A DNA stretch of 64,000 nt, taken from the NCBI GenBank assembly GCA_020632795.1, contig JACKEV010000010.1, positions 159,127-223,126 on the forward strand. Reading direction: 5' to 3'. The DNA comes from Alphaproteobacteria bacterium. GTDB lineage: Bacteria > Myxococcota_A > UBA796 > CAJQPC01. The translations under genes were made by a program, and so were the position numbers. How positions within the stretch are numbered: position 1 is the stretch's first letter; each line of letters starts with the position of its first letter. The notes below the pieces were generated by a model. The model made no database searches. It saw only the letters and a program-made list of their open reading frames with translations, and was not told where the DNA came from. Below are positions 1 through 64,000 of the stretch, one piece after another.

Positions 1-53
1 GTGGTCACTGTGCCCGGGGCCCACGGGCGCTCCGACCTCCCCCAAGCGAGCCG

Positions 54-341
54 CTACGGCACCACGATCGGCCGCCGCCTCTGGTGGTACACCCGCACCA
101 CCCGGAACGCCTCCCCCGTCCGCTGGTAGTAGACCGCGTAGGCCCCGACCCGCCACTTGCGGACCTCTGCGCCGCTTCGCAGGGTGCAGACCGGCCCGTC
201 CACGATCGACGTCGAGAGTTGCTCCACGGCCTGGAGCAGCCGCGCGATCAGCCGACCGGCGGCATCCGGGTCGTCTTGCGCAACCCAGGCCCAGGCGTCC
301 TCCAGGTCGGCCAGGGCGCTCGGGGACCAGAGGACCTTCAA
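54..341 (-). CDS. parE: ParE/RelE-family type II toxin (plasmid-stabilisation toxin fold), ~95 aa
   Basis: The C-terminal part of ORF 54..596(-) reads LADLEDAWAWV...RVVRVYHQRR, typical of ParE toxins. A TTG start at 341 overlaps the upstream antitoxin stop by 4 nt (TTGA). The longer ORF upstream of 341 is Pro/Arg-rich and judged spurious. Confidence 0.5.
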   Translation of the reverse strand: MKVLWSPSALADLEDAWAWVAQDDPDAAGRLIARLLQAVEQLSTSIVDGPVCTLRSGAEVRKWRVGAYAVYYQRTGEAFRVVRVYHQRRRPIVVP

Positions 342-550
342 CGGCGGAGCCGATCCCTCCAGCGCGCCACGACCTCGTCCTGGGTGACGCCCTGGCCCGC
401 GTCCAGCTCGCGCAGGCCCTGCTGCAGCCCGGCGTCCTGGTCCGAGCTGAAGGGGGCGACGGCGTCCACCGGACGGATCTCGTACCGCCCGGCGGGCAGC
501 TTGCGCAGCTCGTCGGGGAGGTCTTCGCCGTTCCAGTTCAGGACTTCCAT
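338..550 (-). CDS. type II antitoxin partner of ParE (70 aa, Phd/ParD-like addiction-module component)
   Basis: Internal ATG of ORF 338..799(-) at 550 gives MEVLNWNGEDLPDEL...GVTQDEVVARWRDRLRR. It is small and acidic, its C-terminus resembles addiction-module antitoxins, and its stop overlaps the toxin start. Confidence 0.4.
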   Translation of the reverse strand: MEVLNWNGEDLPDELRKLPAGRYEIRPVDAVAPFSSDQDAGLQQGLRELDAGQGVTQDEVVARWRDRLRR

Positions 551-1188
551 AAGGAGAGCGTAGCCGTGAATGGGGGGTGGGTCCAGCCGAACCCACCGAT
601 GGAGGCCGGCGGCTGGGTCAGGGCGTACACGGCGCTGTGGCGCACGAGAGCCGCCGCAGACTCTCCCGACGAACTTGTAAGCGGGCCTTACAGGTTGCTC
701 CGGCCAGTTCCGACGGGAGGGGGTGGCGAGCAGGCCGCTGAGCAAGCCCGACCGACACCGCGAACGCAAACCCTGCGCCTCCTCCCGCTTGCGTTTCACA
801 TGCTGATTATGTCAATACAAGATAGTTGTTAACTACCGCCGCCCGAGAACGCTCCCCTCGGTCGTCGGCAATCCCCAAGGGAGCAAAGTGGGCCCGGCCG
901 AGCTGCAACTCGAACCGGGGTCCTCCAGACCGGCCCGGAGAAGGCTGAATGATGTTCAGCCATCCCCCTGAGAGAGGTCTCAGGACGCCGCCCGCGACGT
1001 CGAAGACGTCCGAAGTGTACCCAACCCCACGGTCTCCGTCCGCCCCGCCCGGACGCACGGGTCCCCCCGACGGCTGAGGCTCGACCACAGCCCTTGCTGA
1101 ACCGGCGCGCCCTCGGGTGCGCCGGAACGGCCCCGCTCGCCCTGCCGGGACGAGCCCCCAAAGACCCCCTTCAACCCAGAGACCCATC

Positions 1189-1482
1189 ATGTGTACCTTC
1201 GACGACTCCGCCGAGTCGCTGGCCGTGCAGGAGCTGTCCAGCCACGCGGTCAGCCTGCACGTCCTCGGCGACAGCCTGGACGCCGCCTTCGAGACCAACG
1301 CCCGCGCCGCCGCGGTCTACCGCGAGCAGTGGTGCCGGGGCGACCACGCGGATCCGCGCCCCGTGCTCGACGCCCACGCGCGGATGTGCGCGCTCATCGA
1401 CCACGCCCAGGCGCTGGCCACCAGCCAGAAGCGCGACCTGGATGAGCTGACCCTCGCGCTCGGGACGAAGCCCCGCGCCTGA
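1189..1482 (+). CDS. hypothetical protein (97 aa)
   Basis: Internal ATG of ORF 1117..1482 with high GC3 (MCTFDDSAESLAVQEL...). No recognisable domain. Confidence 0.25.
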   Translation: MCTFDDSAESLAVQELSSHAVSLHVLGDSLDAAFETNARAAAVYREQWCRGDHADPRPVLDAHARMCALIDHAQALATSQKRDLDELTLALGTKPRA

Positions 1483-1897
1483 CCACGGGCGGGGCGGGCG
1501 GCTTCGGTTCGCCCGCCTCTCCTCACAGGAGTTGTAATGCCCCCCGCCGTCAAGCGAAATCGTCACGGCCTGCGTGGCCCACGACAGTGGGCGCGGCCGG
1601 TCGGCGGCGCTGCGACGGCCAGGACCGCTGTGGCCCCAGGCCCGCCCCTCCCCCCCCAGCCACCGGCTTCGCCGGAGCGGGCTTCCCCAGCGGTCCTGGC
1701 CGTTGACGACGGTGGCATGGCCGACGAGCTTCATAAGCTCTTTGGTTTTATGGGTTTGGGTCACTTGTGGGTGCGCCAGGTTTCTAGTTTGGATAGGTTG
1801 AAGCTTGGAGGCAGACGACTGCGGAATCGAGGTCTTTCGTCCCTCGACGAGTTTGTCGCGGCGCTGCCTCCGTCTACATCAAGAGGTGGGCGGCCTC

Positions 1898-3097
1898 TCA
1901 TACTCGGGCTCGAAGGGCCTCCCGGAGCGCCAGACGGCGTAGATCTGCGCTGCGAACTTCCGCCCGGCCGCGCCACCGGCTGTCCTGCTCGACTTGCCCC
2001 TGCTCGACCTTGCGCCTGTAGAAGGCGCGGACGGGCGCGTTGAACTGCCTCGCGGTGGTCGAGGCGAGGAGGATCTGGAGGCGCAGCATTCGGTTGCCCT
2101 TGCGCACCATGCGCGTGCTGTAGCCCCCGTCTCCGCTGCGCTTCGACCCGGGGTAGAGCCCGCAGTAGCCGATGAACTTGTCGACCGTCGCGAAGCGGTG
2201 GGGATCACCGGCTTCGGCCAGCAGGACGGCGAGCGTGAGCTCTCCGACCCCTGGGATGGTCAGCAGAACGTGGTCCTGGCGTGCTCTCTCATGCGTGCGC
2301 CTGGATGAGCGACTCCAGCTCCTGGACGTCCTCGTAGCAGCGACGGATCGCGCGGGTGAGTTGCACGACCGTCTGCTGCACGATCCGCGACCAGTGTGGC
2401 TCAAGCGTCATGGTGGCCAGCTCCTGCAGCCGCTGGAGGTGTTTCAGGCGAACTCGGCCCCCTGGGAGTCCGCAGCTCCGCCAGGTCGGCCTCGGTGGCC
2501 GCCAGCAGCCGCTCAGGCGAAGGGAAGGCCTCCAAGAGCGTGCTCAGCCACAAGGGGTCTTCCCCGAAACCGGCGCGTGAAGCCGGGGAGCAGCTCGGCC
2601 AAGCGCCGACGAAGGCGGTTGAGCAGGCGCGTCCGCTCCTCCACCAGTGGCGGCGCCGCGTCCGCACTGCCATCGACAGCTCGCCGCAAGCGCTCCGGCA
2701 AGGCCTTCGGCGCTGGCCGGAACGTCCGCAGGTACTGCGCGATGTCGTTGGAGTCCGTGCGGTCGCTGCGAGAGCCCCGCAGCTTCCAGCTTCGTGAACT
2801 GCTTGATGGTCAGGGGTTGAGCTCCACCACCGCCACGCCGCTGCCCTCCAGCGCCACCAGCAGTGGCCGATGGTAGGCCGCTGTCGACTCGCAGCCCAGC
2901 AGCACCGGGCCCTCCAAGGGCTCGATGCTCCTCAGCAGCTCGGCAAAACCCTGCGGGTCGTTCGCGAGCGTCTGGCGGGGCCTCACGGGGCTCCCCGTGG
3001 CGTCGACGTAGACGACGTCAAGCTTCCTGCTGGCGACATCGACGCCGACGAAGGTGCGGGCGGTCTGCTGGACCGCGCTCACGCTCTCCTCGGTCAT
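1898..3097 (-). pseudogene. IS110-family transposase, disrupted (N-terminal DEDD domain 2810..3097, frameshifted middle, C-terminal Transposase_20 domain 1898..2404)
   Basis: N-terminal fragment has FVGVDVASRKLDVVYVD...; C-terminal fragment has IPGVGELTLAVLLAEAGDPHRFATVDKFIGYCGLYPGSKRSGD. Both are hallmarks of IS110 transposases, but they sit on at least three separate minus-strand frames (2810..3097, 2401..2673 / 2513..2701, 1898..2404). Paralogous to the intact copy at 14466..15713. Confidence 0.55.
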
Positions 3098-3349
3098 CGC
3101 TTCTCTCCTTCCTTCTGGGTGGGTGGCGACCCGGGGCTCCGGAGACGCCCACCCCGCCGCTGGCTACTGAATTGCGCAGTCGAAGCCGCATGTTGTAATT
3201 CGCGGGCGTGGGGTGGGCGTCCGGACCGAAACTCCATGACGCGGTCGTGCCGCAAGCCCCCGATTACGGGTGTCCTGGGACGCCGCACCCCACAAAACAC
3301 GTTCACGCTCTCACGGCCCGCCAGGGCCTTGGAGGCATAGTAGACCCCC

Positions 3350-4285
3350 ATGTCCCGCCCCAAGCCCGTCGCCCTGGGCGACGTCCGGCTCAGCGTCGTC
3401 CGAGGCCCCCGCGCCGACGGCCTCTGGTACTGGCGAGCCCGCCGCTCCGGCGCCCGCGACACCTTGTGGTCTGGCTGGGCCACCCGAGAGGAGGCCATCG
3501 CCCAGGCCGAGCGCCTCGTCTCCGATGGCCTGCCCGCGCCCGCGCCCCAGCTCCGCGCCGACACCCTCGCCGAGCTGTTCGCGACCTAGCACGCCCACCA
3601 GCACGCCCGCCACGACCTCAGCCCCGAGACCATCCTCAGCTACGACAAGGCCCGCCGACACCTCTCCGCGCTGCTCGGCGACCTCCCGCCTGACGCCCTC
3701 GACCGCCCCAGGGTGGAGGGCTACCGCAACGATCGCCTGGGCGAAGGTGCCTCGCCCCGGCTGGTCGCCCTGGAGCTGCGCGTCCTGCGCATCGCCTGGA
3801 TCTGGGCGGTCGAGGCCGGGCTCGTGCCGGACCGCCCGCTGCCCTCGGTCCGGGTGAAGGTCCAGGGCTTCGTCATCAACCACCGCACGCCGCGCCCCGA
3901 GGAGGTCGTGCGGGTGCTCGACGTGCTGCGCGGCGAACACCGGCTGGCCGTGCTCCTGCTCGCGACGACGGGGGCGAGGATCTCGGAGGTGGCCCAGCTT
4001 CGGCGCTGCGATATCCAGCCTCGGACGGGTCGGCTGACCCTGCGCGGTAAGACGGGCACGCGGAGCTTCCCCCTGCCCGAAGCCGTTCTCGCGCTGCTCC
4101 TCCCTCGCGCGGAGCAGACCGAGGCCCCGCTGCTCGCCATCGAGGGCCGACACCGCGCCGAGGCCATCCGCTCCGCGCTCCGGCGCGCGTGTCGCCGGGC
4201 CCAGGTCCCGCGCTTCACCCCGCACGGACTGCGCCGTATGGTCGTCGACCAGCTCATCCGCGCGGGCGTGCCCGACGGACCTGCG
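3350..4285 (+). pseudogene. tyrosine recombinase/integrase copy A, inactivated (in-frame TAG at 3587-3589; C-terminal catalytic region replaced by an IS66 insertion near 4275)
   Basis: ORFs 3350..3589 and 3713..4594 are in the same frame and together align residue-by-residue with integrase copy B (PKP..VRLS..GPR.DG.WYWRARR, LRGKTG, TPHGLRRMVVDQ). Similarity ends after RAGV, before the catalytic Tyr. Confidence 0.6.
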
Positions 4286-4286
4286 G

Positions 4287-4580
4287 TTGGGGTTCGCGGG
4301 GCTGGCGGGGCTGGTCCAGCAGGAGATGGGGCGGGAGCTGGTGTCGGGGGAGCTGTTCCTGTTCGTGTCGAGACGGAGGACGTCCGCGAAGATCCTGCAC
4401 TGGGACGGGACGGGGCTGTGTCTGTACAGCAAGCGACTGGCCGGCCGGCGGCGATTCGCGGCGCTGTGGGAGCGCGCGGAGCGCGGTCAGGTGCGGCTGA
4501 CGATGGCCGAGCTGGCGCTGTTCCTGGAGGGGGCAGAGGTCAGCCGGCGGCGAGCGTCAAGGTTGTCGATCATTCGCTGA
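4287..4580 (+). CDS. tnpB: IS66 Orf2/TnpB-like accessory protein, N-terminally truncated (TTG start)
   Basis: GELFLFVSRRRTSAKILHWDGTGLCLYSKRLAGRRRF matches the IS66 TnpB core (LF.F.NRR.D..K.L.WDG.G..L..KRLE.G.F). Confidence 0.5.
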   Translation: MGFAGLAGLVQQEMGRELVSGELFLFVSRRRTSAKILHWDGTGLCLYSKRLAGRRRFAALWERAERGQVRLTMAELALFLEGAEVSRRRASRLSIIR

Positions 4581-4597
4581 TTGTATTGCTTTAAATT

Positions 4598-6393
4598 GTG
4601 CAATTGGTTACATATGTGGGCATGAAGCCTGCGCCTGTTCGCTCCAACACCCCCGGATCTCCAGACTCTGCTGCGCGACCTCGCGGCCGCCGAGGCCCGC
4701 GCGGCGGAAGCCGAGGCGTTCGCGGACGCGGCGCGGCAGCGCGCCGACGACGCCGAGGCCCGCGCCGAGCTCCTCGACGTGAAGGTGCAGGCCCAGGAGA
4801 AGCTGCTCACCGCGTCGATGGCGCAGATCGCCTCGCTGACCCGTCGCCCTGGCCGAGGCGACCAGCCGCCCCTGAGCAGCTGGCCCTGGAGTTCGAGATG
4901 CGCGCGGTCCAGCGCCGGCTCGCGGATCTGCAGCGCGAGCGCTTCGGGCAGACCTCCGAACGGCGCGGCTGCCCCGAGGGGAGCCCGCCCAAGGCGAAGC
5001 CCGAGCCGAAGCCGAAGACGGGCCACGGTCCCACGCCCCAGCCGGACCTGGAGCGTGTCCCACAGATGCACCTGCTCGATCAGGCTGATCAGGTCTGCCC
5101 CGCTGCGCGCCTCCTCGTCCGCTGGAGCCCTGGGTCGGCAAGACCTCCGACGCCGAAGAGGTCACCGTCATCGAGCGCACGTTCCGGATCACGGTGCACA
5201 GACGACAGCTCTATCGCTGCGGGGGCTGTGGCCACATCGAGACCGCGCTGGGGCCGCCTCGGCTCATCCCCGGCGGGCGCTACGCCCCCGAGTTCGCCGT
5301 CGCCGTCGCCGCCGACAAGTACGTCAACGCCCAGCCCCTGGCCAGCCAGGTGCGCGAGATGGCCGACCAGGGGCTCCGCGTCACGACACAGACGCTGTGG
5401 GAGCACTTCCGGTCTGGAGGACCAGGCGCTCTACGTGCTGATGCTGCCCACCTACCTCATGCTCCAGAAGCAGATCCTCGATCAGGACGTCGTCTTCGTC
5501 GACGAGACCTCCTGGCGCCTCATGAAGAAGGGCGGCACCCGCCGCTGGTGCTGCTCCACAGCGGGGCTGGGCGCTCACCGACGGTCGGCGCGCCTTCTTC
5601 CAGCTCGCCCCGACCCGAGGCCAGGCTGCCGCCCGGGAACTCCTCCAGGACTACGACGGCGTGGTCATGGCCGACCGCTATGTCGTCTACGAGGCGCTGG
5701 AGAAGGAGCGCTCCCGCAACGGCGGCCAGCAGACTGTGCTCCGCCTCGACGACGACACCCCCCTGCTGCTCCCCACCCCGGACTACGACCTCGCCGCGTG
5801 CTGGATGCACGGACGCAGGGGCTTCGTCAAGGCCGAGCGGCACGGCGAGCCGGACGCCGACACCGCCCTGGATCTCATCGCAGAGCTCTACGCCGTCGAA
5901 GCCCTCGCCCGAGAGCAGGTCGCCGACATCGTCGACCCCGAACAACGCCAGGCCGCCCTCCTCGACGCCCGCCGTGTGCTCCGGGACACCCGCTCCCGGC
6001 CCGTCCTCCAACGCCTCCGCGCCTGGCTCGATCAGGTCGTCGCCGTGCCCACCCTGCCCCTCGACAAGGCCGTCCGCTGGCTCGACAACGGCTGGACCCA
6101 GCTCATCCGCTTCCTCGACGACCCCCGCATCCCCCTCGACAACGGCCTCGCCGAGCGCGTCATCCGAGGCGTCGTCCTCGGCCGCAAGACCTACGCTGGC
6201 TCCCGCTCCGAGAAGGGCGCCAAGCCGCCGCGGAGCGGTTGCTGCGCTCTTCTACAGCATCGTCGAGAGCTGCCGCCTGGAGGGCGTCGACCCCAGGGCC
6301 TTCATGAACGAAGCCGCCCGCCGAGCCCTCCTGGAGCGCGACGCCGCCTTCCTCCCTGAGGACTTCAAGCAGATGCTCGACGCCGACGGCTGA
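4598..6393 (+). pseudogene. IS66-family transposase (TnpC), multiply frameshifted
   Basis: IS66 TnpC motifs are spread across three frames. These are the leucine-zipper/RERFGQTSER region, CGGCGH zinc finger, VVFVDETSWRLMKKGGTRRW, ACWMHGRRGFVKA, DNGLAERVIRGVVLGRKTYAGSRSEKG and the C-terminal SIVESCRLEGVDPRAFMNE. The relevant ORFs are 4598..6307, 5194..6393 and 5661..6359. Confidence 0.6.
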
Positions 6394-6536
6394 GCTGGGC
6401 GGCTGAGGGCGGGGCGAGGTGGCCATCGGCCGGATGTAGGTCGGGGGACGGGCTCGTGGGAGGGGTGGTGGGGCGAGGATGTACGGAAGGCCAGCAACAC
6501 CGGGCCTTTGTGGACCCAGGAGGAGGGATCTCTGTC

Positions 6537-6887
6537 ATGACGACCCGAGCACAGCCGACGTCCGGCAACCGCTTCGTCCGCGCGGCCCGGCCCCGCGCGC
6601 GCACAGACGCCAGCGGCCAGCGCCTCCGCCGCCTGCACGTCCGCGCGGCGCTGTACGCGAGCCCCGAGACCCTCTGCACCGCCAAGGAGTTCGCCGGGGT
6701 GATGGTGCTTCGCGAGGCCACCGCCCAGAAGCTCCAGCCCGCCGGCTTGCGCCCAATGGGGCGCAGCAAGCGCGCCCCCTTTCGATGCTGGCTGGCCGCG
6801 CTCGACGGCGAGCCCGTCGTCCACGATGCCGTCCCCATCGAGCATCCCATACCCCAGCGCTCCAGGAGGCCGAAGCGCTCGACCTGA
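6537..6887 (+). CDS. AlpA/excisionase-family small DNA-binding protein (putative Xis for integrase B)
   Basis: Internal ATG of ORF 6456..6887. LCTAKEFAGVMVLREATAQKL...GRSKRAPFRCWLAALDG resembles the AlpA/Xis HTH pattern (T.KE.A...GVS..T...L...G..P.P.K.G.R...W....WL). It lies immediately upstream of the integrase. Confidence 0.4.
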   Translation: MTTRAQPTSGNRFVRAARPRARTDASGQRLRRLHVRAALYASPETLCTAKEFAGVMVLREATAQKLQPAGLRPMGRSKRAPFRCWLAALDGEPVVHDAVPIEHPIPQRSRRPKRST

Positions 6888-7097
6888 CGGAGCCTCACCC
6901 CCCTCGGCGGCCCCGCCCGTCGTTGACCCAAGGAGACACAGATATCCAAGAAGAACCGACCCAAGCCCGCCGAGGTCGGTGAGGTCCGCCTCAGCGCCAT
7001 CAAGGGTCCCCGCAGCGACGGGGCGTGGTACTGGCGCGCCCGCCGCAAGCGCCAGCGGGACACCCTCTGGACCGGCTGGGCCACCCGGGACGAGGCG

Positions 7098-8039
7098 ATG
7101 GAGACCGTCGCCCGCCTCATCGCCAGCGGCCTGCTGGAGCGGGAGGACCCCCGGCCCAGCACCCGCACGATGCACGATCTCCTGGACCTCTGGCTGGAAC
7201 AGCAGGAGCGCCGCCGGGACCTGAGCCCACAGTCCGTCAAGAACTACACCCGCTGCTGCCGTCACGCCGTCGCGTGGCTGGGAGAGCTTCGCCCCGACGA
7301 CCTCGGGCGGCTGACCCTGGAGCGCTACCGCAACCAGCGCCTGGGCGAGGGTGCGGCCCCCCGAACCATCCAGCAGGAGTTGATCGTACTGCGCATGGCA
7401 TGGCGCTGGGCCGGGGACGCCGGGCTCATCCCGGATCGGGCGCTTCCTTCGGTGAAGATCAAGGTCCAGGGCTATGTGGCGAATCACCACACGCCGAGCC
7501 CTGCCGACGCCGCGCGGGTCATCGCGCTGCTCGACGGGGAGGATCAGCTCGCCGCGCAGCTCCTGGCCACCACTGGGGCGCGCGTCTCCGAGGTCACCGG
7601 CCTCAAGCGCTGTGACGTCGACCCCCGGACCCGGCGGGTCACCCTGCGCGGCAAGACCGGGGCCCGGGTCTTCCCCCTGCCGGAGCCGATCTTCGCGCTG
7701 GTGGCCGATCGGATCGACGGCTCGGCGCGGCCGCTGTTCGACTGGACGACCTCTGTGCCGGGATCGCGGGTTCGTGTGGCGCTCCAGAAGGCGTGTCTGC
7801 GCCTCGGGGTGCCCGTGTTCACGCCCCACGGGCTGCGTCGCATGGTCGTGGACCAGATGATCCGCTCGGGCGTAGACGTCTCGACGGCGGCCAGCCTGAC
7901 CGGGCACAGCGTAGAGGTTATGCTGCGGCACTACCGCAAGGTCAGCGAGGCCGACCGGGTCGAGGCGGTGGCGAAGGCGGGGCTGGGGGTGCTGGGCGGC
8001 AAGGTCATCGAGGGGCCGTGGGCGAAGGCTGGGGGGTAA
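7098..8039 (+). CDS. tyrosine site-specific integrase copy B (intact catalytic domain: R..HxLRR..Y)
   Basis: GARVSEV, TPHGLRRMVVDQMIRSG and LRHYRKV motifs are present. The conserved N-terminal arm (KNRPKPAEVGEVRLSAIKGPRSDGAWYWRARR) lies in-frame upstream, from 6927, with no canonical start codon; it is AAG where copy A has ATG. The true start is therefore ambiguous (6927 to 7098). Confidence 0.7.
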   Translation: METVARLIASGLLEREDPRPSTRTMHDLLDLWLEQQERRRDLSPQSVKNYTRCCRHAVAWLGELRPDDLGRLTLERYRNQRLGEGAAPRTIQQELIVLRMAWRWAGDAGLIPDRALPSVKIKVQGYVANHHTPSPADAARVIALLDGEDQLAAQLLATTGARVSEVTGLKRCDVDPRTRRVTLRGKTGARVFPLPEPIFALVADRIDGSARPLFDWTTSVPGSRVRVALQKACLRLGVPVFTPHGLRRMVVDQMIRSGVDVSTAASLTGHSVEVMLRHYRKVSEADRVEAVAKAGLGVLGGKVIEGPWAKAGG

Positions 8040-8560
8040 GCGCCCGGCTGGATGAGCGTTCAGGATATTTTGTGTTCCATCGAGCCCTGACAAGCTCCAT
8101 TCTTTCAAGATCCCGGGATCCTGGTCTCTTGATCGTCCCGCTTCCACGGGCCAGACTGCCTGCAGCGGCCCGAGGCCACCGGGCAACGACTGGAGGACCC
8201 CGTGGACGAACGCTTCGCGTTCGAAGGCCTGCGCTGCGCCTTCGACGCCATCCATCGCTTCGCCGATGATATCGGCTACCTCGTGCTCTACGACCGGACG
8301 CCGCCCCGACGGGAGGAGGTGCTCGGGCGCCTCGACGTGGAGCGGCCTGGTCGACGCCTACGCGCGGAGGAGGTCTGCGCCTGGGTCCGGGACACCGCGC
8401 AGCGCAACGCCCTCGGGGAGGAGCGCTGTCGCTTCAGGCTCCGACTGAACGCCCCCAAGAGCTTGCGGCCGGTTGCCGGGCCGACGGCGGGCGCGCCCTT
8501 CGTCGTCGCGAGGGTGATTGGCCATCACGTCACCTTCGATGACGTGCCCTGGTCGGCCAG

Positions 8561-9496
8561 GTGCTCCAGCTCCCCGAGGCGTGGACGGGCGTGGCCCCGG
8601 ACGGCTCCTGCGAGCAGCCCGCCGAGGTCGCCGAGGTCAGCACCGCCCAGCAGCTCGGGCAGGCGGCGGGCGGCGCCTGGAACGCCGTCGAGGGCGCGGC
8701 GGGGGACTTCGTCAACACGGCCACCGACCAGAGCGCAGAGCTGTGGGCCTGGCTGTTCGGCGAGGACGCGGGGCCCGACCTGGGCGAGTGCGCCGGCCCC
8801 GAGGTGGAGCTGGAGACCCTGTTCACGAGCGAGCGGCTGAACGCCCAGCAGATCGCCGAGGCCCGCACGCTGATCGCTCAGCTCCCCGAGGCCGACCAGG
8901 GCGCCTGGTACGAGCAGCTCCAGGGCAAGGTGCCCTACCACAACCAGCGGAACAACGAGTCCCCCAACGAGGGGGAGAGCGGGGGCACCTGCAACCTCAC
9001 CGCGCTGGCGATGTGCCTGGAGTACCTGGGCGTGGCCAACCCCCGCCCCGAGATGCAGTTCGAGGACGCGCTGGACCAGCTCCGGATCGAGCAGAACCTC
9101 GGCCCGCTGGCGAGCTGGAACACCTGGAACCTGCTCGCCCAGCACCTGGGCAAGCGCATCGAGTTCCGCGACGCCGGCAAGCACGACCAGGCGTGGTTCG
9201 AGTCCACCCTGAAGGGCTGGCTCCAGGGCGATGGGGTGCTGTGCTCCATCGCAGGGCACGTCGTCCGCATCCAGGGCATGAACGAGGACGGCCTCGTCGT
9301 GGACGACCCCTACGGCCTCTCGATCCTCCGGCCCCGCTCCAACGGCAAGCCCTACTCCTGGGCGCCCAAGGGCCGGAATGGCTACAAGGAGCACGGCGTC
9401 GACGGCACCCACGAGACGAACCTGGGTGAGGACATGGTGTGGCCCTGGGCGGACGTCGTGAAGTACAACTTCCCCACCTTCGGAGTCGTCAAGTGA
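8561..9496 (+). CDS. papain-fold cysteine peptidase, C39-like (Peptidase_C39_2/BtrH-like) domain protein, 311 aa
   Basis: Catalytic Cys motif GESGGTCNLTALAMCLEYLG (G.C...LAM.L.Y.G) is followed by a His in SIAGHVVRIQG, giving the papain-like Cys-then-His order. GC3 is very high. GTG start; no signal peptide. Confidence 0.6.
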   Translation: MLQLPEAWTGVAPDGSCEQPAEVAEVSTAQQLGQAAGGAWNAVEGAAGDFVNTATDQSAELWAWLFGEDAGPDLGECAGPEVELETLFTSERLNAQQIAEARTLIAQLPEADQGAWYEQLQGKVPYHNQRNNESPNEGESGGTCNLTALAMCLEYLGVANPRPEMQFEDALDQLRIEQNLGPLASWNTWNLLAQHLGKRIEFRDAGKHDQAWFESTLKGWLQGDGVLCSIAGHVVRIQGMNEDGLVVDDPYGLSILRPRSNGKPYSWAPKGRNGYKEHGVDGTHETNLGEDMVWPWADVVKYNFPTFGVVK

Positions 9497-10014
9497 ACCT
9501 CCCCTACCCTGCTGCTCTCCTGCTCTCGCTCCTGCTCACCGGCTGCTCCGGGGACAGCGCGCCGCCGGCCCAACCCGCGCCCGCCCCCCAGGCCGCCCCG
9601 GTCGAGCCGGCACCCGCCCCGGCGGCTCCCCCAGCCCCGGACCTGTGGAGCGACGACTGCAAGACCTGGGCGGGCTTCGAGGTGCCGATCCAGGACAACG
9701 AGGGCATGGCCTCCGCGAAGCTCGCCAAGGATCAGCTGGCCGAGGGCCCCTGCAAGCCGGGCGAAGCCCCGAAGGGAGCGGACAGCTTGATCGTCGTCAT
9801 CGAGCACGCCAAGGTGGAGGACAGCAGCCCCCTGAACCGCGCCTACGAGCAGCGGGCTGAGGCCGCCGGCTGGAAGCGGACGAGCCCGCCCGATCACCTC
9901 CCGCGCTTCGAGCACGCTGACCACCCGGGGTGGGTGCTCACGATGGACGGCCACCTGGACGAGGAGGGCGGGGGCTTCCTGGAGCTGCACTTCATCGTCA
10001 AGCCGAAGGGGTGA
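9493..10014 (+). CDS. lipoprotein (173 aa), translationally coupled to the upstream peptidase
   Basis: GTG start overlaps the peptidase stop (GTGA). N-terminus VNLPYPAALLLSLLLTGCSGDS is a lipoprotein signal with an LTGC lipobox. Confidence 0.5.
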   Translation: MNLPYPAALLLSLLLTGCSGDSAPPAQPAPAPQAAPVEPAPAPAAPPAPDLWSDDCKTWAGFEVPIQDNEGMASAKLAKDQLAEGPCKPGEAPKGADSLIVVIEHAKVEDSSPLNRAYEQRAEAAGWKRTSPPDHLPRFEHADHPGWVLTMDGHLDEEGGGFLELHFIVKPKG

Positions 10015-10310
10015 GCCCACCCGAGACCCCCGAACTGCTCGCCCAGGCCCTGCGCCGCTCCTCGAACTGGACCTGGGTGTCCGGCATGCTCATCGTCTAC
10101 GGCAACGGCCGCCGCGCCCTCTACCGAGGCGTCGTCGACGGCCCCGGCGAGGCCCTGCCCGTACTGAAGCACGACGCCACCGCCGGGTGCCTCATGGGCC
10201 TGCTCGCGGAGACCGGGCCAGGCTGGCAGGCGGTGCTCACCGAGGAGATGGCCCGGGGCGGGGACTGGAGGCTGGCGGTGGCGCGGGCGCTGTGGAGGCA
10301 GTGGAGGTAG
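10011..10310 (+). CDS. small hypothetical protein (99 aa), third gene of the coupled module
   Basis: GTG start overlaps the lipoprotein stop (GTGA). Good GC3. No recognisable domain. Confidence 0.3.
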   Translation: MSPPETPELLAQALRRSSNWTWVSGMLIVYGNGRRALYRGVVDGPGEALPVLKHDATAGCLMGLLAETGPGWQAVLTEEMARGGDWRLAVARALWRQWR

Positions 10311-10319
10311 GCGAGTTCG

Positions 10320-10655
10320 ATGCCGCTTGTCACAATCTGTCCGCTCGTGCCATATAGAAGTGGAGCCCCGTCGGGTCCCTCACGCTCGTTGACATCCATA
10401 GAGAAGAACGCTCGACTCAACGGTCCGCTCCGGCACCGCGAATCTGCGAACCTCTCCCACTCCGCGATATGGCAGGTTCAGCCGTTGAGGTTCTCTGAGG
10501 TCTCATACAGCGCGATAGTTCTAATCAAAGGTGATGTATCAACGACTCCGGTTTCCCGAGGTGTTGGCTGCGTCAAGAGCTGGAGAAGCCCGGAGGTCGA
10601 GGTTCGCAAAACCTGTTGGATTCGACCGGCGATATCAGGTAGTTGGAGAGCAAGG
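10320..10655 (+). promoter_or_regulatory. putative CRISPR leader for array 1 (AT-richer than surroundings)
   Basis: GC content drops locally immediately upstream of the first, consensus, repeat. The degenerate repeats are at the far (3') end of the array, so the leader is expected on this side. Confidence 0.35.
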
Positions 10656-10991
10656 GTCCCGGGACCCCGCCCGTCACGGAGGGCATTGAAACGACTGTAT
10701 TGTTTGTCCACAGCAAAAAATGCCTGCCTCCGTCCCGGGACCCCGCCCGTCACGGAGGGCATTGAAACACGTCGTCCTGCCAGGCAGTGATTCGTACGAT
10801 CCAGGTCCCGGGACCCCGCCCGTCACGGAGGGCATTGAAACCTCCTTGTAGAGTGGATGTTTTCTGAATTGAGGACCAGGTCCCGGGACCCTGCCCGTCA
10901 CAGAGGGCATTGAAACTGTGGCGTAATACGCCACGGGGATTTCGAAGATGTCCTGTCCCGGGACCCTGCCCGTCACAGAGGGCATTGAAAG
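10656..10991 (+). CRISPR. CRISPR array 1: five 37-bp repeats GTCCCGGGACCCCGCCCGTCACGGAGGGCATTGAAAC and four spacers (36-39 bp); no adjacent cas genes
   Basis: Repeats start at about 10656, 10732, 10805, 10880 and 10955. The first three are identical. Repeat 4 has two substitutions, and repeat 5 shares these plus a terminal G in place of C. The 3' end ATTGAAAC/G matches the Cas6-generated 8-nt crRNA 5' handle, fixing + strand orientation. Spacers are unique and AT-richer than the genome. Confidence 0.9.
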
Positions 10992-10997
10992 AGCCGA

Positions 10998-11016
10998 ATC
11001 AGCAATCATTGCTGAT
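10998..11016. repeat. perfect palindrome ATCAGCAAT-C-ATTGCTGAT directly after the last CRISPR repeat
   Basis: 9-1-9 inverted repeat read directly from the sequence. It could be a hairpin/terminator or a terminal structure of the IS. Confidence 0.4.
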
Positions 11017-13020
11017 CAGGCCACTTTCCCCTCCGAGTCGCCAACCTGCGCCTCCAGGCGTCACAGTGACAGTAGAATCGCCCATAAAATCGGTATCTTT
11101 CGCGCCCTCCCCAGAATTGGACACAGACCTCCCCCAACCCCCAGCGTCCGTCGAAGGAGACGCGGTCAGGCCGCGTGGGCGGCAGGCGGGCCGCGCCCCA
11201 TGAGGCCCTCGACGAAGGCGCGTGCGTCGAGTTTGGAGACCCAGGCGCGGGCGTGCTGGAGCAGGGCGAGGAGGTTCAGGCGGATGAGCCAGAAGGACCA
11301 GCGACGGTGGCGGGCGGCTTCGAGCTTGAGCTTGCTCTTCTTCTCGTCGTTGGAGCGCTCGCAGCCGGTGCGCTTCTTGTAGAGCTTGCGGTATCCGGCG
11401 CTGTTCCGTGCGATGAGGGGGAACAGGCGGGGGTTGTCGTGGACGTTCATGTTGAGGACGGGGCCCCACTTCGTCTCGGGTTGACAGCGCCAGTCGGGCT
11501 CGCCGTCCGGGGCCAGGGGACAGCGTTCGAGCTTGTTGGCCTTGACGGGGCAGAGGAAGACGCTCTGGTTGGGCCCGCCGGTGCCCCAGGCGGCCATCTC
11601 GGCGCCGGCCTGGCACAGTGGGATGGCGCGAGGGCTCAGGGCGATGTCGGGTCGGGTGGGGTGGACGGCGGGCACGTCGGAGCGCAGCGGGATGACCGGC
11701 CGCATGCCCCAATCCATCGCGTGGGCGTGGTTGGCGCGGGCGTCGTGGCCGGCATCGGCGATGAAGACGGAGAGGCCGAAGCGGTGGCGCTCATCACGGA
11801 GGAGCTTGCCGAGCTGCTCGATGGCCAGGGCACAAGCGCGGTGCTCGCTGTGATCCGCAGGGTCCAGGCGGACCAACAGCGGGAGGTCGTGTCCGTCGAC
11901 CGGGGCGAGCAGCTCGTAGGAGTGGTAGCCGAAATCGTAGCGGTCTCGGTAGGCGTCGTAGCCGCGCTTCGCGTCGGGGTCGGACCAGACCCGATCGTGG
12001 TCGCAGCGGGCGGTCCGGGGACACGAACAGACGCGGCGACCGTGGCCGTTGGCGGCGGTGACCAGCGGGCTGGCGTCCCCTGCGACGATGAGGGCCTCGA
12101 TGTCCTCCAGCAGCCCACGGCGCACAGAGACCTCCACCCCGCAGGTCCACAGGATGCGGGTCAGGCGGCCCAGCAGGTCGTCGGGGTTGCCGGAGCTCCG
12201 GCGGGCCCGGAGCGCGTCGACCAGCTTCGCGGTGGCGTTCTTCTCCGGCTTGCCCTTGCGGCGCTCCCAGCCGGGCTGGGCGCTCTCGGCGCGCCGCCGC
12301 TCCAGCGCGCTGGGGCGAATGGCGACCCCCTCCCGAAGTGGCCCGTCGTGAAGACGGTGGAGGAAGCTGTAGAACGCGCCGATGCTCGGGGACGGGGCGC
12401 GGCGGCGTCCGGGCTCGGGTTCGGCCAGGCCGGCGATGGCCTGGAGCACCGGCTCGGCGCGCAGCCGATGGCCCCAGGCGTTGAGCGCGGGCTCCCCGAC
12501 CAGCGGACCGAGCAGCAGGCAACGCAGCATGACCACCGGGTCCCAGGGCTCGCCGCCGCGGGGGCTCGGCGCGTAGCAGGCCTCCAGGACCGGCCGCGCG
12601 GGCTCCAGCTCGAGGAACCACAGCGTCGTCAACGCGGACGCGTAGAGCCGCAGCTTGTCGCGAAGGTCCGGGCGCCCAGCGAGGGCCTGAAGGCGGGAGA
12701 GGACGAGGTCGTGATAGCATGAGGATGGAGGGGGCGTCATCGTTCTTTTTCGATTTAATTAGGTTTGAAGCGGAGAATTCCGCTGTTTCGATGATCGCCC
12801 CCTTTTCACGCATCGCCAAGCTCAAGGCGGGCTGGGGCGGGCTCGGTGCAGACTCGGTGCCGGCGAGGCGCGCGAATGGTAATCGGTGGGGTCATGATGG
12901 GCCGATGCGGGTTGAGGCGGATGTGACGGGTGGGGTGAAGGGGAGGAATGTCAGGGGGTTGGGATTGGTGATCGGGGTCTTGAAACGTAGTAGCAGCTGT
13001 AAAGACCTGTCGTATCGTAC
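11000..13020 (-). mobile_element. insertion sequence carrying the IS4/IS5-type transposase, inserted between the two CRISPR arrays (boundaries approximate)
   Basis: A relic array-1 repeat at 13021-13048 on the far side of the transposase gene implies insertion into a formerly continuous array. Terminal IRs and target-site duplications could not be defined by eye. Confidence 0.35.
11166..12740 (-). CDS. IS4/IS5-superfamily DDE transposase (524 aa)
   Basis: C-terminal Y-(2)-R-(3)-E-(6)-K signature is present (YKKRTGCERSNDEKK). The Asp residues of the DDE motif lie in VFIADAGHD and DFGYHSYELLAP contexts. Uninterrupted ORF with good GC3. Confidence 0.7.
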   Translation of the reverse strand: MTPPPSSCYHDLVLSRLQALAGRPDLRDKLRLYASALTTLWFLELEPARPVLEACYAPSPRGGEPWDPVVMLRCLLLGPLVGEPALNAWGHRLRAEPVLQAIAGLAEPEPGRRRAPSPSIGAFYSFLHRLHDGPLREGVAIRPSALERRRAESAQPGWERRKGKPEKNATAKLVDALRARRSSGNPDDLLGRLTRILWTCGVEVSVRRGLLEDIEALIVAGDASPLVTAANGHGRRVCSCPRTARCDHDRVWSDPDAKRGYDAYRDRYDFGYHSYELLAPVDGHDLPLLVRLDPADHSEHRACALAIEQLGKLLRDERHRFGLSVFIADAGHDARANHAHAMDWGMRPVIPLRSDVPAVHPTRPDIALSPRAIPLCQAGAEMAAWGTGGPNQSVFLCPVKANKLERCPLAPDGEPDWRCQPETKWGPVLNMNVHDNPRLFPLIARNSAGYRKLYKKRTGCERSNDEKKSKLKLEAARHRRWSFWLIRLNLLALLQHARAWVSKLDARAFVEGLMGRGPPAAHAA

Positions 13021-13048
13021 GTCCCGGGACCCTGCCCGTCACGGAGGG
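13021..13048 (+). repeat. relic fragment of the array-1 CRISPR repeat (28/28 match to the degenerate array-1 variant GTCCCGGGACCCTGCCCGTCACGGAGGG)
   Basis: Direct sequence match. It lies 14 bp upstream of the first array-2 repeat. Confidence 0.6.
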
Positions 13049-13062
13049 AGGCAAGCCCGGCT

Positions 13063-13389
13063 ATCCCTCTCCCCGCTCGTCGGGGAGCCTCATTGAAGCG
13101 GATTCAGCCTGGATGCGGCGGCGCTCCCGGACGACGTCCCTCTCCCCTCTCGTCGGGGAGCCTCATTGAAGCGTCATCAGTCGTCGTCGGACAGCGCGGC
13201 CTTGGGGGTCCCTCTCCCCGCTCGTCGGGGAGCCTCATTGAAGCGGATTCAGCCTGGATGCGGCGGCGCTCCCGGACGACGTCCCTCTCCCCGCTCGTCG
13301 GGGAGCCTCATTGAAGCTTCACGATGGCGTCGAAGGCGGGGTGGTAGGAGGTGTCCCTCTCCCCGCTCGTCGGGGAGAGAGAACGGGCG
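13063..13389 (+). CRISPR. CRISPR array 2: 37-bp repeats GTCCCTCTCCCCGCTCGTCGGGGAGCCTCATTGAAGC (4 full plus 1 truncated terminal repeat), 4 spacers of 35-36 bp with spacer 1 identical to spacer 3
   Basis: Repeats start at about 13063, 13136, 13208, 13281 and 13353; the last diverges after 25 nt. There is an internal CTCCCC/GGGGAG stem. Both arrays share the 5' GTCCC and the 3' CATTGAA(A/G)C. Spacers 13100-13135 and 13245-13280 are identical. Confidence 0.85.
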
Positions 13390-14399
13390 TTAATTTTCGT
13401 GGCAGATCGTAACGGCGCTTCAAGGAAGCTCCCCGATGAGCGAGGAGCCTCACGGGACCTACTCCTCCCCCACCAGCCCCGCCGCGATCCTCTCGGCCAG
13501 CTCATCCAGCTCCGGTTCGCCGAGCTGCATCAGCACGCTGAGCAGGTAGCCGTCCGCGGTGAGGTACGCCCACCGCACGGCAGCCCGGAGCTGACGCAGC
13601 AGCCGCCTACGCCGCCGCCGCCGCGCCCTCGCATCAAGCGCGACCACCGTGGACCTCCTGCCGCCCCTGGCGGCGCTCCTGGCGCAGCGCGGTGAGCGCC
13701 GGGTGCTGGACCAGGCGCAGCACATCGGCCGCCAGCATGGCGACCCCGAGCGCGGCGGCCAGGGGGCTCTCAGCCCCGGCGAGGGCGCGCAGGGACTCCT
13801 TCAAGGCGAGGCCGTGCTCGTCCCAGGCGGTGTTCCAGGCGGCGCGGCGTTCGGATGCGGTCCTCATCGGTGGTGTCTCCTCTCCGGGTGGGCTACAGGC
13901 AGTCCATCGTCTTCGGACGGTCTCTCGGTGTTGGGAGGAATCCCCCTCCCCCTCTCGGCGCCGACTGCGGCCCCATCGCCTCGTGGCGGTGGGGTCGAAG
14001 CGCTTCAGGGGGCACGGCGAAGGGGCGGCCGGCGCGGCTGAGCGCGGCCGGCGGGCGCAGGAGGCCCTCGGGGTGGTCCTCATGTAGCCCCCAGGATGTC
14101 AAGGTCCCGCTTGTCGAGCATCGTCTCATCGCTGCAGGGGGAGGGGTTCGGGGAAGGGGGGCACGCCCCCCTCCCCGTACGCAGCGAGTGCATGGCTGCG
14201 AACCGGTGTGGGTGTCGTGGGCCGAGCCTCGCGACGAGGATGTTCGGGGGAGTTCCCTCCCGCCTCGCCCTCATACGTTCAGGGTCGTCAACCGAGGCGG
14301 CCGCGCCCTCAAGATCCTTCATCCAGGCGAGGAGGGAACCGGGAGGTGACTTGTTCTCACTCTCGAGGTCGCTGCCAGGGCGCCTCCAAGGGTCGTCAG

Positions 14400-15800
14400 C
14401 CTCCCTCCCGGGTCCCCGAACGGGTCCATGTCGCAGCAGGCACGCAGTGGCCTCCAGCGGGTGGCTCAGCTCATGATCCTCGCTGCGTCGAAGAAGGCAC
14501 CGTCGCGCACCAGGGCGTGCATCACACGCACGAGTCGGCAGGCGTTGGCGAGGACGGCCTTCTTGGGGATGACCTTGGCGTCGAGCATGCGGGCGCGTGG
14601 TCCTGCCAGCGCATCCATGCCCATGCGCAGCGAGGCCAGGTACAGCACCTGGCGCAGGTAGCGTCGGCCCCTGCGGCTGATGATGCGGCTGGGCTCCACG
14701 TCCTCTGCGGGCTTGTTGCCAGAGGAGACCTCGACCAGATCGAGGCCCGCCATGGACATCAGCTGACGACTGTGCCGGTAGCCCCGCAGATCGCCGAACT
14801 CGCCCAGCAGGATGGCGGTCGTCGTGGCTCCAAGACGTGGGATCGACAGGAGGTTGGGGGCGTAGTCCACCTGCTCCAGGCGGCCCACCATCTCGGCCTC
14901 GATGGCGCACCTGCTGGCGGTGAGCTGGTCCAACTCGTCGAGGTGCTGCATCAGCACAGCGCGGTGCCCCCTCGCCCCATCGCGGATCCCCACCGAGCGC
15001 TTCGCGGCCGCTCGGAGCGCGTCCACCCGCTCCTCGCCGAGGTTGTGGTGACTGGCCTTGTGCAGTCCCTTGATCAGCGTGCGGCGGCGCGCCGCGAGGA
15101 CCTCCTCCGGCGTCGGCACCGTCCGCAGCCACCACAGGCAGGCCGGCGAGTCCATCTTGCCGAACAGCTTCGGCAGCTCCGGGAACAGCACGTCCACATG
15201 CCGGTGGACCCGGTTGAGCACCTGGCTCCGACGCTTCACCATCTGCTCCCGCGTGCGACCCAACAACCGCAGCTCCGCAAACACGCCCTGCGGCGGACGC
15301 CACGGCTTCGCCTTGCCCTGACGGCAAAGATCCGCCACCAGCGCCGCGTCCTTCGCGTCCGTCTTCCGCCACGTCCCGTCGTACAGCTCCTTCGCTCGCT
15401 TCGTATGCAACGGCTGCACCTGGAACAGCTTCACCCCCCGCTCCGACAGCCAGCGTGCCAGCGCCTCGCCGTAGTGGCCCGTCGGCTCGAACCCCACCAC
15501 GAACTCCGTGTACCGCTCCACCTCCCGAACCGCCTCCTCGCAGTACCTCCACAGCGCGCTGAACCCCTCGACGTCGTTCGTGAATCTCTCCGGCTTCGCC
15601 ATCCAACCGTCGTCCAGTGCCGCCACCGCGACGTGATTCCACTTCGCTACGTCTACTCCGATCACCGCCTGGTGTGGCAGGGTAGGCTGCCAACGTCGTC
15701 GGCTCCTTCGCATGTGCTCTCCTCGGCCTCGTGGGCCTGCTCGTCGTTTTCCAACAAACAGGATCCCACTCCGGGAGGGCACATGCCTGGGGGGCTGGGC
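14400..15800 (-). mobile_element. IS110-family insertion sequence (boundaries approximate; IS110 elements lack classical terminal inverted repeats)
   Basis: A single transposase gene is flanked by short non-coding stretches. Ends are not defined. Confidence 0.3.
14466..15713 (-). CDS. IS110-family transposase (intact)
   Basis: N-terminal VIGVDVAKWNHVAVA (DEDD domain) and C-terminal LLSIPRLGATTTAILLGEFGDLRGYRHSRQLMSMAGLDLVEVSSGNK (Transposase_20) are present. The start was moved to the internal ATG at 15713 because a GGAGAG Shine-Dalgarno sits 5 nt upstream. The longer ORF begins at 15782. Confidence 0.75.
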   Translation of the reverse strand: MRRSRRRWQPTLPHQAVIGVDVAKWNHVAVAALDDGWMAKPERFTNDVEGFSALWRYCEEAVREVERYTEFVVGFEPTGHYGEALARWLSERGVKLFQVQPLHTKRAKELYDGTWRKTDAKDAALVADLCRQGKAKPWRPPQGVFAELRLLGRTREQMVKRRSQVLNRVHRHVDVLFPELPKLFGKMDSPACLWWLRTVPTPEEVLAARRRTLIKGLHKASHHNLGEERVDALRAAAKRSVGIRDGARGHRAVLMQHLDELDQLTASRCAIEAEMVGRLEQVDYAPNLLSIPRLGATTTAILLGEFGDLRGYRHSRQLMSMAGLDLVEVSSGNKPAEDVEPSRIISRRGRRYLRQVLYLASLRMGMDALAGPRARMLDAKVIPKKAVLANACRLVRVMHALVRDGAFFDAARIMS

Positions 15801-15812
15801 CCCATAGGATTC

Positions 15813-16517
15813 TCACCCGAGCACCAGCTCCTCAACAGGCACCACCTGGACCCGGACGGCCAGGGGCACCGTGATGGTCCCCGCGCTCTCCGCGCTGTAC
15901 GTCGTCGAGGGCTTCACCCCGATGTGCAGCCACGGGGTCGAGCTGAGGTCCAGGTCCACGCCCCGCGCCCCGGCCCCGGGAACGATGTCCCCCTGGCAGC
16001 TCGTAGCGTCGTGGATGTCGCCCTGGATGCTGCACAGGGTCGTCAGGTCGTCGCTCAGGTGGAGCCGGACGAGGACCCGGCGGGTGCTCGCGTGCTGGGC
16101 GAGGTCGGCGGTGGTGTTGTAGCCCCCGTGGTTGTTGATCCCGGAGGTGTTCTTCTTGATGGACCACAGCCCGGCCATGTTGGGCATGCCCGAGGTCAGG
16201 TCGTCGGTGCCGGCGACCACCACGGCCAGGGTCCGCCCGTCGTTCGCGATGCTGCCGGGCAGCTCCAGCTCCAGGAGCAGCACGGCCGGGCCGGCGGGGA
16301 GGAGCCCGCTCAGGTCGTACCGGACCCAAGCCCACTCGCCGGGGGCGCTGGCGGGGACGTCCGAGGTGCCCTTGCTGCTGTCCGTGTAGGCGACCTCGCG
16401 GCTGCTCCAGGCCGTGTCCCGCTGGGTGTTGTAGGGGACGACGTCGGCCCCCAGGTCCACCTCGGTCCAGCCGGGCGGCTCGATGGCGGGGTCGACCCGC
16501 CCGTAGTGCCCGCCCAT
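15813..16517 (-). CDS. hypothetical protein (234 aa), second gene of a two-gene operon
   Basis: Its ATG overlaps the stop of the upstream gene (ATGA at 16515-16519). High GC3. No recognisable domain. Confidence 0.4.
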   Translation of the reverse strand: MGGHYGRVDPAIEPPGWTEVDLGADVVPYNTQRDTAWSSREVAYTDSSKGTSDVPASAPGEWAWVRYDLSGLLPAGPAVLLLELELPGSIANDGRTLAVVVAGTDDLTSGMPNMAGLWSIKKNTSGINNHGGYNTTADLAQHASTRRVLVRLHLSDDLTTLCSIQGDIHDATSCQGDIVPGAGARGVDLDLSSTPWLHIGVKPSTTYSAESAGTITVPLAVRVQVVPVEELVLG

Positions 16518-16855
16518 CAGGTGTCCCGGCGCTGGGCGATGAGGGTGACGTCGGCCGTCCCCGACGGCGCGGCGACCAGCACGTAGCCGGCGCGGATGCT
16601 GGTGCGCTCGCTGAGCGGGTAGGTCGGCCCCGCGTTGGCGGGGACGGGCTCCGCGTTGTCGGCCGCCTCAACCGTGCCCCCGTCGTCCTTGCCGCTGTCC
16701 GGCCAGGCCACGTAGAGCGCGGCGCTGGAGACGATGACGACCTCGTTGGCGCCGCCCTCCGGGAAGTTGAAGCGCTGGTAGGTGGTGGAGACGCTCGTCT
16801 CTCGGGCGGTCGAGGGGTTGACCGTGGCGCTGGTCAGCGTGGTGTTGGTGGCCAT
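16517..16855 (-). CDS. hypothetical protein (112 aa), Thr/Ser-rich N-terminus
   Basis: MATNTTLTSATVNPSTARETSVSTTYQRFNFPEGG... Coding-like GC3. Translationally coupled to the downstream gene. Confidence 0.4.
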   Translation of the reverse strand: MATNTTLTSATVNPSTARETSVSTTYQRFNFPEGGANEVVIVSSAALYVAWPDSGKDDGGTVEAADNAEPVPANAGPTYPLSERTSIRAGYVLVAAPSGTADVTLIAQRRDT

Positions 16856-17128
16856 GTGGGCTCCTGGTGGTGATGGGGAGCCCCCACGGCCGCAGCCCCG
16901 GGGGCTGAAGACCCCGGGGTGATGGGCGGTGGTGAAGGGGAAGAGGGCGGCAGCGAGGGAGGCCGGCGCGCGGCGGGCCCGGGGGGCTGGCGGCGGGAGG
17001 CCGGGCCGGGGGCCGGGCTGGGGGCCGGCGCGCGGCGGGCCGAGGAGACACCCACAGCCTGGAAGGTCCGCCGACGGGGCAGAGCGGACGTGAGGCGGCT
17101 CGGGATGGACGCCTGCGCGGGCAGCCCT

Positions 17129-17740
17129 TCACTCGTCGGGTGGCGTCTCCTCGTCGTCCCCGTGCTTGTTCCGCCTGGGCTTCCGAGGGCCTCGGACGCT
17201 GTTCACGACCGCCCAGGATGCGGCGCTCACCGCCCGGACGTAGACCTTCCAGACCGCGCCGCCCTGGGCCAGCCGCTTGTGGATGTCCTCCAGGGCGTCG
17301 CCCAGCTCCTCGTTGGCCACGCGGACCGGGATGAGCAGGCCCACGAAGTCCAGGAAGCGCGCGCAGCGATCGTGATGGCGCTCGGCGGGCGCGGGCAGCT
17401 CCAGGGGCCTCGGCGCGGGCAGCGCGGGCTCCAGGGCCTGGGGCAGCGCAGCGGCGCGGGGGCTCACACCGGCCGGGGCGTACAGGGCCTCGACGACCTC
17501 GATGTCCTCCACGCGCCCGGGGAACTCCTTGCTCAGCGCGGCCAGCAGCTCCAGGACCCGGCCTCGGCGCTCCACCTCGCGGACCGCCAGCGCCATGAAC
17601 ACCTCGGGGGGGACCGACGGCGGCGGCAGGTGCTTCCGCGCCCTCTTCCAGACCGTGTCCCGGCCGAGGAAGACTGTGAGCTGCTCCGGGCTGAACAGGC
17701 TGTCCAGGAGCTGCTCCAGGGCGTGGGAGCGGGTCTGCAC
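17129..17740 (-). CDS. hypothetical protein carrying a C-terminal domain paralogous to the adjacent membrane protein (E.LGD.LE..H...AQG..WK.Y..A)
   Basis: C-terminus VANEELGDALEDIHKRLAQGGAVWKVYVRAVSAASWAVVNSV aligns with LTDEQLGDSLEILHHCAEQGAPAWKLYRIAIGAVLWAIVHTV in 17761..18291. The start was set at GTG 17740. The longer ORF to 18010 is Pro/Arg-rich and overlaps the neighbouring gene. Confidence 0.3.
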   Translation of the reverse strand: MQTRSHALEQLLDSLFSPEQLTVFLGRDTVWKRARKHLPPPSVPPEVFMALAVREVERRGRVLELLAALSKEFPGRVEDIEVVEALYAPAGVSPRAAALPQALEPALPAPRPLELPAPAERHHDRCARFLDFVGLLIPVRVANEELGDALEDIHKRLAQGGAVWKVYVRAVSAASWAVVNSVRGPRKPRRNKHGDDEETPPDE

Positions 17741-17760
17741 GAGGGCTCTGAGATCAGGGG

Positions 17761-18291
17761 TCAGTCGCCAGCGCCGCGCCGCTTCTCCTGCTCCTCCAGG
17801 CGGCGAAGAGTGCGGTAGCCGAGGACGGTATGGACGATGGCCCACAGGACTGCGCCGATGGCAATGCGGTAGAGCTTCCAGGCGGGCGCGCCCTGCTCGG
17901 CGCAGTGGTGGAGGATCTCCAGGGAGTCGCCGAGTTGTTCGTCGGTTAGGCGGGGGGGAAGGAGATGAAAGGCCGTGTGGGCGATGAGCAAATAGCCGGC
18001 TGGCAGCCAAGATGTTCGGCCTGCATCCCCTACGTTGGCGGGGAGTTCAGCAACCGAAGGCCCTCTACGCCTAGCGAGACCTCTCACACCAATGCGACGC
18101 AGTTCTACCATACAAATCAATACTGCAACGATCCCACATGCCACTCCTATGCCGAAAACCGCCATTCCAAGAAACACCCCAAATAATCCCCATTCTTCCT
18201 GGAAAAATGCAGCATTTCGCCAAAGCGAAACAAACATGCCGGCAATGTACGCCACAAAAAACAGTGATATGATTCTGGAGACTCTATGCAC
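17761..18291 (-). CDS. membrane protein (2-3 TM helices) with a C-terminal domain shared with 17129..17740; PadR-associated
   Basis: Hydrophobic N-terminus IISLFFVAYIAGMFVSL...FGVFLGMAVFGIGVACGIVAVLICMV. Its start overlaps the PadR stop by 8 nt. Confidence 0.4.
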   Translation of the reverse strand: MHRVSRIISLFFVAYIAGMFVSLWRNAAFFQEEWGLFGVFLGMAVFGIGVACGIVAVLICMVELRRIGVRGLARRRGPSVAELPANVGDAGRTSWLPAGYLLIAHTAFHLLPPRLTDEQLGDSLEILHHCAEQGAPAWKLYRIAIGAVLWAIVHTVLGYRTLRRLEEQEKRRGAGD

Positions 18292-18604
18292 CTGCCACCC
18301 CCGGCACCAACCCGAACAGCCCCGCCACAGCCGTCCCCTGCTCCATCGCCGCCCGCGCGCCCTCGGCCGTCAGCCTGTAGTACCGCCTCGGCCTCCCCCC
18401 GCGCTCCGGCATCGGCTCGCCCTCGTAGCTCTCGATGAGCCCCTCGGCCTCCAGCTTCCTCAGCGCCGGGTACACCGAGCCCTGGTGGAGCACCACGGCC
18501 CCGTTGGTCCGCTCCTGGACCCGGTCGATCAGCTCCAGGCCGAAGCCCGGACCCTTCACGAGTGCCTGGAGGAGAGCTGCCTTCGCGGTGATGGGAGTTT
18601 CCAT
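18284..18604 (-). CDS. PadR-family transcriptional regulator
   Basis: GFGLELIDRVQERTNGAVVLHQGSVYPALRKLEAEGLIESYEGE...RPRRYYRLTAEG is the canonical PadR winged HTH. Confidence 0.8.
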   Translation of the reverse strand: METPITAKAALLQALVKGPGFGLELIDRVQERTNGAVVLHQGSVYPALRKLEAEGLIESYEGEPMPERGGRPRRYYRLTAEGARAAMEQGTAVAGLFGLVPGVAGA

Positions 18605-18617
18605 GACCGCAGCCTAT

Positions 18618-18660
18618 CTCAAGGGTTGAGGAATGCAACCTCAATGGTTGAGAATCAACC
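18618..18660. promoter_or_regulatory. cluster of overlapping palindromes built from TTGAG/CTCAA half-sites (CTCAA-GGG-TTGAGG-AATGCAA-CCTCAA-T-GGTTGA-GAA-TCAACC); candidate PadR operator in the divergent promoter region
   Basis: Inverted repeats read directly from the sequence, 14-40 bp upstream of the PadR start codon. Confidence 0.3.
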
Positions 18661-18738
18661 CAAGCAGACCAGCGAAGCCCCATTGCCTCCCCGCCCCCCA
18701 CCGCCTATGCTCCCCTTCCAAGCTCGAAGCCGGAGCGC

Positions 18739-19368
18739 ATGAAGATGAGGAACACCGCCGTTCTCCTGGGCGTCGCCGTCCTCGCCCAGGGCTGCCTCGT
18801 GACCGCCGTCCTCCCTCCAGAGAGCCACCGGGTCCCGGGCGAGGAGCTGGAAGGCACCTGGAGCTGCAGGGACGCGTCCGACAAGGAGTGGGTGTCCACC
18901 ATCACCACCCGCCCGGACGGCTGGAGCATCTACCAGAGCTCCAATGTGGAGTGGGAGCAGGAGCTGCTGGCGGACGGCAACCAGGACTGGACGCCCCACG
19001 TCGAGGTCGGTGACCCCTGGAAGTTCGCTCTGTACAAGTTCGACAAGCTCCACTACCTGATCGGGGCCCCCGACGCGCCGAGCTGCGACTGCATGGTCGA
19101 CGGCTACATGATCGCCGCCGCGGAGGTCAAGGGCTCAAAGGCCACGATCCTGACGGCCAACGAGGAGACCCTCAAGGCCGGGGTCCAGTCCGGCGACGTC
19201 GACGTCCTGGTCTCCGAGAACAACGTGTGGCTGCTCAAGTACGACGCCGAGGAGCTCGCGGCGTTCCTCAGCCAGCCGAAGACACACAAGCTGCTGGGCG
19301 ACAAGAAGGAGGGCAAGATGACCTGCGTGCAGATCGCCGGCAGATACGCCCCCGCGCGCGAGGACTGA
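18739..19368 (+). CDS. lipoprotein (209 aa)
   Basis: MKMRNTAVLLGVAVLAQGCLV is a signal peptide with an AQGC lipobox. Good GC3. Confidence 0.6.
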   Translation: MKMRNTAVLLGVAVLAQGCLVTAVLPPESHRVPGEELEGTWSCRDASDKEWVSTITTRPDGWSIYQSSNVEWEQELLADGNQDWTPHVEVGDPWKFALYKFDKLHYLIGAPDAPSCDCMVDGYMIAAAEVKGSKATILTANEETLKAGVQSGDVDVLVSENNVWLLKYDAEELAAFLSQPKTHKLLGDKKEGKMTCVQIAGRYAPARED

Positions 19369-19430
19369 CCGCGTCGCCCGACCGCACCGTGTCATCGACA
19401 ACATCGACCCCGAAGCGGTATGCAGGGCCC

Positions 19431-20312
19431 ATGCTCAACCTCACCTGCCTGCTCGCCACCCTGCTCGCCGCCGACCCGGAGCCGCCCCCGGTGGACGCGC
19501 CCGCAGCGCCCGATGCCCCCGACGAGCCCGACGTCCTGGACGAGCCCGACGTCGAGGACGCCGCCCCGGTCGTCGTCTTCGTCCACGGCCTCTACGTGAA
19601 CGCGAGCTGCTGGGACGACTGGCGCGAGCGCTTCGAGGCCCGGGGCTTCCGCACCCTCGCCCCGGAGTGGCCCGGCCACGAGGGCGAGGCCGCCGCCCTG
19701 CGCGCCGACCCGCCCGCCGCGCTGGACACCCTCCAGTTCGAAGAGGTCCTCGATCAGCACCGCGAGGTGCTCTCCACCCTGGCCGAGCCCCCGCTGCTGG
19801 TCGGGCACAGCCTCGGCGGGCTGATCGTTCAGCTCCTGCTCCAGGACGGCCTCGGCCGCGCCGGGGTGGCCATCGACCCCGCCCCGCCCAAGGGGCTCAG
19901 CGTGCTGCGGCTGTCGTTCTTCAAGGCCAACCTGCCCCTGCTTCGCCAGGACGGCGCGGTCACCCAGACCCCCAAGCAGTTCCACTACGCGTTCACCAAC
20001 CACCTCGACCCCGACGCCTCCCTCGCGCTCTACGAGCAGCACCTCGTGCCCGAGGCCAGCGGGGTGATCCACGGGCCGCTCTCCGACGCCGCCGCCGTCG
20101 ACTACGACAAGGCCCGCCCGCCGCTGATGATCGTGGCCGGCGGCGCCGACCACATCATCCCCCAGGCCCTCAACCAGAAGAACGCCCGCAGGTACGGCGA
20201 GGCCGCCCCCACCACGTTCCAGGCGTACCCCGGCCGCACCCACTGGACCCTCGCCCAGGAGGGCTGGGAGGCCGTGGCCGACGACGTGCTGGCCTGGGCC
20301 GAGGCGCTGTAG
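19431..20312 (+). CDS. alpha/beta-hydrolase fold protein
   Basis: GHSLGG nucleophile elbow, VVFVHG oxyanion region, and a C-terminal His context. The start was set at the internal ATG 19431 after the lipoprotein stop. Confidence 0.75.
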   Translation: MLNLTCLLATLLAADPEPPPVDAPAAPDAPDEPDVLDEPDVEDAAPVVVFVHGLYVNASCWDDWRERFEARGFRTLAPEWPGHEGEAAALRADPPAALDTLQFEEVLDQHREVLSTLAEPPLLVGHSLGGLIVQLLLQDGLGRAGVAIDPAPPKGLSVLRLSFFKANLPLLRQDGAVTQTPKQFHYAFTNHLDPDASLALYEQHLVPEASGVIHGPLSDAAAVDYDKARPPLMIVAGGADHIIPQALNQKNARRYGEAAPTTFQAYPGRTHWTLAQEGWEAVADDVLAWAEAL

Positions 20313-20420
20313 GGCGCTGCACCTGGCGCCCCGGGACAGTATTCTGGCGCGCTTCGCCATTCCCGGCGTTCCGGGCCTCTCCTATCCTCTTCGTGCTCCC
20401 TGACGACCCCTCGGTGACGC

Positions 20421-21551
20421 ATGAAGGCTCTCCCTCTCCTGCTCGGCGCGGCCACCGCCGTCGTGGCCGCGGTGGCCACCGCCCAGGCCGGCCCGACGGC
20501 CGTCCCGGACGCCGAGCTCCAGTTCGGCGTGTGCGTCTCCTGCCACGGGGCCCACGGCGAAGGCCGCCCCGAGCTGGGCGCGCCCCGGGTCGGGGACCTC
20601 GAGGCGGCGTACATCGAATCCCGGCTGGAAGGCTTCCGTGAGGCCGGCGCCATCGGCAACACAGACGACCCGACCGCTCAGCCGATGCGCGCGATCGCCC
20701 AGGGCCTCACCGACGCGCAGATCGCCGGGCTGGCCGCCTTCATCACCGGGCTCGACCCGGAGCTGAAGTCCCCCGGGCCGCCCGTCGAGGTGGGTACTGC
20801 GGCCTGGGCCCCCTGCGCGGCCTGCCACGGCGCCGACGCCCGGGGCGTGCCCGCGACGGGTGCGCCGGACCTGCTCTACCAGCACCCCGACTACCTCGCC
20901 CTCCAGCTCCAGAAGTACCGGGACGGGGTGCGCGGGGGCCCCGGCGCGTCGCCCCACGCTGCGGCCATGGCCGCGATGGCCCAGGGCCTCGACGACGCCG
21001 CCATCGACCAGCTCGTGGGCCACGTCGCCGCCCTGCGCCCGCCCCGGCCGCCCGTGGCGAACCCGCCGGTCACCGTGTCCGAGGCCGAGGGGCTCGCGGC
21101 GTTCGCCGACATCTACGCGGTGGCCACCCACCCCCGCTGCATGAACTGCCACCCCGACGGCGACACCCCCTACCAGACCGACGACAGCCTGCCCCACGCG
21201 ATGGGCGTCACCCGCACCAGTCCGCTCCAGGGTCTGCACTGCAGCACCTGCCACGCCCCCAGCGGTGTGGGGGGCGGGCAGACGCCGCTCCCGCCGGCGG
21301 ACGCCATCTGGAGCATGCCGCCCCAGGCAATGGTGTTCCAGCACCGCACCCCCGCGCAGCTCTGCGCCCAGCTCCTCGACCCCGAGGTGAACGGGGGCCG
21401 CGGGCTGACCGGCCTGACCGAGCACGTCGAGCACGACCACCTGCTGATCACGAGCTGGCACTCCGGGCGCGAGGCCCCGCCCCTCACCCACGCCGAGCTG
21501 GTGGCGCGCTTCGAGACCTGGGGCGCGGCCGGCGGACCCTGCCCCGAGTAG
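20421..21551 (+). CDS. multihaem c-type cytochrome (four CxxCH motifs), secreted
   Basis: Signal peptide MKALPLLLGAATAVVAAVATAQA. Haem-binding motifs CVSCH, CAACH, CMNCH and CSTCH. Confidence 0.75.
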   Translation: MKALPLLLGAATAVVAAVATAQAGPTAVPDAELQFGVCVSCHGAHGEGRPELGAPRVGDLEAAYIESRLEGFREAGAIGNTDDPTAQPMRAIAQGLTDAQIAGLAAFITGLDPELKSPGPPVEVGTAAWAPCAACHGADARGVPATGAPDLLYQHPDYLALQLQKYRDGVRGGPGASPHAAAMAAMAQGLDDAAIDQLVGHVAALRPPRPPVANPPVTVSEAEGLAAFADIYAVATHPRCMNCHPDGDTPYQTDDSLPHAMGVTRTSPLQGLHCSTCHAPSGVGGGQTPLPPADAIWSMPPQAMVFQHRTPAQLCAQLLDPEVNGGRGLTGLTEHVEHDHLLITSWHSGREAPPLTHAELVARFETWGAAGGPCPE

Positions 21552-21576
21552 CCGCACGCACGAAGGAGCGAGCACC

Positions 21577-23760
21577 ATGCATCCATCCGAGACCGGGCCC
21601 GTCACGCGCCGCGGCTTCCTCGCCGGCCTGGGCGCCCTCGTGGTCGCGGTCCAGCTCCCCCGCCCCGCCCGGGCCGCGGAGTCCGCCGTCTACCCCTCGG
21701 CCAACGACGCGGCGACCCTCAACGCCTTCGTCGGCGTCGGGACCGACGGCACGGTGACGGTCGTCTGCCCCACCGCGGAGATGGGCCAGGGCTCGACCAC
21801 TGGCCTGGCCCAGTGCGTGGCCGACGAGCTGGACGCGCCCTGGGACCGCGTGCGGGTGGTCCACGCCGACGAGGGCAAGCCCTACCGCTTCGCCCTGCTG
21901 CCCTTCGACGCCCGCCACATGACCGGCGCCTCGATGAGCACGCGCACCTGGCGCACCCCCATGCGCGAGGCCGGGGCCCGCGCCCGCGCGATGCTCATCC
22001 AGGCCGCCGCCGCGCGCTGGGGCGTCAACCCAGGCGCCTGCACGACCCGGCAGGGCGTGGTGGTCCACCCCGACGGGCACGAGGCCACCTACGGCGAGCT
22101 GGCGACCGCCGCCGCCGCGCTGAAGCCGCCTCGCAAGGTCCCCCTCAAGGCGCCCGCGCAGTTCACCCTCATGGGCCGCTCGCCGCAGCGGGAGGATCTC
22201 CTCGGCAAGGTGACCGGGGCCACCCCCTACGGCATCGACCTGCGCCTGCCGGACATGGTCCGGGCCTGCACCGTGAGCTGCCCCGTCCACGGCGGCGTGG
22301 TCGCGTCGGTGGACGACCAGGCCGCCCGCGCGGTGCCCGGGGTGCTGGACGTGCTGGTCTTCGAGGACTTCGTGGCGGTCCTCGCCGAGACCTGGTGGCC
22401 GGCGAAGCGGGCGGCCGACGCCCTGGTCATCACCTGGGACGACCGGGGCTTCGGGGAGGTGGACAGCGCGCTCATCTCCGCCGAGCTGCGCGCGGCCCTG
22501 GACGACGACAAGGGCGCGACCACCGCGCGCAAGGAAGGCGACGCCCTCAAGGTCCTCGCGTCCGCCGCACAGGTGATCGAGGCGGAGTACGAGGTGCCCT
22601 ACCTCGAGCACGCCGCGATGGAGCCGCTCAACTGCACCGTTCACCTCCAGCCCGACCGCTGCGACGTGTGGACGGGCACCCAGGGGCAGACCCGGGCGCT
22701 GTGGGCGGCCCAGGAGATCACCGGGCTGTCCGAGGCGCAGATCCATGTCCACACCGCCTACCTCGGCGGGGGGTACGGGCGGCGCGGGAACGTCGACTGG
22801 GTCCGGCACGCCCTCCGGATCGCCACCCGGGTGGACCGCCCGGTCCAGATGCTCTGGAGCCGCGAGGAGACCACGCGCATCGGCCGCTACCGCCCGGTGG
22901 AGGTGGCGCGGCTCCGCGCGGCCGTGGGCGACGGCCGGATCACCGCCCTCCACGCGCGCATCGCCGGAGACCACTCCGCGCGAAGCTACCTCTCGGGCTT
23001 CATCACGAAGCTGCCGCTCTACCGCACGCTGCTGGCCGAGGGCATGCTGCCCGCCGACAGCCCCTACGCCTTCCCCAGCGTGCGCGTCGACACCGTCCTG
23101 CGGACGTTCCACGTCAACGTGGGGTTCTGGCGCTCGGTCGGGCAGAGCTACACCGCGTTCTTCCGGGAGTGCTTCCTGGACGAGGTGGCCCACGCGCTGG
23201 GCCAGGACCCCGTGGCCCTCCGGCGCAGCCTCCTCCGGGAGGACCGCCCCCGGATCCGGGCCGTGCTGGACCGCGTCGTGGAGGCCTCCGGCTGGGGCAA
23301 GGCCCCCGAGGGCCACTTCCAGGGCATCGGGCTCACCGACTGGTCCGGCAGCTACTGTGCCCAGGTCGTCGAGATCACGGTCGAAGACGACGCGCCGCGG
23401 GTGCGTCGGCTGACCGCGGTGGTGGACTGCGGGGTGGTCGTCAACCCCGACCAGGTCAAGGCCCAGATCATGGGGGGCGCCCTCTTCGGGCTCTCCTCCG
23501 CGCTGGGCGAGGCCATCACCCTCCGCGGCGGCCGGGTCGAGCAGTCCAACCTCCACGACTACCGCCTGCTGCGGATGAACCAGTCCCCCGTCGAGGTGGA
23601 GGTCCTCCTGATGGACCGCCCGGACGACCCGCCGATGGGCGTGGGCGAGGCGGGCACGCCGCCGGCCATCCCCGCCCTGTGCAACGCCCTCTTCGCCGCC
23701 ACCGGGCGCCGGGTGCGGCGCCTGCCCATCCCCCGCAAGCTCTCGGAGATCGAAGGATGA
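21577..23760 (+). CDS. molybdopterin-dependent hydroxylase large subunit (xanthine dehydrogenase family; isoquinoline 1-oxidoreductase beta / aldehyde oxidase-like), Tat-exported
   Basis: Tat motif [15 protein letters not shown]. Family-typical blocks along its 727 aa are GQG.TTGLAQ, EMGQGS and a C-terminal [17 protein letters not shown]. Confidence 0.85.
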
Positions 23761-24212
23761 AGCTCCACATCAACGGCGAGACGCGCGAGGTCGACGCCCC
23801 GGAGGACACGCCGCTCTTGTGGGTGCTGCGGGACCACCTCGACCTCACGGGCACGAAGTTCGGCTGCGGCGTTGCCCAGTGCGGGGCCTGCACCGTGCAC
23901 ATCGACGGGCGCGCGACCCGCTCCTGCGTGACCCCGGCGGGCGCGGTGCGGGGGCGTCGGGTGACCACCATCGAGGGCGTGGGCGACCCGCTCCACCCCG
24001 TCCAGCAGGCCTGGATGGCGCACGCCGTACCCCAGTGCGGCTACTGCCAGTCCGGGCAGATCATGGCGGCCATCTCCTTCCTGCGGCACGTCCCCGACCC
24101 CACGGACGAGGAGATCGACGCGGCGATGGCCGGGAACATCTGTCGCTGCGGCACCTACCCCCGCATCCGCGCGGCGATCCGGGCGGCGGCGAAGGCCCTG
24201 GCCGGCGCGTAG
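23757..24212 (+). CDS. (2Fe-2S)-binding small subunit (IorA/CoxS-like)
   Basis: Two [2Fe-2S] ligand clusters, [11 protein letters not shown] and CGYCQSG...CRCGTY. ATG overlaps the large-subunit stop (ATGA). Confidence 0.85.
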
Positions 24213-24219
24213 CGGCCGC

Positions 24220-25236
24220 TCAGGACGCCGGGTCCGCCGCCCCGCCCGCGGCCTGCCGCACGGACTCCGGCGTCCGCCCGGTCCACTCGTGGAAGGCCCT
24301 GAAGAACGAGGTCGGCTCCTCGAAGCCCAGCAGGTAGGCGATCTCGTGGGAGGTCAGCCGCGTGCGCCCGAGGTAGTGGCGCGCCAGGCCCTCGCGGGTC
24401 TCGCGGACGATCTCCTTGTAGCTCGTGCCCTCGCCGTGCAGGCGGCGCTGCAGGGTGCGGGCGCTGACCGCGAGCCGCCGCGCCACCGCGTCGACGGTGA
24501 GCTGGCCGCTGGGCAGCGCCTCCAGCAGCACCGCGTGCGTGCGCTCGGTGAAGGTGGCCGTGTCCTCCAGGTCGACCAGGCGCCGGCGCAGCTCCGGCTC
24601 GAAGATCGCCCACATCCCGGCGTTGGAGGTGAGGAAGGGGCGCTGCGCGTCCGCCGCGCTGAAGGTCACCGTCGGCGACGCGCCCTCTTGGACAGGCACG
24701 CCGAGGAAGGCCTCATAGGCTGCGCTGTCGTCGGGCAGCCGGGGCATGACGACGGCGACCGGGGTGACGGGCGTGCGGGTCCCCAGCCTCGCGAGGCGCA
24801 CCAGGTACATGATCTCGAAGCCGTTCAGCAGGGTCGGCGGCTGGGCGATGCTCTCCATCCAGCGGAACGTCAGGCGCAGCCCCGCCGCGGTGTCCGAGAC
24901 GTCGAGGGTGACCGGCGCGATCAACGGCTTGAACCGGGCCAGCCGCCGGGCCGCCGCCGAGAGGTTGGGGCTGCACAGGGCGGCGAAGACCGGCGGCGAG
25001 AACCACTCGGCCTCCAGCGACCGCGCGAGGCGCACGGCGAACCCGGGGTCGGGGATGGCGTCCTCGATGGCCTGGCAGAAGCGGAAGAAGGGCTCGGTCC
25101 GCAGCCGCACGTCCGGGCGATCGAGCAGCTCCTCGGGCAGGCCGGCGCACCGCAGCACGTCCTGGTGCCGCACGCCGTTCGCCGCGAGGATGCCCTTCCA
25201 GCCGGCGTCCAGGGCGTATCCGTGGTTTCGGGTCAT
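24220..25236 (-). CDS. AraC-family transcriptional regulator
   Basis: C-terminal HTH_AraC region (ARRLAVSARTLQRRLHGEGTSYKEIVRETR...SHEIAYLLGFEEPTSFFRAFHEWTGRTP). The start was chosen at ATG 25236, which overlaps the sulfotransferase stop (ATGA). Confidence 0.7.
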   Translation of the reverse strand: MTRNHGYALDAGWKGILAANGVRHQDVLRCAGLPEELLDRPDVRLRTEPFFRFCQAIEDAIPDPGFAVRLARSLEAEWFSPPVFAALCSPNLSAAARRLARFKPLIAPVTLDVSDTAAGLRLTFRWMESIAQPPTLLNGFEIMYLVRLARLGTRTPVTPVAVVMPRLPDDSAAYEAFLGVPVQEGASPTVTFSAADAQRPFLTSNAGMWAIFEPELRRRLVDLEDTATFTERTHAVLLEALPSGQLTVDAVARRLAVSARTLQRRLHGEGTSYKEIVRETREGLARHYLGRTRLTSHEIAYLLGFEEPTSFFRAFHEWTGRTPESVRQAAGGAADPAS

Positions 25237-26054
25237 CTCACCCCTGCCTCTGCGAGGTCGCACAGCGTCCCATACAACGCCCGGGTCTCCCCATCCAGCG
25301 CCCCGCCCTCCGGCGACCGACGCAGCGCGGGGTCCACGAAGGGCTGGAGGCCCTCGAAGTCGGCGTGGCGCCGCAGGCGGTCCATGCCCTCGGCCTCAAA
25401 GAGCTGGTCGAAGTGCAGGAACAGCCAGTCCCCGACGTGGCGGTGGCGCTCCAGGACGTGGCGGTAGCAGTGGCGCCACGTCCCCAGGGCCCAGGCCTCG
25501 TCGACCCCCAGCGGCTGGAGGTGCGGGATCGCGCCGCACATGCGCACGAGGCTGCGCGCGGTGGCAAGGGGGTGCCGGAACACGCAGATGAACCGGGCGT
25601 CGCTGAGCAGCGGGCGCCAGGCCGGCAGGGTGAAGCAGAGCTGCGGGTCCTTGAGGCAGTACGGGCTGACCTCCACGCAGCGCGCCATCTCCGACAGGAG
25701 CGCCTCGTCCGGCGCCACCTCGACCTCCAGCGGCAGGTGCGCCAGCCAGTACTGCCCGTGGGTGGCCGCCCGCGTCGCGGGGTGCCCCCGGCCCAGGACC
25801 TCCAGCGGCGGCGGGGCGTATGCGCCCAGGATGCGCTCGTTGAGCTTCAGGGCGTCGAGGTCCTCGAAGTAGCCTCGGGGGTTCCAGGGGTCGCTCTCCC
25901 AGCCGCGCCGCCCCGTGAAGTAGCCCGAGGTCCCGAAGGTCCCGGCGACCGCGCTCGTCCCGCTGCGGCCGCATCCGACGACGACGATGTTGTGCACGAT
26001 CGCGCCTCCTGGCTCCCGCGCTGTCCTACCACGGCGCTGGTGCCCATCGCCCAT
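25233..26054 (-). CDS. sulfotransferase-family protein (P-loop GCGRSGTS)
   Basis: IVHNIVVVGCGRSGTSAVAG PAPS-binding loop. The start is uncertain; the longer ORF reaches 26219 but overlaps the divergent CpXC gene. Confidence 0.5.
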   Translation of the reverse strand: MGDGHQRRGRTAREPGGAIVHNIVVVGCGRSGTSAVAGTFGTSGYFTGRRGWESDPWNPRGYFEDLDALKLNERILGAYAPPPLEVLGRGHPATRAATHGQYWLAHLPLEVEVAPDEALLSEMARCVEVSPYCLKDPQLCFTLPAWRPLLSDARFICVFRHPLATARSLVRMCGAIPHLQPLGVDEAWALGTWRHCYRHVLERHRHVGDWLFLHFDQLFEAEGMDRLRRHADFEGLQPFVDPALRRSPEGGALDGETRALYGTLCDLAEAGVR

Positions 26055-26064
26055 CCCCGATAGG

Positions 26065-26790
26065 ATGGTGCCGATGTCCACCTTCCACCCGCGCACCATT
26101 CGCTGCCCGGCCTGCGGCGCGACCACCACGCGGATGATCGCGGTGAGCATCAACGGCCCCCGGCGCCCGGACGTGGTGGACGCCGCGAAGGCCGGCGTCT
26201 TCCAGCGCTTCACCTGCACGCAGTGCGGCGCCGGCTACCAGGTCGACCACCCCATGGTCTACCTGGACTTCGAGAAGGGCCTCTGGATCGCGATGTACCC
26301 CGCCCGCTGGGAGCAGAGCTGGCGCCACTACGAGAACGAGCCCCGCGACGACTGGCGCCGCAACATGATCGTCAACGCGCCCCCCCTGGTGCGCAGCATG
26401 TCGGGCAAGTTCCGCATCCGCGCGGTGTTCGGCCTCGACGCGCTGGGCGACAAGCTGGCCTGCCTCGACGGCGGCCTGGACGACGTCTTCCTGGAGCTGC
26501 TCAAGCTGGACCTCATGCGCAGCACGCAGGGCCTGGTCTTCCACCCCGCCCGCCGCCCCCGGCTGCGGGAGATCCACCCGGATCGCCTGGTCTTCTTCGT
26601 CGCGGGCGGCGCCGACGGCGCGACCCCGCCCCACAGCATGGAGGTCCCGCGCAGCCGCTACGCCGCGCTGGCCGCCAACGCCGTCGAGTGGGCCGCGGGC
26701 ATGGAGGCCGTCAGCGGCGGCCCCTACATCGACGTGGGCCGCGCCCTCATCCCCGGGGACGCCGAGCCCGATGAGGACTGGGCGGCCTGA
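26065..26790 (+). CDS. CpXC-domain protein
   Basis: IRCPACGATT ... FTCTQCGAGYQV, two CxxC pairs with CpXC-like spacing. Internal ATG of ORF 25987..26790. Confidence 0.55.
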   Translation: MVPMSTFHPRTIRCPACGATTTRMIAVSINGPRRPDVVDAAKAGVFQRFTCTQCGAGYQVDHPMVYLDFEKGLWIAMYPARWEQSWRHYENEPRDDWRRNMIVNAPPLVRSMSGKFRIRAVFGLDALGDKLACLDGGLDDVFLELLKLDLMRSTQGLVFHPARRPRLREIHPDRLVFFVAGGADGATPPHSMEVPRSRYAALAANAVEWAAGMEAVSGGPYIDVGRALIPGDAEPDEDWAA

Positions 26791-26829
26791 TCTGGTGTAG
26801 GGTGCGCGCGTCACGCGCAGGAGGGATCC

Positions 26830-27216
26830 ATGAGCCGCGCCCGCGACTTCCTCGACGTCCTCAACGACCCCAGCGGCGCCCCGCTGCGGGGCAGCCACCC
26901 CGCCGACACGGCGCTGTTCCGGCTGCTGGTCCACGCCACCTTCGCCGACGGCCGGGTGGACCCCCGCGAGTTGGCCATGCTGCACAAGCTGGTGCCCGAC
27001 CGGACCGACCAGGAGATCCGCAACCTCGTCCTCAACGAGGCCCGCGCCAGGCTGAACATCGCCGAGCTGGCCGCCGCGCTGCCCGACCAGGAGTCCCGCG
27101 AGGAGGCCCTCATGCTGGCCAGCTTCACCGTGGCCGAGGACGAGGAGCTGCACCGCCGCGAGGTCGGCCTGCTCAGCAAGCTGATGGACGGCCTGGGGCT
27201 GAACCCCGAGGCCTGA
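26830..27216 (+). CDS. TerB-like (tellurite-resistance TerB/DjlA N-terminal-like) domain protein
   Basis: FADGRVDPRELAMLHKLV...EEELHRREVGLLSKLMDGLGL resembles the TerB fold signature. Confidence 0.4.
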   Translation: MSRARDFLDVLNDPSGAPLRGSHPADTALFRLLVHATFADGRVDPRELAMLHKLVPDRTDQEIRNLVLNEARARLNIAELAAALPDQESREEALMLASFTVAEDEELHRREVGLLSKLMDGLGLNPEA

Positions 27217-27218
27217 GG

Positions 27219-27944
27219 TCAGGCGGGCTCGCTCAGGCGCTGGTACAGCACCAGCACCACCAGCACCGGGTAGAGCCCGGCGAGCGAGGTCAGCATCCCC
27301 GCCATCATGGTCAGCGCGATGAGGCCAGCCAACTCGGTGAGCATGGTGACGAGGAAGGCAAAGCAGAACACGACCACCGAGGCGGACAGCACAGCGCGGA
27401 ACACCGCCCAGCCCCGCCCGGCGACCAACGCCTCGCTGCGCTTGAGGGCATCAAAGGCGCCGCATCCTTCCAGGGTCACGACGGGATCGGTCAGAGAATA
27501 CCGGGTCCACAGCACCATCCCAGGGACCACGAGCAGCAACGACCCCAGGCCGACGAGCAGACCGACCAGCAGCCGGGCTCCGAACACGGCGGGCAGAAGC
27601 TTCGCGGCGCGATCCAGGGCGGCGCGCAGGTCCAGGGGCTCGCCGCTGCGCTCCATCTGCGTGACCCCGATGAACATCCAGGGGGCGACCAACGCGGCCC
27701 CCAGGCCGGACGCGAGGTTCGTGAGGGACTCCACCAGGTTGACGGCCTCGGCCCGGGCCACCCAGAGCCCCAGGCCGTGCACCACCTCGATGGGCCCGAA
27801 CACCAGCAGCGAGGGCAGCAGGACGGCCTGCCAGTAGCGCCCGGCCAGCCACGCGGCATGGTGCAGCACCTCGCCGGTCGCCAGGCTCCGCGCCGCAGGC
27901 TCCTCCAGCCGGGCGTCCGGCGGGGCGTAGAGGTTGTCAGCCAT
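27219..27944 (-). CDS. integral membrane protein (about 6 TM helices), unknown function
   Basis: Multiple hydrophobic stretches. High GC3. Confidence 0.5.
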   Translation of the reverse strand: MADNLYAPPDARLEEPAARSLATGEVLHHAAWLAGRYWQAVLLPSLLVFGPIEVVHGLGLWVARAEAVNLVESLTNLASGLGAALVAPWMFIGVTQMERSGEPLDLRAALDRAAKLLPAVFGARLLVGLLVGLGSLLLVVPGMVLWTRYSLTDPVVTLEGCGAFDALKRSEALVAGRGWAVFRAVLSASVVVFCFAFLVTMLTELAGLIALTMMAGMLTSLAGLYPVLVVLVLYQRLSEPA

Positions 27945-27965
27945 GTGGAGAGCATCCCATGAACG

Positions 27966-28823
27966 TCAGAACAATGCGACCTGCGGCGGTGGCGGGAGCT
28001 GCGTCCAGGGCAGCGGCGGCACCGGCGCCCCCCGCGCCTCCAGCAGCGCCTGGAAGCGCCGCGCGCAGGCCGGGGAGAACTCCTCGAAGGGGCAGTGGAC
28101 AAAAAAGAACACTGTTCGCTTTTCATCCAGCCAGGCGTGGACCTGCGCGGCCCAGGCCTCCAATTCTGCGGTGTTGCGCGCCGGGTCGGGGTGGCTGATG
28201 AAGCGCACGAAGACCACCGGCCCGGTGGCCACCGGGTGCAGGGGCAGCTCGGGCTTGCGGCGCTGGGACTCAGCCTGCGGGTCGTCTTCCCCCGCATAGA
28301 TGGGGCGGGTGTCCAGCAGCACGCGGCCCATGCCCAGGCGGCGCAGCAGGGTGTCGAGGCGGTCCTCGTACTCCGGGGTGAACCAGCCGGGGTGGCGCAC
28401 CTCGACCAGCAGGGGGTGGTCGGCCTCCCGGCGCCAGGCGTTGAGCAGGCGGGCGAGGTCGGGGCCGCGCTCGGGCCCGTAACCCGGGGGGAGCTGGAGG
28501 AACACCGGCCCCAGGCGCTGACCCAGACCGTCGCGCATGTAGCGCAGGAAGCTCAGGGCCTCCGGGATCTTCGGCGCCAGGGCGCCCTCGTGGCTGATGA
28601 CGCGCGGGATCTTGGGGCAGAACCGGAAGCCCGGCGGCGTCATCTCCACCCAGCGGGCCAGGGTCTCGGCCGGCGGCACGGCGTAGAACACCGCGTTGCC
28701 CTCCACCGTCCACATCCGCTCCCCGTAGAGCCGCAGCATGTCGGGCTGGCGGGTCCCCGGGGGGAAGAAGGAACCGACCCAGCCGGGGAAGGCCCAGACC
28801 GCACAGCCCAGGTAGAAGCGCAT
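27966..28823 (-). CDS. DUF72 (YecE-like) family protein
   Basis: N-terminus MRFYLGCAVWAFPGWVGSFFP matches the DUF72 signature (G.SGW....W.G.FYP). Confidence 0.7.
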   Translation of the reverse strand: MRFYLGCAVWAFPGWVGSFFPPGTRQPDMLRLYGERMWTVEGNAVFYAVPPAETLARWVEMTPPGFRFCPKIPRVISHEGALAPKIPEALSFLRYMRDGLGQRLGPVFLQLPPGYGPERGPDLARLLNAWRREADHPLLVEVRHPGWFTPEYEDRLDTLLRRLGMGRVLLDTRPIYAGEDDPQAESQRRKPELPLHPVATGPVVFVRFISHPDPARNTAELEAWAAQVHAWLDEKRTVFFFVHCPFEEFSPACARRFQALLEARGAPVPPLPWTQLPPPPQVALF

Positions 28824-28859
28824 GGCGCGCTCCTACTCCGGTCAGAAAATGGCTGCAAC

Positions 28860-29648
28860 CTACGCCCCGGTCTCCCCGCGGAGCCACGCGTTGATGTTCT
28901 CCGCCGCGTTGTGCATCGCGGAGACCCCCTGGGAGATCTGCCAGCTCTCGGGCAGGTCCGCGCCGATGACCTCGCCGTCGGCCCAGATGGTCCACGCCCG
29001 GCGGGTGGTGCCGTCGGGGCGGGCGTAGCTGAACGAGAAGCTGTACTGCTGGTAGACCGCCAGGAAGTTGACGGTGAACTCGATGGGCAGCGGCCCCAGG
29101 TTGCGGTGGGCGATGGCCTTCGTGCCGTCGCTCAGCTCGATCCAGCGGAAGGCGGTGTCGTAGCCGTTGAACATCTCGATGCCGAGCACGCCCATGTCGA
29201 TGTGGACGTCGTCGGAGGCGCGGAAGAACTCGCAGCGCTGCTCGGCGAAGCAGTCGGGGTCGTCGTCGGTCTCGCGGGTGAACTCGATGTAGGTGTCGAA
29301 GATCTCGTCCTGGTGGGGGTACACGTAGACGGCGGCGAGGTCCTCGGGGGGCGCGACGAAGTCCACCCCGGTGACCGCGCCCAGGATCTCCTCCTCGACG
29401 GTGGCGTCGACCCCGGCGGCGGCCAGGTTGGCGTCCCCCAGGGCGTTGACCGCGTAGCCCTCCTCGGCCTCGGCCATGTGATTGTCCATCCAGGGGATGA
29501 GCTTCTCGGCCAGGGCGACCATGTAGGCGGGGTCCTCGGCCTCGAAGTTCTCGAAGCCGTAGACCATCATCTCCTCGATGGTGTCGGGGGCCTCGGGGGC
29601 CTTGCAGGCGCCCAGGGCCAGGAGCAGGGGCAGGGTGCGATGGATCAT
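28860..29648 (-). CDS. lipoprotein (262 aa)
   Basis: Internal ATG at 29648 gives MIHRTLPLLLALGACKAPEAP, a lipobox LGAC. Upstream ORF extension is Gly/Arg-rich. Confidence 0.5.
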   Translation of the reverse strand: MIHRTLPLLLALGACKAPEAPDTIEEMMVYGFENFEAEDPAYMVALAEKLIPWMDNHMAEAEEGYAVNALGDANLAAAGVDATVEEEILGAVTGVDFVAPPEDLAAVYVYPHQDEIFDTYIEFTRETDDDPDCFAEQRCEFFRASDDVHIDMGVLGIEMFNGYDTAFRWIELSDGTKAIAHRNLGPLPIEFTVNFLAVYQQYSFSFSYARPDGTTRRAWTIWADGEVIGADLPESWQISQGVSAMHNAAENINAWLRGETGA

Positions 29649-29710
29649 GGGCCCCAATGTACACCGCGCGCGCCCCGCCGGCCCCCCGCCGACTATGACA
29701 GAATACAGCC

Positions 29711-30958
29711 GTGATGCGCCCCTCCCGCCGCCGCCTGATGACCGGATCCGCTGCGCTGGCGGGCATGGGCCTGCTGCCACGCCCGGTCCGCGCGGCCCCC
29801 GCCGACCGCCGCTTCATCTTCATCGTGAACTTCGGCGGATGGGACGTCACCCGGGCCATCTACCCGGCCTTCGACAACCCGGTCGTGGACATGGAGCCGA
29901 ACGCCACCACGGCGCGGGCGGGCAACCTCGACTTCGTGGACCACCCCGAGCGGCCGATGGTGCGGGACTTCTTCCAGCAGTACCACGACCGCACGATGCT
30001 TCTGCACGGCATCCTGGTGCCCTCGGTGGCCCACATGGCCTGCCTGCGCCTCATCCTCACCGGTCGCATCGCCGGGCGGCCCGACTGGCCGGCGATCCTG
30101 GCCAGCGCCGTCGGCCAGCGCTTCGCCCTGCCGCACCTGGTCCTCTCCGGGCCCTCCTACCCCGCCGACCTGGGGGCCTGGGTCACCCGCACCGGCACCA
30201 GCGGCCAGCTCGAGGCCCTCATCACCGGGGACATCGCCGGGTGGAGCGACACGCCGGTCGACGAGACGGGGCTCTTGCTCCAGCAGGCCGAGCAGCGGGT
30301 CCTGGAGCGCCGGGTCCGCCGCGCGGTGGAGGCCGCCCCCGACCCCCGCAGCGCCGCGCTGCTCGACGCCTACGCCGCCAGCCTCGACCGCGCCGAGCAG
30401 CTCAAGCTCGCCAACGACGTCATCGACTGGGAGACCGGCGGGGACTTCGTCGGCGACTGCCTGCTGGCGGCGGACATGCTGGCCCAGGACCTCGCGTCGT
30501 GTGTGACCGTGACCTTCACCCACGACTGGGACACCCACGCGCTGAACGACATCTGGCAGAACTGGCACTGGCAGGGCCTGTTCGACGGCCTCAACGGGCT
30601 GATGCAGACGCTGGACAGCACCCCCGGCCACAGCACGCCCACCCTGGCCGAGGAGACCGTCGTGGTCGTGCTCAGCGAGATGGGCCGCACCCCGGGCCTG
30701 AACGCCGAGGAGGGCAAGGACCACTGGCCCTACACCTCGGCCATGCTCATCGGGCCGGGCTTCACCGGGGACCGGGTCGTGGGGGGCTACGACGACACCT
30801 TCTACGGCCGCCGCCTGGACCACGCCGCCGCCGAGGCCACCGACAGCGGCAGCGACGTCACCTGCGACTCCCTGGGCGCGACCCTGCTCGCCCTGGCCGA
30901 CGTCGACCCCGGGGACTTCCTGCCCGGGGCCAGCGCCATCGAGGGGGTGCTGACGTGA
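29711..30958 (+). CDS. DUF1501-family protein, Tat-exported
   Basis: Twin-arginine signal SRRRLMTGSAALAGMGL. Overall size and composition are typical of DUF1501 (sulfatase-like fold). It is the first gene of a three-gene overlapping operon. Confidence 0.65.
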   Translation: MMRPSRRRLMTGSAALAGMGLLPRPVRAAPADRRFIFIVNFGGWDVTRAIYPAFDNPVVDMEPNATTARAGNLDFVDHPERPMVRDFFQQYHDRTMLLHGILVPSVAHMACLRLILTGRIAGRPDWPAILASAVGQRFALPHLVLSGPSYPADLGAWVTRTGTSGQLEALITGDIAGWSDTPVDETGLLLQQAEQRVLERRVRRAVEAAPDPRSAALLDAYAASLDRAEQLKLANDVIDWETGGDFVGDCLLAADMLAQDLASCVTVTFTHDWDTHALNDIWQNWHWQGLFDGLNGLMQTLDSTPGHSTPTLAEETVVVVLSEMGRTPGLNAEEGKDHWPYTSAMLIGPGFTGDRVVGGYDDTFYGRRLDHAAAEATDSGSDVTCDSLGATLLALADVDPGDFLPGASAIEGVLT

Positions 30959-31869
30959 TCGGCCTCCTGCTCGCCCTGGGCTGCGCCGAGCCCCCGATCG
31001 CCGAGGACCCCGTCCCCGACCCGGTCGTCCCCGACGCCTACGACGTCGACGCCGAGGTCCCCGACCCCGGCGCCCCCCTCACCCCCGACCAGCTCGCCGA
31101 GGGCCTGGACCGGGTGGTCGCCCAGGTCCTGCGCACCGACCCCAGCCTCATGCACGACACCTGGGCCGGGCTGATGTTCGAGCACGCCGACCCCGACTGC
31201 CCCACCGTCGTCGAGCACAACGGCCAGGACCACTGGCGTGAGGACGGCTGCGTCACCGATGACGGCACCACCTTCCAGGGCTGGTCGCTGTACTTCCGCC
31301 TGTTCCAGCCCCAGATGACCACCGAGCCGCTGCACTACCTCAGCGTCGGCTGGCTCAGCGGCCAGGCCACCATCACGACCGCAGCCGGGGTCGAGCTGAT
31401 CAACTACGGCGACGTGCTGCACGAGCGCTACCTGGACCCCGACGACCAGGAGACCGACGCCGGCTTCGTGTTCGGCGACTTCTGGTTCAGCGGCCTGGAC
31501 GGCCAGGGCACCTGGCTCCAGGACGGCGTGACGATGGAGATGTACTTCACCCTCGTCGACCACCACGCCCAGGCCCGCAGCACCGCCCTCGACCTGCAGA
31601 TGGCCTACCTGCCCGACCCCGTGCCCGCCGCCATCTTCGAGGACTTCCTGCTCACCGACGAGGCCGGCGCCTGCGGGCTGGAGCCCGACGGCCGGGTGTG
31701 GGCCCGGGACGACGCCGGGCGCTGGTATGAGGTCATCTTCGAGGGCGCCGCCGCCACCGGCGACGCCTGCGACGGCTGCGGCGAGGCCTGGCTGAACGAC
31801 CAGAGCGTCGGCGAGGTCTGCGTGGACTGGACCCCACTCCTGTTCACCTGGAGCCGAGAGCCCCGATGA
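30955..31869 (+). CDS. lipoprotein (304 aa), Cys-rich C-terminal region
   Basis: GTG start overlaps the DUF1501 stop (GTGA). VIGLLLALGCAEPP lipobox. Confidence 0.5.
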   Translation: MIGLLLALGCAEPPIAEDPVPDPVVPDAYDVDAEVPDPGAPLTPDQLAEGLDRVVAQVLRTDPSLMHDTWAGLMFEHADPDCPTVVEHNGQDHWREDGCVTDDGTTFQGWSLYFRLFQPQMTTEPLHYLSVGWLSGQATITTAAGVELINYGDVLHERYLDPDDQETDAGFVFGDFWFSGLDGQGTWLQDGVTMEMYFTLVDHHAQARSTALDLQMAYLPDPVPAAIFEDFLLTDEAGACGLEPDGRVWARDDAGRWYEVIFEGAAATGDACDGCGEAWLNDQSVGEVCVDWTPLLFTWSREPR

Positions 31870-33425
31870 TGGTGCTCCTGCTCCTGTCCTGCTCCGACGG
31901 CCCGGTCGAGGCCCCCGCGCCCACCGTCGACCCGGTCGTCGCCCTCACCCGACTCAGCCTGGACCTGCGCGGGGTGCGCCCCACCCTGGACGAGTACGCG
32001 GCCGTCGGCGACGACCGCTCCGCCCTTGAGCCCGTGGTCGACGACTGGATGGCCGACCCCCGCTTCGGCCTGCGCTACGCCGACCTGATGGCCCCGGTCT
32101 ATCGCACCCCGGTCACCGAGACCGACATCGAGGAGTTCACCTACACCCTGGACGACCCCACCCGCTTCCTGGAGGGCATGGGCGCCGAGCCCCTGCGCAT
32201 CCTGGCCCGGATCGCCCAGGAGGACCTGCCCTGGACCGAGCTGGTCACCGGCGACTGGACGATGGTCACCGAGGTGATGGCCGAGAGCTACCCCACCGAC
32301 TACCCCGAGAGCGCCACCGGCTGGCAGCTCGCCCACTACACCGACGACCGCCCCGCCGCCGGCGTCCTCTCCACGAACGGGCTGTGGTGGCGCTACAGCT
32401 CCACCCTGGCCAACGCCAACCGGGGCCGGGCCAACGCGGTCAGCCGCATCCTGCTGTGCCGGGACTACCTCGACCAGCAGATCGAGGGCGACCGCGACCT
32501 CAACCTGCTGGACGAGGAGGCCGTCGCGAACGCCCTGGCCACCAGCGACGCCTGCGTGACCTGCCACGCCAGCCTCGACCCGATGGCGGCGGTGTTCTGG
32601 GGCTTCTACAACCACTTCGGCTTCTCCCCCACCGAGCAGACCCACTACCACCCCGAGCGGGAGCGCCTCTGGGCCGAGTACACCGGCGTGGGCCCGGCCT
32701 ACCAGGGCCAGCCCGTCGACGGCCTCGCCGACCTGGGGCGGGCCATCGCCCGGGACCCCCGCTACGCCGAGTGCGCGGTGAAGCGCACCTTCGAGCAGCT
32801 CCTCCAGAGGCCGGCCACCCTGGACGACACCGCCACCCTGACCGAGCACCGCCAGGCCTTCCTGGAGGGCGGGCTGACCGTGCGGGCCCTGGTGCGCGCG
32901 GTGGTCACCAGCCCGGACTACCTCACCCCGCCCACCGACGACCCGGCGGCCAGCCCCTGGAAGCTGGTCACCCCCTGGCAGTACGCCGCCCAGGTCGAGG
33001 ACCTCACCGGCTTCCGCTTCGCGGTGGGCGGCTACGACCTGTTCAACACCGACACCTTCGGGGTGCGCGGCCTGGCCGGGGACGTGGGCGCGGACTTCTC
33101 CAGCCGCAGCGGGGTGGAGCCCACCGCCACGATGGCCCTGGTCATGGAGCGGGTGGCCGAGGCCGCCGCCTGGTACGCCGTCGACCAGCCCGATCAGAAC
33201 CTCATCACCGAGGTCCCGGTGGACGCGGTGCCCAGCGAGGCCGACGCCATCGCCCAGCTTGAGGCCCTGCACCTCCGCGTGCTCGGCCAGCAGGGCGACA
33301 CGGAAGACGTCGCGCGGACCTGGGCGCTGTGGCAGCAGCTCCACGCCCTGTCGGGCTCGCCGCGGGACGCGTGGGCCGGGGTGCTGGCGTACCTGATGCG
33401 GCACCCGGGGTTCGTGGTGTATTGA
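31866..33425 (+). CDS. DUF1549/DUF1553-like (PSD1/PSCyt-type) protein, usual partner of DUF1501
   Basis: RLSLDLRGVRPTLDEYAAVGDD...DPRFGLRYADLM matches the DUF1549 N-terminal motif. A CVTCHASLDP cysteine/histidine motif is present in the C-terminal half. ATG overlaps the upstream stop (ATGA). Confidence 0.55.
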   Translation: MMVLLLLSCSDGPVEAPAPTVDPVVALTRLSLDLRGVRPTLDEYAAVGDDRSALEPVVDDWMADPRFGLRYADLMAPVYRTPVTETDIEEFTYTLDDPTRFLEGMGAEPLRILARIAQEDLPWTELVTGDWTMVTEVMAESYPTDYPESATGWQLAHYTDDRPAAGVLSTNGLWWRYSSTLANANRGRANAVSRILLCRDYLDQQIEGDRDLNLLDEEAVANALATSDACVTCHASLDPMAAVFWGFYNHFGFSPTEQTHYHPERERLWAEYTGVGPAYQGQPVDGLADLGRAIARDPRYAECAVKRTFEQLLQRPATLDDTATLTEHRQAFLEGGLTVRALVRAVVTSPDYLTPPTDDPAASPWKLVTPWQYAAQVEDLTGFRFAVGGYDLFNTDTFGVRGLAGDVGADFSSRSGVEPTATMALVMERVAEAAAWYAVDQPDQNLITEVPVDAVPSEADAIAQLEALHLRVLGQQGDTEDVARTWALWQQLHALSGSPRDAWAGVLAYLMRHPGFVVY

Positions 33426-33433
33426 CGCGCGCC

Positions 33434-33598
33434 AGTACCCCCACCCCGAAGTTCCTACCGAGTACCGGTAGAACCTGGTGGGTCCTCCGTGTCGTCCGGC
33501 GAACCGCCGCGTGTCGGGACACGTCAGGCGAGCCGGGCGGCGCGGAGGGCGTGCCAGGGGCAGCGCAAACTCGGTAGGAACTTCGGGGTGGGGGTACT
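33434..33598. repeat. 30-bp perfect inverted repeat pair (AGTACCCCCACCCCGAAGTTCCTACCGAGT) flanking a 105-bp spacer, between convergent genes; arms contain an FRT-like GAAGTTCCTAC core
   Basis: Arms at 33434-33463 and 33569-33598 are exact reverse complements, read from the sequence. Confidence 0.7.
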
Positions 33599-34586
33599 AC
33601 CCCTCGTCGTCCTTCTTCCGCCGCCGGATCCGCATCCGCCCCTCGTTCTGGGAGAACCCGAACAGGTCGTCCAGCCCTCCGTCGGGCCCCGGCGGCCTGC
33701 GGGCGACCGGGGGCTCGGGCGCCGCGGGCGTGGCCGTCGACTCCTCCGGGTCCGCGTTGGTGATCACGGTCTCCTGGAGCTTGGGGGGGCGCAGCACCTT
33801 CGGCCCGGTGGCCTGGGTGGGCCCGCCCATGCGCAGCCGCCCCCCCTGGCGCTTCTGGGTGGCCTCGGGCATCGGCGGGCGGCGGTCGATCGTCGGGGCG
33901 TTGTCGCTGGCCTCGGGCGGGGCCGACACCACCGGGGGCCTGCGGTTGCCCCGGGTCGGGGTGACGCTGGGGGGGCTGGGTGGCGGCGGCCGGCGGCTGA
34001 ACTCCTTGGGCGGCGGCACGTCCCCCGCAGGCTTGGGCGCGAGCTTGGGCGCGGGCCGGGGCGCGGCCTTGGGGGCCCGGGGCGCGTCGGGGAGCTTGCG
34101 CTTCTGCTTGCGCGCGGGCTCCTTGGGCTTCGCGTGGGGGGCGGGCTGGCGCCGCTCCCGGAAGCGCAGGTTCACCGGCCCCAGGGAGAGGGGTCGCTCC
34201 TGGGCGTCGGGGTCGTAGGGGTCGGCCAGGCCCATGCGGTCGAACAGCCGGGAGCGCCGCTCGGACCCCGGGCCCGACACCCGGCGGCTGTACACCCGGT
34301 CGTAGACCGACTCCCCCGCGAGGGCGCGCGGGGCCTGCTCGGCGATGACCTCGGAGGCCAGCGGCTCGTCCTCTTCAGCAGGCTCAGGCTCGACGACCGC
34401 GTCGTCATCGGCATCGTGGGGTTCCAACGTCCCAGGATCCGCGGGGGGCGGGGCCAGCGGAGGCGCGGCCGCCTCGAACCCCAGGTCCGGCATCGCCCGG
34501 GGGGGCGCGTCGTCCCAGCCGGAGCCCTCGAAGCCCAGGTCCGGCATCATTCCTCGGCGGCGGGTGTCGTCACGATCGTCGCTCAT
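33597..34586 (-). CDS. Pro/Ala-rich low-complexity protein (329 aa), basic C-terminus
   Basis: Long ORF with good GC3, 10 bp downstream of the SRPBCC gene stop. Repeated PDLGFE motif at the N-terminus. No recognisable domain. Confidence 0.4.
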   Translation of the reverse strand: MSDDRDDTRRRGMMPDLGFEGSGWDDAPPRAMPDLGFEAAAPPLAPPPADPGTLEPHDADDDAVVEPEPAEEDEPLASEVIAEQAPRALAGESVYDRVYSRRVSGPGSERRSRLFDRMGLADPYDPDAQERPLSLGPVNLRFRERRQPAPHAKPKEPARKQKRKLPDAPRAPKAAPRPAPKLAPKPAGDVPPPKEFSRRPPPPSPPSVTPTRGNRRPPVVSAPPEASDNAPTIDRRPPMPEATQKRQGGRLRMGGPTQATGPKVLRPPKLQETVITNADPEESTATPAAPEPPVARRPPGPDGGLDDLFGFSQNEGRMRIRRRKKDDEG

Positions 34587-34596
34587 CGTGCCTATC

Positions 34597-35184
34597 CTAC
34601 CCTGCCCCCGCCGCGCGGGCCGCGATCAGGGTCACCATCGTGGGCAGGCCCCGGTCGGCGGCCTTGCGGTGGATGGGCGAGGGCAGCCACCACGCGGTCT
34701 CCACCGAGGCCCCGTAGAGCACCAGGGTGCGCTGCGGCGCGTCGGCCCACGGGCGCGTCTGCCAGAAGCCCGTCGCGCGGGCCATCGGGGAGGTCCCCCG
34801 GGGCACCATCTCCCAGGTCATGTAGCCCTCGGCCTGGCGCAGGCGGCTCTCCACCGCGTAGCGGGTCACCACGCCCTTGGTGGTCAGCTCCATGCCCCAG
34901 CGCCACACCGCGACCCCGTCGACGGGGGCACCTGCGGTCTCCAGCCAGGACGCGGTGACGTAGGGGAGGAAGTCGACGTAGGCGTCGAAGTCGGTGATCG
35001 TCGCCCACACCCGCTGGGGCGGGGCGTCCGCCAGGCAGACCGAGATCCCCGCCGAGCCCGCCTCCCCCTGCTCGGCGCGGTGGACCACCCCGCCCTGGGC
35101 CAGGCTGTCCCGCTCCTCGGCGGTGAAGGTGAACGTCGGGGGGGCCACGTCCCAGGACGGGCGCTTGCGGCGGCGGGGCCTCAC
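34597..35184 (-). CDS. SRPBCC-superfamily (START/polyketide-cyclase-like) protein
   Basis: WATITDFDAYVDFLPYV...TRYAVESRL...GFWQTRPW pattern. GTG start overlaps the M16 peptidase stop (GTGA). Confidence 0.5.
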   Translation of the reverse strand: MRPRRRKRPSWDVAPPTFTFTAEERDSLAQGGVVHRAEQGEAGSAGISVCLADAPPQRVWATITDFDAYVDFLPYVTASWLETAGAPVDGVAVWRWGMELTTKGVVTRYAVESRLRQAEGYMTWEMVPRGTSPMARATGFWQTRPWADAPQRTLVLYGASVETAWWLPSPIHRKAADRGLPTMVTLIAARAAGAG

Positions 35185-37718
35185 CGGGTGGACTCCGGGC
35201 CGACCACGACCTCCACCCCGCCGCAGGCCGCCAGGCGGGCGGACAGGGCGCGGCGCACGTCGTCGGCGGTCACCGCGAGGGTGCGCGCGGCGGCCCGCTC
35301 CCGGGCGAACCGGGCGTCGCGGCCGTAGCGCTCCCACAGGGCCAGCTCCAGGGCGCGGCCCGCGCTGCGCTGCCGGTACATGGCCAGCGCCCCCAGGGTC
35401 ACCTGCTTGACCCGCTCCAGCTCCTCGGCGGTGGGGCCCTCGGCGGCCAGGCGCTCGACCTCCTCGCGCAGGCCCGCCACCCCCTGGGCCACCTGCTCGG
35501 GGTCCATCGACATGCGGACCTCGAAGGCGCCGCGATCCCAGCCGTCGTCGGACTCGGCGGAGACGTCGTAGGCCAGGCCGCGCCGATCCCGCAGCGCCAT
35601 GAACAGCCGGCCGCCCTGCCCCCCCAGCACCTGCGCGGCCTGGGCCAGCGCCTCAGCGTCGGGGTCGGAGAAGCGCGCGCCCGGCCAGGCGAGCACGATG
35701 TGGGCCTGCTCGCGGTCCGCAGCGAGCTGCGCCCGGAGCCGCTTGGGCGAGAACCGGGCCCGGGGCCGCCGCCGAAGCCGCGCCGGCCCGGGGGGCAGCC
35801 CGGCGAGGGCCCGCTCCAGGCGGTGCATCACCGCGTCGGGGTCCACCGCCCCGGCCACCGCCACCACGAGGTTGTCGGCGGTGATGAGCCCCCGGTGCAG
35901 GCGGCGCAGCGCCGGGACGTCCAGCCGCTGGAGGGAGTCGGCGGTGCCCCGGGCCGGCAGCCCGTAGGGGTGGGCGCCGTAGAGCAGGCGGGCGGCCTCG
36001 TGGTCGGCCACGGTGGAGGGCTGATCCCGCAGCAGCCGCTCGTCCTCCCGCAGCTCGGCGAGCACCCGCTCGGCCTCCCCCTGGTCGAAGCGGGGCGCGC
36101 AGAGCACGGCACCGACCAGATCCACCGCGTCGTCGATGCGCCCGGCGGGCAGGTCCAGCTCCACCCCCAGGGTGTTCCGCCCGGCCAGCCCGGAGAGGGT
36201 GGCCCCCCGGTCGTCGAGGTACTCGGCCAGCTCCCGCGCGGAGAGGTCCCAGGCCCCCGCCGTGCGGGACCACAGCTCGCAGAGGCCTGCGCTGCCCGCC
36301 CGCTCCACGAGCTGCCCGCCCAGGCCCACCGCGCGGATGGCGGCCACCTGGGTGTGCTCCAGAGGCTCGACCAGCAGGGTCAGACCGCTGTCCAGCACGC
36401 GACGATGCACCGCGGGTCGGGCTTTCGGAAGCGCGGGCCGCCGAGACAGCGACGCGGCCTGCCGCACGGCGGCCGGCTCGGCTTCGGCCTCGGGCAGCAG
36501 CGCGCCCAGGGTGCAGCGCTCGGGGCGCAGGTACTGCGCGGCCACCCGGCGCACGTCGGCGGCGGTGACCGCCTCCAGCGCCGCCCGGTAGCGCTGCGCG
36601 GCGGCAGGGTCTCCGAAGAACGCCTCGTACCAGGCGTTCTCGTGGGCCCGGCCGTCCACGGTCTCGGCGGTGAACAGGCGCAGGGAGAGGATCTGGGTGC
36701 GGGCGCGGTGGAGCTGGGCCAGGGGCACGCCGTGGGCGCGGGCCCGGTCGACCTGCGCGGCCAGGGCGCGGGCGGCCTGCAGGGTGCGGCCCCCCAGCGG
36801 GGTGCAGCCCAGCAGCACCAGACCGTCGTCGTGCTCGGTCTCGCAGACCCCCCAGGTACTGGTGACCAGGCCCTCGCCGAGCTGGAGCGCGGCCCCCAGC
36901 ACGCTGGCGCTGCCCTCCCCCAGCGCGGTGATGAGCAGGTCGAGGGCGGCGGCGTCGGGGTGGTCGTGGGGCACGCCGCGGAACGCCAGCTCCAGCATGG
37001 GCTCCTCGAACCGGCCGGGCACGATGATGCTGCGGGCGCGGGTCTGGGGGGGCTCGACCGGGCGCACCGGGGCGGGGCCCACCGGGGGCCGGGGCGGCAG
37101 GAGCCGCTCGCAGAGGGCGATGAGCGCGTCGGCGTCGACGTCGCCGGAGACCGAGACGATCAGGTTCTCGGGGTGGTAGACCCGCTCGTAGAAGGCGCGC
37201 AGGGCCTCGGGGGCCATGCCGCCCACCGAGCGGGTGGTGCCGATGACCGGGCGGCCGAAGGGGTGGCGCTGGAAGGCGCGGGCGGCGACCGCCTCGCCCA
37301 GGCAGCGGGCCGGGTCGTCGCGGCCGGAGCGGATCTCGTCGAGGATGACCTGGCGCTCCAGCTCGATCTCCTGGGGATCGAAGCGGCTGTGGAGGGCCAT
37401 GTCCACCAGCACGTCCAGGGCGCCCTGCCAGCTCGGGGTGGGCACCGTGGCGTGGAAGACGGTCTGGTCGTAGGTGGTGTAGGCGTTGATGTCGCCGCCG
37501 ACGGCCTCGATCGCGGTGGCGATCTCGCCCACCCCATGGCGCTCGGTGCCCTTGAAGAGCATGTGCTCCACGAAGTGGGCGGCGCCGTGCTGGCCCTCCA
37601 GCTCGTCACAGGAGCCGGAGCGGACCCAGAGGTAGACCGCGGTGACCGCCGAGCCAGGGACCGGATCGAGCACCAGCCGTGCGCCGGAGCCGAGGGTGCA
37701 GCGCAAGAACCTCTCCAC
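35181..37718 (-). CDS. M16-family (insulinase/pitrilysin-like) zinc peptidase, tandem two-unit architecture (846 aa)
   Basis: HFVEHMLFKGT inverted zincin motif (HxxEH) in the N-terminal unit, followed by a second M16 unit. Start set at GTG 37718; the longer ORF to 38165 is Gly/Arg-rich and overlaps hemW. Confidence 0.7.
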   Translation of the reverse strand: MERFLRCTLGSGARLVLDPVPGSAVTAVYLWVRSGSCDELEGQHGAAHFVEHMLFKGTERHGVGEIATAIEAVGGDINAYTTYDQTVFHATVPTPSWQGALDVLVDMALHSRFDPQEIELERQVILDEIRSGRDDPARCLGEAVAARAFQRHPFGRPVIGTTRSVGGMAPEALRAFYERVYHPENLIVSVSGDVDADALIALCERLLPPRPPVGPAPVRPVEPPQTRARSIIVPGRFEEPMLELAFRGVPHDHPDAAALDLLITALGEGSASVLGAALQLGEGLVTSTWGVCETEHDDGLVLLGCTPLGGRTLQAARALAAQVDRARAHGVPLAQLHRARTQILSLRLFTAETVDGRAHENAWYEAFFGDPAAAQRYRAALEAVTAADVRRVAAQYLRPERCTLGALLPEAEAEPAAVRQAASLSRRPALPKARPAVHRRVLDSGLTLLVEPLEHTQVAAIRAVGLGGQLVERAGSAGLCELWSRTAGAWDLSARELAEYLDDRGATLSGLAGRNTLGVELDLPAGRIDDAVDLVGAVLCAPRFDQGEAERVLAELREDERLLRDQPSTVADHEAARLLYGAHPYGLPARGTADSLQRLDVPALRRLHRGLITADNLVVAVAGAVDPDAVMHRLERALAGLPPGPARLRRRPRARFSPKRLRAQLAADREQAHIVLAWPGARFSDPDAEALAQAAQVLGGQGGRLFMALRDRRGLAYDVSAESDDGWDRGAFEVRMSMDPEQVAQGVAGLREEVERLAAEGPTAEELERVKQVTLGALAMYRQRSAGRALELALWERYGRDARFARERAAARTLAVTADDVRRALSARLAACGGVEVVVGPESTR

Positions 37719-37778
37719 GTCTTGGGGTGCCCGAGGGGATGGACGGCCGCCTCCAGGCAGGTCCGATATAACCGGTCG

Positions 37779-38918
37779 ATGAGTCCGTTCGGGGTCTATG
37801 TCCACCTGCCGTGGTGCCGCAGCCGCTGCCCCTACTGCTCGTTCAACGTGCGGGTGGACCCCGAGGCCCCCCAGGCGGCCTACGCGGACGCGGTGCTGGA
37901 CCAGTGGGCGGGCCTGCGGGGCAGCTTCCCGGACCGACCGGACACCCTGTTCTTCGGCGGGGGCACCCCCAGCCTGACCCCCCCGCCCCTGCTCGCCCGG
38001 CTGGTGGCGGCGATCGCCCCCGTCGGCGAGGTCACCCTGGAGGCCAACCCCGAGGATCTCTCCCCCGAGAACCTCGACGCCTGGCGGGCCGCCGGGATCA
38101 CCCGGCTCTCGGTGGGGGCGCAGACCTTCTCGCCCGCCCACGCCCGGCTGCTCAAGCGGGCCCACAGCGTGCGGGCGCTGCCCGAGGCCCTCTCGCGGGT
38201 GATCCGGGCGGGCTTCGAGAGCTGGTCAGCGGATCTCATCTTCGCCGTCCCCGGGCAGAGCCTGGACGACCTCCGAGCCGACCTCGACGCCCTGCTGTCG
38301 ACCGACGCGCCCCACGCCTCCCTCTACGGGCTCACGACGCACCCCGGCACCGCTTACACTCAGGCTGTCAGATCGGGGCGTCTTCAGGAGGCTCCACCGG
38401 AGCTGTGGCGGGACATGTACGACCTCGCCACGGCCACTCTGGAGGCCGCCGGGCTGGCCCGGTACGAGGTCTCCAACTTCGCCAGATCCGGCCATCGAAG
38501 CCGCCACAACGAGCACTACTGGCGGGCCCGCCCCTACGCCGGGCTGGGCGCGGGGGCCCACGGCTGGCTGCCTGACGGCCGCCGCACCGTCGGGCACGCC
38601 GACCCCGCCGCGTTCATCGAAAGTCCCCGAAGCTGGGCTTCCATCGAGCTTCCCGCCCCGCGCGAGGCCGCGATCGACCTGCTGCTGGGCGCGCTGCGGC
38701 ACGTCGACGGGGTGCCGCTGGGCCGCCTGCGGGCCCTCGGCTTCGACCTCGCACCCGGCCCGGTCAACGCCCTGATCCGGGGCGGAGCGCTCGCTCGGGT
38801 GGACGACCACCTCCGCCTGCAGGGGCCCGGCTGGCCGGTGTCGGACGCCGCTCTGCTCCGCTTGGTCGACGCTCTGGCGCCGGTCAGCGGAGGGCCCCCC
38901 CACCCCGAGACCGCTTGA
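37779..38918 (+). CDS. hemW: radical SAM family haem chaperone HemW (HemN-like, oxygen-independent coproporphyrinogen oxidase-like)
   Basis: CRSRCPYCSF (CxxxCxxC) radical-SAM cluster motif, a GGGTPS glycine-rich SAM motif, and a C-terminal HemN_C-like region. Confidence 0.8.
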   Translation: MSPFGVYVHLPWCRSRCPYCSFNVRVDPEAPQAAYADAVLDQWAGLRGSFPDRPDTLFFGGGTPSLTPPPLLARLVAAIAPVGEVTLEANPEDLSPENLDAWRAAGITRLSVGAQTFSPAHARLLKRAHSVRALPEALSRVIRAGFESWSADLIFAVPGQSLDDLRADLDALLSTDAPHASLYGLTTHPGTAYTQAVRSGRLQEAPPELWRDMYDLATATLEAAGLARYEVSNFARSGHRSRHNEHYWRARPYAGLGAGAHGWLPDGRRTVGHADPAAFIESPRSWASIELPAPREAAIDLLLGALRHVDGVPLGRLRALGFDLAPGPVNALIRGGALARVDDHLRLQGPGWPVSDAALLRLVDALAPVSGGPPHPETA

Positions 38919-39011
38919 CCCTCCCCCGACACCTTGACAGAATGCCTCCGTGATCTTCTGCCGCCGGGTCTGATCGGCCCCCCGCGCCCCCCTCCCTACG
39001 GACCGTGACGC

Positions 39012-39998
39012 ATGAGCGACGATGTCACGAGAGACCTTCGGGTCGAGGTCGACGAGGACCTGATCGCTGCGGCCCTGGCGTCCGTCGAGAAGCACCTCGT
39101 GACGGAGGTCGAGGACGACGAACCGGCCTCGATCGAGGATTTTGACGAGATCGACGTCGACCCCGAGGGCACCCTCGACCCCGACGTTGACCTGGGGGAC
39201 GACGGGCCCGCGCTGGTCTTCGACCCCGGCCCCTGGGGCGAGCCGCCGCCCTCGCTGCTGGACGAGGCCAACGCGAAGCTGGACGCCGCCGAAGCTGAGC
39301 TGGAGGCGTCCCGCGCGGTCCTGGCCGAGGCCACCGCCCGGGTCGCGGCCGCCGAGGAGGAGTCCGAGCGCCAGAAGGAGCGCTTCCTCCGGCTCAACGC
39401 CCGGAGCAAGCGCCTCAAGGAGGCCTACGATCGCCTGAAGCTGCGCAGCGAGGACGATCGCGCCAAGCTCGCCCAGTGGGAGCAGCTCATCAACGAGATG
39501 CGCACCGCGGCCCGCAGCAGCGAGCGGGACCGGGACCGCTCCCGCGCCCGCCACGCCCGGGAGATCGACGAGGCGCGCCGCTTCGGCACCGAGGGTGTGT
39601 TCAAGGAGCTGCTGCCGGTCCTCGACCACCTCGACCTGGCCATGTCCCACGCCGAGGGCGATCCGGCCCGCACGGTCGACGGCATCCGCATGATCGTCTC
39701 CCAGCTCGAGCGCACCCTGAACCGCCTGGGCCTGGCCCGGGTGCCCGGCGGCGTGGGCGATCCCTTCGACCCCCAGCTCCACGAGGCCATCACCTGGCTG
39801 CCGTCCACCGACGTGGCGCCCGGCCACATCGTCGAGGTCCACCAGGAGGGCTACCAGCTCCACGGCCGCCTGGTCCGAGCGGCGCGGGTCTCCGTCGCGC
39901 GCCCCGCCGGTGATCTCGATGACGAGCCGGACACCGACGAGTTGGACTCCGAAGCGGCGGAGACCACACGGACTTCGGTGGACGAGGTCGAGGAGTAG
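39012..39998 (+). CDS. grpE: nucleotide exchange factor GrpE with an unusually long acidic/coiled-coil N-terminus (328 aa)
   Basis: C-terminal GrpE core FDPQLHEAI...VHQEGYQLHGRLVRAARV. Position directly upstream of dnaK. Confidence 0.75.
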   Translation: MSDDVTRDLRVEVDEDLIAAALASVEKHLVTEVEDDEPASIEDFDEIDVDPEGTLDPDVDLGDDGPALVFDPGPWGEPPPSLLDEANAKLDAAEAELEASRAVLAEATARVAAAEEESERQKERFLRLNARSKRLKEAYDRLKLRSEDDRAKLAQWEQLINEMRTAARSSERDRDRSRARHAREIDEARRFGTEGVFKELLPVLDHLDLAMSHAEGDPARTVDGIRMIVSQLERTLNRLGLARVPGGVGDPFDPQLHEAITWLPSTDVAPGHIVEVHQEGYQLHGRLVRAARVSVARPAGDLDDEPDTDELDSEAAETTRTSVDEVEE

Positions 39999-40078
39999 CG
40001 CCCCCCCCGAGGCCCTCGGAGGTGCTAAGGTCACCCGGCGAGGGGCTCGACGCCCCGTGGTGAACAAGAGGGTGAAGC

Positions 40079-41977
<1,899 letters not shown>

Positions 41978-42044
41978 GCCCGTGACCCTGGCCTCGGCGC
42001 CCTTCCCGGAATAACGGTAGCCGACGCAGCAGCGGAGGATCCGG

Positions 42045-43142
42045 GTGGCCCGCCGGGACTACTACAACATCCTCGGCGTCAAGCGGAGCGCGACGCCCGA
42101 GGAGATCAAGAAGGCCTTCCGCGGCCTGGCGCTGCGCTATCACCCCGACCGCAACCCCGACGATCTGGACGCCGAGCGCCGGTTCCGGGAGATCGTCGAG
42201 GCGTACGAGTGCCTCTCGGACCCCGAGAAGCGCGCGATGTACGACCGGATGGGGCCCTTCTACAAGCCCGACGGCCGCCCGCTCACCCCGGACGAGCTGG
42301 GCGAGCTGGTCACCGACGCCCTGGGCAGCCTGTTCGGCAAGAAGCCCGACGACCGCCCCGGCGAGGATCTGCGCTACACCCTCACGGTCACCCTGGAAGA
42401 AGTCGGCGAGGGCGTTGAGCGCACCATCGTGGTGCCCCGGCAGGTGCGCTGCGGGCGCTGCAAGGCCACCGGGGCCCACCCCGACGGCGGCCGTCAGCCC
42501 TGCGACGCCTGCGAGGGCAGCGGCAAGTCCCCTACCCGGCGCATCTTCCGCACCTCCTGCGCGCGCTGCGACGGCCGCGGCTACATCCTGGTCAAGGCCT
42601 GCGACCGCTGCGGCGGCGAGGGCCGCCACGGCTCCGAGGAGCACCTCAAGGTCCGGGTGCCGCCGGGGGTCGCCACCGGCCAGAAGCTGAAGCTCCGTCA
42701 CAAGGGCAACGACGGCCACGGCGCGGGCGTGCCGGGTGATCTCCTCGTGCTCATCGAGGTCGCCGAGCACGGCCTCTTCCGCCGGCGCGGCGCCGACCTG
42801 CTCTGCGAGGTGCCGGTCAGCTTCCCCGAGGCCGCCCTGGGCGCCCGGGTGCGGGTGCCCACCCTCACCGGCCCGACCACCATCCTGGTGCCCCCCGGCA
42901 CCCCCTCCGGCAAGATCCTCCGGCTCACCGGCCGGGGCCTGCCCCGCCTCGACCGCAAGGGCCGCGGCGATCTGCACCTCCGCGTCCTCGTCGAGATCCC
43001 CAGCCGCCTCAGCGCCCAGCAGCGCGCGGCGGTCGAGTCCCTCAGCGACCTCACCGACGAACGCTCCCACCCCCTCCGCGCCGCGTACCTCGAGGCCATC
43101 GGCGGCACCGCCGCCGATGAGTCCTTCGAAATCCCCACCTGA
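42045..43142 (+). CDS. dnaJ: molecular chaperone DnaJ (J domain plus four CxxCxGxG zinc-finger repeats)
   Basis: DYYNILGV...YHPDRN J-domain HPD motif. Repeats [24 protein letters not shown] and CDRCGGEG. Confidence 0.85.
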
Positions 43143-43161
43143 CCTCCGCCCCCGACCCGCC

Positions 43162-45162
43162 ATGCGCTCACAGACCTCCCCCATCGGCTCCTGGCTCCGC
43201 CGGGCGCTCCCTGCGCTCGCCCTGGGCCTCACCCTGCTCGCCCCCGGCGCCGACGCCGGCATCCTGGGGGGCCGCAACCCGCCCCCGGACGAGCCCTCCA
43301 TCGTGGTCCAGGCCCGCGCGGTCGCCCAGACCGACCGCCTCGAGGCCATCGGCATCCTGGAGGACTACATCGCGGAGGGCGGCGACCCCGAGCTGCTGCC
43401 CTGGGTCACCCTCAACGCGGGGGAGCAGCGCCGCCTGGCCGCCGACCCCGCCGCCGCCACCGCCCACTTCCGGAAGGTGAACGAGGCCTGGCACGATCAC
43501 CCCGTGCAGCCGGCGGCCAGCCTGGGGCTCGCCCTGCTGGCCTGGGACTCGGGCAAGGGCTCGGGCAACACCCTGGCCACCCTGCGCATGGTCGACGAGG
43601 CGGTGGTGCCCCCCACCATGAACGCCGACCGCTACCGCATCCTGGCCCTGGAGGCCGAGCGCAGCGGCGAGGGCGAGGTCGAGCTGCGCAAGCTGGTGGG
43701 CAAGGCGCTCTCCTACGCCGAGGGCGACGTGGGGGTCAAGGCCCGCGCCCACCGCGACCTCGGCCACCTCATGACCGAGGAGCAGGCCGCCCAGGCCCCC
43801 GACGTCGCCGCCCTGGCCGGCGACGAGCAGGCCCTCGCCCGCGCCCGCAGCGCCCTGGCCGCCGATGACTACAAGCGCGCGATCGAGACCGCCCAGGCCA
43901 TGCTCGAGGCCTTCCCCGACACCGACTACGCCGACGAGGCCGACTGGGTCATCCGCCGCGCCCAGGCCGGCGACCCCTACAACGCCCGCAAGATCGGCGT
44001 GCTGCTCCCCCTGAGCGGCACCTACGCCCCCCCGGGCAAGCAGCTCAAGGACGCCATCCAGCTCGCCGTGGAGCACGGCGGCGGTGGCGTCCAGCTCGTC
44101 TTCAGGGACACCGCCGGAGACACCGAGACCGCGCTCAAGGGCTTCGACGAGCTGGTGCTCCAGGAGGGCTGCGCCGCGATCATCGGGCCCCTGCTCAAGG
44201 ACGCCGCCTTCCCGGTGGCCGAGCAGGCCCAGGCCGCCAACGTGCCGATGGTCACCCTCACCCAGGCCCCCGGGGTCACCGAGGCCCGGCCCTTCGTCTT
44301 CCGCAGCTACCTCACCTACGAGCAGCAGGTGGACTCGCTGCTGGACCACGTCATGGACGACATGGGGCTGGAGCGCTTCGCCGTCTTCGCCCCGGACTCC
44401 AGCTACGGGCGCAACACCCGCGACGAGTTCACCCGCCAGGTCCTGGAGCGCGGCGGCCAGGTCGTGCACACCGTCATGTACGACCCCGGCGAGACCGACC
44501 TCCGCAAGAAGGCCGCCGAGCTGGGCCAGAAGGACTACAAGGCCCGGTCCGGCGAGCTGTACCGCCTCAAGCGGGAGGCCGAGGAGAAGGGCATGAACCC
44601 CGACAAGGTGGTGCTGCCCCCGGTCGCCGACTTCCAGGCCATCTTCATCCCCGACAACTACCAGCAGGTCGCCCTGGTCGCCTCCGCCCTGGCCTACGAG
44701 GAGTTCGCCGTCGGCGGCTTCAAGCCCCGCCGCAACGACGTGGCGGTGCCCCTGCTGGGCCTGAACGGCTGGAACAACCCCGAGCTGGTCACCCGCGGCG
44801 GCCTGCCGGTCCAGAAGTCCTACTTCGTCGACGCCTTCTACGTGGACGACCCCACGCCCACCGTCGGGGACTTCGTGGGCTCCTACCAGACCCGGTTCAG
44901 CCGCCCGCCCGGCGTGATCGACGCGGTGGGCTACGACACCGGGCGCCTGCTCTCGGTGGCCGCGCGAACCTCCCCGGCCGATCGGGAGGCCTTCCGGGAG
45001 GCGCTGGCGGGCGCGGCGCTGTCCGGCTCGGTCTCCCGGGCGGGGAGCTTCACCGACTCCCGGGAGCTGAGTCGTCAGCTCTACGTGTTCTCCGTGGACA
45101 GCGACGGCATCTATCGGGTAAAACCCCCGCTCGAACCGCCTCCTGGCGAACCGCCTCCGTAG
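43162..45162 (+). CDS. secreted TPR plus periplasmic-binding-fold (type I PBP, LivK/LpoA-like) protein; possible penicillin-binding-protein activator
   Basis: Signal peptide MRSQTSPIGSWLRRALPALALGLTLLAPGADA. N-terminal TPR-like helices. C-terminal KIGVLLPLSG...AIIGPL is typical of ligand-binding receptor family I. Confidence 0.5.
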   Translation: MRSQTSPIGSWLRRALPALALGLTLLAPGADAGILGGRNPPPDEPSIVVQARAVAQTDRLEAIGILEDYIAEGGDPELLPWVTLNAGEQRRLAADPAAATAHFRKVNEAWHDHPVQPAASLGLALLAWDSGKGSGNTLATLRMVDEAVVPPTMNADRYRILALEAERSGEGEVELRKLVGKALSYAEGDVGVKARAHRDLGHLMTEEQAAQAPDVAALAGDEQALARARSALAADDYKRAIETAQAMLEAFPDTDYADEADWVIRRAQAGDPYNARKIGVLLPLSGTYAPPGKQLKDAIQLAVEHGGGGVQLVFRDTAGDTETALKGFDELVLQEGCAAIIGPLLKDAAFPVAEQAQAANVPMVTLTQAPGVTEARPFVFRSYLTYEQQVDSLLDHVMDDMGLERFAVFAPDSSYGRNTRDEFTRQVLERGGQVVHTVMYDPGETDLRKKAAELGQKDYKARSGELYRLKREAEEKGMNPDKVVLPPVADFQAIFIPDNYQQVALVASALAYEEFAVGGFKPRRNDVAVPLLGLNGWNNPELVTRGGLPVQKSYFVDAFYVDDPTPTVGDFVGSYQTRFSRPPGVIDAVGYDTGRLLSVAARTSPADREAFREALAGAALSGSVSRAGSFTDSRELSRQLYVFSVDSDGIYRVKPPLEPPPGEPPP

Positions 45163-45224
45163 CGAGCGCTGGACCTCCACCCGATCCTCGGATTAGATTG
45201 GGGGTCACCCTTCACTCCGGTGAG

Positions 45225-46169
45225 ATGACAGACGAGCCCGACGAAGCCTGCGGCGAAGCGTACGTGATTCGCGCGTTGACATCCCCTGCGGATGACGCTC
45301 GCGTCCACGTCGGTCCCGGAGACGACGCGGCGGTGCTCGCGGACGGCACGGTCCTGACCGCTGACGCGCTGGTGGAGGGTGTGCACTGGGATCATCGGCA
45401 CAGCGCCGAGGACGTGGGCGCGCGCCTGGTCGCGGTCAACGCCTCCGACGTCGCCGCGATGGGCGCCCGGCCGTCCTGGGCGCTGCTCACCCTCTCCCTG
45501 CCCGTCCCTCTGGATCGCGCCTGGGTCGACGGCTTCGCCCGCGGCCTGCAGGGGGCCCTGCGCGCCCTCGGCATCCCGCTGCTGGGCGGCGACACCACCC
45601 GCTCCCCCCTCGGCGTCCACGCCAGCCTGACGATGGCCGGGTGGCTCGTGGCCGCGCCGCTGCTGCGCGCCGGGGCCGGGCCGGACGAGGACATCTGGGT
45701 CAGCGGCACCCTGGGCGACGCGGGCGGGGGCTTCTCCCTGCCCGATCCCCCCGCGCCGCTGCTCGACGCGCTGCGCCGCCCCGCTCCCCCGCTGGACCTG
45801 GGGCCGGCCCTGGCCGAGGCCGGGCTGGCCACCGCCGCGATGGATCTGTCCGACGGGCTGGCCACCGATCTGCCCCGGCTGTGTCGGGCTTCTGGCGTCG
45901 GCGCCGTCGTCGACCCCGACGCCCTGCCGATCTCCGCCGCGCTGTCCTCCGCGATCCCCGATCCCATCGACCTCGCGGCGGGCTTCGGTGACGACTACAC
46001 GCTGCTGTTCACCGCGCCCCCGGCGCACGCCGCGCGCGTCCGCGACCTCGGCCAGCGCCTCGGGGTCCGCCTGAGCCGGGTCGGTCGCACCACGCGGACC
46101 CCGGCGGTGATCCTCCAGGGCCGTCCCTGGCCTGCGGGCTGGCAGCACTTCGAGGGGGCGGGCGCATGA
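45225..46169 (+). CDS. thiL: thiamine-monophosphate kinase ThiL (AIR-synthase-related fold)
   Basis: VHVGPGDDAAVL...ADALVEGVHW N-terminal motif of ThiL/PurM-like proteins. An alternative TTG start lies at 45198. Confidence 0.7.
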   Translation: MTDEPDEACGEAYVIRALTSPADDARVHVGPGDDAAVLADGTVLTADALVEGVHWDHRHSAEDVGARLVAVNASDVAAMGARPSWALLTLSLPVPLDRAWVDGFARGLQGALRALGIPLLGGDTTRSPLGVHASLTMAGWLVAAPLLRAGAGPDEDIWVSGTLGDAGGGFSLPDPPAPLLDALRRPAPPLDLGPALAEAGLATAAMDLSDGLATDLPRLCRASGVGAVVDPDALPISAALSSAIPDPIDLAAGFGDDYTLLFTAPPAHAARVRDLGQRLGVRLSRVGRTTRTPAVILQGRPWPAGWQHFEGAGA

Positions 46170-47494
46170 GCGACCCTCCGTTGGGATTCGCGCCGGGCAT
46201 CGGCGGCGCGGTCGAGCTGGACCCCAGCGCCGTCGGGCCCACCCTCATCCTGGTGGGCGTCCTGCTGGCGTTCTCGGCGCTGTTCTCGGGCAGCGAGACG
46301 GCCATCTCGGCGCTCCAGCCCATGGACCGCGAGAAGCTCCGCGCCGAGGGCCGGCGTGGGGAGCGGGTCGCCGCGCTGGAGGCCGACATCCGCCCCACCC
46401 TGGCCGCCGTGCTCATGGGCAACGAGCTGGTCAACATCTCGCTGTCCTCGGTGTGCGCGGGGCTCATCCTGACCCTGGCGCCGGGGCGCCCCTGGCTGAA
46501 CCTCCTCGTGGCCACGCCGCTGCTCATCCTGCTGGGGGAGGTCACCCCCAAGAGCATCGCCCTGGCCGCCCCGCGCCGCTGGGCCCTGGCGGTGGCCGCG
46601 CCGCTGAGCGCCTGGAAGTGGCTGATCTCCCCCTTCCGCAAGACCCTCACCTGGCTGGTGGACCTCATCCTCCACGCCCTGGGGGCCGACGCCCACAGCC
46701 CCAACCGGGTCCTGCAGGAGGACCAGGTCCGCAAGCTCATCCAGGAGGGGCGCGAGGCTGGCAGCATCAACGTCCTGGAGCACGAGCTGATCGACCGGCT
46801 GTTCAACTTCTCGGACACCCGGGTCAGCCGCCTGATGACCCCGCGCCCCGACGTCATCTCCTTCCCCTTGAGCACCCCCTACGATCAGCTCGTGGAGCAG
46901 CTCCGCACCCACCAGGTCAGCCGCGTGCCCATCTACCAGGGCCGCATGGACAACGTGGTGGGCGTGCTGCTCACCAAGGATCTGCTGCGCTTCAAGGGCC
47001 GCGCGCCGCCGACCCCGCGCGAGCTGGCAGGGCTCCTCCAGGACCCCTACTACGTGCCCTCGTCCAAGCGCGCCGACGACCTGCTGCGCGAGTTCCAGCG
47101 CCGCCGCACCCACATGGCGCTCGTGGTCGACGAGCACGGCGGCCTGGTGGGCCTGTGCACCCTCGACGACCTCCTGGGCGAGCTGGTCGGCGAGATGCTC
47201 GACGAGCACGACGAGGCCTCCGACGAGATCTCCCGGGTCGGCCCCAACGCCTGGACCGTCGCGGGCAGCACCGACGTCGAGGACTTCGAGACCGAGACCG
47301 GGGTGGAGCTGCCCGAGGGCGACTACCACACCGTCGGCGGCTTCATGTTCGCCGAGCTGGGCCACATCCCCGAGCCGGGCGAGGCCGTGGTCGTCGGCGA
47401 CCTGCGCCTGACCGTCGCGGGGGTGGAGGAGCGCCGCATCACCGAGGTCACCCTGGAGCTGATCGACGGCGGGCCCAACCAGGAGGCCTCGTGA
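46166..47494 (+). CDS. CNNM/CorC-family (hemolysin-like) membrane protein: DUF21 TM domain, CBS pair and CorC_HlyC domain
   Basis: GSETAISAL (DUF21), CBS pair, C-terminal transporter-associated domain. ATG overlaps the thiL stop (ATGA). Confidence 0.8.
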   Translation: MSDPPLGFAPGIGGAVELDPSAVGPTLILVGVLLAFSALFSGSETAISALQPMDREKLRAEGRRGERVAALEADIRPTLAAVLMGNELVNISLSSVCAGLILTLAPGRPWLNLLVATPLLILLGEVTPKSIALAAPRRWALAVAAPLSAWKWLISPFRKTLTWLVDLILHALGADAHSPNRVLQEDQVRKLIQEGREAGSINVLEHELIDRLFNFSDTRVSRLMTPRPDVISFPLSTPYDQLVEQLRTHQVSRVPIYQGRMDNVVGVLLTKDLLRFKGRAPPTPRELAGLLQDPYYVPSSKRADDLLREFQRRRTHMALVVDEHGGLVGLCTLDDLLGELVGEMLDEHDEASDEISRVGPNAWTVAGSTDVEDFETETGVELPEGDYHTVGGFMFAELGHIPEPGEAVVVGDLRLTVAGVEERRITEVTLELIDGGPNQEAS

Positions 47495-48723
47495 GCCCCG
47501 CGCTCGCCGTCGGCCTGGTGGCCGTCTGCCTGTGCAGCGAGGCGTTCTTCTCGGGGAGCGAGACCGCGATCACCTCGGCCGACCGCCTGCGCCTCAAGAC
47601 CAGCGCCGACGAGGGCAGCCGGGGCGCGGCCATCGCCCTCGCCATGCTGGAGCAGCGCACCGACCTGCTGGCCACCTGCCTGATCGGCACCAACATGAGC
47701 ACCGTCAGCGCCTCCACGGTGGCCACCGCCGCCCTGGTGGGCGCCTGGCCGGACCTGGGGCAGGTGCTGGCCATCGCCCTGCTCTTCCCGATCGTCCTCA
47801 CCTTCGGCGAGCTGCTGCCCAAGAGCACCTTCCGCCACTACGCCGACCGGGCCACGCCGATCGTCATCTTCCCCATCCGGGCGTTCTCGGTGGTGTGCTG
47901 GCCGGCGCTGCGGGTGATCTCCCTGTTCACCGGGCTGCTGGACCGGCTGCTGGGCATCGACGCCGACCGCACGGTCAGCCGCCAGGAGATCCAGCGCCTG
48001 CTGGAGAGCCCCCAGGAGGTCGAGCTGGACCACGAGGACCGCCAGCTCATCCAGCGGGTCTTCGAGTTCGCCGAGACCACGGTCGAGGACGTCATGAAGC
48101 CGCTGATCGAGGTGGTCAGCGTGCCCGAGGAGTCCACCGCCGCCCAGGCCATCGCGCTGATGGTGGAGCACGGCTACTCCCGCCTGCCGACCTACCGGGG
48201 CCGGGTCGATCAGGTCACCGGGCTGGTCTACCACAACGAGCTGCTCTTCCTGGACGACCCCGCGACCCCCCTCTCCGACGTCAAGCGCGCGGCGCTGTTC
48301 ATCCCCGAGACCAAGCGCATCGAGGAGCTGTTCCACGAGTTCCGCCGCGACCGGCAGCGCGTGGCCGTCCCGGTCGACGAGTACGGCGGCGCGGTCGGCC
48401 TCATCACGATGGAGGACATCCTGGAGGAGATCGTCGGCGAGATCGACGACGAGTACGACAAGCGCACCCGCTCCATCCGCAAGGTCGCCGACAACGCCTG
48501 GGTGGTCTCGGCGCGGGTGGAGCTGGAGAGCCTGGAGCACGCCACGGCCCTGGATCTGCCCGAGGGGGACTACGAGACCCTGGCGGGCTTCATCCTGTCG
48601 CGCCTGGGGCACGTCCCGGTGGTCGGGGAGCGGCTGCTGGAGCAGGGCTGGCTCATCGAGGTGAGCAAGGCCAACGACCGCGCCATCCTGGAGGTCCGCC
48701 TGGAGCGCCGGCGCACGGCGTGA
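47491..48723 (+). CDS. CNNM/CorC-family membrane protein, tandem paralog
   Basis: Same DUF21-CBS-CorC architecture (SGSETAITSA...). GTG overlaps the upstream stop (GTGA). Confidence 0.8.
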   Translation: MSPALAVGLVAVCLCSEAFFSGSETAITSADRLRLKTSADEGSRGAAIALAMLEQRTDLLATCLIGTNMSTVSASTVATAALVGAWPDLGQVLAIALLFPIVLTFGELLPKSTFRHYADRATPIVIFPIRAFSVVCWPALRVISLFTGLLDRLLGIDADRTVSRQEIQRLLESPQEVELDHEDRQLIQRVFEFAETTVEDVMKPLIEVVSVPEESTAAQAIALMVEHGYSRLPTYRGRVDQVTGLVYHNELLFLDDPATPLSDVKRAALFIPETKRIEELFHEFRRDRQRVAVPVDEYGGAVGLITMEDILEEIVGEIDDEYDKRTRSIRKVADNAWVVSARVELESLEHATALDLPEGDYETLAGFILSRLGHVPVVGERLLEQGWLIEVSKANDRAILEVRLERRRTA

Positions 48724-49322
48724 CCCTCCACCCCCTGGCGATGCTGGAGCAGGCCGGGGCCGCGCGCTACGGCGGCGAGGCGGTCTCCCAGCTCGACCAC
48801 GCCCTGCAGAGCGCGGCCCTCGCCGCCCGAGAGGGCGCCAGCGACGCCCTCGTCGTCGCCGCCCTGCTCCATGACCTCGGCCACCTCGCCCACCCCGACA
48901 GCGACGCCGCCAGCCGGGCGGGTCGGGACCTCCGCCACGAGCAGGTGGGGGCGCGCCTGCTGGCCCGCTGGTTCCCCCCCGCCGTCACCGAGCCGGTGCG
49001 CCTGCACGTCCAGGCCAAGCGGCTGCTCGCCCGGGATCCGGGCTACGCCGCGGCCCTCTCCGAGGAGTCCGTCCGCACCCTGGCCCTCCAGGGCGGCCCG
49101 TTCGACGACGCCGAGGCCGACGCCTTCCGCGCCCTGCCCTTCGCCGAGGACGCCGTCCGCCTGCGCCGCTGGGATGACGCCGCCAAGATCGTGGGGCTCG
49201 TCGTGCCCCCGCTGGCGTCCTGGGCGCCCCTGCTGCGGGGGGTCGCCCGGGGGGCTATGCTTCCGCCATGGACGCCATCCTCCTCGACGCCGAGTGGTCC
49301 CCTCGGCCCGGCGCGCGGCTGA
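48720..49322 (+). CDS. HD-domain phosphohydrolase
   Basis: ALLHDLGHLAHPD HD motif. GTG start overlaps the CNNM stop (GTGA). The 3' end overlaps the ADH start by 55 nt. Confidence 0.55.
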   Translation: MTLHPLAMLEQAGAARYGGEAVSQLDHALQSAALAAREGASDALVVAALLHDLGHLAHPDSDAASRAGRDLRHEQVGARLLARWFPPAVTEPVRLHVQAKRLLARDPGYAAALSEESVRTLALQGGPFDDAEADAFRALPFAEDAVRLRRWDDAAKIVGLVVPPLASWAPLLRGVARGAMLPPWTPSSSTPSGPLGPARG

Positions 49323-50437
49323 CCCAAGCCGCCCTCGCGCAGCGCAAGGCCGCCGGGAGCCTGGCCTGGAGGAACCCGCTGTTCCGCGCCGCGCAGATCG
49401 ACGACCCCACCCCCGGCCCCCGCGAGGTGGTCATCGAGGTGGGGGCCTGCGGGGTGTGCGGCTCGGACACCCACTGCTACGAGACCGATGACGACGGCTA
49501 CATCATCTTCTCGGGGCCCGTGAGCCTGCCCGTGGTCCCCGGCCACGAGTACGCCGGGCGGGTGGTGGCGACGGGCGCCGAGGTGCGGACCCTGCGGCCG
49601 GGCCAGCTCGTGGCCGCCGAGGGCATGCTCAACTGCGGGGTCTGCGAGGCCTGCCGCATCGGGCGCCCCAACCAGTGCCCGCACCTGGAGATGGTCGGCT
49701 TCTCGGCGCCGGGGGCCTACGCCCGCTACGTGGCCATCGAGGAGCGCTTCTGCTGGTCGCTGGACGGCCTCGCCGAGCGCCTGGGCGACGCGCGGGCCGC
49801 GATGGAGCTGGGCGCGCTGGTCGAGCCGATCGCCTGCTCGTTCAACGGCATCTTCGTCGCCGGGCGGGGCATGGCCCCCGGCGCGCACGTCGCGGTGTAC
49901 GGCTGCGGCCCCATCGGCCTGGGGGCGATCGCCCTGTGCCGGGCGGCGGGAGCAGCAACAATTACCGCTTTTGACATCTCCCCGCCCCGCCTGGAGGTCG
50001 CCCGCGCGATGGGCGCGGACGAAGCCCACGATCCCCGGGCGCTGGCGTCGGTGGGGGGCTCCCCGGCCGATGTCATCCTCCAGGTCACACGAGGCTGGGG
50101 CGCCGACCTTCAGCTCGAGTGCGCCGGAGCGGCCGTCTCCACGATGCCGCAGATCGAGCGCGCCCTCGCTCCGGGTGGGCAGATGATCTACCTCGGCCGG
50201 ACCGGCGAGCGGGCCCCCGTCATGCTGGACGTCCTGGTCACCGGCGCCGCCAGTATCACCGGTTCCAGGGGACATGTCGGTGGGGGCTGCTTCCCGAGGG
50301 TGATCCGCCTGCTGGAGCAGGATCTGCTGGACGCGGCGCCGATGATCACCTCCAGACGCCCGTTCTCGGAGTTCATGTCCGCGCTTGAGCAGAGCTGTAC
50401 CCGCGCCGACGGCAAGATCATGCTCACCTACGAGTGA
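49268..50437 (+). CDS. zinc-dependent medium-chain alcohol dehydrogenase family protein
   Basis: CGVCGSD structural and catalytic Zn ligands, GHEYAG, and a GCGPIGLG Rossmann motif. Confidence 0.8.
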   Translation: MDAILLDAEWSPRPGARLTQAALAQRKAAGSLAWRNPLFRAAQIDDPTPGPREVVIEVGACGVCGSDTHCYETDDDGYIIFSGPVSLPVVPGHEYAGRVVATGAEVRTLRPGQLVAAEGMLNCGVCEACRIGRPNQCPHLEMVGFSAPGAYARYVAIEERFCWSLDGLAERLGDARAAMELGALVEPIACSFNGIFVAGRGMAPGAHVAVYGCGPIGLGAIALCRAAGAATITAFDISPPRLEVARAMGADEAHDPRALASVGGSPADVILQVTRGWGADLQLECAGAAVSTMPQIERALAPGGQMIYLGRTGERAPVMLDVLVTGAASITGSRGHVGGGCFPRVIRLLEQDLLDAAPMITSRRPFSEFMSALEQSCTRADGKIMLTYE

Positions 50438-50677
50438 GCGCGCCCTTCAGCGCCGGGTTCGCCTTCGAGGTGCGAAACAGGATACGCTCTGGGGAGTGTG
50501 ACAGGACTATTGAACCCGGATTACGCTGCCAGACCCGCAGACGCGCGCTGGATGGTCAGGATCGCCGCCTTGGTGTTCCCCCTCCAACGCTCGGACAGGG
50601 GGTCCCGTTGACGCGTCACTCGCTGACGTGGTAGTCAGCCCTGGCAGGTATCCCTTTTCTGAGGCAGGCAACGGTCC

Positions 50678-52504
<1,827 letters not shown>

Positions 52505-52541
52505 GACCGGCGGCCTTTCCCTGTCGGATCCGGCCCGCGTC

Positions 52542-53339
52542 ATGGACGCGGGTCTGGTCATCGTGCTGGTCCACCCCCTCCAGCCTGGCAACGTCGGCGC
52601 GGTCGCGCGGGCGATGGCCAACATGGGCCTCCAGGAGCTGGTGCTCGTCGACCCCCCGGCCTTCGACCTGGAGCAGGCCCGGATGCGCGCGGCGGGCGGA
52701 CGCCCCATGCTGGATCGCGTGCGGATCGTCGGCACCGTCGAAGAGGCGGTCGCCGACTGTCAGCTCGCCGTGGGCTGCACCGCCCGGGCCCGGCGCTGGG
52801 GCTGGCCCACCTGGGATCAGCACGAGCTGGCCGAGCAGTGCATGGAGAGCGGCCAGCGCACCGCGGTGCTGTTCGGCCGGGAGGACTCCGGGCTGGGCAA
52901 CGACGCGCTGGCCCGCTGCCAGGCCCTGGTCCGAATCCCCACCGCCGGCCTGCCCTCCCTGAACCTGGCCCAGGCCGTGCTGGTGGTCGCCGCCGCGCTC
53001 TCCGACGCCGCGCGCCGCCGCGGCTGGATGCCCGACGAGGCCCCACGGCAGGGCAAGCGCTCCGGCGGGCCCACGGAGCAGCGGCCCACCGATACGCCCC
53101 TCGGCGACACGCCCCCCCCTGGCCCGGCCCCCCTGGGCATGCAGCGGGCGACCCTCGTCCGCGCCCTCGACCTGCTGGACGAGACCCCCTACATGGCCGG
53201 CCGCTCCCGGGAGCAGGTCGCGGTCACCCTGGGGGCCCTGCTCCAGCGCGCCGAGCCCACGGCCCGCGAGCTGGAGATCCTCATGGGCATGCTCTCCAAG
53301 ACCCGCTGGGCGGTGCGCAACGCGCCCCCGGCAGACTGA
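52542..53339 (+). CDS. SpoU/TrmH-family RNA 2'-O-methyltransferase (TrmJ/LasT-like)
   Basis: VLVHPLQPGNVGAVARAMANMG...LFGREDSGL...IPT...SLNLAQAV are the TrmH motifs. Start chosen at the internal ATG 52542. Confidence 0.65.
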   Translation: MDAGLVIVLVHPLQPGNVGAVARAMANMGLQELVLVDPPAFDLEQARMRAAGGRPMLDRVRIVGTVEEAVADCQLAVGCTARARRWGWPTWDQHELAEQCMESGQRTAVLFGREDSGLGNDALARCQALVRIPTAGLPSLNLAQAVLVVAAALSDAARRRGWMPDEAPRQGKRSGGPTEQRPTDTPLGDTPPPGPAPLGMQRATLVRALDLLDETPYMAGRSREQVAVTLGALLQRAEPTARELEILMGMLSKTRWAVRNAPPAD

Positions 53340-53374
53340 ACCCCGGCGTCAGCCTCCCCACCCCGGAGCCCCCT

Positions 53375-55183
53375 GTGTCCGAGAACGAGCGCGGTCAGCC
53401 GATCACGGAAGGGACGACGGCCGCGCGGCGCTTCGAGATGCGCCTCTGCCTGGGCCGCGGGGGCTACGGCGAGGTCTACCTGGCGACCATGCAGAGCAGC
53501 GGCGGCCTGACCCAGGACGTCGCGGTCAAGACGCTGCTGCCCGAGGCCGCGCCGGACGGCGACGCGGTCCGACGCCTGCGCGACGAGGCCCGGCTGCTGG
53601 CCAGCCTGAACCACCGCGCCATCCTCAAGGTCCACGACCTCATCTCCCTCCAGGGCCGGGTCGCCCTGATCACCGAGTACGTGCCCGGCCTCGACCTGGA
53701 GGCCTGCGTGAGCGGCCAGCCGCCGCTGCCGCCCCGCGCGGTGGTGCAGGTCATCTCCGAGGTCGCCAGCGCCCTGCACGCCGCCTTTGAGACCCGGGGG
53801 GCCGACGGCGCCCCGATGCGCCTCATCCATCGGGACGTCAAGCCCTCCAACATCCGGCTCAGCCCGGGGGGCGCGGTCAAGCTGCTGGACTTCGGCATCG
53901 CGATCGCCCCCGACCGCGAGCGCGAGGCGAAGACCGGCACCGGCCTGGTCATCGGCAGCTACGGCTACATCGCCCCCGAGCGCGTCACCGACGACGCCCC
54001 TCGTCCTGCCAGCGACATCTACGCCCTGGGCTGCGTGCTGTTCGAGGCCCTCACCGACGCGAAGCTCTACCAGGATGTCTCCCGCCGCCAGCTCACGGTC
54101 ATGTCCATCCACGATGAGGTCCACGACGACTTCATCGACGCGCAGCTCCAGCGCCTGCCCCCTGGCCTCCCCCCGGCCCTGCTGACCCTGCTGCGCGAGC
54201 TGCTCGCCCACGACCCGGAGCGGCGGCCGAGCGCGGGCGCGGTGGAGATCCGGGCCGAGGACATCGCCCAGGAGATGGACGGCGCGCACCTGCGCCGCTG
54301 GTGCCGGGAGCGGGACTGGCCGCCGCCGGAGGGCCAGGCGGGCGAGCTGACCGGCCTGGTCATCACCGAGACCGGCGCGAGCCGCCCGTTCAGCCCCCAG
54401 CCCGCGGGCCTGCCGCCGGCCAACGAGACCTTCGCGTTCCCGCCGCTGGCGGCGGCCTCCAACGAGGACGCGCTGGCCGAGCCCGCGCCCCCCGCTCCGC
54501 CCGAGCCCGACGCCCCGCCACCCGAGGCGCCCGAGGCGCCCACCGAGGCCTCGCCCCGCTGGCCGATCGCCGTCGGCGCCTTGATCGTCCTGCTGCTCGC
54601 GGGCGCTGGAGGGGTCGTGTGGCTGCAGAAGGAGGCCCCGCCGCCCGAGGTGCCTGCGGTGGTCGAGGCGCCCGCGGTGGTCGAGGCGCCGCCCGACGAG
54701 CCGGATGCGCCGGAGGCGGCCCCGCCGAATGCGGCCCAGCCGAATGCGGCCCAGCCGAACGCGGCCCAGCCGGATGCGCCGTCTGACGCGCCGACGCCCG
54801 TGGCGCCGCCCTCTTCCGAGACGCCGAAGCCATCGGCCACAGCGCAGACCCCGCCGCCATCCGCCCCGCCCGCGGCCAGCCCGCCCCCCGAGGCACCCGA
54901 GGCGCCCCCCGCCGCCCTGGTCGGCGCCGCGGAGATCAGCGCCGGCTTCGGCCCGGCCCGCTTCGCCCGCGTCTCCAACAACAGCGACGTCGGCTGGACC
55001 GGCTGCACCATCACCCTGGACGGCCGGTGGAGCTTCTACCAGGGCCACATCCCGGCCCGCTCCTCCGACAAGACCCCGCTGACCCGCTACAAGGACGAGT
55101 CCGGGGACTTCATGACGGCCAACCGGGACATCACGCTCGTGGCGGTGCGCTGCGACCAGGGCACCGCCACCTTCAGGCCCTGA
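53375..55183 (+). CDS. serine/threonine protein kinase with a Pro-rich linker, one TM helix and a repeat-containing extracytoplasmic C-terminus
   Basis: GRGGYGEVY, VAVK, HRDVKPSN, DFG and APE kinase subdomain motifs. TM helix WPIAVGALIVLLLAGAGGVVWL. GTG start. Confidence 0.8.
   Translation: MSENERGQPITEGTTAARRFEMRLCLGRGGYGEVYLATMQSSGGLTQDVAVKTLLPEAAPDGDAVRRLRDEARLLASLNHRAILKVHDLISLQGRVALITEYVPGLDLEACVSGQPPLPPRAVVQVISEVASALHAAFETRGADGAPMRLIHRDVKPSNIRLSPGGAVKLLDFGIAIAPDREREAKTGTGLVIGSYGYIAPERVTDDAPRPASDIYALGCVLFEALTDAKLYQDVSRRQLTVMSIHDEVHDDFIDAQLQRLPPGLPPALLTLLRELLAHDPERRPSAGAVEIRAEDIAQEMDGAHLRRWCRERDWPPPEGQAGELTGLVITETGASRPFSPQPAGLPPANETFAFPPLAAASNEDALAEPAPPAPPEPDAPPPEAPEAPTEASPRWPIAVGALIVLLLAGAGGVVWLQKEAPPPEVPAVVEAPAVVEAPPDEPDAPEAAPPNAAQPNAAQPNAAQPDAPSDAPTPVAPPSSETPKPSATAQTPPPSAPPAASPPPEAPEAPPAALVGAAEISAGFGPARFARVSNNSDVGWTGCTITLDGRWSFYQGHIPARSSDKTPLTRYKDESGDFMTANRDITLVAVRCDQGTATFRP
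54725..54780 (+). repeat. tandem 15-bp repeat (CCGAATGCGGCCCAG, three copies plus one partial) encoding (AAQPN)n in the kinase ectodomain
   Basis: Direct tandem copies read from the sequence. Confidence 0.5.
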
Positions 55184-56466
55184 GCCCGCCTGCGCCGCGC
55201 CGCCAGCAGCAGGCCGATCAGCGCCAGCGCCGCCCCCGGCGCCACCGGCGCGCCGCAGCTCATCCGGGGCTCCACCTTCGTGGACGTGCCCTCTCCCGTG
55301 TTGTCCGGGTCATCGGGATCCTCGGCGGGGTCGTCGTCACAGGTGCCCGGGTCGTCCGACCAGCCCGAGACGCACAGGGGGAAGCGGTCCTCGAGCTGCG
55401 GGTCGTACTCGATGTAGCGGATCTGGGTGAAGTCCCACATGTTCGAGCCGTAGAGCGACAGGTCCTGGTCGACCTGCTCGGGGGCGTAGCGCATGTGGAT
55501 GCGGGAGAAGTAGGCGTCGTTGAGGTCGCCCTGCCAGCCCAGGGCGGCGACGTCCTCTGCGGTGAGGGGGTCGCCGGAGCAGGGGTCGCAGCTCGACGGC
55601 GCCCAGCCGTACTCCAGGATCCAGCCGGCCCGCTCCTGGGCGGAGACCGCCTCACCGAAGCGGTCGTTGTAGAACACGCCGAAGTCCTCCCAGTCGGACT
55701 CGACGTACATGCACTGGTTCTCCACCTCGACCTGGGGGTAGTTCGAGATGTGGGTCTGCCCCTGGTCGCTGAGGATGTAGAGGAGCAGGTCCTGCTCCCC
55801 GGCGGAGTTGAGGGTCCCCAGCCGGATGGGCAGGGAGAAGACCGCGGCGTCGTAGCCGAACTGGAGCGGGGAGAGGTAGCTGGCGTCGTCGGGCAGCGCC
55901 TCCAGGGCGACCCGGGCGGCGAAGAAGTAGCTGCCGCCGTCGATGTACTCCTGGAGCAGGTCAGCCGCGCTCGCGTCCACCGCGTAGCCGTTGTCGGTCA
56001 GCCACTCCAGCAGGCCGCCGGACTCCTGCGCGGAGAGCACCACGATCTCGTACTCCCCGGCGGTGAACTGCGCCTCGACGGTCACGCTGCCGTCGGCCTG
56101 GGCGCCCGCGCCCCCGTCCTCGGCCGCGCTGTCGAAGTCCTGGTCATCCCAGGCGAAGTCCTCGCAGGTGTAGGACACCAGCCGGGGCGCGGAGTACTCG
56201 TCGACCCGGGCGATCGCGGAGGGCTCCACGACCTGCACGTCCTCCTCGCCCAACACCTCGGGCACGGGCACGACCAGGGCGAACTCGGAGAGGTTGCCCT
56301 CGTAGTCGTTGACCAGGGTGAGGGTCGTCCGGGTGCCCTCCCGGGAGATGACGAGCTGGCTCGCCCCGTTGTACAGGTCGGCGCCGGCCTGGCCGACGTA
56401 GGTGCCGCAGAAGGCGTGGGCCGGCGTCGGGGCGCCGAGGGTCAGCAGAGCGAGCGCGGTGAGCAT
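55087..56466 (-). CDS. secreted protein with N-terminal signal peptide and C-terminal hydrophobic anchor (possibly DUF2330-like)
   Basis: MLTALALLTLGAPTPAHA signal peptide. C-terminal PVAPGAALALIGLLLAARRRR anchor. Its 3' end overlaps the convergent kinase gene by about 97 nt. Confidence 0.45.
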   Translation of the reverse strand: MLTALALLTLGAPTPAHAFCGTYVGQAGADLYNGASQLVISREGTRTTLTLVNDYEGNLSEFALVVPVPEVLGEEDVQVVEPSAIARVDEYSAPRLVSYTCEDFAWDDQDFDSAAEDGGAGAQADGSVTVEAQFTAGEYEIVVLSAQESGGLLEWLTDNGYAVDASAADLLQEYIDGGSYFFAARVALEALPDDASYLSPLQFGYDAAVFSLPIRLGTLNSAGEQDLLLYILSDQGQTHISNYPQVEVENQCMYVESDWEDFGVFYNDRFGEAVSAQERAGWILEYGWAPSSCDPCSGDPLTAEDVAALGWQGDLNDAYFSRIHMRYAPEQVDQDLSLYGSNMWDFTQIRYIEYDPQLEDRFPLCVSGWSDDPGTCDDDPAEDPDDPDNTGEGTSTKVEPRMSCGAPVAPGAALALIGLLLAARRRRAQGLKVAVPWSQRTATSVMSRLAVMKSPDSSL

Positions 56467-56518
56467 GGGATCCCTCCGGTTGCGATGGCTGTACTCTGCC
56501 ACCGCGGCCGGGCCCTGG

Positions 56519-58681
56519 CTACAGCGACTCGCGCCGCAGCCGCTCGAAGGTGGTCAGCGCCAGAGCCCGCAGCGCGCGCCCGTCTTCGGGGTAGGCCCCC
56601 AGCCCGAACTGCACCTCGACGTCGAGCCGCGCGCCGGAGGGGGTGAGGAACTGGAGCCCCTGCACCCGCCGCCGAAGGCGCTCCACGACCCGCTCCCCCT
56701 GCTCGCTGCGGACCTCGGGCAGGCCGAAGACGAGCTTGGAGGACGCCCAGCGCCCCCGCAGGTCGTACACGCGCAGCTCCCGGTCCAAGGCCCGGGCCAG
56801 CCCGATCATCACCTTGTCGGCGGCGAGCTGGCCGTGCTCCGCCGCCAGCCGCTCCAGCGCGGGCACGCTGAGCACCCCCAGGGCGAAGGGGCGCCGCCAC
56901 CGCCGGGCCTCGTCCAGGCGCGCCTCCGCGGCGAGGGTGAACGCCCGCCGGCCGGGCAGCCCGGTGAGGCGGTCGGCGTCGGCGTGGGCCTGCAGCATGC
57001 GCCCCCGGTCGACGTGATGGCGGATCCGGGCCAGCAGCAGCGTGGGGGCGGTCCCCTTGGTGAGCACGTCGTCTGCCCCCGCCGAGAGGCCCTCCAGCAC
57101 GATCTCCTCCCCCCCGAGCCCGGTGAGCATGATGACCGGTAGCGCGCTCCAGGTCGCGCTGGCCCGCAGCAGCCGCACCAGCTCCATCCCGCCCACCTGG
57201 GGCATCAGGGCGTCGATGACCACCAGGGCGGGGCGCACCCGGTCCAGGGTGGGCAGCAGCTCCCGCGGGTCGTGGATGCAGAAGGGCTGGAGCCCCATGC
57301 GGCGCAGCAGCTCGTTGAGCACCTCGCAGAACGAGGGGTCGTCGTCGACGACCAGCACGCGCGGCTGCTGGACCACGCGCTCCGCCTGGAGGCGCCGCAC
57401 CGCCGCAGTCAGCCCCTCCATGTCCACGGGCCGGGTCAGGAACACCGCGCCGCCGGCGTCGACCGCACGGAGCTGCGCCTCCAGCGAGCTGTCCTCGGCG
57501 AGGAAGCCCACGGGCAGATCGGCCAGCCCGTCCAGGGCGCGGAGCCGCTCGATCAGCGGCTTCCCGCCGCCTGCAGGCATCGCCGCGAAGCACAGGTCCA
57601 GCAGCGCCACGTCCGGGGCGCGCCGCTGGGCTCGCTCCAGCGCCCCGTCGGGGTCCGCGGCGAGCACCAGATCGAGCACCAGGGCGTCGCCCGCGTCGCG
57701 GAGCTGGGCCCGCAGCCCGGGGTCGGGGGAGACCACCAGCACCCGGGTGAGGTCCTCCGGGCTCAAAGGGGCCGCCGCCGCGCCGCCGCCCGCCTCACCG
57801 CCGCCGAGCAGCTCCGCAAGCACCTGCGCCCGGTCCCCTTCGGCCTCCAGCGCCCGCGCGACCACGGCGTCCACCCGCCCGGCCGCCTCGACGAGGGCCG
57901 AGAGGTTGAGGGACGCCGCCACCGACATCAGCCAGCCGGCGCGCTCCCGGGCGGCCTCGAGGAGGCCCACCGCGCGCGCCTCCGTGGCGGCGAGCTGGGC
58001 GTCGCGCAGCATCTGCTCCAGCTCCTCCACCTGGGCCGCCAGCGCCCCCAGATCCGGCGGCGTGGCGGGGGGCTCTTCGGGGGGCACGCCGAACGGCTCG
58101 GTGGGCGCTTCCACAAACCCCTCGCCGAACGGCTCGCCGAACGGCTCGGTGGCCGCCTCCCCGAACGCCTCGGCGTACGCCTCGCCGTCGTCCGTGGGCT
58201 CGTCCAACGCCCCATCGGGGACCACCTCCTGCGCATGCACCTCGGCGGGCTCCGGCGCCGCCGCGTCGTCCGCGGCCGGGGTCGGCGGCTTGCGGAAGGT
58301 CGGCGCGAGGTCCTCGACGTCCACGCAGCTCAGGACCTGGGTGACGAAGCCCCGGACAGACATGGGCTTGTGGAGGATCCGCGTGACCCGCAGCTCCTCG
58401 GTGAGGCGGCGCAGGATGTCCTCGGAGCGCCAGAGGGCCGACAGGAAGGCCAGCTTGATGTCCCGCCCCTGGTCGCGCAGCTCCTGGATGAAGGCGATGC
58501 CGCTGCCGTCGGGCAGGAAGCCGTCGATCACCGCGAGATCCGGGGTGTCTTCAGCGAGCGCCACCCGCGCCTCCTCCAGGGTCCCCGCCTGGTGGACCGC
58601 GAGGCCGTAGGCCTCCAGGGCGGTGCTCAGGAGAATGCGAAGCTCAGCGTCGTCATCGACGATCAGGACAGTGGGCGCCAT
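56519..58681 (-). CDS. response regulator with REC, a degenerate (pseudo-)REC and a second REC, followed by a GGDEF domain whose active-site motif is degenerate (RWASSKL in place of RYGGEEF)
   Basis: TVLIVDDDAELR...DLAVIDGFLPDGSG (REC1). RVLVVDDDPSF...VVIDALMPQVGG (REC3). DRLTGLPGRRAF opens the GGDEF domain. Start moved to the internal ATG 58681. Confidence 0.7.
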   Translation of the reverse strand: MAPTVLIVDDDAELRILLSTALEAYGLAVHQAGTLEEARVALAEDTPDLAVIDGFLPDGSGIAFIQELRDQGRDIKLAFLSALWRSEDILRRLTEELRVTRILHKPMSVRGFVTQVLSCVDVEDLAPTFRKPPTPAADDAAAPEPAEVHAQEVVPDGALDEPTDDGEAYAEAFGEAATEPFGEPFGEGFVEAPTEPFGVPPEEPPATPPDLGALAAQVEELEQMLRDAQLAATEARAVGLLEAARERAGWLMSVAASLNLSALVEAAGRVDAVVARALEAEGDRAQVLAELLGGGEAGGGAAAAPLSPEDLTRVLVVSPDPGLRAQLRDAGDALVLDLVLAADPDGALERAQRRAPDVALLDLCFAAMPAGGGKPLIERLRALDGLADLPVGFLAEDSSLEAQLRAVDAGGAVFLTRPVDMEGLTAAVRRLQAERVVQQPRVLVVDDDPSFCEVLNELLRRMGLQPFCIHDPRELLPTLDRVRPALVVIDALMPQVGGMELVRLLRASATWSALPVIMLTGLGGEEIVLEGLSAGADDVLTKGTAPTLLLARIRHHVDRGRMLQAHADADRLTGLPGRRAFTLAAEARLDEARRWRRPFALGVLSVPALERLAAEHGQLAADKVMIGLARALDRELRVYDLRGRWASSKLVFGLPEVRSEQGERVVERLRRRVQGLQFLTPSGARLDVEVQFGLGAYPEDGRALRALALTTFERLRRESL

Positions 58682-58722
58682 GTGCAAGCCATCCGGGCCG
58701 GACGTCCATCCTAACCGATTCC

Positions 58723-59571
58723 TCAGCCCTCCCGCGCCGCGATGAACACCCCGATCAGCACGATCGCCGCGCCCGCCACCTCCCGCAGGCCAGGGACCTC
58801 TCCGAGCACGAACGCGGCGAGCGCCGTGGCGCCCACGGGCTCCAGGACGATGAGCGCGGCGATCAGCGAGGCGGGCACGTAGCGGATGCTGTAGTTCAGG
58901 CCGACGTGCCCGATGAGCTGCGGGCCCAGGATGATGCCGCCGATCACCGCCCACGAGGCGATCGGGAGGCCCACCAGCGGCGCCTCCACGAGCATCGCCA
59001 CAGGCAGCAGCCAGAGCGCCGCCGCACCGCAGACCATCGCGCCGTAGGCGGCGAACTGCACCCGCTGCCGCACCGAGCGCCCCACCAGGAAGTAGAGCGA
59101 CGACAGCACCCCGCCCAGTGTCGCCAGGCCGTCTCCCAGCAGGCTGCCCTGGCCCGGCGTGAACCCGATCATCACCATCACCCCGCCCACGGCCAGCCCG
59201 ATGCCCGGCCAGAACCGCCGCCCCGGCCGGTGCCCGAGCAGGAGCCCCTCCAGCACCCCGGTCCAGATCGGCGTGAGGCAGACAAGCACCGTGGACCGCA
59301 TCACCGAGGTGTGGTGGATGGAGGCGAACCAGGCCCAGAAGTGCAGCGCCAGGCAGGCCCCCGCGCCCACCACCAGGGCCAGATCCCGTGCCGAGACCCG
59401 CCGCAGGAAGGGCGACAGCAGCACCGCCACCGTGGCCGTACGCCAGAAGGCGATGGTGACCGGGTGGACGTCGGGGATGAGCCGCACCAGGATGGCCGAC
59501 GCGCTGATGGCGACGATCGCCAGCGCCAGGACAGGTCGGACAAAGCGCCCGCGCGACGGCTCGGTGGACAT
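58723..59571 (-). CDS. EamA-family (DMT superfamily) transporter
   Basis: About 10 TM helices arranged as two EamA-like halves. Confidence 0.75.
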   Translation of the reverse strand: MSTEPSRGRFVRPVLALAIVAISASAILVRLIPDVHPVTIAFWRTATVAVLLSPFLRRVSARDLALVVGAGACLALHFWAWFASIHHTSVMRSTVLVCLTPIWTGVLEGLLLGHRPGRRFWPGIGLAVGGVMVMIGFTPGQGSLLGDGLATLGGVLSSLYFLVGRSVRQRVQFAAYGAMVCGAAALWLLPVAMLVEAPLVGLPIASWAVIGGIILGPQLIGHVGLNYSIRYVPASLIAALIVLEPVGATALAAFVLGEVPGLREVAGAAIVLIGVFIAAREG

Positions 59572-59620
59572 CGCGGACGGCTATCCCAGCGCGCCCCCCC
59601 GAGCCACCACCCGCGGCACC

Positions 59621-62600
59621 TCAGCGCTCCAGCGCGGCCTCCGCGACGCGGACCAGCTCCCCCTGCTCGGCGAACTGCTCGACGACCTCCCGATAGGCGG
59701 CGTCGGCGGCGTCGTCTCGCCCCAGCGCCGAGAGCGCCTTGGCACGCCCCAGGGTGGCCCGCGCCCGGTAGTGGCGGTCCTCGGCCTCGTCCAGCACGCG
59801 CTCGTAGGCAGCCAGGGCGCGGGCGTATTCGTCGCTGCCGAAGGCGAGGTCCCCCAGGGCCAGGCGGGCGAGGGCCCCGAGGTCGGGGTCGTCGGGCCAG
59901 TCGACCATCAAGCCCCGCCACAGGGCCTCGGCTTCCTCGGGCTCGCCCATGACCACGAGGCAGGCGGCCTTCTGCTGGGTCAGCGTCGCCGCCCAGTCCG
60001 GCCCCAGCGCCGACACGTCCAGGCCCTCCAGGATGCGCAGGGCGCGCCCGGCGCTGTCCCGCTCCAGCAGCACCGAGGAGAGCCCGATGGTGGCCTGCGC
60101 CCGGACCTCGGGGTCCTCGGCCTCCTCGGCAAGCTCCTCCAGCGCGTCCTGGGCGGCGTCGAGTCGCCCCTCGTCCACCAGCAGCATCGCCGCGTTCAGC
60201 CGGGCCCAGGATCGCTCGGTGGGGTCGCCCGACATGCGCGCGACCTGCTCGTAGAGGGCCCGCGCGGTGACCAGGTCCCCCTGGGCCTGCAACAGCGTGG
60301 CCAGCCCGGCGCGGCCGGTGGCCTGGGCGGCGGGGTTCGCGGGGTGCTCCTGGATGAGCTGCTTGTAGACCTGCTCGGCGCGGGCGTCGTCGCCGGCCTC
60401 GCTGTGGGCCTGGGCGAGCTGCTCCAGGCGCCAGACCTCGGAGTTGGGGTCGGGGCCGTGCAGGGCCTCGTAGCGGGCGACGGCGCCGACGGCGTTGCCG
60501 TCCAGCCGGTCGACCCAGGCCAGCCCCATCTCGGCGGAGAAGGCCGCCTCGGGCAGGTCGCGGTACTCGCCGAGCACCTCCTCGTAGGCCAGGCGCGCCC
60601 GCCCGGTCTCCCCGGCGGCGGCCCGGGTGTCAGCGACGCGCAGGGCGATCATGGCGACGGTGGCCTCGTCCTCGGCCAGCTCGGCGAGGGCGCGATAGCG
60701 CTCGATGGCGCCCTCCCAGTCCTGCTGGTTCACCAGCTCGGAGGCTTCCGCGAGTCCGATGGACAGGGGATCATCGGAGGGCTCGTCGCTCTCGCCGCGC
60801 AGGGCGTCGGCCTCCTCGGCGCGGCCCAGGGCGCGCAGGGCCTGCACCTGGAGGTCGGTGAGCACGGCCCGGGTGGAGCCCTCCAGCAGCCGCTCGCTCC
60901 AGGCCTCGATGTGGGCGAGCGCCCCCTCCGCGTCGCCCACCGCCAGGGTGGCCCGGACCAGCCCGACGACGACGTCGTCCCGCTGGTTGGGCGGCAGCTC
61001 CTCGTCCTCCAGCAGCGCGGCGTAGGTCTGGAGGGCGGTGGCGCTGTCGCCCTGGGCCTCGTCCAGCTCGGCCATCGCGACCTGCAGCTCGGTCTGCCGG
61101 GCCGGGGTCAGCGGCTCCTCCAAAAGCGCGGCGATCTGCTCCTGGGCGCGGGCCCAGTCGCCCCGCCGCCGCAGGATCTGCGCCATCGCCAGCCGGGTGT
61201 CGAAGACCGCGCCGTGCCCCTCGGGCAGGGTGCGCAGGTAGCGGCGGTAGGCGCCCATGGCCTCCTCGTCCTGGCCCGCCTCCAGGTAGAGCCCGGCGAG
61301 CGCCCCCAGGGCCTCCCCGGCGATGACCGGGTCGGCGCTGGCTTCGACGACGCGCTCGTAGCCGGCGCGGGCGCGCTCGGTGTCACCCCGGGCCTCGGCG
61401 AGGCGCGCCAGGCCCAGGGCCCCCAGGAGGGCGGGCTCGCTGCCCGGCTCGGAGGACTCGGCCAGGGAGCGCCAGGCCAGCTCGGCGTCGTCGAAGCGAC
61501 CCGCCTTGAGCAGGGCGTCGGCGATGGCCGCGTCCAGCTCCACCCCGCCCTGGCCCTGGGCCCGCAGGTCGCGCCACGCCTTGATCGCCTCGTTGTAGTT
61601 GCCGGCCTCGACCTCCAGCTCGGCCAGCCCGGCGCGGGCGGCCAGGGCGGCCTCGGAGTCCGGGGCGTCGGCGATGACCGCCTCGTAGCCCTCCCGGGCG
61701 CCGTCCAGGTCCCCCTGCCGCTGGAGGATGCGGGCCCGGCCGATGCGCACCTGGGCGGCCAGCTCGGCGTCGCCGGCCCGCAGCAGCTCCTCGTACATCT
61801 CCTGGGCGCCGACCGGGTCGTCCACCGCCCACAGGGTCTCGGCCAGGGCGAGCTGGGCGGCGGCGACGGCCTCCTCGTCGTCGGGGTGGCGCTGGAGGAC
61901 CTGCCGGTAGAGCAGCGCGGCGGTGTTGGGGCGGCCCGCCTCCCGCTCCAGCCGGCCCCGCAGCAGGGCGGCCTGGGCCTCGACCCGGGGCGCGGCCTCC
62001 TGGGCGTCCAGCAGGTCGAGCCAGGTGACCGCCTGGGCGGGCTGCCCCAGCCGCACCGCCACGGAGGCCGCCGACAGCAGCACCAGCCCGTCCGCGCCGA
62101 GGTGCCGGGGGTAGCGGGCGATGAGGGTGTCGTAGGTGGCCAGGGCGTCGACCAGGGCGCCCCGGGCCTCGTGGACCGTGGCCAGCTCGGCCAGGCGGCG
62201 GGCCTCCAGGGCGGGGGGCAGGCCCTCGATGGCGGTCAGGCCGGCCAGGGCCCGGTCGTAGTCCCCCCAGGCCACCAGGAGGTGGGCCATGGCCGCGCGG
62301 ATCGCCAGCACCCGGGCGGGCTCGGGGACCTCGGCGTCCAGCCAGGCGGCGACCTCGGCGTCGCCCGCCTCGGGCTTGCCCTGCCGGCGGTAGGACTCGA
62401 TGAGCTGGACGAGGGCGCGGCCCGCGAGGTCCGCGGAGACCCCGTCGACGTCGAGCACCGCCCGGCAGGCCTCCCGCTCCCCGTCGAAGCCGCCGATGCC
62501 CCGGTAGCCCTCGGCCAGCCGCAGCCACGCCTCGGCCTGGGGGTCGGGCTCGTCCCCGGCGTCCTCGATCGCGAGGCGGAGCTGGGCGATGGCCTCGTCC

Positions 62601-63985
62601 TGGCGGGACTCCTTGAAGAGCAGCGCGGCCATCTCCCAGCGGTAGACGACCCGGTCGGCGCCCCGCGCGGTGGCCTCCAGCAGCGCCGTGTAGCGCTCCA
62701 TCGCGTCCTCGGTCTCGCCCAGCGTGGCCTCGGCGACCGCCTCGGCCTCGACGGTCTCGATGGGCGCGCTCTCCAGGCTCAGGAACTGGCGGCCCAGGTA
62801 GACCGCGAGCAGCAGGGCGGCGATCAGGGTCACCGCCCCGGCGAGGCGGCTGGGCGCGGCGGCGTCGGGGGACTCGGCCGGGGGGCGGTTCGCCGGGGTC
62901 GGGGCCGGCTCCAGCGGGCGCTCGGGGATGGCCTCCGGCAGCGCCTCCGGCAGCGCATCCGGCGGCGCTTCATCCCGGGGAGCCGGCGTCGGACGCGGCG
63001 TCTCCGCAGGCGACGGCTCCACCGCGGGCGGCTCCACGACCGGCGGCTCCGCGATGAGCTGGTCGATGAGCACGTCCTCGACGTCGTCCTCATCCCCCAG
63101 CCGGCTCAAGCCCTCCCCCAGCTCGCTGAGGCCCCGGCCGACCGCGCGCCCCCGCTCCCGGACGAGGTCGCTGCCGGCGGCCACCGAGCCCTTCGCGGCC
63201 TCGGCGAGGGCGCGGGCGCGCTCCGCCCCGGCCTCGCCCGCGTCCACCAGCCCACGGCCGGCCCGCAGCCCCTGGTCCCGGACCGACGTGACGCCCCGGC
63301 CGACCGCGCCCAGGCCCGCGCGCCCGATGGACGCCGTGGCCCGCGCCGCCCCGAGCACACCGCCCCGGAGCGCGCCGATCAGCGCCCGGATGGCCCCCGC
63401 CGAGCCCCGCAGCAGCAGCGCGAGGCCCCGAACCCCCCGGGTGGCCAGCTCCCCGGCCAGCTCGGCGCCGCGCCGGGCGAGCACCGGGATCCGGGAGGGC
63501 AGCGCGGCCAGCCCCGCCACGCCGGAGCGGGCCAGCCGCTCGGTCTCCATCGCGGCGGCGTCCAGGCGGGCATCGTAGCGGGTCGCGGCGCCCTCCAGCC
63601 CCGAGGACATGCGATCCAGCAGCCCCGAGGCCCGGGTGACGAGGTTGAACAGCCCCCGCCCGAAGGCGACGGTGAGCTGACCGGCCAGCCGCACGCTGGA
63701 GCGCGCCCCCAGCGCCAGATCCACCGTGACCCGGGCGACCGCCCGCGCGCTGACGGACAGCACGGCCCGGATCAGGTGCGCGACGACCTCTACCCCGCGC
63801 CCGGCGTAGCGGATGAAGACCCGGCTCCACCACAGGACGCGCCCGGCGATGCGCGCGAGGTCTCGGGCGACCACGAAGCCGCCCCGGAGGGTATCGACGA
63901 AGACGCGGAGCGCGCCGCGCACCAGCCACACCGCCGCCCGCACCGCCCGCCGGGCCCCGAGCCGGGTCGCCCGTCCGAACGCCAC
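59621..63985 (-). CDS. very large TPR-repeat protein (about 1100 aa of TPRs) with one TM helix and an Arg/Ala-rich repetitive N-terminal cytoplasmic region; start uncertain and may extend beyond the window
   Basis: Dozens of TPR-like helical repeats (A..Y...L...P..). TM segment AGAVTLIAALLLAVYLG lies about 380 aa from the listed start. Confidence 0.55.
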   Translation of the reverse strand: MAFGRATRLGARRAVRAAVWLVRGALRVFVDTLRGGFVVARDLARIAGRVLWWSRVFIRYAGRGVEVVAHLIRAVLSVSARAVARVTVDLALGARSSVRLAGQLTVAFGRGLFNLVTRASGLLDRMSSGLEGAATRYDARLDAAAMETERLARSGVAGLAALPSRIPVLARRGAELAGELATRGVRGLALLLRGSAGAIRALIGALRGGVLGAARATASIGRAGLGAVGRGVTSVRDQGLRAGRGLVDAGEAGAERARALAEAAKGSVAAGSDLVRERGRAVGRGLSELGEGLSRLGDEDDVEDVLIDQLIAEPPVVEPPAVEPSPAETPRPTPAPRDEAPPDALPEALPEAIPERPLEPAPTPANRPPAESPDAAAPSRLAGAVTLIAALLLAVYLGRQFLSLESAPIETVEAEAVAEATLGETEDAMERYTALLEATARGADRVVYRWEMAALLFKESRQDEAIAQLRLAIEDAGDEPDPQAEAWLRLAEGYRGIGGFDGEREACRAVLDVDGVSADLAGRALVQLIESYRRQGKPEAGDAEVAAWLDAEVPEPARVLAIRAAMAHLLVAWGDYDRALAGLTAIEGLPPALEARRLAELATVHEARGALVDALATYDTLIARYPRHLGADGLVLLSAASVAVRLGQPAQAVTWLDLLDAQEAAPRVEAQAALLRGRLEREAGRPNTAALLYRQVLQRHPDDEEAVAAAQLALAETLWAVDDPVGAQEMYEELLRAGDAELAAQVRIGRARILQRQGDLDGAREGYEAVIADAPDSEAALAARAGLAELEVEAGNYNEAIKAWRDLRAQGQGGVELDAAIADALLKAGRFDDAELAWRSLAESSEPGSEPALLGALGLARLAEARGDTERARAGYERVVEASADPVIAGEALGALAGLYLEAGQDEEAMGAYRRYLRTLPEGHGAVFDTRLAMAQILRRRGDWARAQEQIAALLEEPLTPARQTELQVAMAELDEAQGDSATALQTYAALLEDEELPPNQRDDVVVGLVRATLAVGDAEGALAHIEAWSERLLEGSTRAVLTDLQVQALRALGRAEEADALRGESDEPSDDPLSIGLAEASELVNQQDWEGAIERYRALAELAEDEATVAMIALRVADTRAAAGETGRARLAYEEVLGEYRDLPEAAFSAEMGLAWVDRLDGNAVGAVARYEALHGPDPNSEVWRLEQLAQAHSEAGDDARAEQVYKQLIQEHPANPAAQATGRAGLATLLQAQGDLVTARALYEQVARMSGDPTERSWARLNAAMLLVDEGRLDAAQDALEELAEEAEDPEVRAQATIGLSSVLLERDSAGRALRILEGLDVSALGPDWAATLTQQKAACLVVMGEPEEAEALWRGLMVDWPDDPDLGALARLALGDLAFGSDEYARALAAYERVLDEAEDRHYRARATLGRAKALSALGRDDAADAAYREVVEQFAEQGELVRVAEAALER

Positions 63986-64000
63986 CGCGACCCGCCCGGC

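Follow-up and report, generated by a model that had tools for sequence, protein, structure and literature searches.

A three-gene cassette in the window (the whole 64,000-nt stretch of DNA analysed here) probably encodes a polymorphic-toxin-type pair of toxin and immunity protein, comprising a peptidoglycan-targeting peptidase and a periplasm-facing lipoprotein that would inhibit it, in what appears to be an orphan copy. The cassette belongs to an already described bacterial toxin class and is not a new kind of system. The evidence computed directly comprised the fold of the peptidase, its conserved catalytic residues, the architectures of its relatives, the export signals of the partner proteins, the conservation of the partner by the closest homologues and the truncation of the gene upstream. 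The initial annotation, which had read a coupled peptidase-lipoprotein-small protein module as a candidate effector/immunity cassette, was confirmed as an observation and is supported in part as an interpretation.

Layout and setting of the cassette

ORF calling returned three overlapping ORFs with GTG starts, encoding the peptidase, the lipoprotein and a 99-aa protein, arranged with their neighbours as follows.

7098..8039, + strand: tyrosine recombinase (integrase) gene (Pfam Phage_integrase, E = 4.8e-15; PHROG 1 integrase, E = 1.2e-46)
8202..8459, + strand: gene remnant, residues 1-86 of a 179-aa protein, 3'-truncated and unrelated to the peptidase
8460..8560, + strand: junction between remnant and cassette, including the TGA at 8540 that closes the peptidase frame
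8561-9496, + strand: peptidase ORF, 311 aa, GTG start
9493-10014, + strand: lipoprotein ORF, 173 aa, GTG start
10011-10310, + strand: 99-aa ORF, GTG start, translationally coupled to the lipoprotein gene
10311-10655, + strand: putative CRISPR leader of lower GC, 345 nt, ahead of the CRISPR array
10656-10991, + strand: CRISPR array of 5 repeats (repeat family D1; 37-nt repeat ending ATTGAAAC)

GTGA start/stop overlaps were found at both junctions (9493-9496 and 10011-10014), and the public annotation calls the identical three genes, bearing out the overlapping module originally described. All three ORFs are real coding regions, because third-position GC was high in each frame (0.95-1.00 for the peptidase, 0.90-0.97 for the lipoprotein and 0.92-0.97 for the 99-aa protein). 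The reported position between an integrase and a CRISPR leader likewise held, given the Phage_integrase match and the array starting at 10656 with a lower-GC stretch ahead of it (GC was 0.63 in 10001-11000). The flanks of the cassette consist of IS elements and CRISPR arrays, in a region rich in IS elements and integrases; the integrase gene marks this part of the DNA as rich in mobile elements. Among the window ORFs scanned there were no T6SS genes (VgrG, Hcp, PAAR, core), eCIS genes or Rhs genes, and an Rfam scan of 8000-14000, a promoter scan and a tRNA scan found nothing.

Upstream of the cassette, frame 0 is open from 8133 to a stop at 8838, as had been noted, with a coding-like third-position GC (0.82-0.92) that is clearly below that of the three cassette genes. 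This stretch had been attributed to a 1-nt frameshift that once joined 8202-8560 to the peptidase. Instead, it is a truncated separate gene and not a frameshifted N-terminal domain. A 179-aa paralogue (P0015 / H6739_06530; 91% identity) is encoded elsewhere in the same genome; tblastn with this protein gave 83/91 identities over 8202-8474, the near-identical part ended at ~8459, and the C-terminal 93 residues were absent from every frame of the window. The segment 8460..8560 showed no homology to the paralogue or to the N-termini of peptidase homologues, and the peptidase frame contains an in-frame TGA at 8540, upstream of the GTG start. When 13 peptidase homologues were compared with 7001-11000 by tblastn, there was no significant match upstream of 8561; the single HSP of the closest homologue, P0002, extends to 8297 via low-complexity sequence and across the stop at 8540. 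An independent Logan assembly (contig L001, 2.3 kb) is identical across 8414-8640. A frameshift or an N-terminal fusion was rejected on the end of the paralogue match at ~8459, the negative tblastn result and the identical assembly. A likeness between the upstream ORF ('AFDAIH') and the N-termini of P0003-5, seen by eye, was not significant (E about 5). The accompanying suggestion that the peptidase has lost an N-terminal part is correct in that this copy lacks the N-terminal region of its relatives, but 8202-8560 is not that region. An open upstream frame in 70% GC DNA is not evidence of a frameshift; here one paralogue search was enough to account for the frame as a truncated gene.

The peptidase and its relatives

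In agreement with the initial annotation, the product of the first ORF (311 aa) has a papain fold and belongs to the C39-like cysteine peptidases, its active site being Gln-Cys-His-Asp; both of the motifs singled out in that annotation (GGTCNLTALAMCLEYLG and AGHVV) are present. The match to Pfam Peptidase_C39_2 (PF13529) lies just above threshold (25.2 bits, cut-off 24; E = 2.6e-5), spanning profile positions 2-143 of 143, and the relatives scored 20.1-51.8 bits against the same profile. The putative catalytic residues are Gln129, Cys144 (codon 8990-8992), His233 (codon 9257-9259) and Asp248/249 (codons 9302-9307). In an alignment of 14 homologues, Q129, C144 and D248/D249 were invariant and H233 nearly so, being absent only from one protein with a local deletion. 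Residues 1-58 are disordered and helices at 80-121 precede the catalytic core, which was modelled confidently by AF2. As first reported, the protein has no signal peptide, its N-terminus (MLQLPEAWTGVAPDGSCEQPAEV...) containing no hydrophobic segment. Among solved structures, the nearest is that of a pseudomurein endoisopeptidase; the best five BFVD matches comprised three cyanophage endolysin/lysozyme proteins and two unnamed ones (E = 1e-5 to 3e-4). At E<=1, Pfam returned C39_2 and a sub-threshold DUF7553, with no Tae4, CHAP or NlpC/P60 match; the NCBIfam search and a PDB sequence search using the family profile produced no match and nothing relevant, respectively.

The family is rare and patchy, with 14 clusters among 5.8 billion proteins, scattered over phyla; two MAGs contain two copies per genome. 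Across 50 related loci from many phyla, the peptidase domain always occupies the C-terminal position. It comes after RHS/Tc-toxin modules or after eCIS_core, or is joined to domains of the lysozyme, glucosaminidase, SLT, LysM, PG_binding_1 or SH3_3 type. The architectures include SpvB+TcdB+RHS+domain (L043), Lipase_3+eCIS_core+Phage_lysozyme+domain, SLT+LysM, Glucosaminidase, PG_binding_1 and eCIS_core+domain+Colicin_D, with eCIS_core borne by L047 and L031. Many relatives carry an N-terminal '...LQRTxGNRAVQRML' motif (read by eye), and a ~700-aa CDC48-type AAA+ ATPase gene adjoins the peptidase gene in 6 loci. Cross-locus clustering of the neighbourhoods revealed no recurring secretion-related neighbour except this ATPase, nor did it pick out any structural gene of an eCIS up to 10 kb away from the relatives. 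An N-terminal segment of the window protein, 'QQLGQAAGGAWNAV', was considered as a degenerate form of the 'QQLAGAGNAYVQ' motif of P0002; the likeness was dropped and is not claimed, because the alignment assigns 'QQLGQAAGGAWNAV' to a Trp-rich linker.

The lipoprotein and the 99-aa protein

The second protein starts with MNLPYPAALLLSLLLTGC and was called a lipoprotein by inspection and a hydropathy rule, which sought the pattern [LVI][ASTVI][GAS]C following a hydrophobic stretch close to the N-terminus. The pattern is satisfied by ...ALLLSLLL-T-G-C18 (lipobox LLTG-C18; Cys18 codon 9544-9546), with LSLGC / LGLGC as the counterpart in two homologues, so the lipoprotein placed downstream of the peptidase by the initial annotation is borne out by its lipobox and its GTGA overlap. 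A Pro/Ala-rich linker leads to a C-terminal domain with two conserved cysteines (C56 and C87). An NCBIfam match to 'T6SS immunity lipoprotein' (E = 0.07) was discarded, since it covered the signal peptide alone, and a single-sequence model was not confident (pLDDT 55).

A homologue of the lipoprotein (40% identity, E = 1e-23) is encoded directly 3' of the P0002 peptidase, and P0018, likewise a lipoprotein, is a third member of the family. Comparison by hhalign with the partners of P0003/P0005 gave 84% probability (E = 7e-6). Lipoproteins of the window type were found beside the nearest peptidases only, and a search of 1.84 billion representatives recovered only two real relatives, the query itself among them. 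Partner genes elsewhere usually encode proteins with a Sec or lipoprotein signal, the family differing from locus to locus. Where a candidate ORF lay downstream (40 loci), a crude hydropathy rule scored 19 as signal-bearing; among the low-GC loci with such an ORF, inspection by eye found a signal in about 11 of 13. Eight Chloroflexi and cyanobacterial relatives that carry PG_binding_1 lack a partner gene encoding an export signal, and the partner in the close relative L002 is a 91-aa protein without a signal peptide; both exceptions count against the toxin/immunity interpretation. The 173-aa lipoprotein is most likely the cognate immunity protein, predicted to face the periplasm.

The 99-aa gene is an ORFan. 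Its product, which has no signal peptide, matched itself only among 5.8 billion proteins, had no Pfam, NCBIfam or PHROG match and had no homologue in the related loci L001-L009, so a place for it in a conserved module is not supported.

Known systems, alternative explanations and proposed function

The toxin domain Tox-PL-C39, with C, H and D residues, was described in RHS and PVC-metallopeptidase contexts from Bacteroidetes and Chloroflexi (Zhang, de Souza, Anantharaman, Iyer & Aravind 2012, PMC3482391). That publication gives no substrate for it and lists no immunity protein in its toxin table; in its immunity table, a C39-like peptidase toxin figures as a partner under Imm-SuFu alone. The present family fits Tox-PL-C39, an assignment that rests on the published description: the peptidase is papain-like and C39-related with the same C, H and D residues, and its relatives, including those of Bacteroidetes and Chloroflexi, carry the domain C-terminally in RHS and PVC-metallopeptidase (DUF4157/eCIS_core) proteins. 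The differences are that the partners here belong to several new families of exported proteins or lipoproteins, that the fusions point to peptidoglycan, and that the window copy is short and stand-alone, with no delivery part.

The initial annotation had compared the cassette with Tae/Tai pairs of the T6SS. Like Tae1-4 and Tai1-4, it would encode a cysteine hydrolase of the papain superfamily that attacks murein peptides and, directly downstream, a periplasmic protein (lipobox LLTGC, GTGA overlap) whose immunity role is putative. Membership of that system did not hold up, since neither a Tae profile match nor a secretion system among the scanned window ORFs was found, and the delivery contexts of the relatives are of RHS/Tc and eCIS type. 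eCIS-associated toxins combine DUF4157/eCIS_core with an N-terminal loading sequence that is disordered (Geller et al. 2021, PMC8213781; bioRxiv 10.64898/2026.05.27.728243). The eCIS_core domains, N-terminal motif and neighbouring ATPase of the relatives recall these toxins, as does the disordered N-terminus of the window protein, which itself has neither eCIS_core nor the motif. The pseudomurein endoisopeptidases PeiW/PeiP/PeiR and the cyanophage endolysins with a C39-like domain share only about 20% sequence identity with the peptidase and are viral lysis enzymes without immunity partners. Staphostatins differ in being cytoplasmic guards against the premature activation of a secreted protease, staphopain; the present cassette encodes a lipoprotein that is exported, beside a protease without a signal peptide.

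The viral resemblance raises the possibility of a lysis cassette from a degraded prophage or phage-tail-like element, with the peptidase as endolysin and the Pro-rich lipoprotein as an outer-membrane spanin-like partner. The integrase directly upstream, the cyanophage endolysins among the closest viral models, a weak PHROG endolysin match, remote homologues in three cyanophage genomes and the Pro/Ala-rich linker are compatible with such an origin. We consider it unlikely, because the flanks of the cassette contain no holin, i-spanin, phage structural or packaging genes, PHROGs gave nothing for the two downstream proteins, and the lipoprotein has a conserved globular domain of 120 residues with no C-terminal membrane segment. 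Moreover, the partners in other loci are secreted proteins of 190-370 aa from several unrelated families, and the domain also follows RHS repeats, a toxin context. A protease toxin/immunity pair directed at a periplasmic or envelope protein, or at a lipoprotein, rather than at peptidoglycan, has a small but appreciable chance of being the correct description.

Murein-binding domains are also known in autolysins and some relatives have no partner gene, as would suit a housekeeping peptidase of cell-wall remodelling with a regulatory lipoprotein, outside any conflict system. This is very unlikely given the missing signal peptide, the rarity and scatter of the family, the location in an IS/integrase island beside a truncated gene, the hypervariable partner families and the relatives in RHS, eCIS_core and Colicin_D fusion proteins. 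A leader-processing C39 peptidase of bacteriocin systems (PCAT/ComA type), named beforehand as the finding that would overturn the toxin interpretation, is hardly credible: the best Foldseek PDB matches are indeed double-glycine peptidase domains of PCAT transporters (target TM 0.71), yet no ABC transporter is fused or adjoining in the window or in the examined neighbourhoods of related loci, no GG-leader peptide with an ABC exporter was seen nearby, the Pfam match is to C39_2 and not to transporter-type C39, and the domain contexts are muralytic or toxin-related.

The pairing of a peptidase toxin with a lipoprotein immunity protein is instead supported by the RHS/Tc, eCIS_core, muralytic and murein-binding contexts of the relatives, by the export signals of the partners and by the conservation of the lipoprotein beside the closest peptidase. 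From these data we infer the substrate (peptide bonds of peptidoglycan), the inhibition of the peptidase by the lipoprotein and the orphan status of the copy. The family would act on the peptide part of peptidoglycan, and the peptidase most likely cuts the bacterial cell wall, a substrate suggested by domain association. The lipoprotein, co-translated, exported and anchored toward the periplasm, would bind and block the peptidase and so shield the owner and its kin. In relatives, RHS/Tc-type or eCIS-type cargo proteins would carry the catalytic domain as a warhead at their C-terminus, or the domain would work alongside glycan-cleaving and murein-binding modules. The window copy, with its short disordered N-terminus, has neither an export signal nor delivery machinery among the window ORFs scanned, and sits at a rearrangement breakpoint (about 8459-8560). 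It is best taken as an orphan (displaced) cassette of warhead and immunity gene, because the N-terminal delivery region that its relatives possess is missing and it lies at this breakpoint in an IS/integrase-rich region. The peptidase may be inactive as a weapon, since it has no recognisable delivery domain or signal and the scanned window ORFs include no T6SS, eCIS or Rhs genes; the function retained could chiefly be immunity, or the cassette could serve as a reservoir that recombines into a full-length toxin gene.

More tentatively, the sub-family might represent an uncharacterised class of peptidoglycan-cleaving cysteine endopeptidase warheads common to RHS/Tc toxins and eCIS cargo, the cargo being loaded by the adjoining CDC48-type AAA+ ATPase via the 'LQRTxGNRAVQRL'-type N-terminal signal; the lipoprotein might then found the first dedicated Tox-PL-C39 immunity family, with the 99-aa ORFan possibly a cassette-specific adaptor or second immunity protein. 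If the proposed function is true, it would assign a class of substrate (murein peptides) and a site of action (the periplasm) to a toxin domain known until now only by name, from a comparative-genomics catalogue, supply testable toxin/immunity pairs and show how warhead-plus-immunity cassettes become stranded in IS-rich islands.

Gene content and surroundings of the cassette

The candidate effector/immunity cassette consists of three ORFs, connected by GTGA overlaps:

8561-9496, plus strand: peptidase ORF, GTG start, 311 aa
9493-10014, plus strand: lipoprotein ORF, GTG start, 173 aa
10011-10310, plus strand: third ORF, GTG start, 99 aa

The GC content of the window is ~70%, and the high third-codon-position GC of the ORFs in their own frames (0.95-1.00 for the peptidase, 0.90-0.97 for the lipoprotein and 0.92-0.97 for the 99-aa protein) indicates that all three are real genes; the same genes were called by the public annotation and in the independent Logan assembly. 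The peptidase contains GGTCNLTALAMCLEYLG and AGHVV, with no hydrophobic segment at its N-terminus, and the second protein starts with MNLPYPAALLLSLLLTGC, a lipobox. The ORF map, GC3 and annotation thus agree with the initial annotation on the ORFs, overlaps, motifs and lipoprotein. The three-gene module proposed there was not borne out, as the 99-aa protein, coding by composition, matched no family and had no homologue, either among 5.8 billion proteins or at the related loci collected ahead of the genome-wide scan. Conservation of the module does not extend to the third gene.

Upstream of the peptidase, frame 0 is open over 8133-8838, and a stop lies in the peptidase frame at 8540. Translated, 8202-8459 shares 91% identity with residues 1-86 of the 179-aa H6739_06530, the intact paralogue of the truncated gene, encoded on a different contig of the window's MAG. 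The similarity stops abruptly at ~8459, and the remaining 93 residues were found in no frame of the window. No peptidase homologue matches the stretch significantly, and a Logan contig is identical to the window across the junction. Collectively, these results point to the remnant of a gene that lost its 3' end, lying at a rearrangement breakpoint, and not to a frameshifted N-terminal domain or a sequencing error, in place of the 1-nt frameshift initially suspected; the continued open frame is a chance product of 70% GC DNA. Pfam, NCBIfam and PHROG gave no match to the H6739_06530 family, and among 5.8 billion proteins it had no further relatives.

Positions 1-17000, rich in mobile-element debris including an integrase, are a mobile-element graveyard.

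Mobile elements and CRISPR arrays
2810-3163: IS110 fragment
4598-6393: IS66-family transposase, split across several reading frames, probably a pseudogene
10656-10991: first CRISPR array, five 37-nt repeats (GTCCCGGGACCCCGCCCGTCACGGAGGGCATTGAAAC)
11166-12740, minus strand: IS4-like DDE transposase gene, after the first array
13017-13057: stray degenerate repeat, parted from the first array by the IS4-like transposase
13064-13377: second CRISPR array, period 73, repeat different from that of the first
14466-15812: intact IS110 transposase

In the second array, a 113-nt repeat-spacer unit is duplicated (98% identity). Neither repeat matched Rfam, the window ORFs scanned included no cas genes, and the window contains no tRNA genes. 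The ORFs scanned elsewhere in the window were mostly housekeeping (for example, GrpE-DnaK-DnaJ, an M16 peptidase and an AraC regulator). Two Hsp70/DnaK-family genes lie within 10 kb of each other, one at 40076-41977 in a grpE-dnaK-dnaJ arrangement and a shorter one, alone, at 50663-52504.

Peptidase fold and the architectures of its relatives

The peptidase barely exceeds the Pfam Peptidase_C39_2 threshold (25.2 bits versus 24), and a word-indexed search of 5.8 billion proteins yielded only 14 homologue clusters. Q129, R130, C144, N145 and D248/D249 are invariant across their alignment, and H233 is absent only from one sequence, which has a deletion. The AlphaFold2 model built on this alignment has a confident core (residues ~80-257 and 286-311, mostly pLDDT >90) and disordered residues 1-58; its first Foldseek matches in the PDB were C39 double-glycine peptidase domains (target TM 0.71). 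Five viral models matched significantly (three annotated cyanophage endolysin/lysozyme proteins and two unnamed), remote peptidase homologues occur in three cyanophage genomes, and the PHROG endolysin match is weak. Pei enzymes (pseudomurein endoisopeptidases) cut the Ala-epsilon-Lys isopeptide bond, resulting in lysis of methanogen walls (PMC4592898).

A pattern scan with one genome per species recovered 50 related loci in Myxococcota, Chloroflexota, Deinococcota, Cyanobacteria, Bacteroidota, Actinomycetota, Planctomycetota and spirochaetes, with two copies per genome in two MAGs. In all 50, the peptidase domain lies at the C-terminus or close to it, and the architectures form two groups.

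Architectures of peptidase relatives (L, loci; P, homologues)
Toxin-delivery scaffolds
L043: SpvB, TcdB and RHS repeats, then peptidase domain
L047: Lipase_3, eCIS_core, Phage_lysozyme, peptidase domain
L031 (7971-11354, 1,127 aa): two eCIS_core, C39-like peptidase, Colicin_D
L050, L053: giant proteins, 1,900-3,500 aa
Muralytic or murein-binding partners
L020, L024, P0011: Glucosaminidase
L022: SLT and LysM
L032: LysM
L013, L015, L017, P0008: PG_binding_1
P0006, P0007, P0009: SH3_3

Repeated independent fusions of this kind, to glycan-cleaving and murein-binding modules, typically mark a peptidoglycan peptidase, and from them we infer the substrate. In L031, the peptidase active-site motif is at residue 545 and the Colicin_D tRNase domain is C-terminal. 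This protein would be a compound toxin carrying one warhead for the envelope and another for the cytoplasm.

The window peptidase is the shortest family member, with only ~29 residues before the Trp-rich linker versus ~215, including a 'QQLAGAGNAYVQ' motif, in its closest homologue, P0002; it thus lacks the presumed delivery region. Many relatives carry an N-terminal motif of the '...LQRTxGNRAVQRML' type, and in six unrelated genomes (L014, L015, L020, L024, L031 and L052; for example, L020 12087-14267) the peptidase gene adjoins one for a protein of ~700 aa that ends in a CDC48-type AAA+ module. This protein may be a cargo loader of the Afp15/Alg15 kind whose gene lies apart from any recognisable eCIS operon. 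DUF4157/eCIS_core is an established marker of eCIS toxins (PMC8213781), and a recent preprint reports that eCIS cargo is loaded by means of an AAA+ ATPase and a disordered sequence at the N-terminus (10.64898/2026.05.27.728243). Part of the family is thus plausibly eCIS cargo; cross-locus clustering, covering 10 kb around these loci, turned up no structural genes of an eCIS.

Two further arrangements were observed. In L004, a 51-aa ORF (2634-2789, minus strand) that converges on the putative immunity gene carries a repeat of the N-terminal sequence of the adjacent toxin, P0002 (...QQLSGGGNAWVQEQ...), which suggests either an N-terminal module common to toxins of this Myxococcota MAG or a second toxin gene that has been truncated. 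A small-ORF pair lies directly upstream of the peptidase gene in four genomes of Chloroflexi/cyanobacteria (L017 8398-9256; L018 951-1836; L019 8485-9343; L036 7283-8144); the one inspected has a Fic/Doc-like motif (HPFTDGNKRTA).

Exported partners and the nature of the cassette

A homologue of the window lipoprotein (40% identity over 122 residues, E 1e-23) is encoded directly downstream of, and overlapping, P0002. Exhaustive HMMER against 1.84 billion representatives added only one member, also a lipoprotein; a lipobox and two cysteines are common to all three. The partner proteins of P0003 and P0005, the peptidases next in closeness to the window's, are mutually related (E 3e-21) and show profile-level kinship with the window type (hhalign probability 84%, E 7e-6); the P0005 partner, after start correction, has a signal sequence and the P0003 partner has none. 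At more distant loci, the downstream gene comes from several unrelated families, usually with a Sec or lipoprotein signal at its start. By a crude hydropathy rule, 19 of the 40 loci with a candidate downstream ORF have a signal-bearing partner; by eye, so do ~11 of 13 such low-GC loci, where ORF calls are unambiguous. Eight Chloroflexi/cyanobacterial members carrying PG_binding_1 lack a signal-bearing partner. An adjacent, co-varying exported partner beside a conserved catalytic domain is the picture expected for envelope-acting toxin/immunity pairs.

For the signal-bearing partner in L053 (10583-11260), NCBIfam gave the 'NADase-type glycan-binding' discoidin-like domain (E 1.7e-22), a fold that would be unusual in an immunity protein; the partner in L056 (10687-11352) falls into the same family by clustering.

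The architectures of the relatives and the exported partner adjoining and co-varying with the peptidase uphold the effector/immunity idea. The T6SS analogy did not hold. The cassette falls outside Tae/Tai and shows no linkage to a T6SS here; none of the ORFs scanned elsewhere in the window belongs to a secretion system. The best-supported reading, which we consider reasonably probable, is an orphan warhead-plus-immunity cassette of a polymorphic-toxin family, in which a C39-like cysteine peptidase would act on murein peptides and a periplasmic lipoprotein would inhibit it.

A degraded phage lysis cassette is less well supported than the toxin/immunity reading. The same holds for a bacteriocin-processing C39 peptidase, the fold to which the first structural matches belong, for a housekeeping autolysin and for a protease toxin directed at proteins.

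This class of toxin was already named Tox-PL-C39 by Zhang et al. 2012, in RHS and PVC-metallopeptidase contexts and with no substrate stated. The main value of the warhead-plus-immunity reading is that it proposes, for a toxin domain catalogued but uncharacterised, a substrate and an immunity partner that can be tested.

Follow-up and report, generated by a model that had tools for sequence, protein, structure and literature searches.

A classic case of an insertion sequence (IS) that entered a CRISPR repeat is IS6110 in Mycobacterium tuberculosis. Orphan arrays are often found in regions rich in mobile elements, where they are either served in trans by a distant cas operon or are decaying. 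The IS-split array of M. tuberculosis no longer grows by spacer acquisition, but changes through repeat-spacer duplications, through deletions, and through SNPs in the repeats (PMC7708916). In one reported case, an isolated array is functional (PMC13142298).

Here, we describe a locus from a metagenome-assembled genome (MAG) labelled Alphaproteobacteria, in which two small CRISPR arrays are arranged head to tail and the fifth repeat of array 1 carries an inserted IS of 2 kb. All coordinates refer to the window, i.e. the whole 64-kb stretch of DNA that was analyzed. We consider it very probable that the locus is a composite, plus-strand CRISPR locus of leader, array 1, and array 2 that was later broken by the IS. 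The insertion of an IS into a CRISPR repeat is already a well-known type of event; the locus is real but ordinary.

Organization of the two arrays

The locus comprises the following features.

10400 to 10655, plus strand: putative leader of array 1, GC 56% versus 72% for the window, upstream of the identical youngest repeats
10656 to 10990, plus strand: leader-proximal part of array 1 (repeats R1–R4, spacers S1–S4, and R5 up to its nt 36)
10985 to 10990, no strand: left-hand TTGAAA of the target-site duplication, same as 12980-12985, abutting the IS terminus
10991 to 12979, minus strand: IS (1,989 bp); its terminal inverted repeats are imperfect, GAGCCGAATCAGCAATC on the left and GACCCCGATCACCAATC on the right (reverse complement)
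11166 to 12740, minus strand: intact transposase gene, 524 aa, DDE type (Pfam DDE_Tnp_1, E = 1.7e-6)
12980 to 12986, plus strand: right TTGAAA copy plus the final C of R5, directly following the IS
12987 to 13020, plus strand: spacer S5 of array 1, 34 nt, GC 47%, cut off from the rest of array 1 by the IS
13021 to 13048, plus strand: R6, the terminal truncated repeat of array 1 (earlier called a relic), first 28 nt kept, without CATTGAAAC
13049 to 13062, plus strand: junction of array 1 and array 2, 14 bp (AGGCAAGCCCGGCT), too short for a leader
13063 to 13389, plus strand: array 2, four full GTCCCTCTCCCCGCTCGTCGGGGAGCCTCATTGAAGC repeats and a fifth truncated after 25 nt, spacers of 35-36 nt
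13422 to 13458, plus strand: possible sixth, heavily degenerate array-2 repeat at the trailer end, 79% over 24 nt, spacing 70 nt, a weak candidate

The 37-nt repeat of array 1 is GTCCCGGGACCCCGCCCGTCACGGAGGGCATTGAAAC, with T13 and A23 in R4 and R5, and its copies start at positions 10656, 10732, 10805, 10880, and 10955. Spacers S1–S4 (39, 36, 38, and 38 nt) are all unique and have a GC content of 45-58%. The GC content of S5 is similar to that of S1–S4, whereas the array-2 spacers (63-72%) and the genome (72%) differ from it. Altogether, array 1 consists of five full repeats and one truncated repeat with five unique spacers of 34-39 nt. The preliminary description extended array 1 to position 10991, which is the first base of the IS. 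It also rightly noted a 28-nt copy of the array-1 repeat at 13021-13048, 14 bp ahead of array 2. This copy, R6, was taken for an exact match to the degenerate repeat variant; however, it carries T13 as in R4 and R5 but G23 as in R1–R3, and therefore matches each of the two variants at 27 of 28 positions.

R1–R3 are identical, R4 and R5 represent the variant, and R6 is truncated. The putative leader lies on the side of the identical repeats, whereas the variant and truncated repeats are found at the opposite end. This gradient, the lower-GC leader on the left, and the 3' ends of the repeats, which in both arrays read ATTGAAAC or ATTGAAGC on the plus strand, together indicate a plus-strand polarity of the locus. 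A promoter scan found no sigma-70 consensus promoter in the leader or at the ends of the IS, and the leader promoter considered below is a putative one.

The full-length repeats of array 2 (37 nt) start at 13063, 13136, 13208, and 13281, and the truncated copy starts at 13353. The extent of array 2 agrees with the preliminary description. S1 equals S3 through a 145-bp duplication, leaving only three distinct spacers. The array lacks a leader of its own, the first base of its first repeat is changed, and its last repeat is truncated. When folded, the array-2 repeat starts with 3 nt, which precede a 7-bp stem closed by a 5-nt loop; the remaining 12 nt form a 3' tail. Common to the repeats of both arrays are the motifs GTCCC, CCCCGCYCGTC, GGAG, and CATTGAARC. 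The stretch at 13422-13458 scores as an inverted copy as well, because the core of the repeat is palindromic.

The insertion sequence and its insertion site

At both ends, the IS agrees with two related IS groups (GAGCCTGATCGGCAAT / GAGCCTAATCGGCAAA and GAGCACTATCGGCAT / GAGCCCTATCGGCAT), whose termini were defined by comparing different insertion sites in 6 and 10 IS-carrying contigs. The two inverted repeats agree at 13 of 17 positions; the figure is 15 of 19 when counting into the duplicated bases. The preliminary description had proposed to look for terminal inverted repeats and a target-site duplication, and both are present. When the IS is excised in silico, so that 10955-10990 is joined to 12986, the result is GTCCCGGGACCCTGCCCGTCACAGAGGGCATTGAAAC, which is identical to R4. 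Removing the IS together with one TTGAAA copy thus restores a perfect repeat 5, and the breakpoint is inside repeat 5, at 10990/10991 and 12979/12980. Base 10991, previously read as the mutated last base of repeat 5, belongs to the IS according to the terminus comparison.

In one of the related IS groups, 5-bp duplications flank the termini exactly in two contigs (AGTTA in L010 and AGGTT in L011). Because the duplication is 6 bp long here compared with 5 bp in this measured relative, an error of one base is possible at one end of the IS. A reading in which S5 or R6 forms part of the IS was dropped, since the termini are fixed by the comparison with the related IS groups; the IS ends at 12979, and the assignment of 13021-13048 to the element, named beforehand as the finding that would overturn the proposed split, is thereby settled in favor of the split. 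The related IS copies examined are located in ordinary genes and none in arrays.

The earlier proposal that the IS landed within a longer array 1 that reached at least to 13048 holds. However, R6 does not mark the breakpoint, as had been assumed, but is the next repeat downstream, beyond a 34-nt spacer. Likewise, the IS does split the locus, but it does not separate array 1 from array 2; it divides array 1 itself into R1-R5' and 'R5-S5-R6. Before the insertion, the order would have been the leader (about 10400-10655), array 1 with six repeats (the last one truncated) and five spacers, the 14-bp junction, and array 2. The 1,989-bp IS would then have entered repeat 5 by transposition at its A+T-rich 3' end (ATTGAAAC), thereby duplicating TTGAAA.

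The transposase gene between the arrays had been correctly described as intact, as encoding 524 amino acids, and as lying on the minus strand. Its product scores 28.4 bits against DDE_Tnp_1 (PF01609; gathering cut-off 23), and residues D222, D329, E461, R457, and K468 are invariant in 26 homologues. It is 100% identical to MCB9762269.1. According to protein records, the same MAG holds further copies, MCB9760840.1 (98.4% identical) and the partial MCB9761178.1, which suggests that the IS is present in 2-3 copies. The element thus combines the DDE_Tnp_1 domain with a D, D, E triad, inverted repeats, a target duplication, and an apparent multi-copy state, by which an IS is recognized. The start of the transposase annotated by PGAP is apparently 36 codons too short.

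The assignment of the element to an IS4/IS5 type is good at the superfamily level only. None of the named IS families compared (IS1182, IS5, IS4, IS1634, IS701, and ISH3) reached its NCBIfam equivalog cut-off; the best score was obtained for IS1182 (23 bits, cut-off 270), followed by IS5 (20.9 bits, cut-off 110). Plasmid relatives are annotated just as "transposase" or "hypothetical protein," and a PDB search with the transposase sequence and its family profile returned nothing meaningful, i.e. no relative of solved structure by sequence. Some homologues possess an N-terminal DUF772 (PF05598). The IS is one of a widespread unnamed clade of DDE_Tnp_1 elements, which are about 2.0-2.3 kb long and have the termini GAGCC...ATCGGCAA, and this clade is a candidate for registration as an IS group.

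CRISPR identity and alternative explanations

Both arrays consist of at least three near-identical, regularly spaced direct repeats, which at 37 nt fall within the CRISPR range of about 23-50 nt. They are separated by spacers of similar length, all unique in array 1 and three of them unique and one duplicated in array 2, and array 1 additionally shows an A+T-richer leader and a degenerate far end. In 100 dinucleotide-preserving shuffles, neither repeat pattern was matched once. No cas genes adjoin the arrays within the 64-kb window, which extends 10.6 kb on the leader side. None was detected by Pfam in about 54 ORFs across the window, by PADLOC in 44 window ORFs and 10 unannotated ORFs, or by PADLOC among all 142 six-frame ORFs of at least 85 aa between 1 and 20 kb. 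In the 44-ORF run, 25 of the 36 matched families are listed, and all of those are kinase-type. Weak PADLOC matches to Csa3 and a type IV Cas11 were rejected as noise, as they lie within a PadR regulator, in its wHTH domain, and within the IS110 transposase. The Pfam and PADLOC scans therefore verify, for these 64 kb, the earlier statement that no cas gene is present. Adjacent cas genes are not obligatory for a CRISPR array, and orphan arrays exist.

The surroundings contain an IS66 fragment, IS110 elements, and one integrase (6927-8039; Pfam, among the ORFs tested). Of the island composition given in the preliminary description, the IS110 elements and, as a fragment, IS66 were recovered, whereas Pfam identified one integrase instead of two.

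No spacer had a match among 50,697 phage records and 72,556 plasmids or in the window itself, and 24-mers of four spacers were unmatched in IMG/VR. Most environmental spacers have no known match. As no protospacer was found for any spacer, an immune function of the arrays is putative. Rfam contained no matching CRISPR-DR family, whether 10300-13800 was searched at E <= 1 or the whole window at gathering score. Searches of 185,579 species genomes, of JGI metagenomes, and of IMG/VR revealed no other arrays with either repeat. A strict degenerate pattern for both repeats yielded 0 matches in genome and metagenome contigs; a relaxed 19-base core pattern yielded 14 genome, 20 metagenome, and 0 viral-contig matches, which are single and at chance level. 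Two matches in one Acidimicrobiales MAG were discarded, as they represent a duplicated coding sequence and no array.

The absence of cas genes, protospacers, and an Rfam CRISPR-DR match could suggest that the repeats are not CRISPR repeats at all but protein-coding repeats, REP/MITE-like elements, or other interspersed repeats. We regard this as extremely unlikely, given the 37-nt repeats with unique 34-39-nt spacers at regular spacing, the conserved 3' ATTGAAAC or ATTGAAGC motif in both repeats, the stem-loop in the array-2 repeat, the polar repeat decay together with a leader-like stretch, and the lack of any ORF with coding-type GC3 over the arrays. The probability is next to negligible that unrelated loci were joined through the IS during assembly. 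Although the sequence stems from a MAG in which the IS appears to be multi-copy, the same 6-bp duplication is found on both flanks, the flanks together rebuild one repeat perfectly, and the array-1 repeat recurs 34 nt past the IS, a pattern that a chimeric join would not yield. We also consider it very unlikely that the IS inserted between the two arrays, with R6 as the remnant of the repeat that was hit and array 1 ending in a point-mutated repeat at 10991. A repeat fragment beyond the IS and a repeat 5 that seemingly ends in G instead of C would fit this scenario. However, the related IS groups place the termini at 10991 and 12979, TTGAAAC at 12980-12986 completes repeat 5 exactly after the IS, a spacer-like 34-nt stretch (47% GC) lies between the IS and R6, and the truncation of R6 affects the 3' end, which points away from the IS.

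Somewhat unlikely, but a serious possibility, is that the key scar of the locus is the junction between R6 and array 2. The junction would then have formed either by a deletion between two formerly separate arrays that removed the array-2 leader and possibly a cas operon with an array on each side, or by recombination of a foreign leader-plus-repeat module in front of an older array 2, with the module subsequently acquiring S5 to S1. In line with such an event, R6 is cut cleanly at 28 nt rather than decayed and lies 14 bp before array 2, which is leaderless and changed in the first base of its first repeat; the two repeats are related but distinct, spacer GC differs between the arrays (45-58% versus 63-72%), and mobile-element debris fills the area. 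On the other hand, terminal repeats of ordinary arrays are often 3'-degenerate or 3'-truncated, no cas remnant was detected on either side, and no related locus was found for comparison. Such a scar is compatible with the IS insertion and would not replace it. We consider a more far-reaching proposal very unlikely: a hybrid array, formed when a leader-plus-repeat module of a second CRISPR system took the place of an older array's leader or by clean loss of a cas operon between the arrays, and in addition an uncharacterized IS clade that favors ATTGAAAC ends. If true, an IS clade with preference for the A+T-rich repeat terminus in a 72% GC genome would represent a recurrent inactivator of arrays.

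For the composite locus broken by the IS, we directly observe its repeats and spacers, both boundaries of the IS, the target duplication, and the fact that taking out the IS restores repeat 5 exactly. The repeats that flank S1–S4 remain intact, and these spacers could give rise to crRNAs, provided that another part of the genome encodes a matching Cas6- or Cas5d-type nuclease and an effector. On its 5' side, S5 presumably no longer has a repeat hairpin. Moreover, 2 kb of antisense IS lie between the putative leader promoter and both S5 and the whole of array 2, which are therefore probably silent. Because it is leaderless, array 2 should be unable to acquire spacers, and its sole change would be the 145-bp duplication of two repeat-spacer units. 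The missing cas genes, the truncated repeats, and the IS and integrase debris around the arrays point to a decaying locus in a mobile-element-rich region. Its importance beyond annotation is small. The locus provides a clean, base-resolved case of a CRISPR repeat disrupted by an IS in an uncultured high-GC bacterium, and it illustrates how a short orphan array decays through IS insertion, repeat truncation, and repeat-spacer duplication instead of the uptake of new spacers.

Comparison with known systems

The transposase resembles those of the IS1182 and IS5 families in its DDE_Tnp_1 domain, the Y-x2-R-x3-E-x6-K signature around E461, and the organization in a single ORF, and the element shares with these families short imperfect inverted repeats and a 5-6-bp target duplication. 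The DUF772 found in some of its homologues is typical of IS5 and IS1182 transposases. In contrast to members of both families, however, its NCBIfam scores remain far under the family cut-offs.

At their 3' ends (ATTGAAAC or ATTGAAGC), the repeats are similar to the ATTGAAA(C/G) repeats of type I-A/B/C/D and type III systems, which are processed by Cas6 or Cas5d to leave an 8-11-nt 5' handle. The geometry of the array-2 repeat resembles that of type I-C repeats. Unlike those, which are typically roughly 32 nt long, the repeats described here measure 37 nt and lack an Rfam CRISPR-DR match, and because cas genes are missing, no subtype is assigned to the arrays. In the absence of nearby cas genes and in its mobile-element-rich surroundings, the locus resembles other orphan (isolated) CRISPR arrays.

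As in the IS6110 case of M. tuberculosis, an array is split by an internal IS. Similar to that case, array 2 contains a repeat-spacer duplication (S1 = S3), and the repeats include SNP variants. The two loci differ in the inserted element, IS6110 being an IS3-family element of 1,355 bp, whereas a 1,989-bp DDE_Tnp_1 element is found here. Furthermore, type III-A cas genes adjoin the array in M. tuberculosis, whereas the present arrays have no cas genes within 64 kb, and, unlike in M. tuberculosis, two different repeat types abut at this locus.

Organization of array 1 and its interruption by the IS

Two sets of 37-nt direct repeats are found on the plus strand between positions 10656 and 13389. 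Array 1 follows the consensus GTCCCGGGACCCCGCCCGTCACGGAGGGCATTGAAAC and array 2 the consensus GTCCCTCTCCCCGCTCGTCGGGGAGCCTCATTGAAGC; none of 100 dinucleotide-preserving shuffles contained a match to either repeat pattern.

Features of the repeat locus
10656, 10732, 10805, 10880 and 10955 (starts), plus strand: array 1 repeats R1–R5, 37 nt each
11166–12740, minus strand: transposase ORF of the insertion sequence (IS), 524 aa, coding-type GC3
13021–13048, plus strand: R6, terminal repeat of array 1, 28 nt, last 9 nt missing
13063, 13136, 13208 and 13281 (starts), plus strand: array 2 repeats, 37 nt each

Repeats R1–R3 of array 1 are identical and adjoin a lower-GC stretch (10400–10655, 56% GC versus 72% for the window) that represents the putative leader. 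R4 and R5 carry a T at position 13 and an A at position 23, and the spacers S1–S4 (39, 36, 38, and 38 nt) are all unique. The repeats of both arrays end in a 3′ ATTGAAAC or ATTGAAGC motif, as is typical for many type I and type III repeats, indicating transcription on the plus strand. The location of R1–R3 beside the lower-GC stretch and of the variant and truncated repeats at the opposite end agrees with this polarity. Geometry, 3′ motif and polarity together make it unlikely that these are repeats of a non-CRISPR kind.

To map the IS between the arrays, we used contigs bearing two relatives of its transposase, P0053 (6 contigs) and P0077 (10 contigs), and placed the boundary where differently flanked contigs diverge. 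The mapped related elements are about 2,095 and 2,255 bp long. Their termini are GAGCCTGATCGGCAAT and GAGCCTAATCGGCAAA in the P0077 group, and GAGCACTATCGGCAT and GAGCCCTATCGGCAT in the P0053 group (right ends as reverse complement). In two contigs, 5-bp duplications lie exactly at the P0077-group termini (AGTTA in L010 and AGGTT in L011). Termini of the same kind are present at the left end of the gap (GAGCCGAATCAGCAATC, from 10991) and at its right end (GACCCCGATCACCAATC, reverse complement, ending at 12979). Therefore, the IS extends from 10991 to 12979 (1,989 bp).

The IS is flanked by TTGAAA at 10985–10990 and 12980–12985. When the IS and one TTGAAA copy are removed, 10955–10990 joins the C at 12986 to give GTCCCGGGACCCTGCCCGTCACAGAGGGCATTGAAAC, which is identical to R4, demonstrating that the IS inserted in the A+T-rich 3′ end of R5. 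The proposal of the preliminary description that the IS landed inside a once-continuous array 1 is thus borne out, with the insertion mapped to the base, whereas the G at 10991, taken there for a mutated last base of R5, marks base 1 of the IS. The target duplication comprises 6 bp here versus 5 bp in the P0077-group relative; either the family generates 5–6-bp duplications or one IS end is a base longer, and the conclusion of an insertion in R5 is independent of this difference. Both the matching duplication on the two sides and the reconstruction of a complete repeat speak against an assembly chimera formed through a multi-copy IS, and contradict that reading.

The completed R5 is followed by 34 nt (12987–13020) with 47% GC, which resembles S1–S4 (45–58%), unlike the spacers of array 2 (63–72%) or the genome (72%). 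This spacer-like segment, S5, followed by the repeat fragment at 13021–13048, identifies the fragment as R6, the terminal repeat of array 1. R6 has T13 as in R4 and R5 and G23 as in R1–R3, so that it matches each variant at 27 of 28 positions and is not the exact copy of the variant repeat that it had been thought to be. It lies outside the IS, which stops at 12979, as originally supposed; its reading as a relic that marks the breakpoint is contradicted by the mapped IS ends.

Array 2 and its junction with array 1

Array 2 starts 14 bases after R6 and therefore lacks a leader of its own. A fifth repeat copy at 13353 stops after 25 nt. The spacers are 35–36 nt long. Tandem duplication of a 145-bp block, comprising two repeats and two spacers, has made spacer 1 (13100–13135) identical to spacer 3 (13245–13280); the two copies of the block show 98% identity and include one repeat SNP (G to T at 13148). 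By this duplication array 2 grew through recombination, not acquisition. Downstream of array 2, the stretch at 13416–13452 matches its repeat in direct orientation (79% over 24 nt) and also inverted (88% over 32 nt), owing to the palindromic core of the repeat, and is probably a decayed trailer repeat; a very degenerate copy may occupy about 13422–13458.

The repeats of the two arrays are clearly related yet distinct, with GTCCC, CCCCGCYCGTC, GGAG, and CATTGAARC common to both. The sharp contrast in spacer GC content (45–58% in array 1 versus 63–72% in array 2) suggests that the two arrays sampled different pools of invaders or have had distinct histories. We consider it possible, if rather doubtful, that the junction between R6 and array 2 is the scar of a deletion or leader swap, in addition to the IS event and not in its place. 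Such a scar would account for R6 being cut off cleanly, for the absence of a leader before array 2, and for the change in spacer composition.

Searches of species-representative genomes, JGI metagenomes, and IMG/VR, by a strict and by a relaxed pattern, yielded no other arrays with these repeats, and no Rfam repeat family matched. The spacers had no matches among phages, plasmids, IMG/VR contigs, or the window itself.

The transposase and the genomic neighborhood

The 524-aa transposase scores 28.4 bits against Pfam DDE_Tnp_1, exceeding the gathering score of 23 bits, and none of the named NCBIfam IS families matched (best, IS1182, 23 bits versus a cut-off of 270). Its 116 homologues (26–53% identity) are mostly located on 2.0–2.3-kb metagenome contigs, which fits an IS of about 2 kb. 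In an alignment of 26 homologues, Asp-222, Asp-329, Glu-461, Arg-457, and Lys-468 are invariant, the last three within the signature Y-x2-R-x3-E-x6-K, and seven cysteines are fully or almost fully conserved. The IS belongs to a widespread clade, comprising the 116 homologues, that shares termini GAGCC..ATCGGCAA, 5–6-bp target duplications, and the seven conserved cysteines. In plasmid records it goes under no name more specific than “transposase” or “hypothetical protein.”

A database protein with 100% identity, MCB9762269.1, comes from a MAG labeled “Alphaproteobacteria bacterium”; the same MAG encodes two further copies, one with 480 of 488 residues identical and the other partial. The MCB9762269.1 record comprises 488 aa, its start lying 36 codons past the first ATG. 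Because the homologues align across all 524 aa (98–100% query coverage), its annotated start is probably too short.

Mobile elements are abundant in the stretch that carries the arrays.

Mobile elements around the arrays
1898–3097, minus strand: broken IS110 with separate N- and C-terminal ORFs, probably a pseudogene
5526–6359, plus strand: IS66 transposase fragment, C-terminal half of the Pfam model (positions 130–283 of 284)
6927–8039: tyrosine integrase (Pfam)
14466–15782, minus strand: intact IS110 transposase (DEDD, “RNA-guided” family), 1.1 kb downstream of array 2

Instead of the two integrases reported initially, only the one at 6927–8039 was found among the ORFs scanned. Likely genes were called from GC3. 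The Pfam scan covered about 54 ORFs across the window save for a few gaps of ≤1.1 kb, and PADLOC scans covered 44 ORFs, 10 unannotated ORFs near the arrays, and all 142 six-frame ORFs of at least 85 aa in 1–20 kb. Among the matches listed for the 44 ORFs (25 of 36 families), all were kinase-type. Only two weak Cas-named matches emerged: Csa3 (E = 1.6e-4 and 6.5e-4), on the wHTH domain of a regulator of the PadR family (Pfam PadR, 7e-20), and type IV Cas11 (E = 2.6e-3), inside the IS110 transposase. Both were treated as noise; hence, the 64 kb contain no detectable cas gene, as the preliminary description had stated, and the arrays are orphan over 10.6 kb in the leader direction and 50 kb in the opposite one.

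The PadR-family regulator (18287–18664) occupies a patch of locally low GC (63%), next to a 22-nt tandem repeat (CTCAAGGGTTGAGAATCAAC, 2.3 copies), a possible operator for it. From about 19 kb onward, the genes are ordinary housekeeping ones. A grpE-dnaK-dnaJ cluster lies at 39012–43142, and another Hsp70 paralogue, which is shorter, follows after about 9 kb (50678–52504). The window holds no tRNA genes. DUF1501 and PSCyt2/PSD2 (DUF1549/DUF1585) proteins are encoded at 29711–33425, and large TPR and Ser/Thr-kinase proteins elsewhere. Compared with Alphaproteobacteria, such content is commoner in Planctomycetota or Myxococcota, and the taxonomic label of the MAG may therefore be wrong.

Proposed function and comparison with known arrays

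From the observed structure of arrays and IS, we infer that leader transcription would still span S1–S4, each with intact repeats on either side; of R5, the left part retains 36 of 37 nt. CrRNAs from S1–S4 would be possible if a matching processing nuclease and effector are encoded elsewhere in the genome. S5 no longer has a repeat on its 5′ side, and both S5 and the leaderless array 2 are probably silent because they lie behind 2 kb of IS read antisense. Without a leader, array 2 would not acquire spacers, recombinational duplication being its sole visible change. Overall, the arrays and the IS look like a decaying locus.

Insertion of an IS into a CRISPR array is a textbook event, and orphan arrays are common; the split array 1 is a further example of the former. 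Three features set the present case apart: its IS comes from a DDE_Tnp_1 clade that has no name, the arrays lie without cas genes nearby, and two repeat types abut.

What the first reader, a model, noticed from the sequence alone, without database searches (positions are those of the whole stretch)
10656..13389. Two adjacent arrays use different repeat cores but the same 5' GTCCC and 3' CATTGAA(A/G)C ends
Array 1 repeat is GTCCCGGGACCCCGCCCGTCACGGAGGGCATTGAAAC. Array 2 repeat is GTCCCTCTCCCCGCTCGTCGGGGAGCCTCATTGAAGC. Length (37 nt), the first five nucleotides and the last eight or nine (the Cas6-derived crRNA handle) are conserved, while the stem-forming core differs (array 2 has a clean CTCCCC/GGGGAG stem). 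Within array 1 the repeats drift towards the array-2 side (C to T, G to A, terminal C to G). This looks like either two arrays serviced by one Cas6/effector with handle-only specificity, or a repeat-replacement event captured in progress.
Basis: seen in the sequence. Interest (0 to 1): 0.5.

Follow-up and report, generated by a model that had tools for sequence, protein, structure and literature searches.

The report
Decaying orphan CRISPR locus, two repeat types
Two small CRISPR arrays with different repeats sit fused together, without cas genes, in a transposon-ridden stretch of a high-GC bacterial chromosome; their shared repeat ends are the motif common to many CRISPR families, so the locus is ordinary.

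Summary
The two arrays are real.

1. The "terminal C to G" in array 1 is the edge of a 1,989-bp insertion sequence (10991-12979). It sits inside the fifth repeat and has a 6-bp TTGAAA target duplication.
2. Array 1 continues after the IS with a spacer and a 28-nt truncated repeat. That repeat lies only 14 nt from the first array-2 repeat, so array 2 has no leader.
3. Array 2 is itself rearranged. It has a duplicated spacer, a chimeric last repeat and an inverted repeat-spacer unit.

No cas gene lies in the 64-kb window. The surroundings hold integrases, IS110 and IS66 remnants.

Repeat 2 has the layout of the characterised type I-G repeat: 7-bp stem, 5-nt loop, CCUC, then AUUGAAGC. Its last 12 nt are identical to that repeat. 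Repeat 1 lacks that hairpin. Its only relative found is one metagenomic array (32/37 identical).

The ATTGAAAN end is shared by types I-A, I-B, I-C, I-G and III, so it does not imply one shared Cas6.

Best reading: a decaying composite orphan locus made of two repeat families. The cognate cas operons could not be reached. Low interest.

The parts
10311..10655 (+). Leader-like non-coding region upstream of array 1 (about 56% GC in a 72% GC genome).
   Evidence: It follows the stop of the 99-aa gene at 10310. The third-position GC coding signal disappears here. There is no similarity to the leader of the related array L001 and no sigma-70 consensus hit.
10656..10990 (+). Array 1, leader-proximal part. 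Four complete 37-nt R1 repeats lie at 10656, 10732, 10805 and 10880. The first 36 nt of a fifth lie at 10955-10990. There are four spacers of 36-39 nt.
   Evidence: Repeats 1-3 are identical; repeats 4-5 carry C13T and G23A. Spacer GC is 45-58%.
10991..12979 (-). Insertion sequence (1,989 bp) inside the fifth R1 repeat. Its DDE transposase gene is at 11166-12740 on the minus strand. The 6-bp target-site duplication TTGAAA lies at 10985-10990 and 12980-12985.
   Evidence: PF01609 DDE_Tnp_1, E = 1.7e-6, with weak IS1182/IS5 NCBIfam hits. The terminal inverted repeats GAGCCGAATCAGCAATC and GACCCCGATCACCAATC match at 13 of 17 positions (p about 2e-4 per random pair). Excision restores the exact repeat.
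12980..13048 (+). Array 1, distal part. It comprises the second TSD copy plus the last base of the split repeat (12980-12986), a 34-nt spacer (12987-13020) and a terminal R1 repeat truncated after nt 28 (13021-13048, C13T only).
13049..13062 (.). A 14-nt junction (AGGCAAGCCCGGCT) between the truncated R1 repeat and the first R2 repeat. Its origin is unknown.
   Evidence: No other copy exists in the window.
13063..13377 (+). Array 2, forward part. R2 repeats lie at 13063 (G1A), 13136 (G13T), 13208 and 13281, with nt 1-25 of a fifth at 13353. The 36-nt spacer at 13100-13135 is repeated exactly at 13245-13280.
   Evidence: Spacer GC is 63-72%.
13378..13453 (-). Inverted remnant of array 2. AGAGAAC (13378-13384) resembles the reverse complement of the R2 5' end. 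A 32-nt spacer follows. A minus-strand R2 copy lies at 13417-13453 (29 of 37 identical).
   Evidence: The Smith-Waterman score of reverse-complement R2 here is 42, against at most 29 elsewhere in the 64-kb window. The base-by-base comparison was made by hand on the sequence printed.

Best explanation
This is a composite, decaying orphan CRISPR locus made of two repeat families, not one system with a handle-only rule.

Both arrays read left to right on the + strand from the AT-richer leader at 10311-10655.

Array 1 (R1) grew at the leader end. Its three newest repeats are identical. The older ones keep the ancestral T13. It ends in a 3'-truncated repeat. An IS later landed in the TTGAAA of the fifth repeat.

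Array 2 (R2) is a remnant of a type I-G-style array. In such arrays the Cas5-Cas6 fusion Csb2 binds the 7-bp hairpin. It cuts 4 nt downstream, after CCUC, and leaves the 8-nt AUUGAAGC handle. Array 2 lost its leader when a deletion or illegitimate recombination joined it to the end of array 1. It also suffered a spacer duplication and an inversion through a repeat hairpin.

R1 has only a weak (U)GCCC/GGGC(A) stem that abuts the AUUGAAAC handle. That is the usual Cas6 (or Cas5d) geometry. R1 therefore most likely belonged to a different cas module.

The shared GTC... start and ATTGAA(A/G)C end are the class-1 consensus ends common to many subtypes.

Shown: the anatomy, the IS, the absence of cas genes in the window, and the R2 to I-G resemblance. 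Inferred: the direction of transcription, separate cognate systems, the order of events, and loss of function.
For: - Arrays and repeat variants.
- IS with TIRs and TSD, and exact restoration of the repeat on excision.
- Truncated R1 repeat 14 nt from the first R2 repeat.
- Duplicated spacer.
- Inverted R2 copy.
- No cas or defence hit for any tested ORF across the window: Pfam; PADLOC; NCBIfam.
- The neighbourhood is a mobile-element graveyard. It holds two tyrosine recombinases, a frameshifted IS66, an IS110 fragment and an intact IS110.
- R2 folds as a 7-bp stem with a 5-nt loop.
- The T. sulfidiphilus I-G repeat is GUCAUCCGCGGCAUUUAGCCGCGGCCUCAUUGAAGC, with handle AUUGAAGC. Cleavage occurs 4 nt 3' of a 7-bp stem, and Csb2 binds the hairpin, not the handle.
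- The Thiodictyon I-U repeat has the same CCTCATTGAAGC tail.
- The Rfam DR16 consensus tail is GCCUCAUUGAAaC.
- R1's best relative is the metagenomic array L001, 32/37 identical, with T at position 13 and the same GCCC/GGGC stem. R1 leans to Rfam DR10.
- ATTGAAAN is generic across subtypes.
Against: - The cas genes of this genome were never seen, so 'different cognate systems' is an inference from repeat architecture only.
- The Rfam matches are far below gathering scores (18.3 vs 39; 15.6 vs 35).
- R1 and R2 do share 27 of 38 aligned positions and an identical GTCCC start, which R1's relative L001 (GTCGC) lacks. This could reflect co-adaptation to one adaptation or processing machinery.
- The first four units of array 1 and its leader are intact, so part of the locus may still be functional.
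- The downstream rearrangement does not fit a single simple inversion.
Confidence: 0.6

Rival explanations
1. One machinery serves both arrays. Either a single Cas6-family enzyme with relaxed specificity processes both, or a type III or type I effector accepts any crRNA with an AUUGAA(A/G)C handle. Under this reading the conserved ends are maintained by selection.
For: - The repeats have identical length (37 nt), an identical GTCCC start, and handles that differ at one base.
- The arrays lie in the same orientation on one potential transcript.
- Effector complexes of co-resident systems are known to share crRNAs. Examples are Pyrococcus furiosus and Marinomonas I-F/III-B. This rests on my own knowledge; the Marinomonas paper surfaced (PMC5576922).
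Against: - The ends are the generic ATTGAAAN motif found in many subtypes.
- The I-G enzyme binds the hairpin, not the handle, and R1 lacks that hairpin.
- The repeats match different Rfam families best.
- No cas gene lies nearby.
Confidence: 0.17
2. Array capture or repeat replacement. A leader-plus-R1 module recombined onto the head of a pre-existing R2 array and took over as the growing end. The result would be a functional hybrid array whose old R2 spacers are still transcribed from the new leader.
For: - There is no second leader. The truncated R1 repeat is 14 nt from the first R2 repeat.
- The three leader-proximal R1 repeats are identical, which implies acquisitions after the variant arose.
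- Spacer GC differs sharply between the arrays (45-58% vs 63-72%), consistent with different histories.
Against: - The last R1 repeat lacks its 3' nine bases, that is, the handle for whatever follows.
- The 1,989-bp IS, with an opposite-strand transposase, now separates the leader from everything downstream.
- Array 2 is scrambled by a duplication and an inversion.
- No second example of an R1-R2 hybrid array was found in 185,579 genomes or the metagenome collection.
Confidence: 0.13
3. The arrays are cargo of an integrated mobile element. They would be mini-arrays that exploit the host's Cas proteins against competing elements, which would explain the lack of cas genes.
For: - Tyrosine recombinases lie upstream at 3713-4594 and 6927-8039.
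- IS elements lie on both sides.
- Local GC is slightly lower.
- The three genes between the integrase and the leader have no known function beyond a weak Peptidase_C39_2 hit.
Against: - No tRNA or att-like boundary was found.
- The arrays gave no significant hit in phage or plasmid records or in IMG/VR.
- No spacer matched a virus, a plasmid or the window itself.
- The recombinase and IS genes are partly pseudogenised.
Confidence: 0.08

Closest known systems
Type I-G (formerly I-U) CRISPR repeats. These are Thioalkalivibrio sulfidiphilus GUCAUCCGCGGCAUUUAGCCGCGGCCUCAUUGAAGC (PMC9638904) and Thiodictyon syntrophicum GTTTCCGCGGCGAATTCGCCGCGGCCTCATTGAAGC (PMC5944118).
   Same: R2 shares the whole layout: a GU start, a 7-bp G+C stem, a 5-nt loop, a 4-nt CCUC linker and the 8-nt handle AUUGAAGC. 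The last 12 nt are identical.
   Different: The stem and loop sequences are unrelated. R2 is 37 nt rather than 36. No csb1, csb2, cas8g, cas7 or cas3 genes lie within the window. R1 does not have this layout.
Metagenomic CRISPR array on Ga0209467_1013705 (locus L001), repeat GTCGCGTGCCCCTGCCCGTTACTGAGGGCATTGAAAC.
   Same: It is 32/37 identical to the distal R1 variant. It is 37 nt long, has the same UGCCC/GGGCA stem next to AUUGAAAC and has T at position 13. There is no cas gene on the leader side either.
   Different: It starts GTCGC, not GTCCC. Its leader is unrelated. It has at least 15 repeats, no IS and no R2-type repeats.
Rfam CRISPR-DR10 (RF01323) and CRISPR-DR16 (RF01330).
   Same: R1 aligns end to end with DR10: a short CCC/GGG stem followed by AUUGAAAC. 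R2 aligns with DR16: a hairpin followed by GCCUCAUUGAAaC.
   Different: Scores are 18.3 and 15.6 bits against gathering scores of 39 and 35. Neither repeat is a member by Rfam's criterion.
Orphan and IS-disrupted CRISPR arrays, which are common in bacterial genomes (own knowledge).
   Same: There are no cas genes within at least 10 kb upstream and 50 kb downstream. An IS sits inside a repeat. The terminal repeats are truncated and one spacer is duplicated.
   Different: Two different repeat families are joined head to tail with only 14 nt between them. I could not find this documented elsewhere in the searches run.
Co-resident CRISPR-Cas systems that share crRNAs through a common 8-nt handle. 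Examples are P. furiosus I-A/I-G/III-B and Marinomonas I-F/III-B (PMC5576922). This rests on my own knowledge.
   Same: The handles AUUGAAAC and AUUGAAGC differ by one base, so a downstream effector could in principle load both.
   Different: In the known cases the arrays share the same repeat, or one Cas6 is shown to process both. Here no Cas protein is known and the repeat bodies differ.

Membership tests
CRISPR array (generic) | Near-identical direct repeats of 23-50 nt, regularly interspaced by unique spacers of similar length. | tested here: met
   Array 1 has 37-nt repeats and 34-39-nt spacers. Array 2 has 37-nt repeats and 35-36-nt spacers, one of which occurs twice. The pattern matches 6 times against 0 in shuffles.
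CRISPR array (generic) | An A+T-richer leader upstream of the first repeat, with repeat degeneration at the distal end. | tested here: met
   This is met for array 1. Its leader is 56% GC against 72% for the genome, and the variants and a truncated repeat lie at the distal end. It is not met for array 2, which has only 14 nt upstream.
CRISPR-Cas locus | cas genes adjacent to the array. | tested here: not met
   No Cas family hit was found for any tested ORF between 1 and 64 kb. Pfam. PADLOC. NCBIfam.
Type I-G repeat (for R2) | A roughly 7-bp hairpin, a 4-nt linker, then an 8-nt 5' handle AUUGAAGC. Csb2 cuts 4 nt 3' of the stem. | tested here: met
   R2 has its stem at nt 7-13 and 19-25, a 5-nt loop, CCUC and AUUGAAGC. 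This matches PMC9638904 text and supplement and PMC5944118. Cleavage itself was not tested.
Type I-G repeat (for R1) | The same hairpin, CCUC linker and handle layout. | tested here: not met
   R1 has no stable hairpin (z = +0.96). Its candidate 4-5-bp stem abuts the handle, and it has no CCUC linker.
Type I-G system | Presence of cas8g/csx17, csb1 (cas7), csb2 (cas5-cas6 fusion), cas3 and the adaptation genes. | not testable with these tools
   None is in the window. The rest of the 760-kb NCBI contig and the MAG could not be fetched.
Rfam CRISPR-DR10 / CRISPR-DR16 | Covariance-model score at or above the family gathering score. | tested here: not met
   R1 scores 18.3 bits against 39 for DR10. 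R2 scores 15.6 bits against 35 for DR16.
Insertion sequence (DDE type) | A transposase gene, terminal inverted repeats and a target-site duplication. | tested here: met
   PF01609, E = 1.7e-6. The TIRs match at 13 of 17 positions, the 6-bp TSD is TTGAAA, and excision restores the repeat. The IS family was not resolved; NCBIfam hits are far below cut-off.

The most novel reading that the evidence does not exclude
The locus is a working hybrid array. One leader would drive a transcript carrying two repeat types, and the two types would be matured by two different nucleases: a Csb2-type enzyme for R2 and a separate Cas6 or Cas5d for R1. Alternatively one unusually tolerant enzyme would mature both. 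Under this reading a newly acquired system captured and kept using the spacer memory of an older system. The identical GTCCC start would then reflect convergence on one Cas1-Cas2 integrase.
Probability: 0.06. Interest if true: 0.55.

Novelty: new member of a known kind. Interest (0 to 1): 0.2.

Why it matters
It matters little. The locus adds two previously unsampled repeat sequences. One is clearly of type I-G style. The other has only a single metagenomic relative.

It also gives a tidy example of how CRISPR arrays decay: an IS hits the TTGAAA of a repeat, terminal repeats are truncated, and an inversion runs through a repeat hairpin.

It is a caution too. Shared GTC.../...ATTGAAAN ends are a class-wide feature and cannot be read as evidence for a shared Cas6.

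Only if both repeat types proved to be processed from one transcript would it bear on how spacer memory is transferred between CRISPR systems.

Tried and rejected
- Degenerate pattern for both repeats in 185,579 species-representative genomes: 0 hits.
- A looser pattern without the 5' end: 11 single hits, none in an array, so all are chance.
- The same idea in JGI metagenomes: one related array, L001, with no cas genes on its 3.9-kb contig. Its leader is not alignable to the window leader.
- IMG/VR scan for the repeats: one chance hit inside coding sequence.
- blastn of both arrays (with the IS removed) against PLSDB plasmids and INPHARED phages: only E = 0.2 chance matches.
- 22-mers of three array-1 spacers in IMG/VR: nothing.
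- Spacers against the window itself: no self-target.
- Attempts to reach the source genome. The exact-protein look-ups of DnaK, the transposase and a downstream ORF failed. The upstream gene is 100% identical to NCBI 'H6739_20875 [Alphaproteobacteria bacterium]' on a 760-kb contig. Only a 2.3-kb Logan contig that ends at the first repeat could be fetched.
- Homologues of that gene in other genomes are not next to CRISPR arrays.
- The tblastx comparison of the window with L001 gave only compositional noise.
- I first thought C13T/G23A might be a compensatory pair in an R2-like stem. I rejected this. The sixth repeat has T13 with G23, and the fold places G23 in a loop.
- I first thought the R1 and R2 cores were clearly homologous after a 1-nt shift. 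The shuffle test gives p about 0.09, so this is not established.
- A possible degenerate R2 copy inside the array-1 leader (about 10376) scored no better than background.
- The promoter and terminator scan was uninformative. No tRNA gene lies in the window.
Full report
**Setting**

The window is about 72% G+C chromosomal DNA. It carries grpE-dnaK-dnaJ, Ser/Thr kinases, TPR proteins and PSD2/DUF1501 genes.

The gene just upstream of the arrays (8561-9496) is 100% identical to NCBI protein H6739_20875. That protein comes from a MAG labelled 'Alphaproteobacteria bacterium' and sits on a 760-kb contig. The next best homologue (57%) is from a Myxococcota MAG.

Only a 2.3-kb Logan contig ending at the first repeat could be fetched. 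The rest of the genome was out of reach.

**The observation**

Array 1 has 37-nt repeats GTCCCGGGACCCCGCCCGTCACGGAGGGCATTGAAAC at 10656, 10732 and 10805. Copies with C13T and G23A lie at 10880 and 10955.

Array 2 has 37-nt repeats GTCCCTCTCCCCGCTCGTCGGGGAGCCTCATTGAAGC at 13063 (first base A), 13136 (G13T), 13208 and 13281, plus a 25-nt stump at 13353.

One degenerate pattern written to fit both repeats matches 6 times in the window and never in 100 shuffles. The repeats, their lengths, the common GTCCC start and the common CATTGAA(A/G)C end are therefore real.

1. *An IS inside array 1.* The fifth array-1 repeat reads ...CATTGAAA and is then followed by G. That G is the first base of a 1,989-bp insertion sequence (10991-12979).
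   - The IS encodes a 524-aa DDE transposase on the minus strand (PF01609). NCBIfam gives only weak IS1182/IS5 similarity.
   - Its ends are imperfect inverted repeats, GAGCCGAATCAGCAATC and GACCCCGATCACCAATC. They match at 13 of 17 positions, which has a probability of about 2e-4 for a random pair.
   - It is flanked by a 6-bp duplication TTGAAA (10985-10990 and 12980-12985).
   - Removing the IS and one TTGAAA copy restores GTCCCGGGACCCTGCCCGTCACAGAGGGCATTGAAAC exactly.
2. *Array 1 continues beyond the IS.* It has a 34-nt spacer (12987-13020) and a sixth repeat that stops after 28 nt (13021-13048).
3. *The arrays are fused.* Only 14 nt (AGGCAAGCCCGGCT) separate that stump from the first array-2 repeat. 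Array 2 therefore has no leader.
4. *Array 2 is scrambled.*
   - Its first spacer recurs exactly as its third.
   - Its fifth repeat consists of nt 1-25 followed by AGAGAAC, which resembles the reverse complement of the repeat's own 5' end.
   - After a further 32 nt there is a minus-strand R2 copy at 13417-13453 (29/37 identical). Its alignment score is 42, against at most 29 anywhere else in the window.
   - This looks like an inversion with a breakpoint in the repeat hairpin, although a single simple inversion does not explain every base.

**Context**

No ORF in the 64 kb hits a Cas or other defence family (Pfam; PADLOC; NCBIfam).

The surrounding 2.8-16 kb region is a mobile-element graveyard:
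- an IS110 fragment
- two tyrosine recombinases
- an IS66 transposase broken over several frames
- the IS inside array 1
- an intact IS110-family transposase

There is no tRNA gene in the window.

**The repeats themselves**

R2 folds into a 7-bp stem with a 5-nt loop (-12.1 kcal/mol). The stem is followed by CCUC and AUUGAAGC. This is the architecture of the biochemically characterised type I-G repeat of Thioalkalivibrio sulfidiphilus, GUCAUCCGCGGCAUUUAGCCGCGGCCUCAUUGAAGC.
- There, Csb2 (a Cas5-Cas6 fusion) cuts 4 nt 3' of a 7-bp stem and leaves the 8-nt handle AUUGAAGC.
- Csb2 binds the hairpin tightly but does not bind the handle (PMC9638904).
- The type I-U/I-G arrays of Thiodictyon syntrophicum end in the same 12 nt (PMC5944118).
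- The nearest Rfam model for R2, CRISPR-DR16, has the tail GCCUCAUUGAAaC. The score is only 15.6 bits against a gathering score of 35.

R1 has no hairpin better than its shuffles (z = +0.96). Its only recurrent pairing is (U)GCCC/GGGC(A), which directly abuts AUUGAAAC.
- Its nearest Rfam model is CRISPR-DR10 (18.3 bits against 39).
- The only relative found anywhere is a metagenomic array, L001, with repeat GTCGCGTGCCCCTGCCCGTTACTGAGGGCATTGAAAC. It is 32/37 identical to the distal R1 variant.
- L001 has T at position 13. The C13T 'drift' in the distal repeats of array 1 is therefore the ancestral state. The three identical leader-proximal repeats are the newer ones, which is the usual polarity of CRISPR arrays.
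- These changes do not bring R1 closer to R2.

**Are R1 and R2 related?**

A gapped alignment gives 27 identities in 38 columns. It includes a shifted CCCCGCyCGTCnnGGAG block. The core similarity is not significantly above composition-matched shuffles (p about 0.09).

The 3' ATTGAAAN motif is a general property of many class-1 repeats.
- It is one of the features used to orient CRISPR arrays in general (PMC4147912).
- It appears in reference repeats of types I-A, I-B, I-C and III-B (PMC3737339) as well as I-G.

Shared ends therefore carry little information about a shared Cas6.

**Spacers**

Array-1 spacers are 45-58% G+C. Array-2 spacers are 63-72%. This hints at different target pools or histories.

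No spacer matched the window. None matched phage or plasmid records beyond chance, E = 0.2. The three 22-mers tested found nothing in IMG/VR.

**Interpretation**

The best-supported reading (confidence about 0.6) is a composite orphan locus in decay.
- An R1 array with its leader was later split by an IS.
- It was joined, by deletion or illegitimate recombination, to the remnant of a type I-G-style R2 array.
- The cognate cas genes lie elsewhere or have been lost.

Three rivals remain.
- A single machinery serves both arrays (0.17). This is weakened by the hairpin dependence of the I-G enzyme and by the generic nature of the shared ends.
- Array capture or replacement gave a functional hybrid (0.13). 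The absence of a second leader fits. However, the last R1 repeat lacks its handle, the IS cuts the locus, and no second R1-R2 hybrid was found in any collection.
- The arrays are cargo of an integrated element (0.08).

**Verdict**

The locus is a new member of known kinds: a type I-G-like repeat, and a rare second repeat family with one metagenomic relative. It sits in an ordinary state of decay. Interest is low (0.2).

Noticed in passing
window 2810-8039: A cluster of mobile-element remnants lies upstream of the arrays. It holds an IS110 transposase fragment (2810-3163, minus strand), tyrosine recombinases at 3713-4594 and 6927-8039, and an IS66-family transposase broken across frames (4598-6393).
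   Followed up: partly
window 14466-15782 (-): An intact IS110-family transposase lies 1 kb downstream of array 2 (NCBIfam 'IS110 family RNA-guided transposase', 190 bits). Its ends and any bridge-RNA region were not examined.
   Followed up: no
window 8561-10310 (+): Three co-directional genes end exactly at the array-1 leader. One is a 311-aa protein with a weak Peptidase_C39_2 hit. The other two are proteins of 173 and 99 aa with no family hit. Homologues of the first gene in other genomes are not next to CRISPR arrays.
   Followed up: partly
window 10693-13020 vs 13100-13352: Array-1 spacers are 45-58% G+C and array-2 spacers are 63-72%, in a 72% G+C genome. Array 1 seems to have sampled much lower-GC invaders.
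   Followed up: partly
window 10656-10665 (and each R1 repeat): The first 10 nt of R1, GTCCCGGGAC, form a perfect palindrome containing a CCCGGG site. The related L001 repeat (GTCGCGTGCC) does not have this.
   Followed up: no
window 40079-41977 and 50678-52504: There are two Hsp70/DnaK paralogues 9 kb apart. The first lies in a grpE-dnaK-dnaJ operon.
   Followed up: no
L001 2500-2860 (minus-strand view): The metagenomic contig carrying the R1-like array also has a tandem array of roughly 60-nt units (GGTGAGGTCCGCGT...GTGCAG...) upstream of the CRISPR leader. I saw it only by eye in the sequence.
   Followed up: no

Follow-up and report, generated by a model that had tools for sequence, protein, structure and literature searches.

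The 171-bp gap between two convergent genes in the 64-kb stretch of DNA analysed here (the window) is filled, essentially in full, by a 165-bp palindrome with perfect 30-nt terminal arms. By analogy with published elements, it is most likely of the MITE type, comparable to the Correia, ERIC and QMITE elements, and would then be a mobile-element relic of an ordinary kind. Our preferred reading, which we put at somewhat under an even chance, is that this non-coding 165-bp MITE-type relic now acts as a shared 3' barrier for its two neighbours, with the stronger effect on the plus-strand transcript. The element is genuine and belongs to a known general class of features; it holds no surprise for the specialist and opens no long-standing question.

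Structure and setting of the palindrome

The left arm (33434-33463, AGTACCCCCACCCCGAAGTTCCTACCGAGT) and the right arm (33569-33598) are exact reverse complements of 30 nt each, separated by 105 bp, as the first-pass annotation had described. When up to three mismatches are allowed, the 30-nt arm has two matches only in the 64-kb window, and 100 shuffles yielded none. The palindrome extends imperfectly through the 105-bp interior (33464-33568): positions 33424-33500 and 33532-33608 are 75% complementary over 77 ungapped nucleotides, and the centre of symmetry of the whole element is located at 33516/33517. Since the interior continues the inverted repeat, the whole 165 bp constitute one palindrome, i.e., one hairpin of about 70 bp; no other inverted repeat in the window comes close to it in length. 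An apical hairpin on the plus strand, CGTGTC-GG-GACACG (33510-33523), sits exactly at the centre of symmetry; this small hairpin had also been noticed before, and it is indeed present. Just inside the left arm, positions 33466-33483 form a degenerate inverted copy of the inner left arm (CGGTAGAACCTGGTGGGT versus ACCCCGAAGTTCCTACCG, 72%) and hence a direct copy of the inner right arm. This repeat is statistically weak; it may be a subterminal repeat or else pair locally into an alternative hairpin. The 10-mer CGGTAGGAAC, considered as a repeated protein-binding site, shows no enrichment elsewhere in the window.

An independent short-read contig (L053, Logan SRR12358676_1256606) is 100% identical to positions 33538-37568 of the window, which independently confirms the right arm together with its outer flank and 31 nt of the interior.

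The pairing differs sharply between the arms and the interior. All outer pairs are Watson-Crick (30/30), while the 37 ungapped interior positions beside the arms comprise 22 Watson-Crick pairs, seven G·U pairs on the plus strand, one G·U pair on the minus strand and seven mismatches. At the interior rate of non-Watson-Crick positions (15/37), perfect arms of 30/30 would arise by chance with a probability of ~2e-7. This sharp break implies that the arms and the core are under different constraints, as are the terminal repeats and the core of a MITE. The 7:1 excess of G·U pairs on the plus strand (one-sided binomial p = 0.035) is a hint of RNA-level selection on that strand; it is suggestive, not decisive.

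Structurally, positions 33424-33608 (185 nt) fold as a single hairpin of about 70 bp, with a folding energy of -141.7 kcal/mol (z -12.4) as plus-strand RNA and -126 kcal/mol (z -9.1) as minus-strand RNA; the plus-strand range for the element is -136.6 to -141.7 kcal/mol. Folded as single-stranded DNA, the 165-nt element reaches -72.2 kcal/mol (z -10.3). The interior alone gives -71.3 kcal/mol (z -6.3) as plus-strand RNA versus -49.7 kcal/mol (z -2.2) as minus-strand RNA, i.e., it folds well on the plus strand only, because of the seven G·U pairs on this strand versus one on the other. It is the most structured 120-nt stretch on the plus strand of the window and falls outside the top 15 on the minus strand.

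Both neighbours present their 3' ends to the element, and the convergent intergenic setting reported earlier is thus correct. On the plus strand, the upstream gene (31866-33425, MCB9762292.1, GC3 0.98) encodes a protein of 519 aa with the PSCyt2/DUF1549 and PSD2/DUF1585 domains. This gene closes a DUF1501-u318-PSCyt2 cluster and ends in a TGA stop 8 nt before the left arm. On the minus strand, the convergent gene p329 (33597-34586, MCB9762293.1, GC3 0.95) encodes a proline-rich protein of 329 aa with no Pfam family and is the last gene of an M16 peptidase - SRPBCC - p329 operon. The element overlaps p329 by 2 nt, as the last two nucleotides of the right arm belong to its TAG stop (33597-33599). 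The C-terminus of p329 (GLDDLFGFSQNEGRMRIRRRKK...) is conserved in homologues, and the position of this stop is therefore native. The other convergent gene pairs of the window either overlap or leave a gap of 2 bp and have neither hairpin nor spacer, which indicates that the genome needs no spacer or hairpin at such positions.

The closest relatives of the flanking genes have at most 56% and at most 43% amino-acid identity, and the nearest relatives are Myxococcota MAGs (at most 56% amino-acid identity). The GenBank label of the assembly is Alphaproteobacteria, yet all close homologues as well as the synteny point to Myxococcota. For the 90%-identity clusters of MCB9762292.1 and MCB9762293.1, the representatives on record are unrelated peptides of 47-54 aa. 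In these relatives, the genes follow each other on one strand in the order M16 peptidase - SRPBCC - p329 - u318 - PSCyt2 - DUF1501, and in seven relatives PSCyt2 is directly followed by a DUF1501-type gene. In the window, by contrast, M16 - SRPBCC - p329 on the minus strand faces DUF1501 - u318 - PSCyt2 on the plus strand. From this difference in gene order it follows that the element lies exactly at a lineage-specific rearrangement junction, which it thereby marks. Compared with the related loci L026 and L027, the DUF1501 - u318 - PSCyt2 cluster (29711-33425) is permuted and inverted relative to the M16 - SRPBCC - p329 operon; the RadSAM - GrpE - DnaK side of the synteny is kept. No inverted repeat of at least 18 nt is present at the corresponding junctions in six related loci, and no counterpart of the element was found at the equivalent junction in relatives.

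Candidate origin and role of the element

Prokaryotic MITEs are shorter than 500 bp, have repeats of 4-30 bp and occur in copy numbers down to one (PMC10969869). The element is short (165 bp) and non-coding; the ORFs across it have a GC3 of 0.55-0.65 versus at least 0.95 in real genes, and its translations have no homologues. Its terminal inverted repeats, 30 nt long or 26 nt if the AGTA/TACT ends are derived from the target, fall in the ~4-30 bp range of MITEs. It is intergenic, and its transcript is predicted to form a stable stem-loop. Because size, repeat length, non-coding nature, intergenic site and stable fold all match the published description, we favour the MITE reading. The base composition is divided. 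MITEs are relatively AT-rich, and with 60% GC the arms belong to the lowest 10% of 30-mers (left arm 60% versus 72% for the window), but the core has 74% GC, which is genome-like and counts against this reading. The G·U excess on the plus strand also counts against it, as such an RNA-level hint is not expected for a recent insertion.

The ends of the element read AG-TA-CCCCC...GGGGG-TA-CT, with TA dinucleotides at 33436-33437 and 33595-33596. In a genome where TA is rare (8.4 per kb), this is compatible with a TA target-site duplication in an AGTACT target, in which case the putative mobile unit would span 33438-33594 and be 157 bp long with 26-bp repeats, its 26-nt end being CCCCCACCCCGAAGTTCCTACCGAGT. 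The TA pair is not diagnostic, since TA is self-complementary and such a duplication is inseparable from a plain 30-bp inverted repeat; no direct repeat is found outside 33434/33598. Removing positions 33438-33596 in silico leaves TGA-CGCGCGCCAGTA-CTA, i.e., both stops remain intact and 12 nt apart. The element may have arrived by transposition into a gap of ~12 bp, possibly at the TA of an AGTACT site, and would have been mobilised by a transposase encoded elsewhere. Under this scenario, the perfect arms would reflect the need for intact transposase-binding ends and not RNA pairing.

In the 64-kb window, no cognate IS with matching ends is found: no further sequence within three mismatches of the arm exists, and blastn matches do not exceed 12 nt. 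The window carries IS110, IS66 and IS4/IS1182-like transposases, which shows that the genome is IS-active, but none of them has ends that resemble the arm.

Searches for further copies were extended well beyond this region. By pattern search, blastn-short and nhmmer, no second copy was detected in the window. An exact 20-mer of the element is absent from 185,579 species-representative genomes; the public collections searched exclude the source genome. An 18-mer in metagenome contigs and 16-17-mers in viral contigs are chance matches only, with unrelated flanks, several of them being small CCCCACCC-GAAG-GGTGGGG terminator hairpins, and blastn against plasmids and phages returned GC-rich noise only. 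At the protein level, a six-frame translation of the element has no match among 5.8 billion protein clusters, nor does one frame among 1.84 billion representative proteins. No called ORF in those protein collections therefore crosses a near-identical copy.

Among known systems, the closest in architecture are the Correia elements (CREE) of Neisseria, which are non-coding, ~105-158 bp long, carry 26-bp terminal inverted repeats and are flanked by TA (PMC2649163; PMC10969869). CREE are often co-transcribed with their neighbours, and they fold into a hairpin whose repeat duplex is bound or cut by RNase III (PMC2649163; PMC10969869). The element resembles them with its 157-165 bp, its repeats of 26-30 bp and a TA at both ends. 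However, there is no sequence similarity, CREE exist in more than 100 copies while a single one is found here (window and collections searched), and the IHF sites and promoters that CREE carry were not detected in the element. The host is in addition distant and very GC-rich.

ERIC/IRU of Enterobacteriaceae and QMITE2 of Coxiella are imperfect palindromes over their whole length (~127-200 bp) in transcribed intergenic regions (PMC10969869). ERIC copies at the 3' ends of genes change the mRNA level, and in QMITE2, repeats of 23-29 bp surround a core of 113-145 bp, the transcript folding at about -113 kcal/mol (PMC10969869). The whole-length imperfect palindrome and the intergenic location are shared with the element. 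These families are, however, defined by multi-copy similarity, while only one copy and no sequence match to them is present here.

A third comparison concerns the REPs of E. coli, 3'-end palindromes that attenuate read-through and protect the upstream mRNA (bioRxiv 10.64898/2026.03.23.713779). REP units differ from the element in being ~35 bp long, often clustered and mobilised by RAYT (TnpA-REP), as opposed to one palindrome of 165 bp, and no RAYT-like match was found among the ORFs scanned.

We suggest that the relic could have been taken into use at the 3' ends of the two genes. Read-through transcripts from either gene would end in the hairpin. As a shared 3' barrier, it would pause or terminate RNA polymerase and block 3'-to-5' exonucleases, its 30-bp perfect duplex would be offered to RNase III, and the two convergent operons would be insulated from each other. 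The barrier effect should be stronger for the plus-strand (PSCyt2) transcript. The location of the hairpin, directly 3' of one stop (8 nt) and overlapping the other, is that of a terminator. It does not have the U-tract and the short stem (~5-20 bp) of an intrinsic terminator, as the tails are ACCCCUCGUCGUCC on the plus strand and GGCGCGCGUCAAUAC on the minus strand and the stem is ~70 bp long. On neither strand is there a T-tract 3' of the element; that the T-tract is missing had been recognised from the outset. No sigma-70-like promoter is found in 32500-34800, a region which includes the element.

Precedents for such a role exist. Correia elements, ERIC and 3'-end REPs are cut by RNase III or RNase E, block exonucleases, stabilise the upstream mRNA or attenuate read-through (PMC10969869; PMC2649163; bioRxiv 10.64898/2026.03.23.713779), and the presence of REPs between two convergent genes correlates with higher expression of the pair (bioRxiv 10.64898/2026.03.23.713779).

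If the element is a MITE, it adds a family of palindromic mobile elements to an uncultured Myxococcota-like lineage of very high GC content; a limited literature search found no paper describing such elements in this lineage. If it is a shared 3' hairpin, it is a clean natural case in which a single, inherently strand-asymmetric element insulates two convergent operons from each other. Of the three readings that the first-pass annotation offered, the MITE and the structured 3' hairpin have remained as the two leading explanations, while the third, a recombination or invertible site, is unlikely.

Alternative explanations

The strongest competing explanation is that the hairpin is native and non-mobile and arose in situ as a single-copy bidirectional terminator or a 3'-UTR stabiliser. 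We regard this as a possible but less probable origin. Its Watson-Crick outer stem would serve both transcripts, while the G·U-rich inner stem would stabilise the plus-strand PSCyt2 mRNA only. Several observations fit well with this. The hairpin fills the convergent intergenic gap exactly, and no other copy is seen in the window or the collections searched. The interior is strand-specific with its seven G·U pairs versus one, and since G·U pairs are not expected in a hairpin that has to work on either strand, the perfect outer stem fits as well. Further, the C/U-rich tail on the plus strand, ACCCCUCGUCGUCCUUCUUCC, resembles the tail of a small terminator-like hairpin located after an ORF that ends at 1482.

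However, a 70-bp stem is several times longer than that of any known intrinsic terminator and lacks the U-tract. U-tract-less "I-shaped" hairpin terminators have been proposed for high-GC bacteria; their stems measure ~10-20 bp, and whether they are active when the U-tract is missing is disputed. The element shares with them a GC-rich hairpin right after a stop, without U-tract, in a high-GC genome, but its stem of ~70 bp with 30 perfect outer pairs is different. Selection for pairing alone also leaves unexplained why arms with 30/30 pairs stand beside an interior that is 40% imperfect. In addition, the structure is not conserved 3' of the orthologous genes in relatives, and the nearly abutting convergent pairs elsewhere in the window do without it. 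A native hairpin explains the missing copies and the strand bias better than a MITE-like origin does, and the perfect arms, the length and the non-conservation worse.

It can also be speculated that the plus strand yields a structured RNA from the 3' UTR, for example a stable small RNA that is processed by RNase III or RNase E and has a function of its own. This would agree with the strong and strand-specific fold of the interior (z -6.3 versus -2.2), the top-scoring structured stretch on the plus strand of the window. We consider it unlikely, as a plain long helix lacks the loops and junctions typical of functional RNAs and no promoter-like site was found in 32500-34800. No Rfam family matches anywhere in the window at gathering thresholds, and with E-values up to 10 the region 33300-33750 gives only chance hairpin matches to miRNA models. 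No homologues of the element were found in which its pairs could be compared for covariation.

The third reading mentioned above is a site for site-specific recombination, either an inverton or an FRT-like site, at which the 105-bp core would be flipped by a recombinase. The perfect 30-bp inverted repeats with their 105-bp spacing would suit such a site, the window contains a tyrosine recombinase gene (7098-8039), and Correia elements are reported to invert (PMC10969869). The core is asymmetric, and a flip would swap the transcript that receives the stronger hairpin. Nevertheless, we find this very unlikely. The recombinase gene lies 25 kb away in an IS- and CRISPR-rich region with no arm-like sequence near it; it is the only tyrosine recombinase (Phage_integrase-family) ORF in the window and scores far below the Xer and IntI cut-offs. 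The ORFs within ~15 kb of the element are housekeeping genes. The element does not have two half-sites around a 6-8-bp spacer, no promoter was found in 32500-34800, both neighbours present their 3' ends, and an inversion of the near-palindromic core would change little.

The arms had been described as containing an FRT-like core, and 10 contiguous positions of the 13-bp Flp element do match, the 10-nt string GAAGTTCCTA being common to the element and the yeast Flp FRT site. The similarity does not survive a closer look at geometry and statistics. FRT consists of two 13-bp inverted elements around an 8-bp spacer, whereas the inverted GAAGTTCCTA motifs, at 33448-33457 and 33575-33584, match 10/13 positions and are 117 bp apart, versus the 6-8-bp spacer needed, and there is no Flp-like gene. 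With up to three mismatches, the Flp half-site occurs 15 times in the window, versus 11.2 expected, i.e., the likeness is at chance level. An FRT/Flp site was rejected on the wrong geometry, the chance-level match and the lack of a nearby recombinase.

A variant that we find scarcely credible is a flip-flop, strand-asymmetric transcript barrier, in which recombination between the 30-bp repeats would invert the core and thereby switch the strong hairpin between the two operons, making it an invertible terminator and not an invertible promoter. At k=31, the two orientations of the core have identical k-mer sets, since each arm measures 30 nt.

Equally improbable is an artefact of assembly or polishing, in the form of homogenised arms or a chimeric junction. 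At 30 nt, the inverted repeat is as long as k-1 in an assembly graph with k=31, and features of this kind break short-read assemblies built with that k. The element is also located at a synteny break, and in two samples the Logan contig stops within it, one k-mer (31 nt) beyond the right arm. Still, this contig is 100% identical to the window over the right arm, its outer flank and 31 nt of the core, both flanking genes are intact with native ends, and the asymmetry of the interior is unlike a fold-back product. The stop of the contig could be due to the repeat of k-1 = 30 nt, to a drop in coverage over the hairpin or to a polymorphism at 33537 (the G of a U·G pair).

An invertible promoter switch is also unlikely, given the lack of a sigma-70-like site in 32500-34800, the two 3' ends facing the element and the near-palindromic core. 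Three further candidates were tried and rejected. The long outer repeat resembles the a1/a2 repeats of a retron msr-msd, but a reverse transcriptase is lacking, the interior forms just one hairpin, both downstream directions are antisense to real genes and there is no Rfam match. The GTTRRRY/RYYYAAC core sites of an integron attC are absent, as is a cassette array, and a dif or replication-terminus site is dismissed since no GC-skew switch occurs across the window.

Other features of the window

A second long intergenic hairpin of ~95 nt is located at 1611-1707. It has a 19-bp outer stem with 95% pairing (ACGGCCAGGACCGCTGTGG / CCCCAGCGGTCCTGGCCGT) and an inner GC stem, and has no sequence relation to the 165-bp element. 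It lies downstream of the small terminator-like hairpin at ~1488-1512 that follows the ORF ending at 1482.

The first ~17 kb of the window are a mobile-element hot spot, with ORFs at 2810-3097(-), 4287-4580(+), 7098-8039(+), 11166-12740(-) and 14466-15782(-). The hot spot contains an IS110 transposase and an IS110 fragment, an IS66 TnpB and a generic tyrosine recombinase, as well as a DDE_Tnp_1 (IS4/IS1182-like) transposase between two CRISPR arrays.

In the first CRISPR array (10652-10991), five 37-nt repeats, GTCCCGGGACCC(C/T)GCCCGTCAC(G/A)GAGGGCATTGAAAC, recur every 73-76 nt. An incomplete sixth repeat is found at 13021-13050, ~2 kb off across an insert, and an IS-like insertion seems to split or border the array. 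Among the ORFs tried, neither Pfam nor NCBIfam recognised a cas gene. A second CRISPR-like array (13064-13452) is built from a different repeat of ~36 nt, GTCCCTCTCCCCGCTCGTCGGGGAGCCTCATTGAAGC, of which there are 5-6 copies at a period of 72-73, and one of its repeat-spacer units is duplicated (13064-13176 versus 13209-13321, 98%). The GC content falls to 0.51-0.60 around 10.7-11.1 kb and 12.7-12.85 kb.
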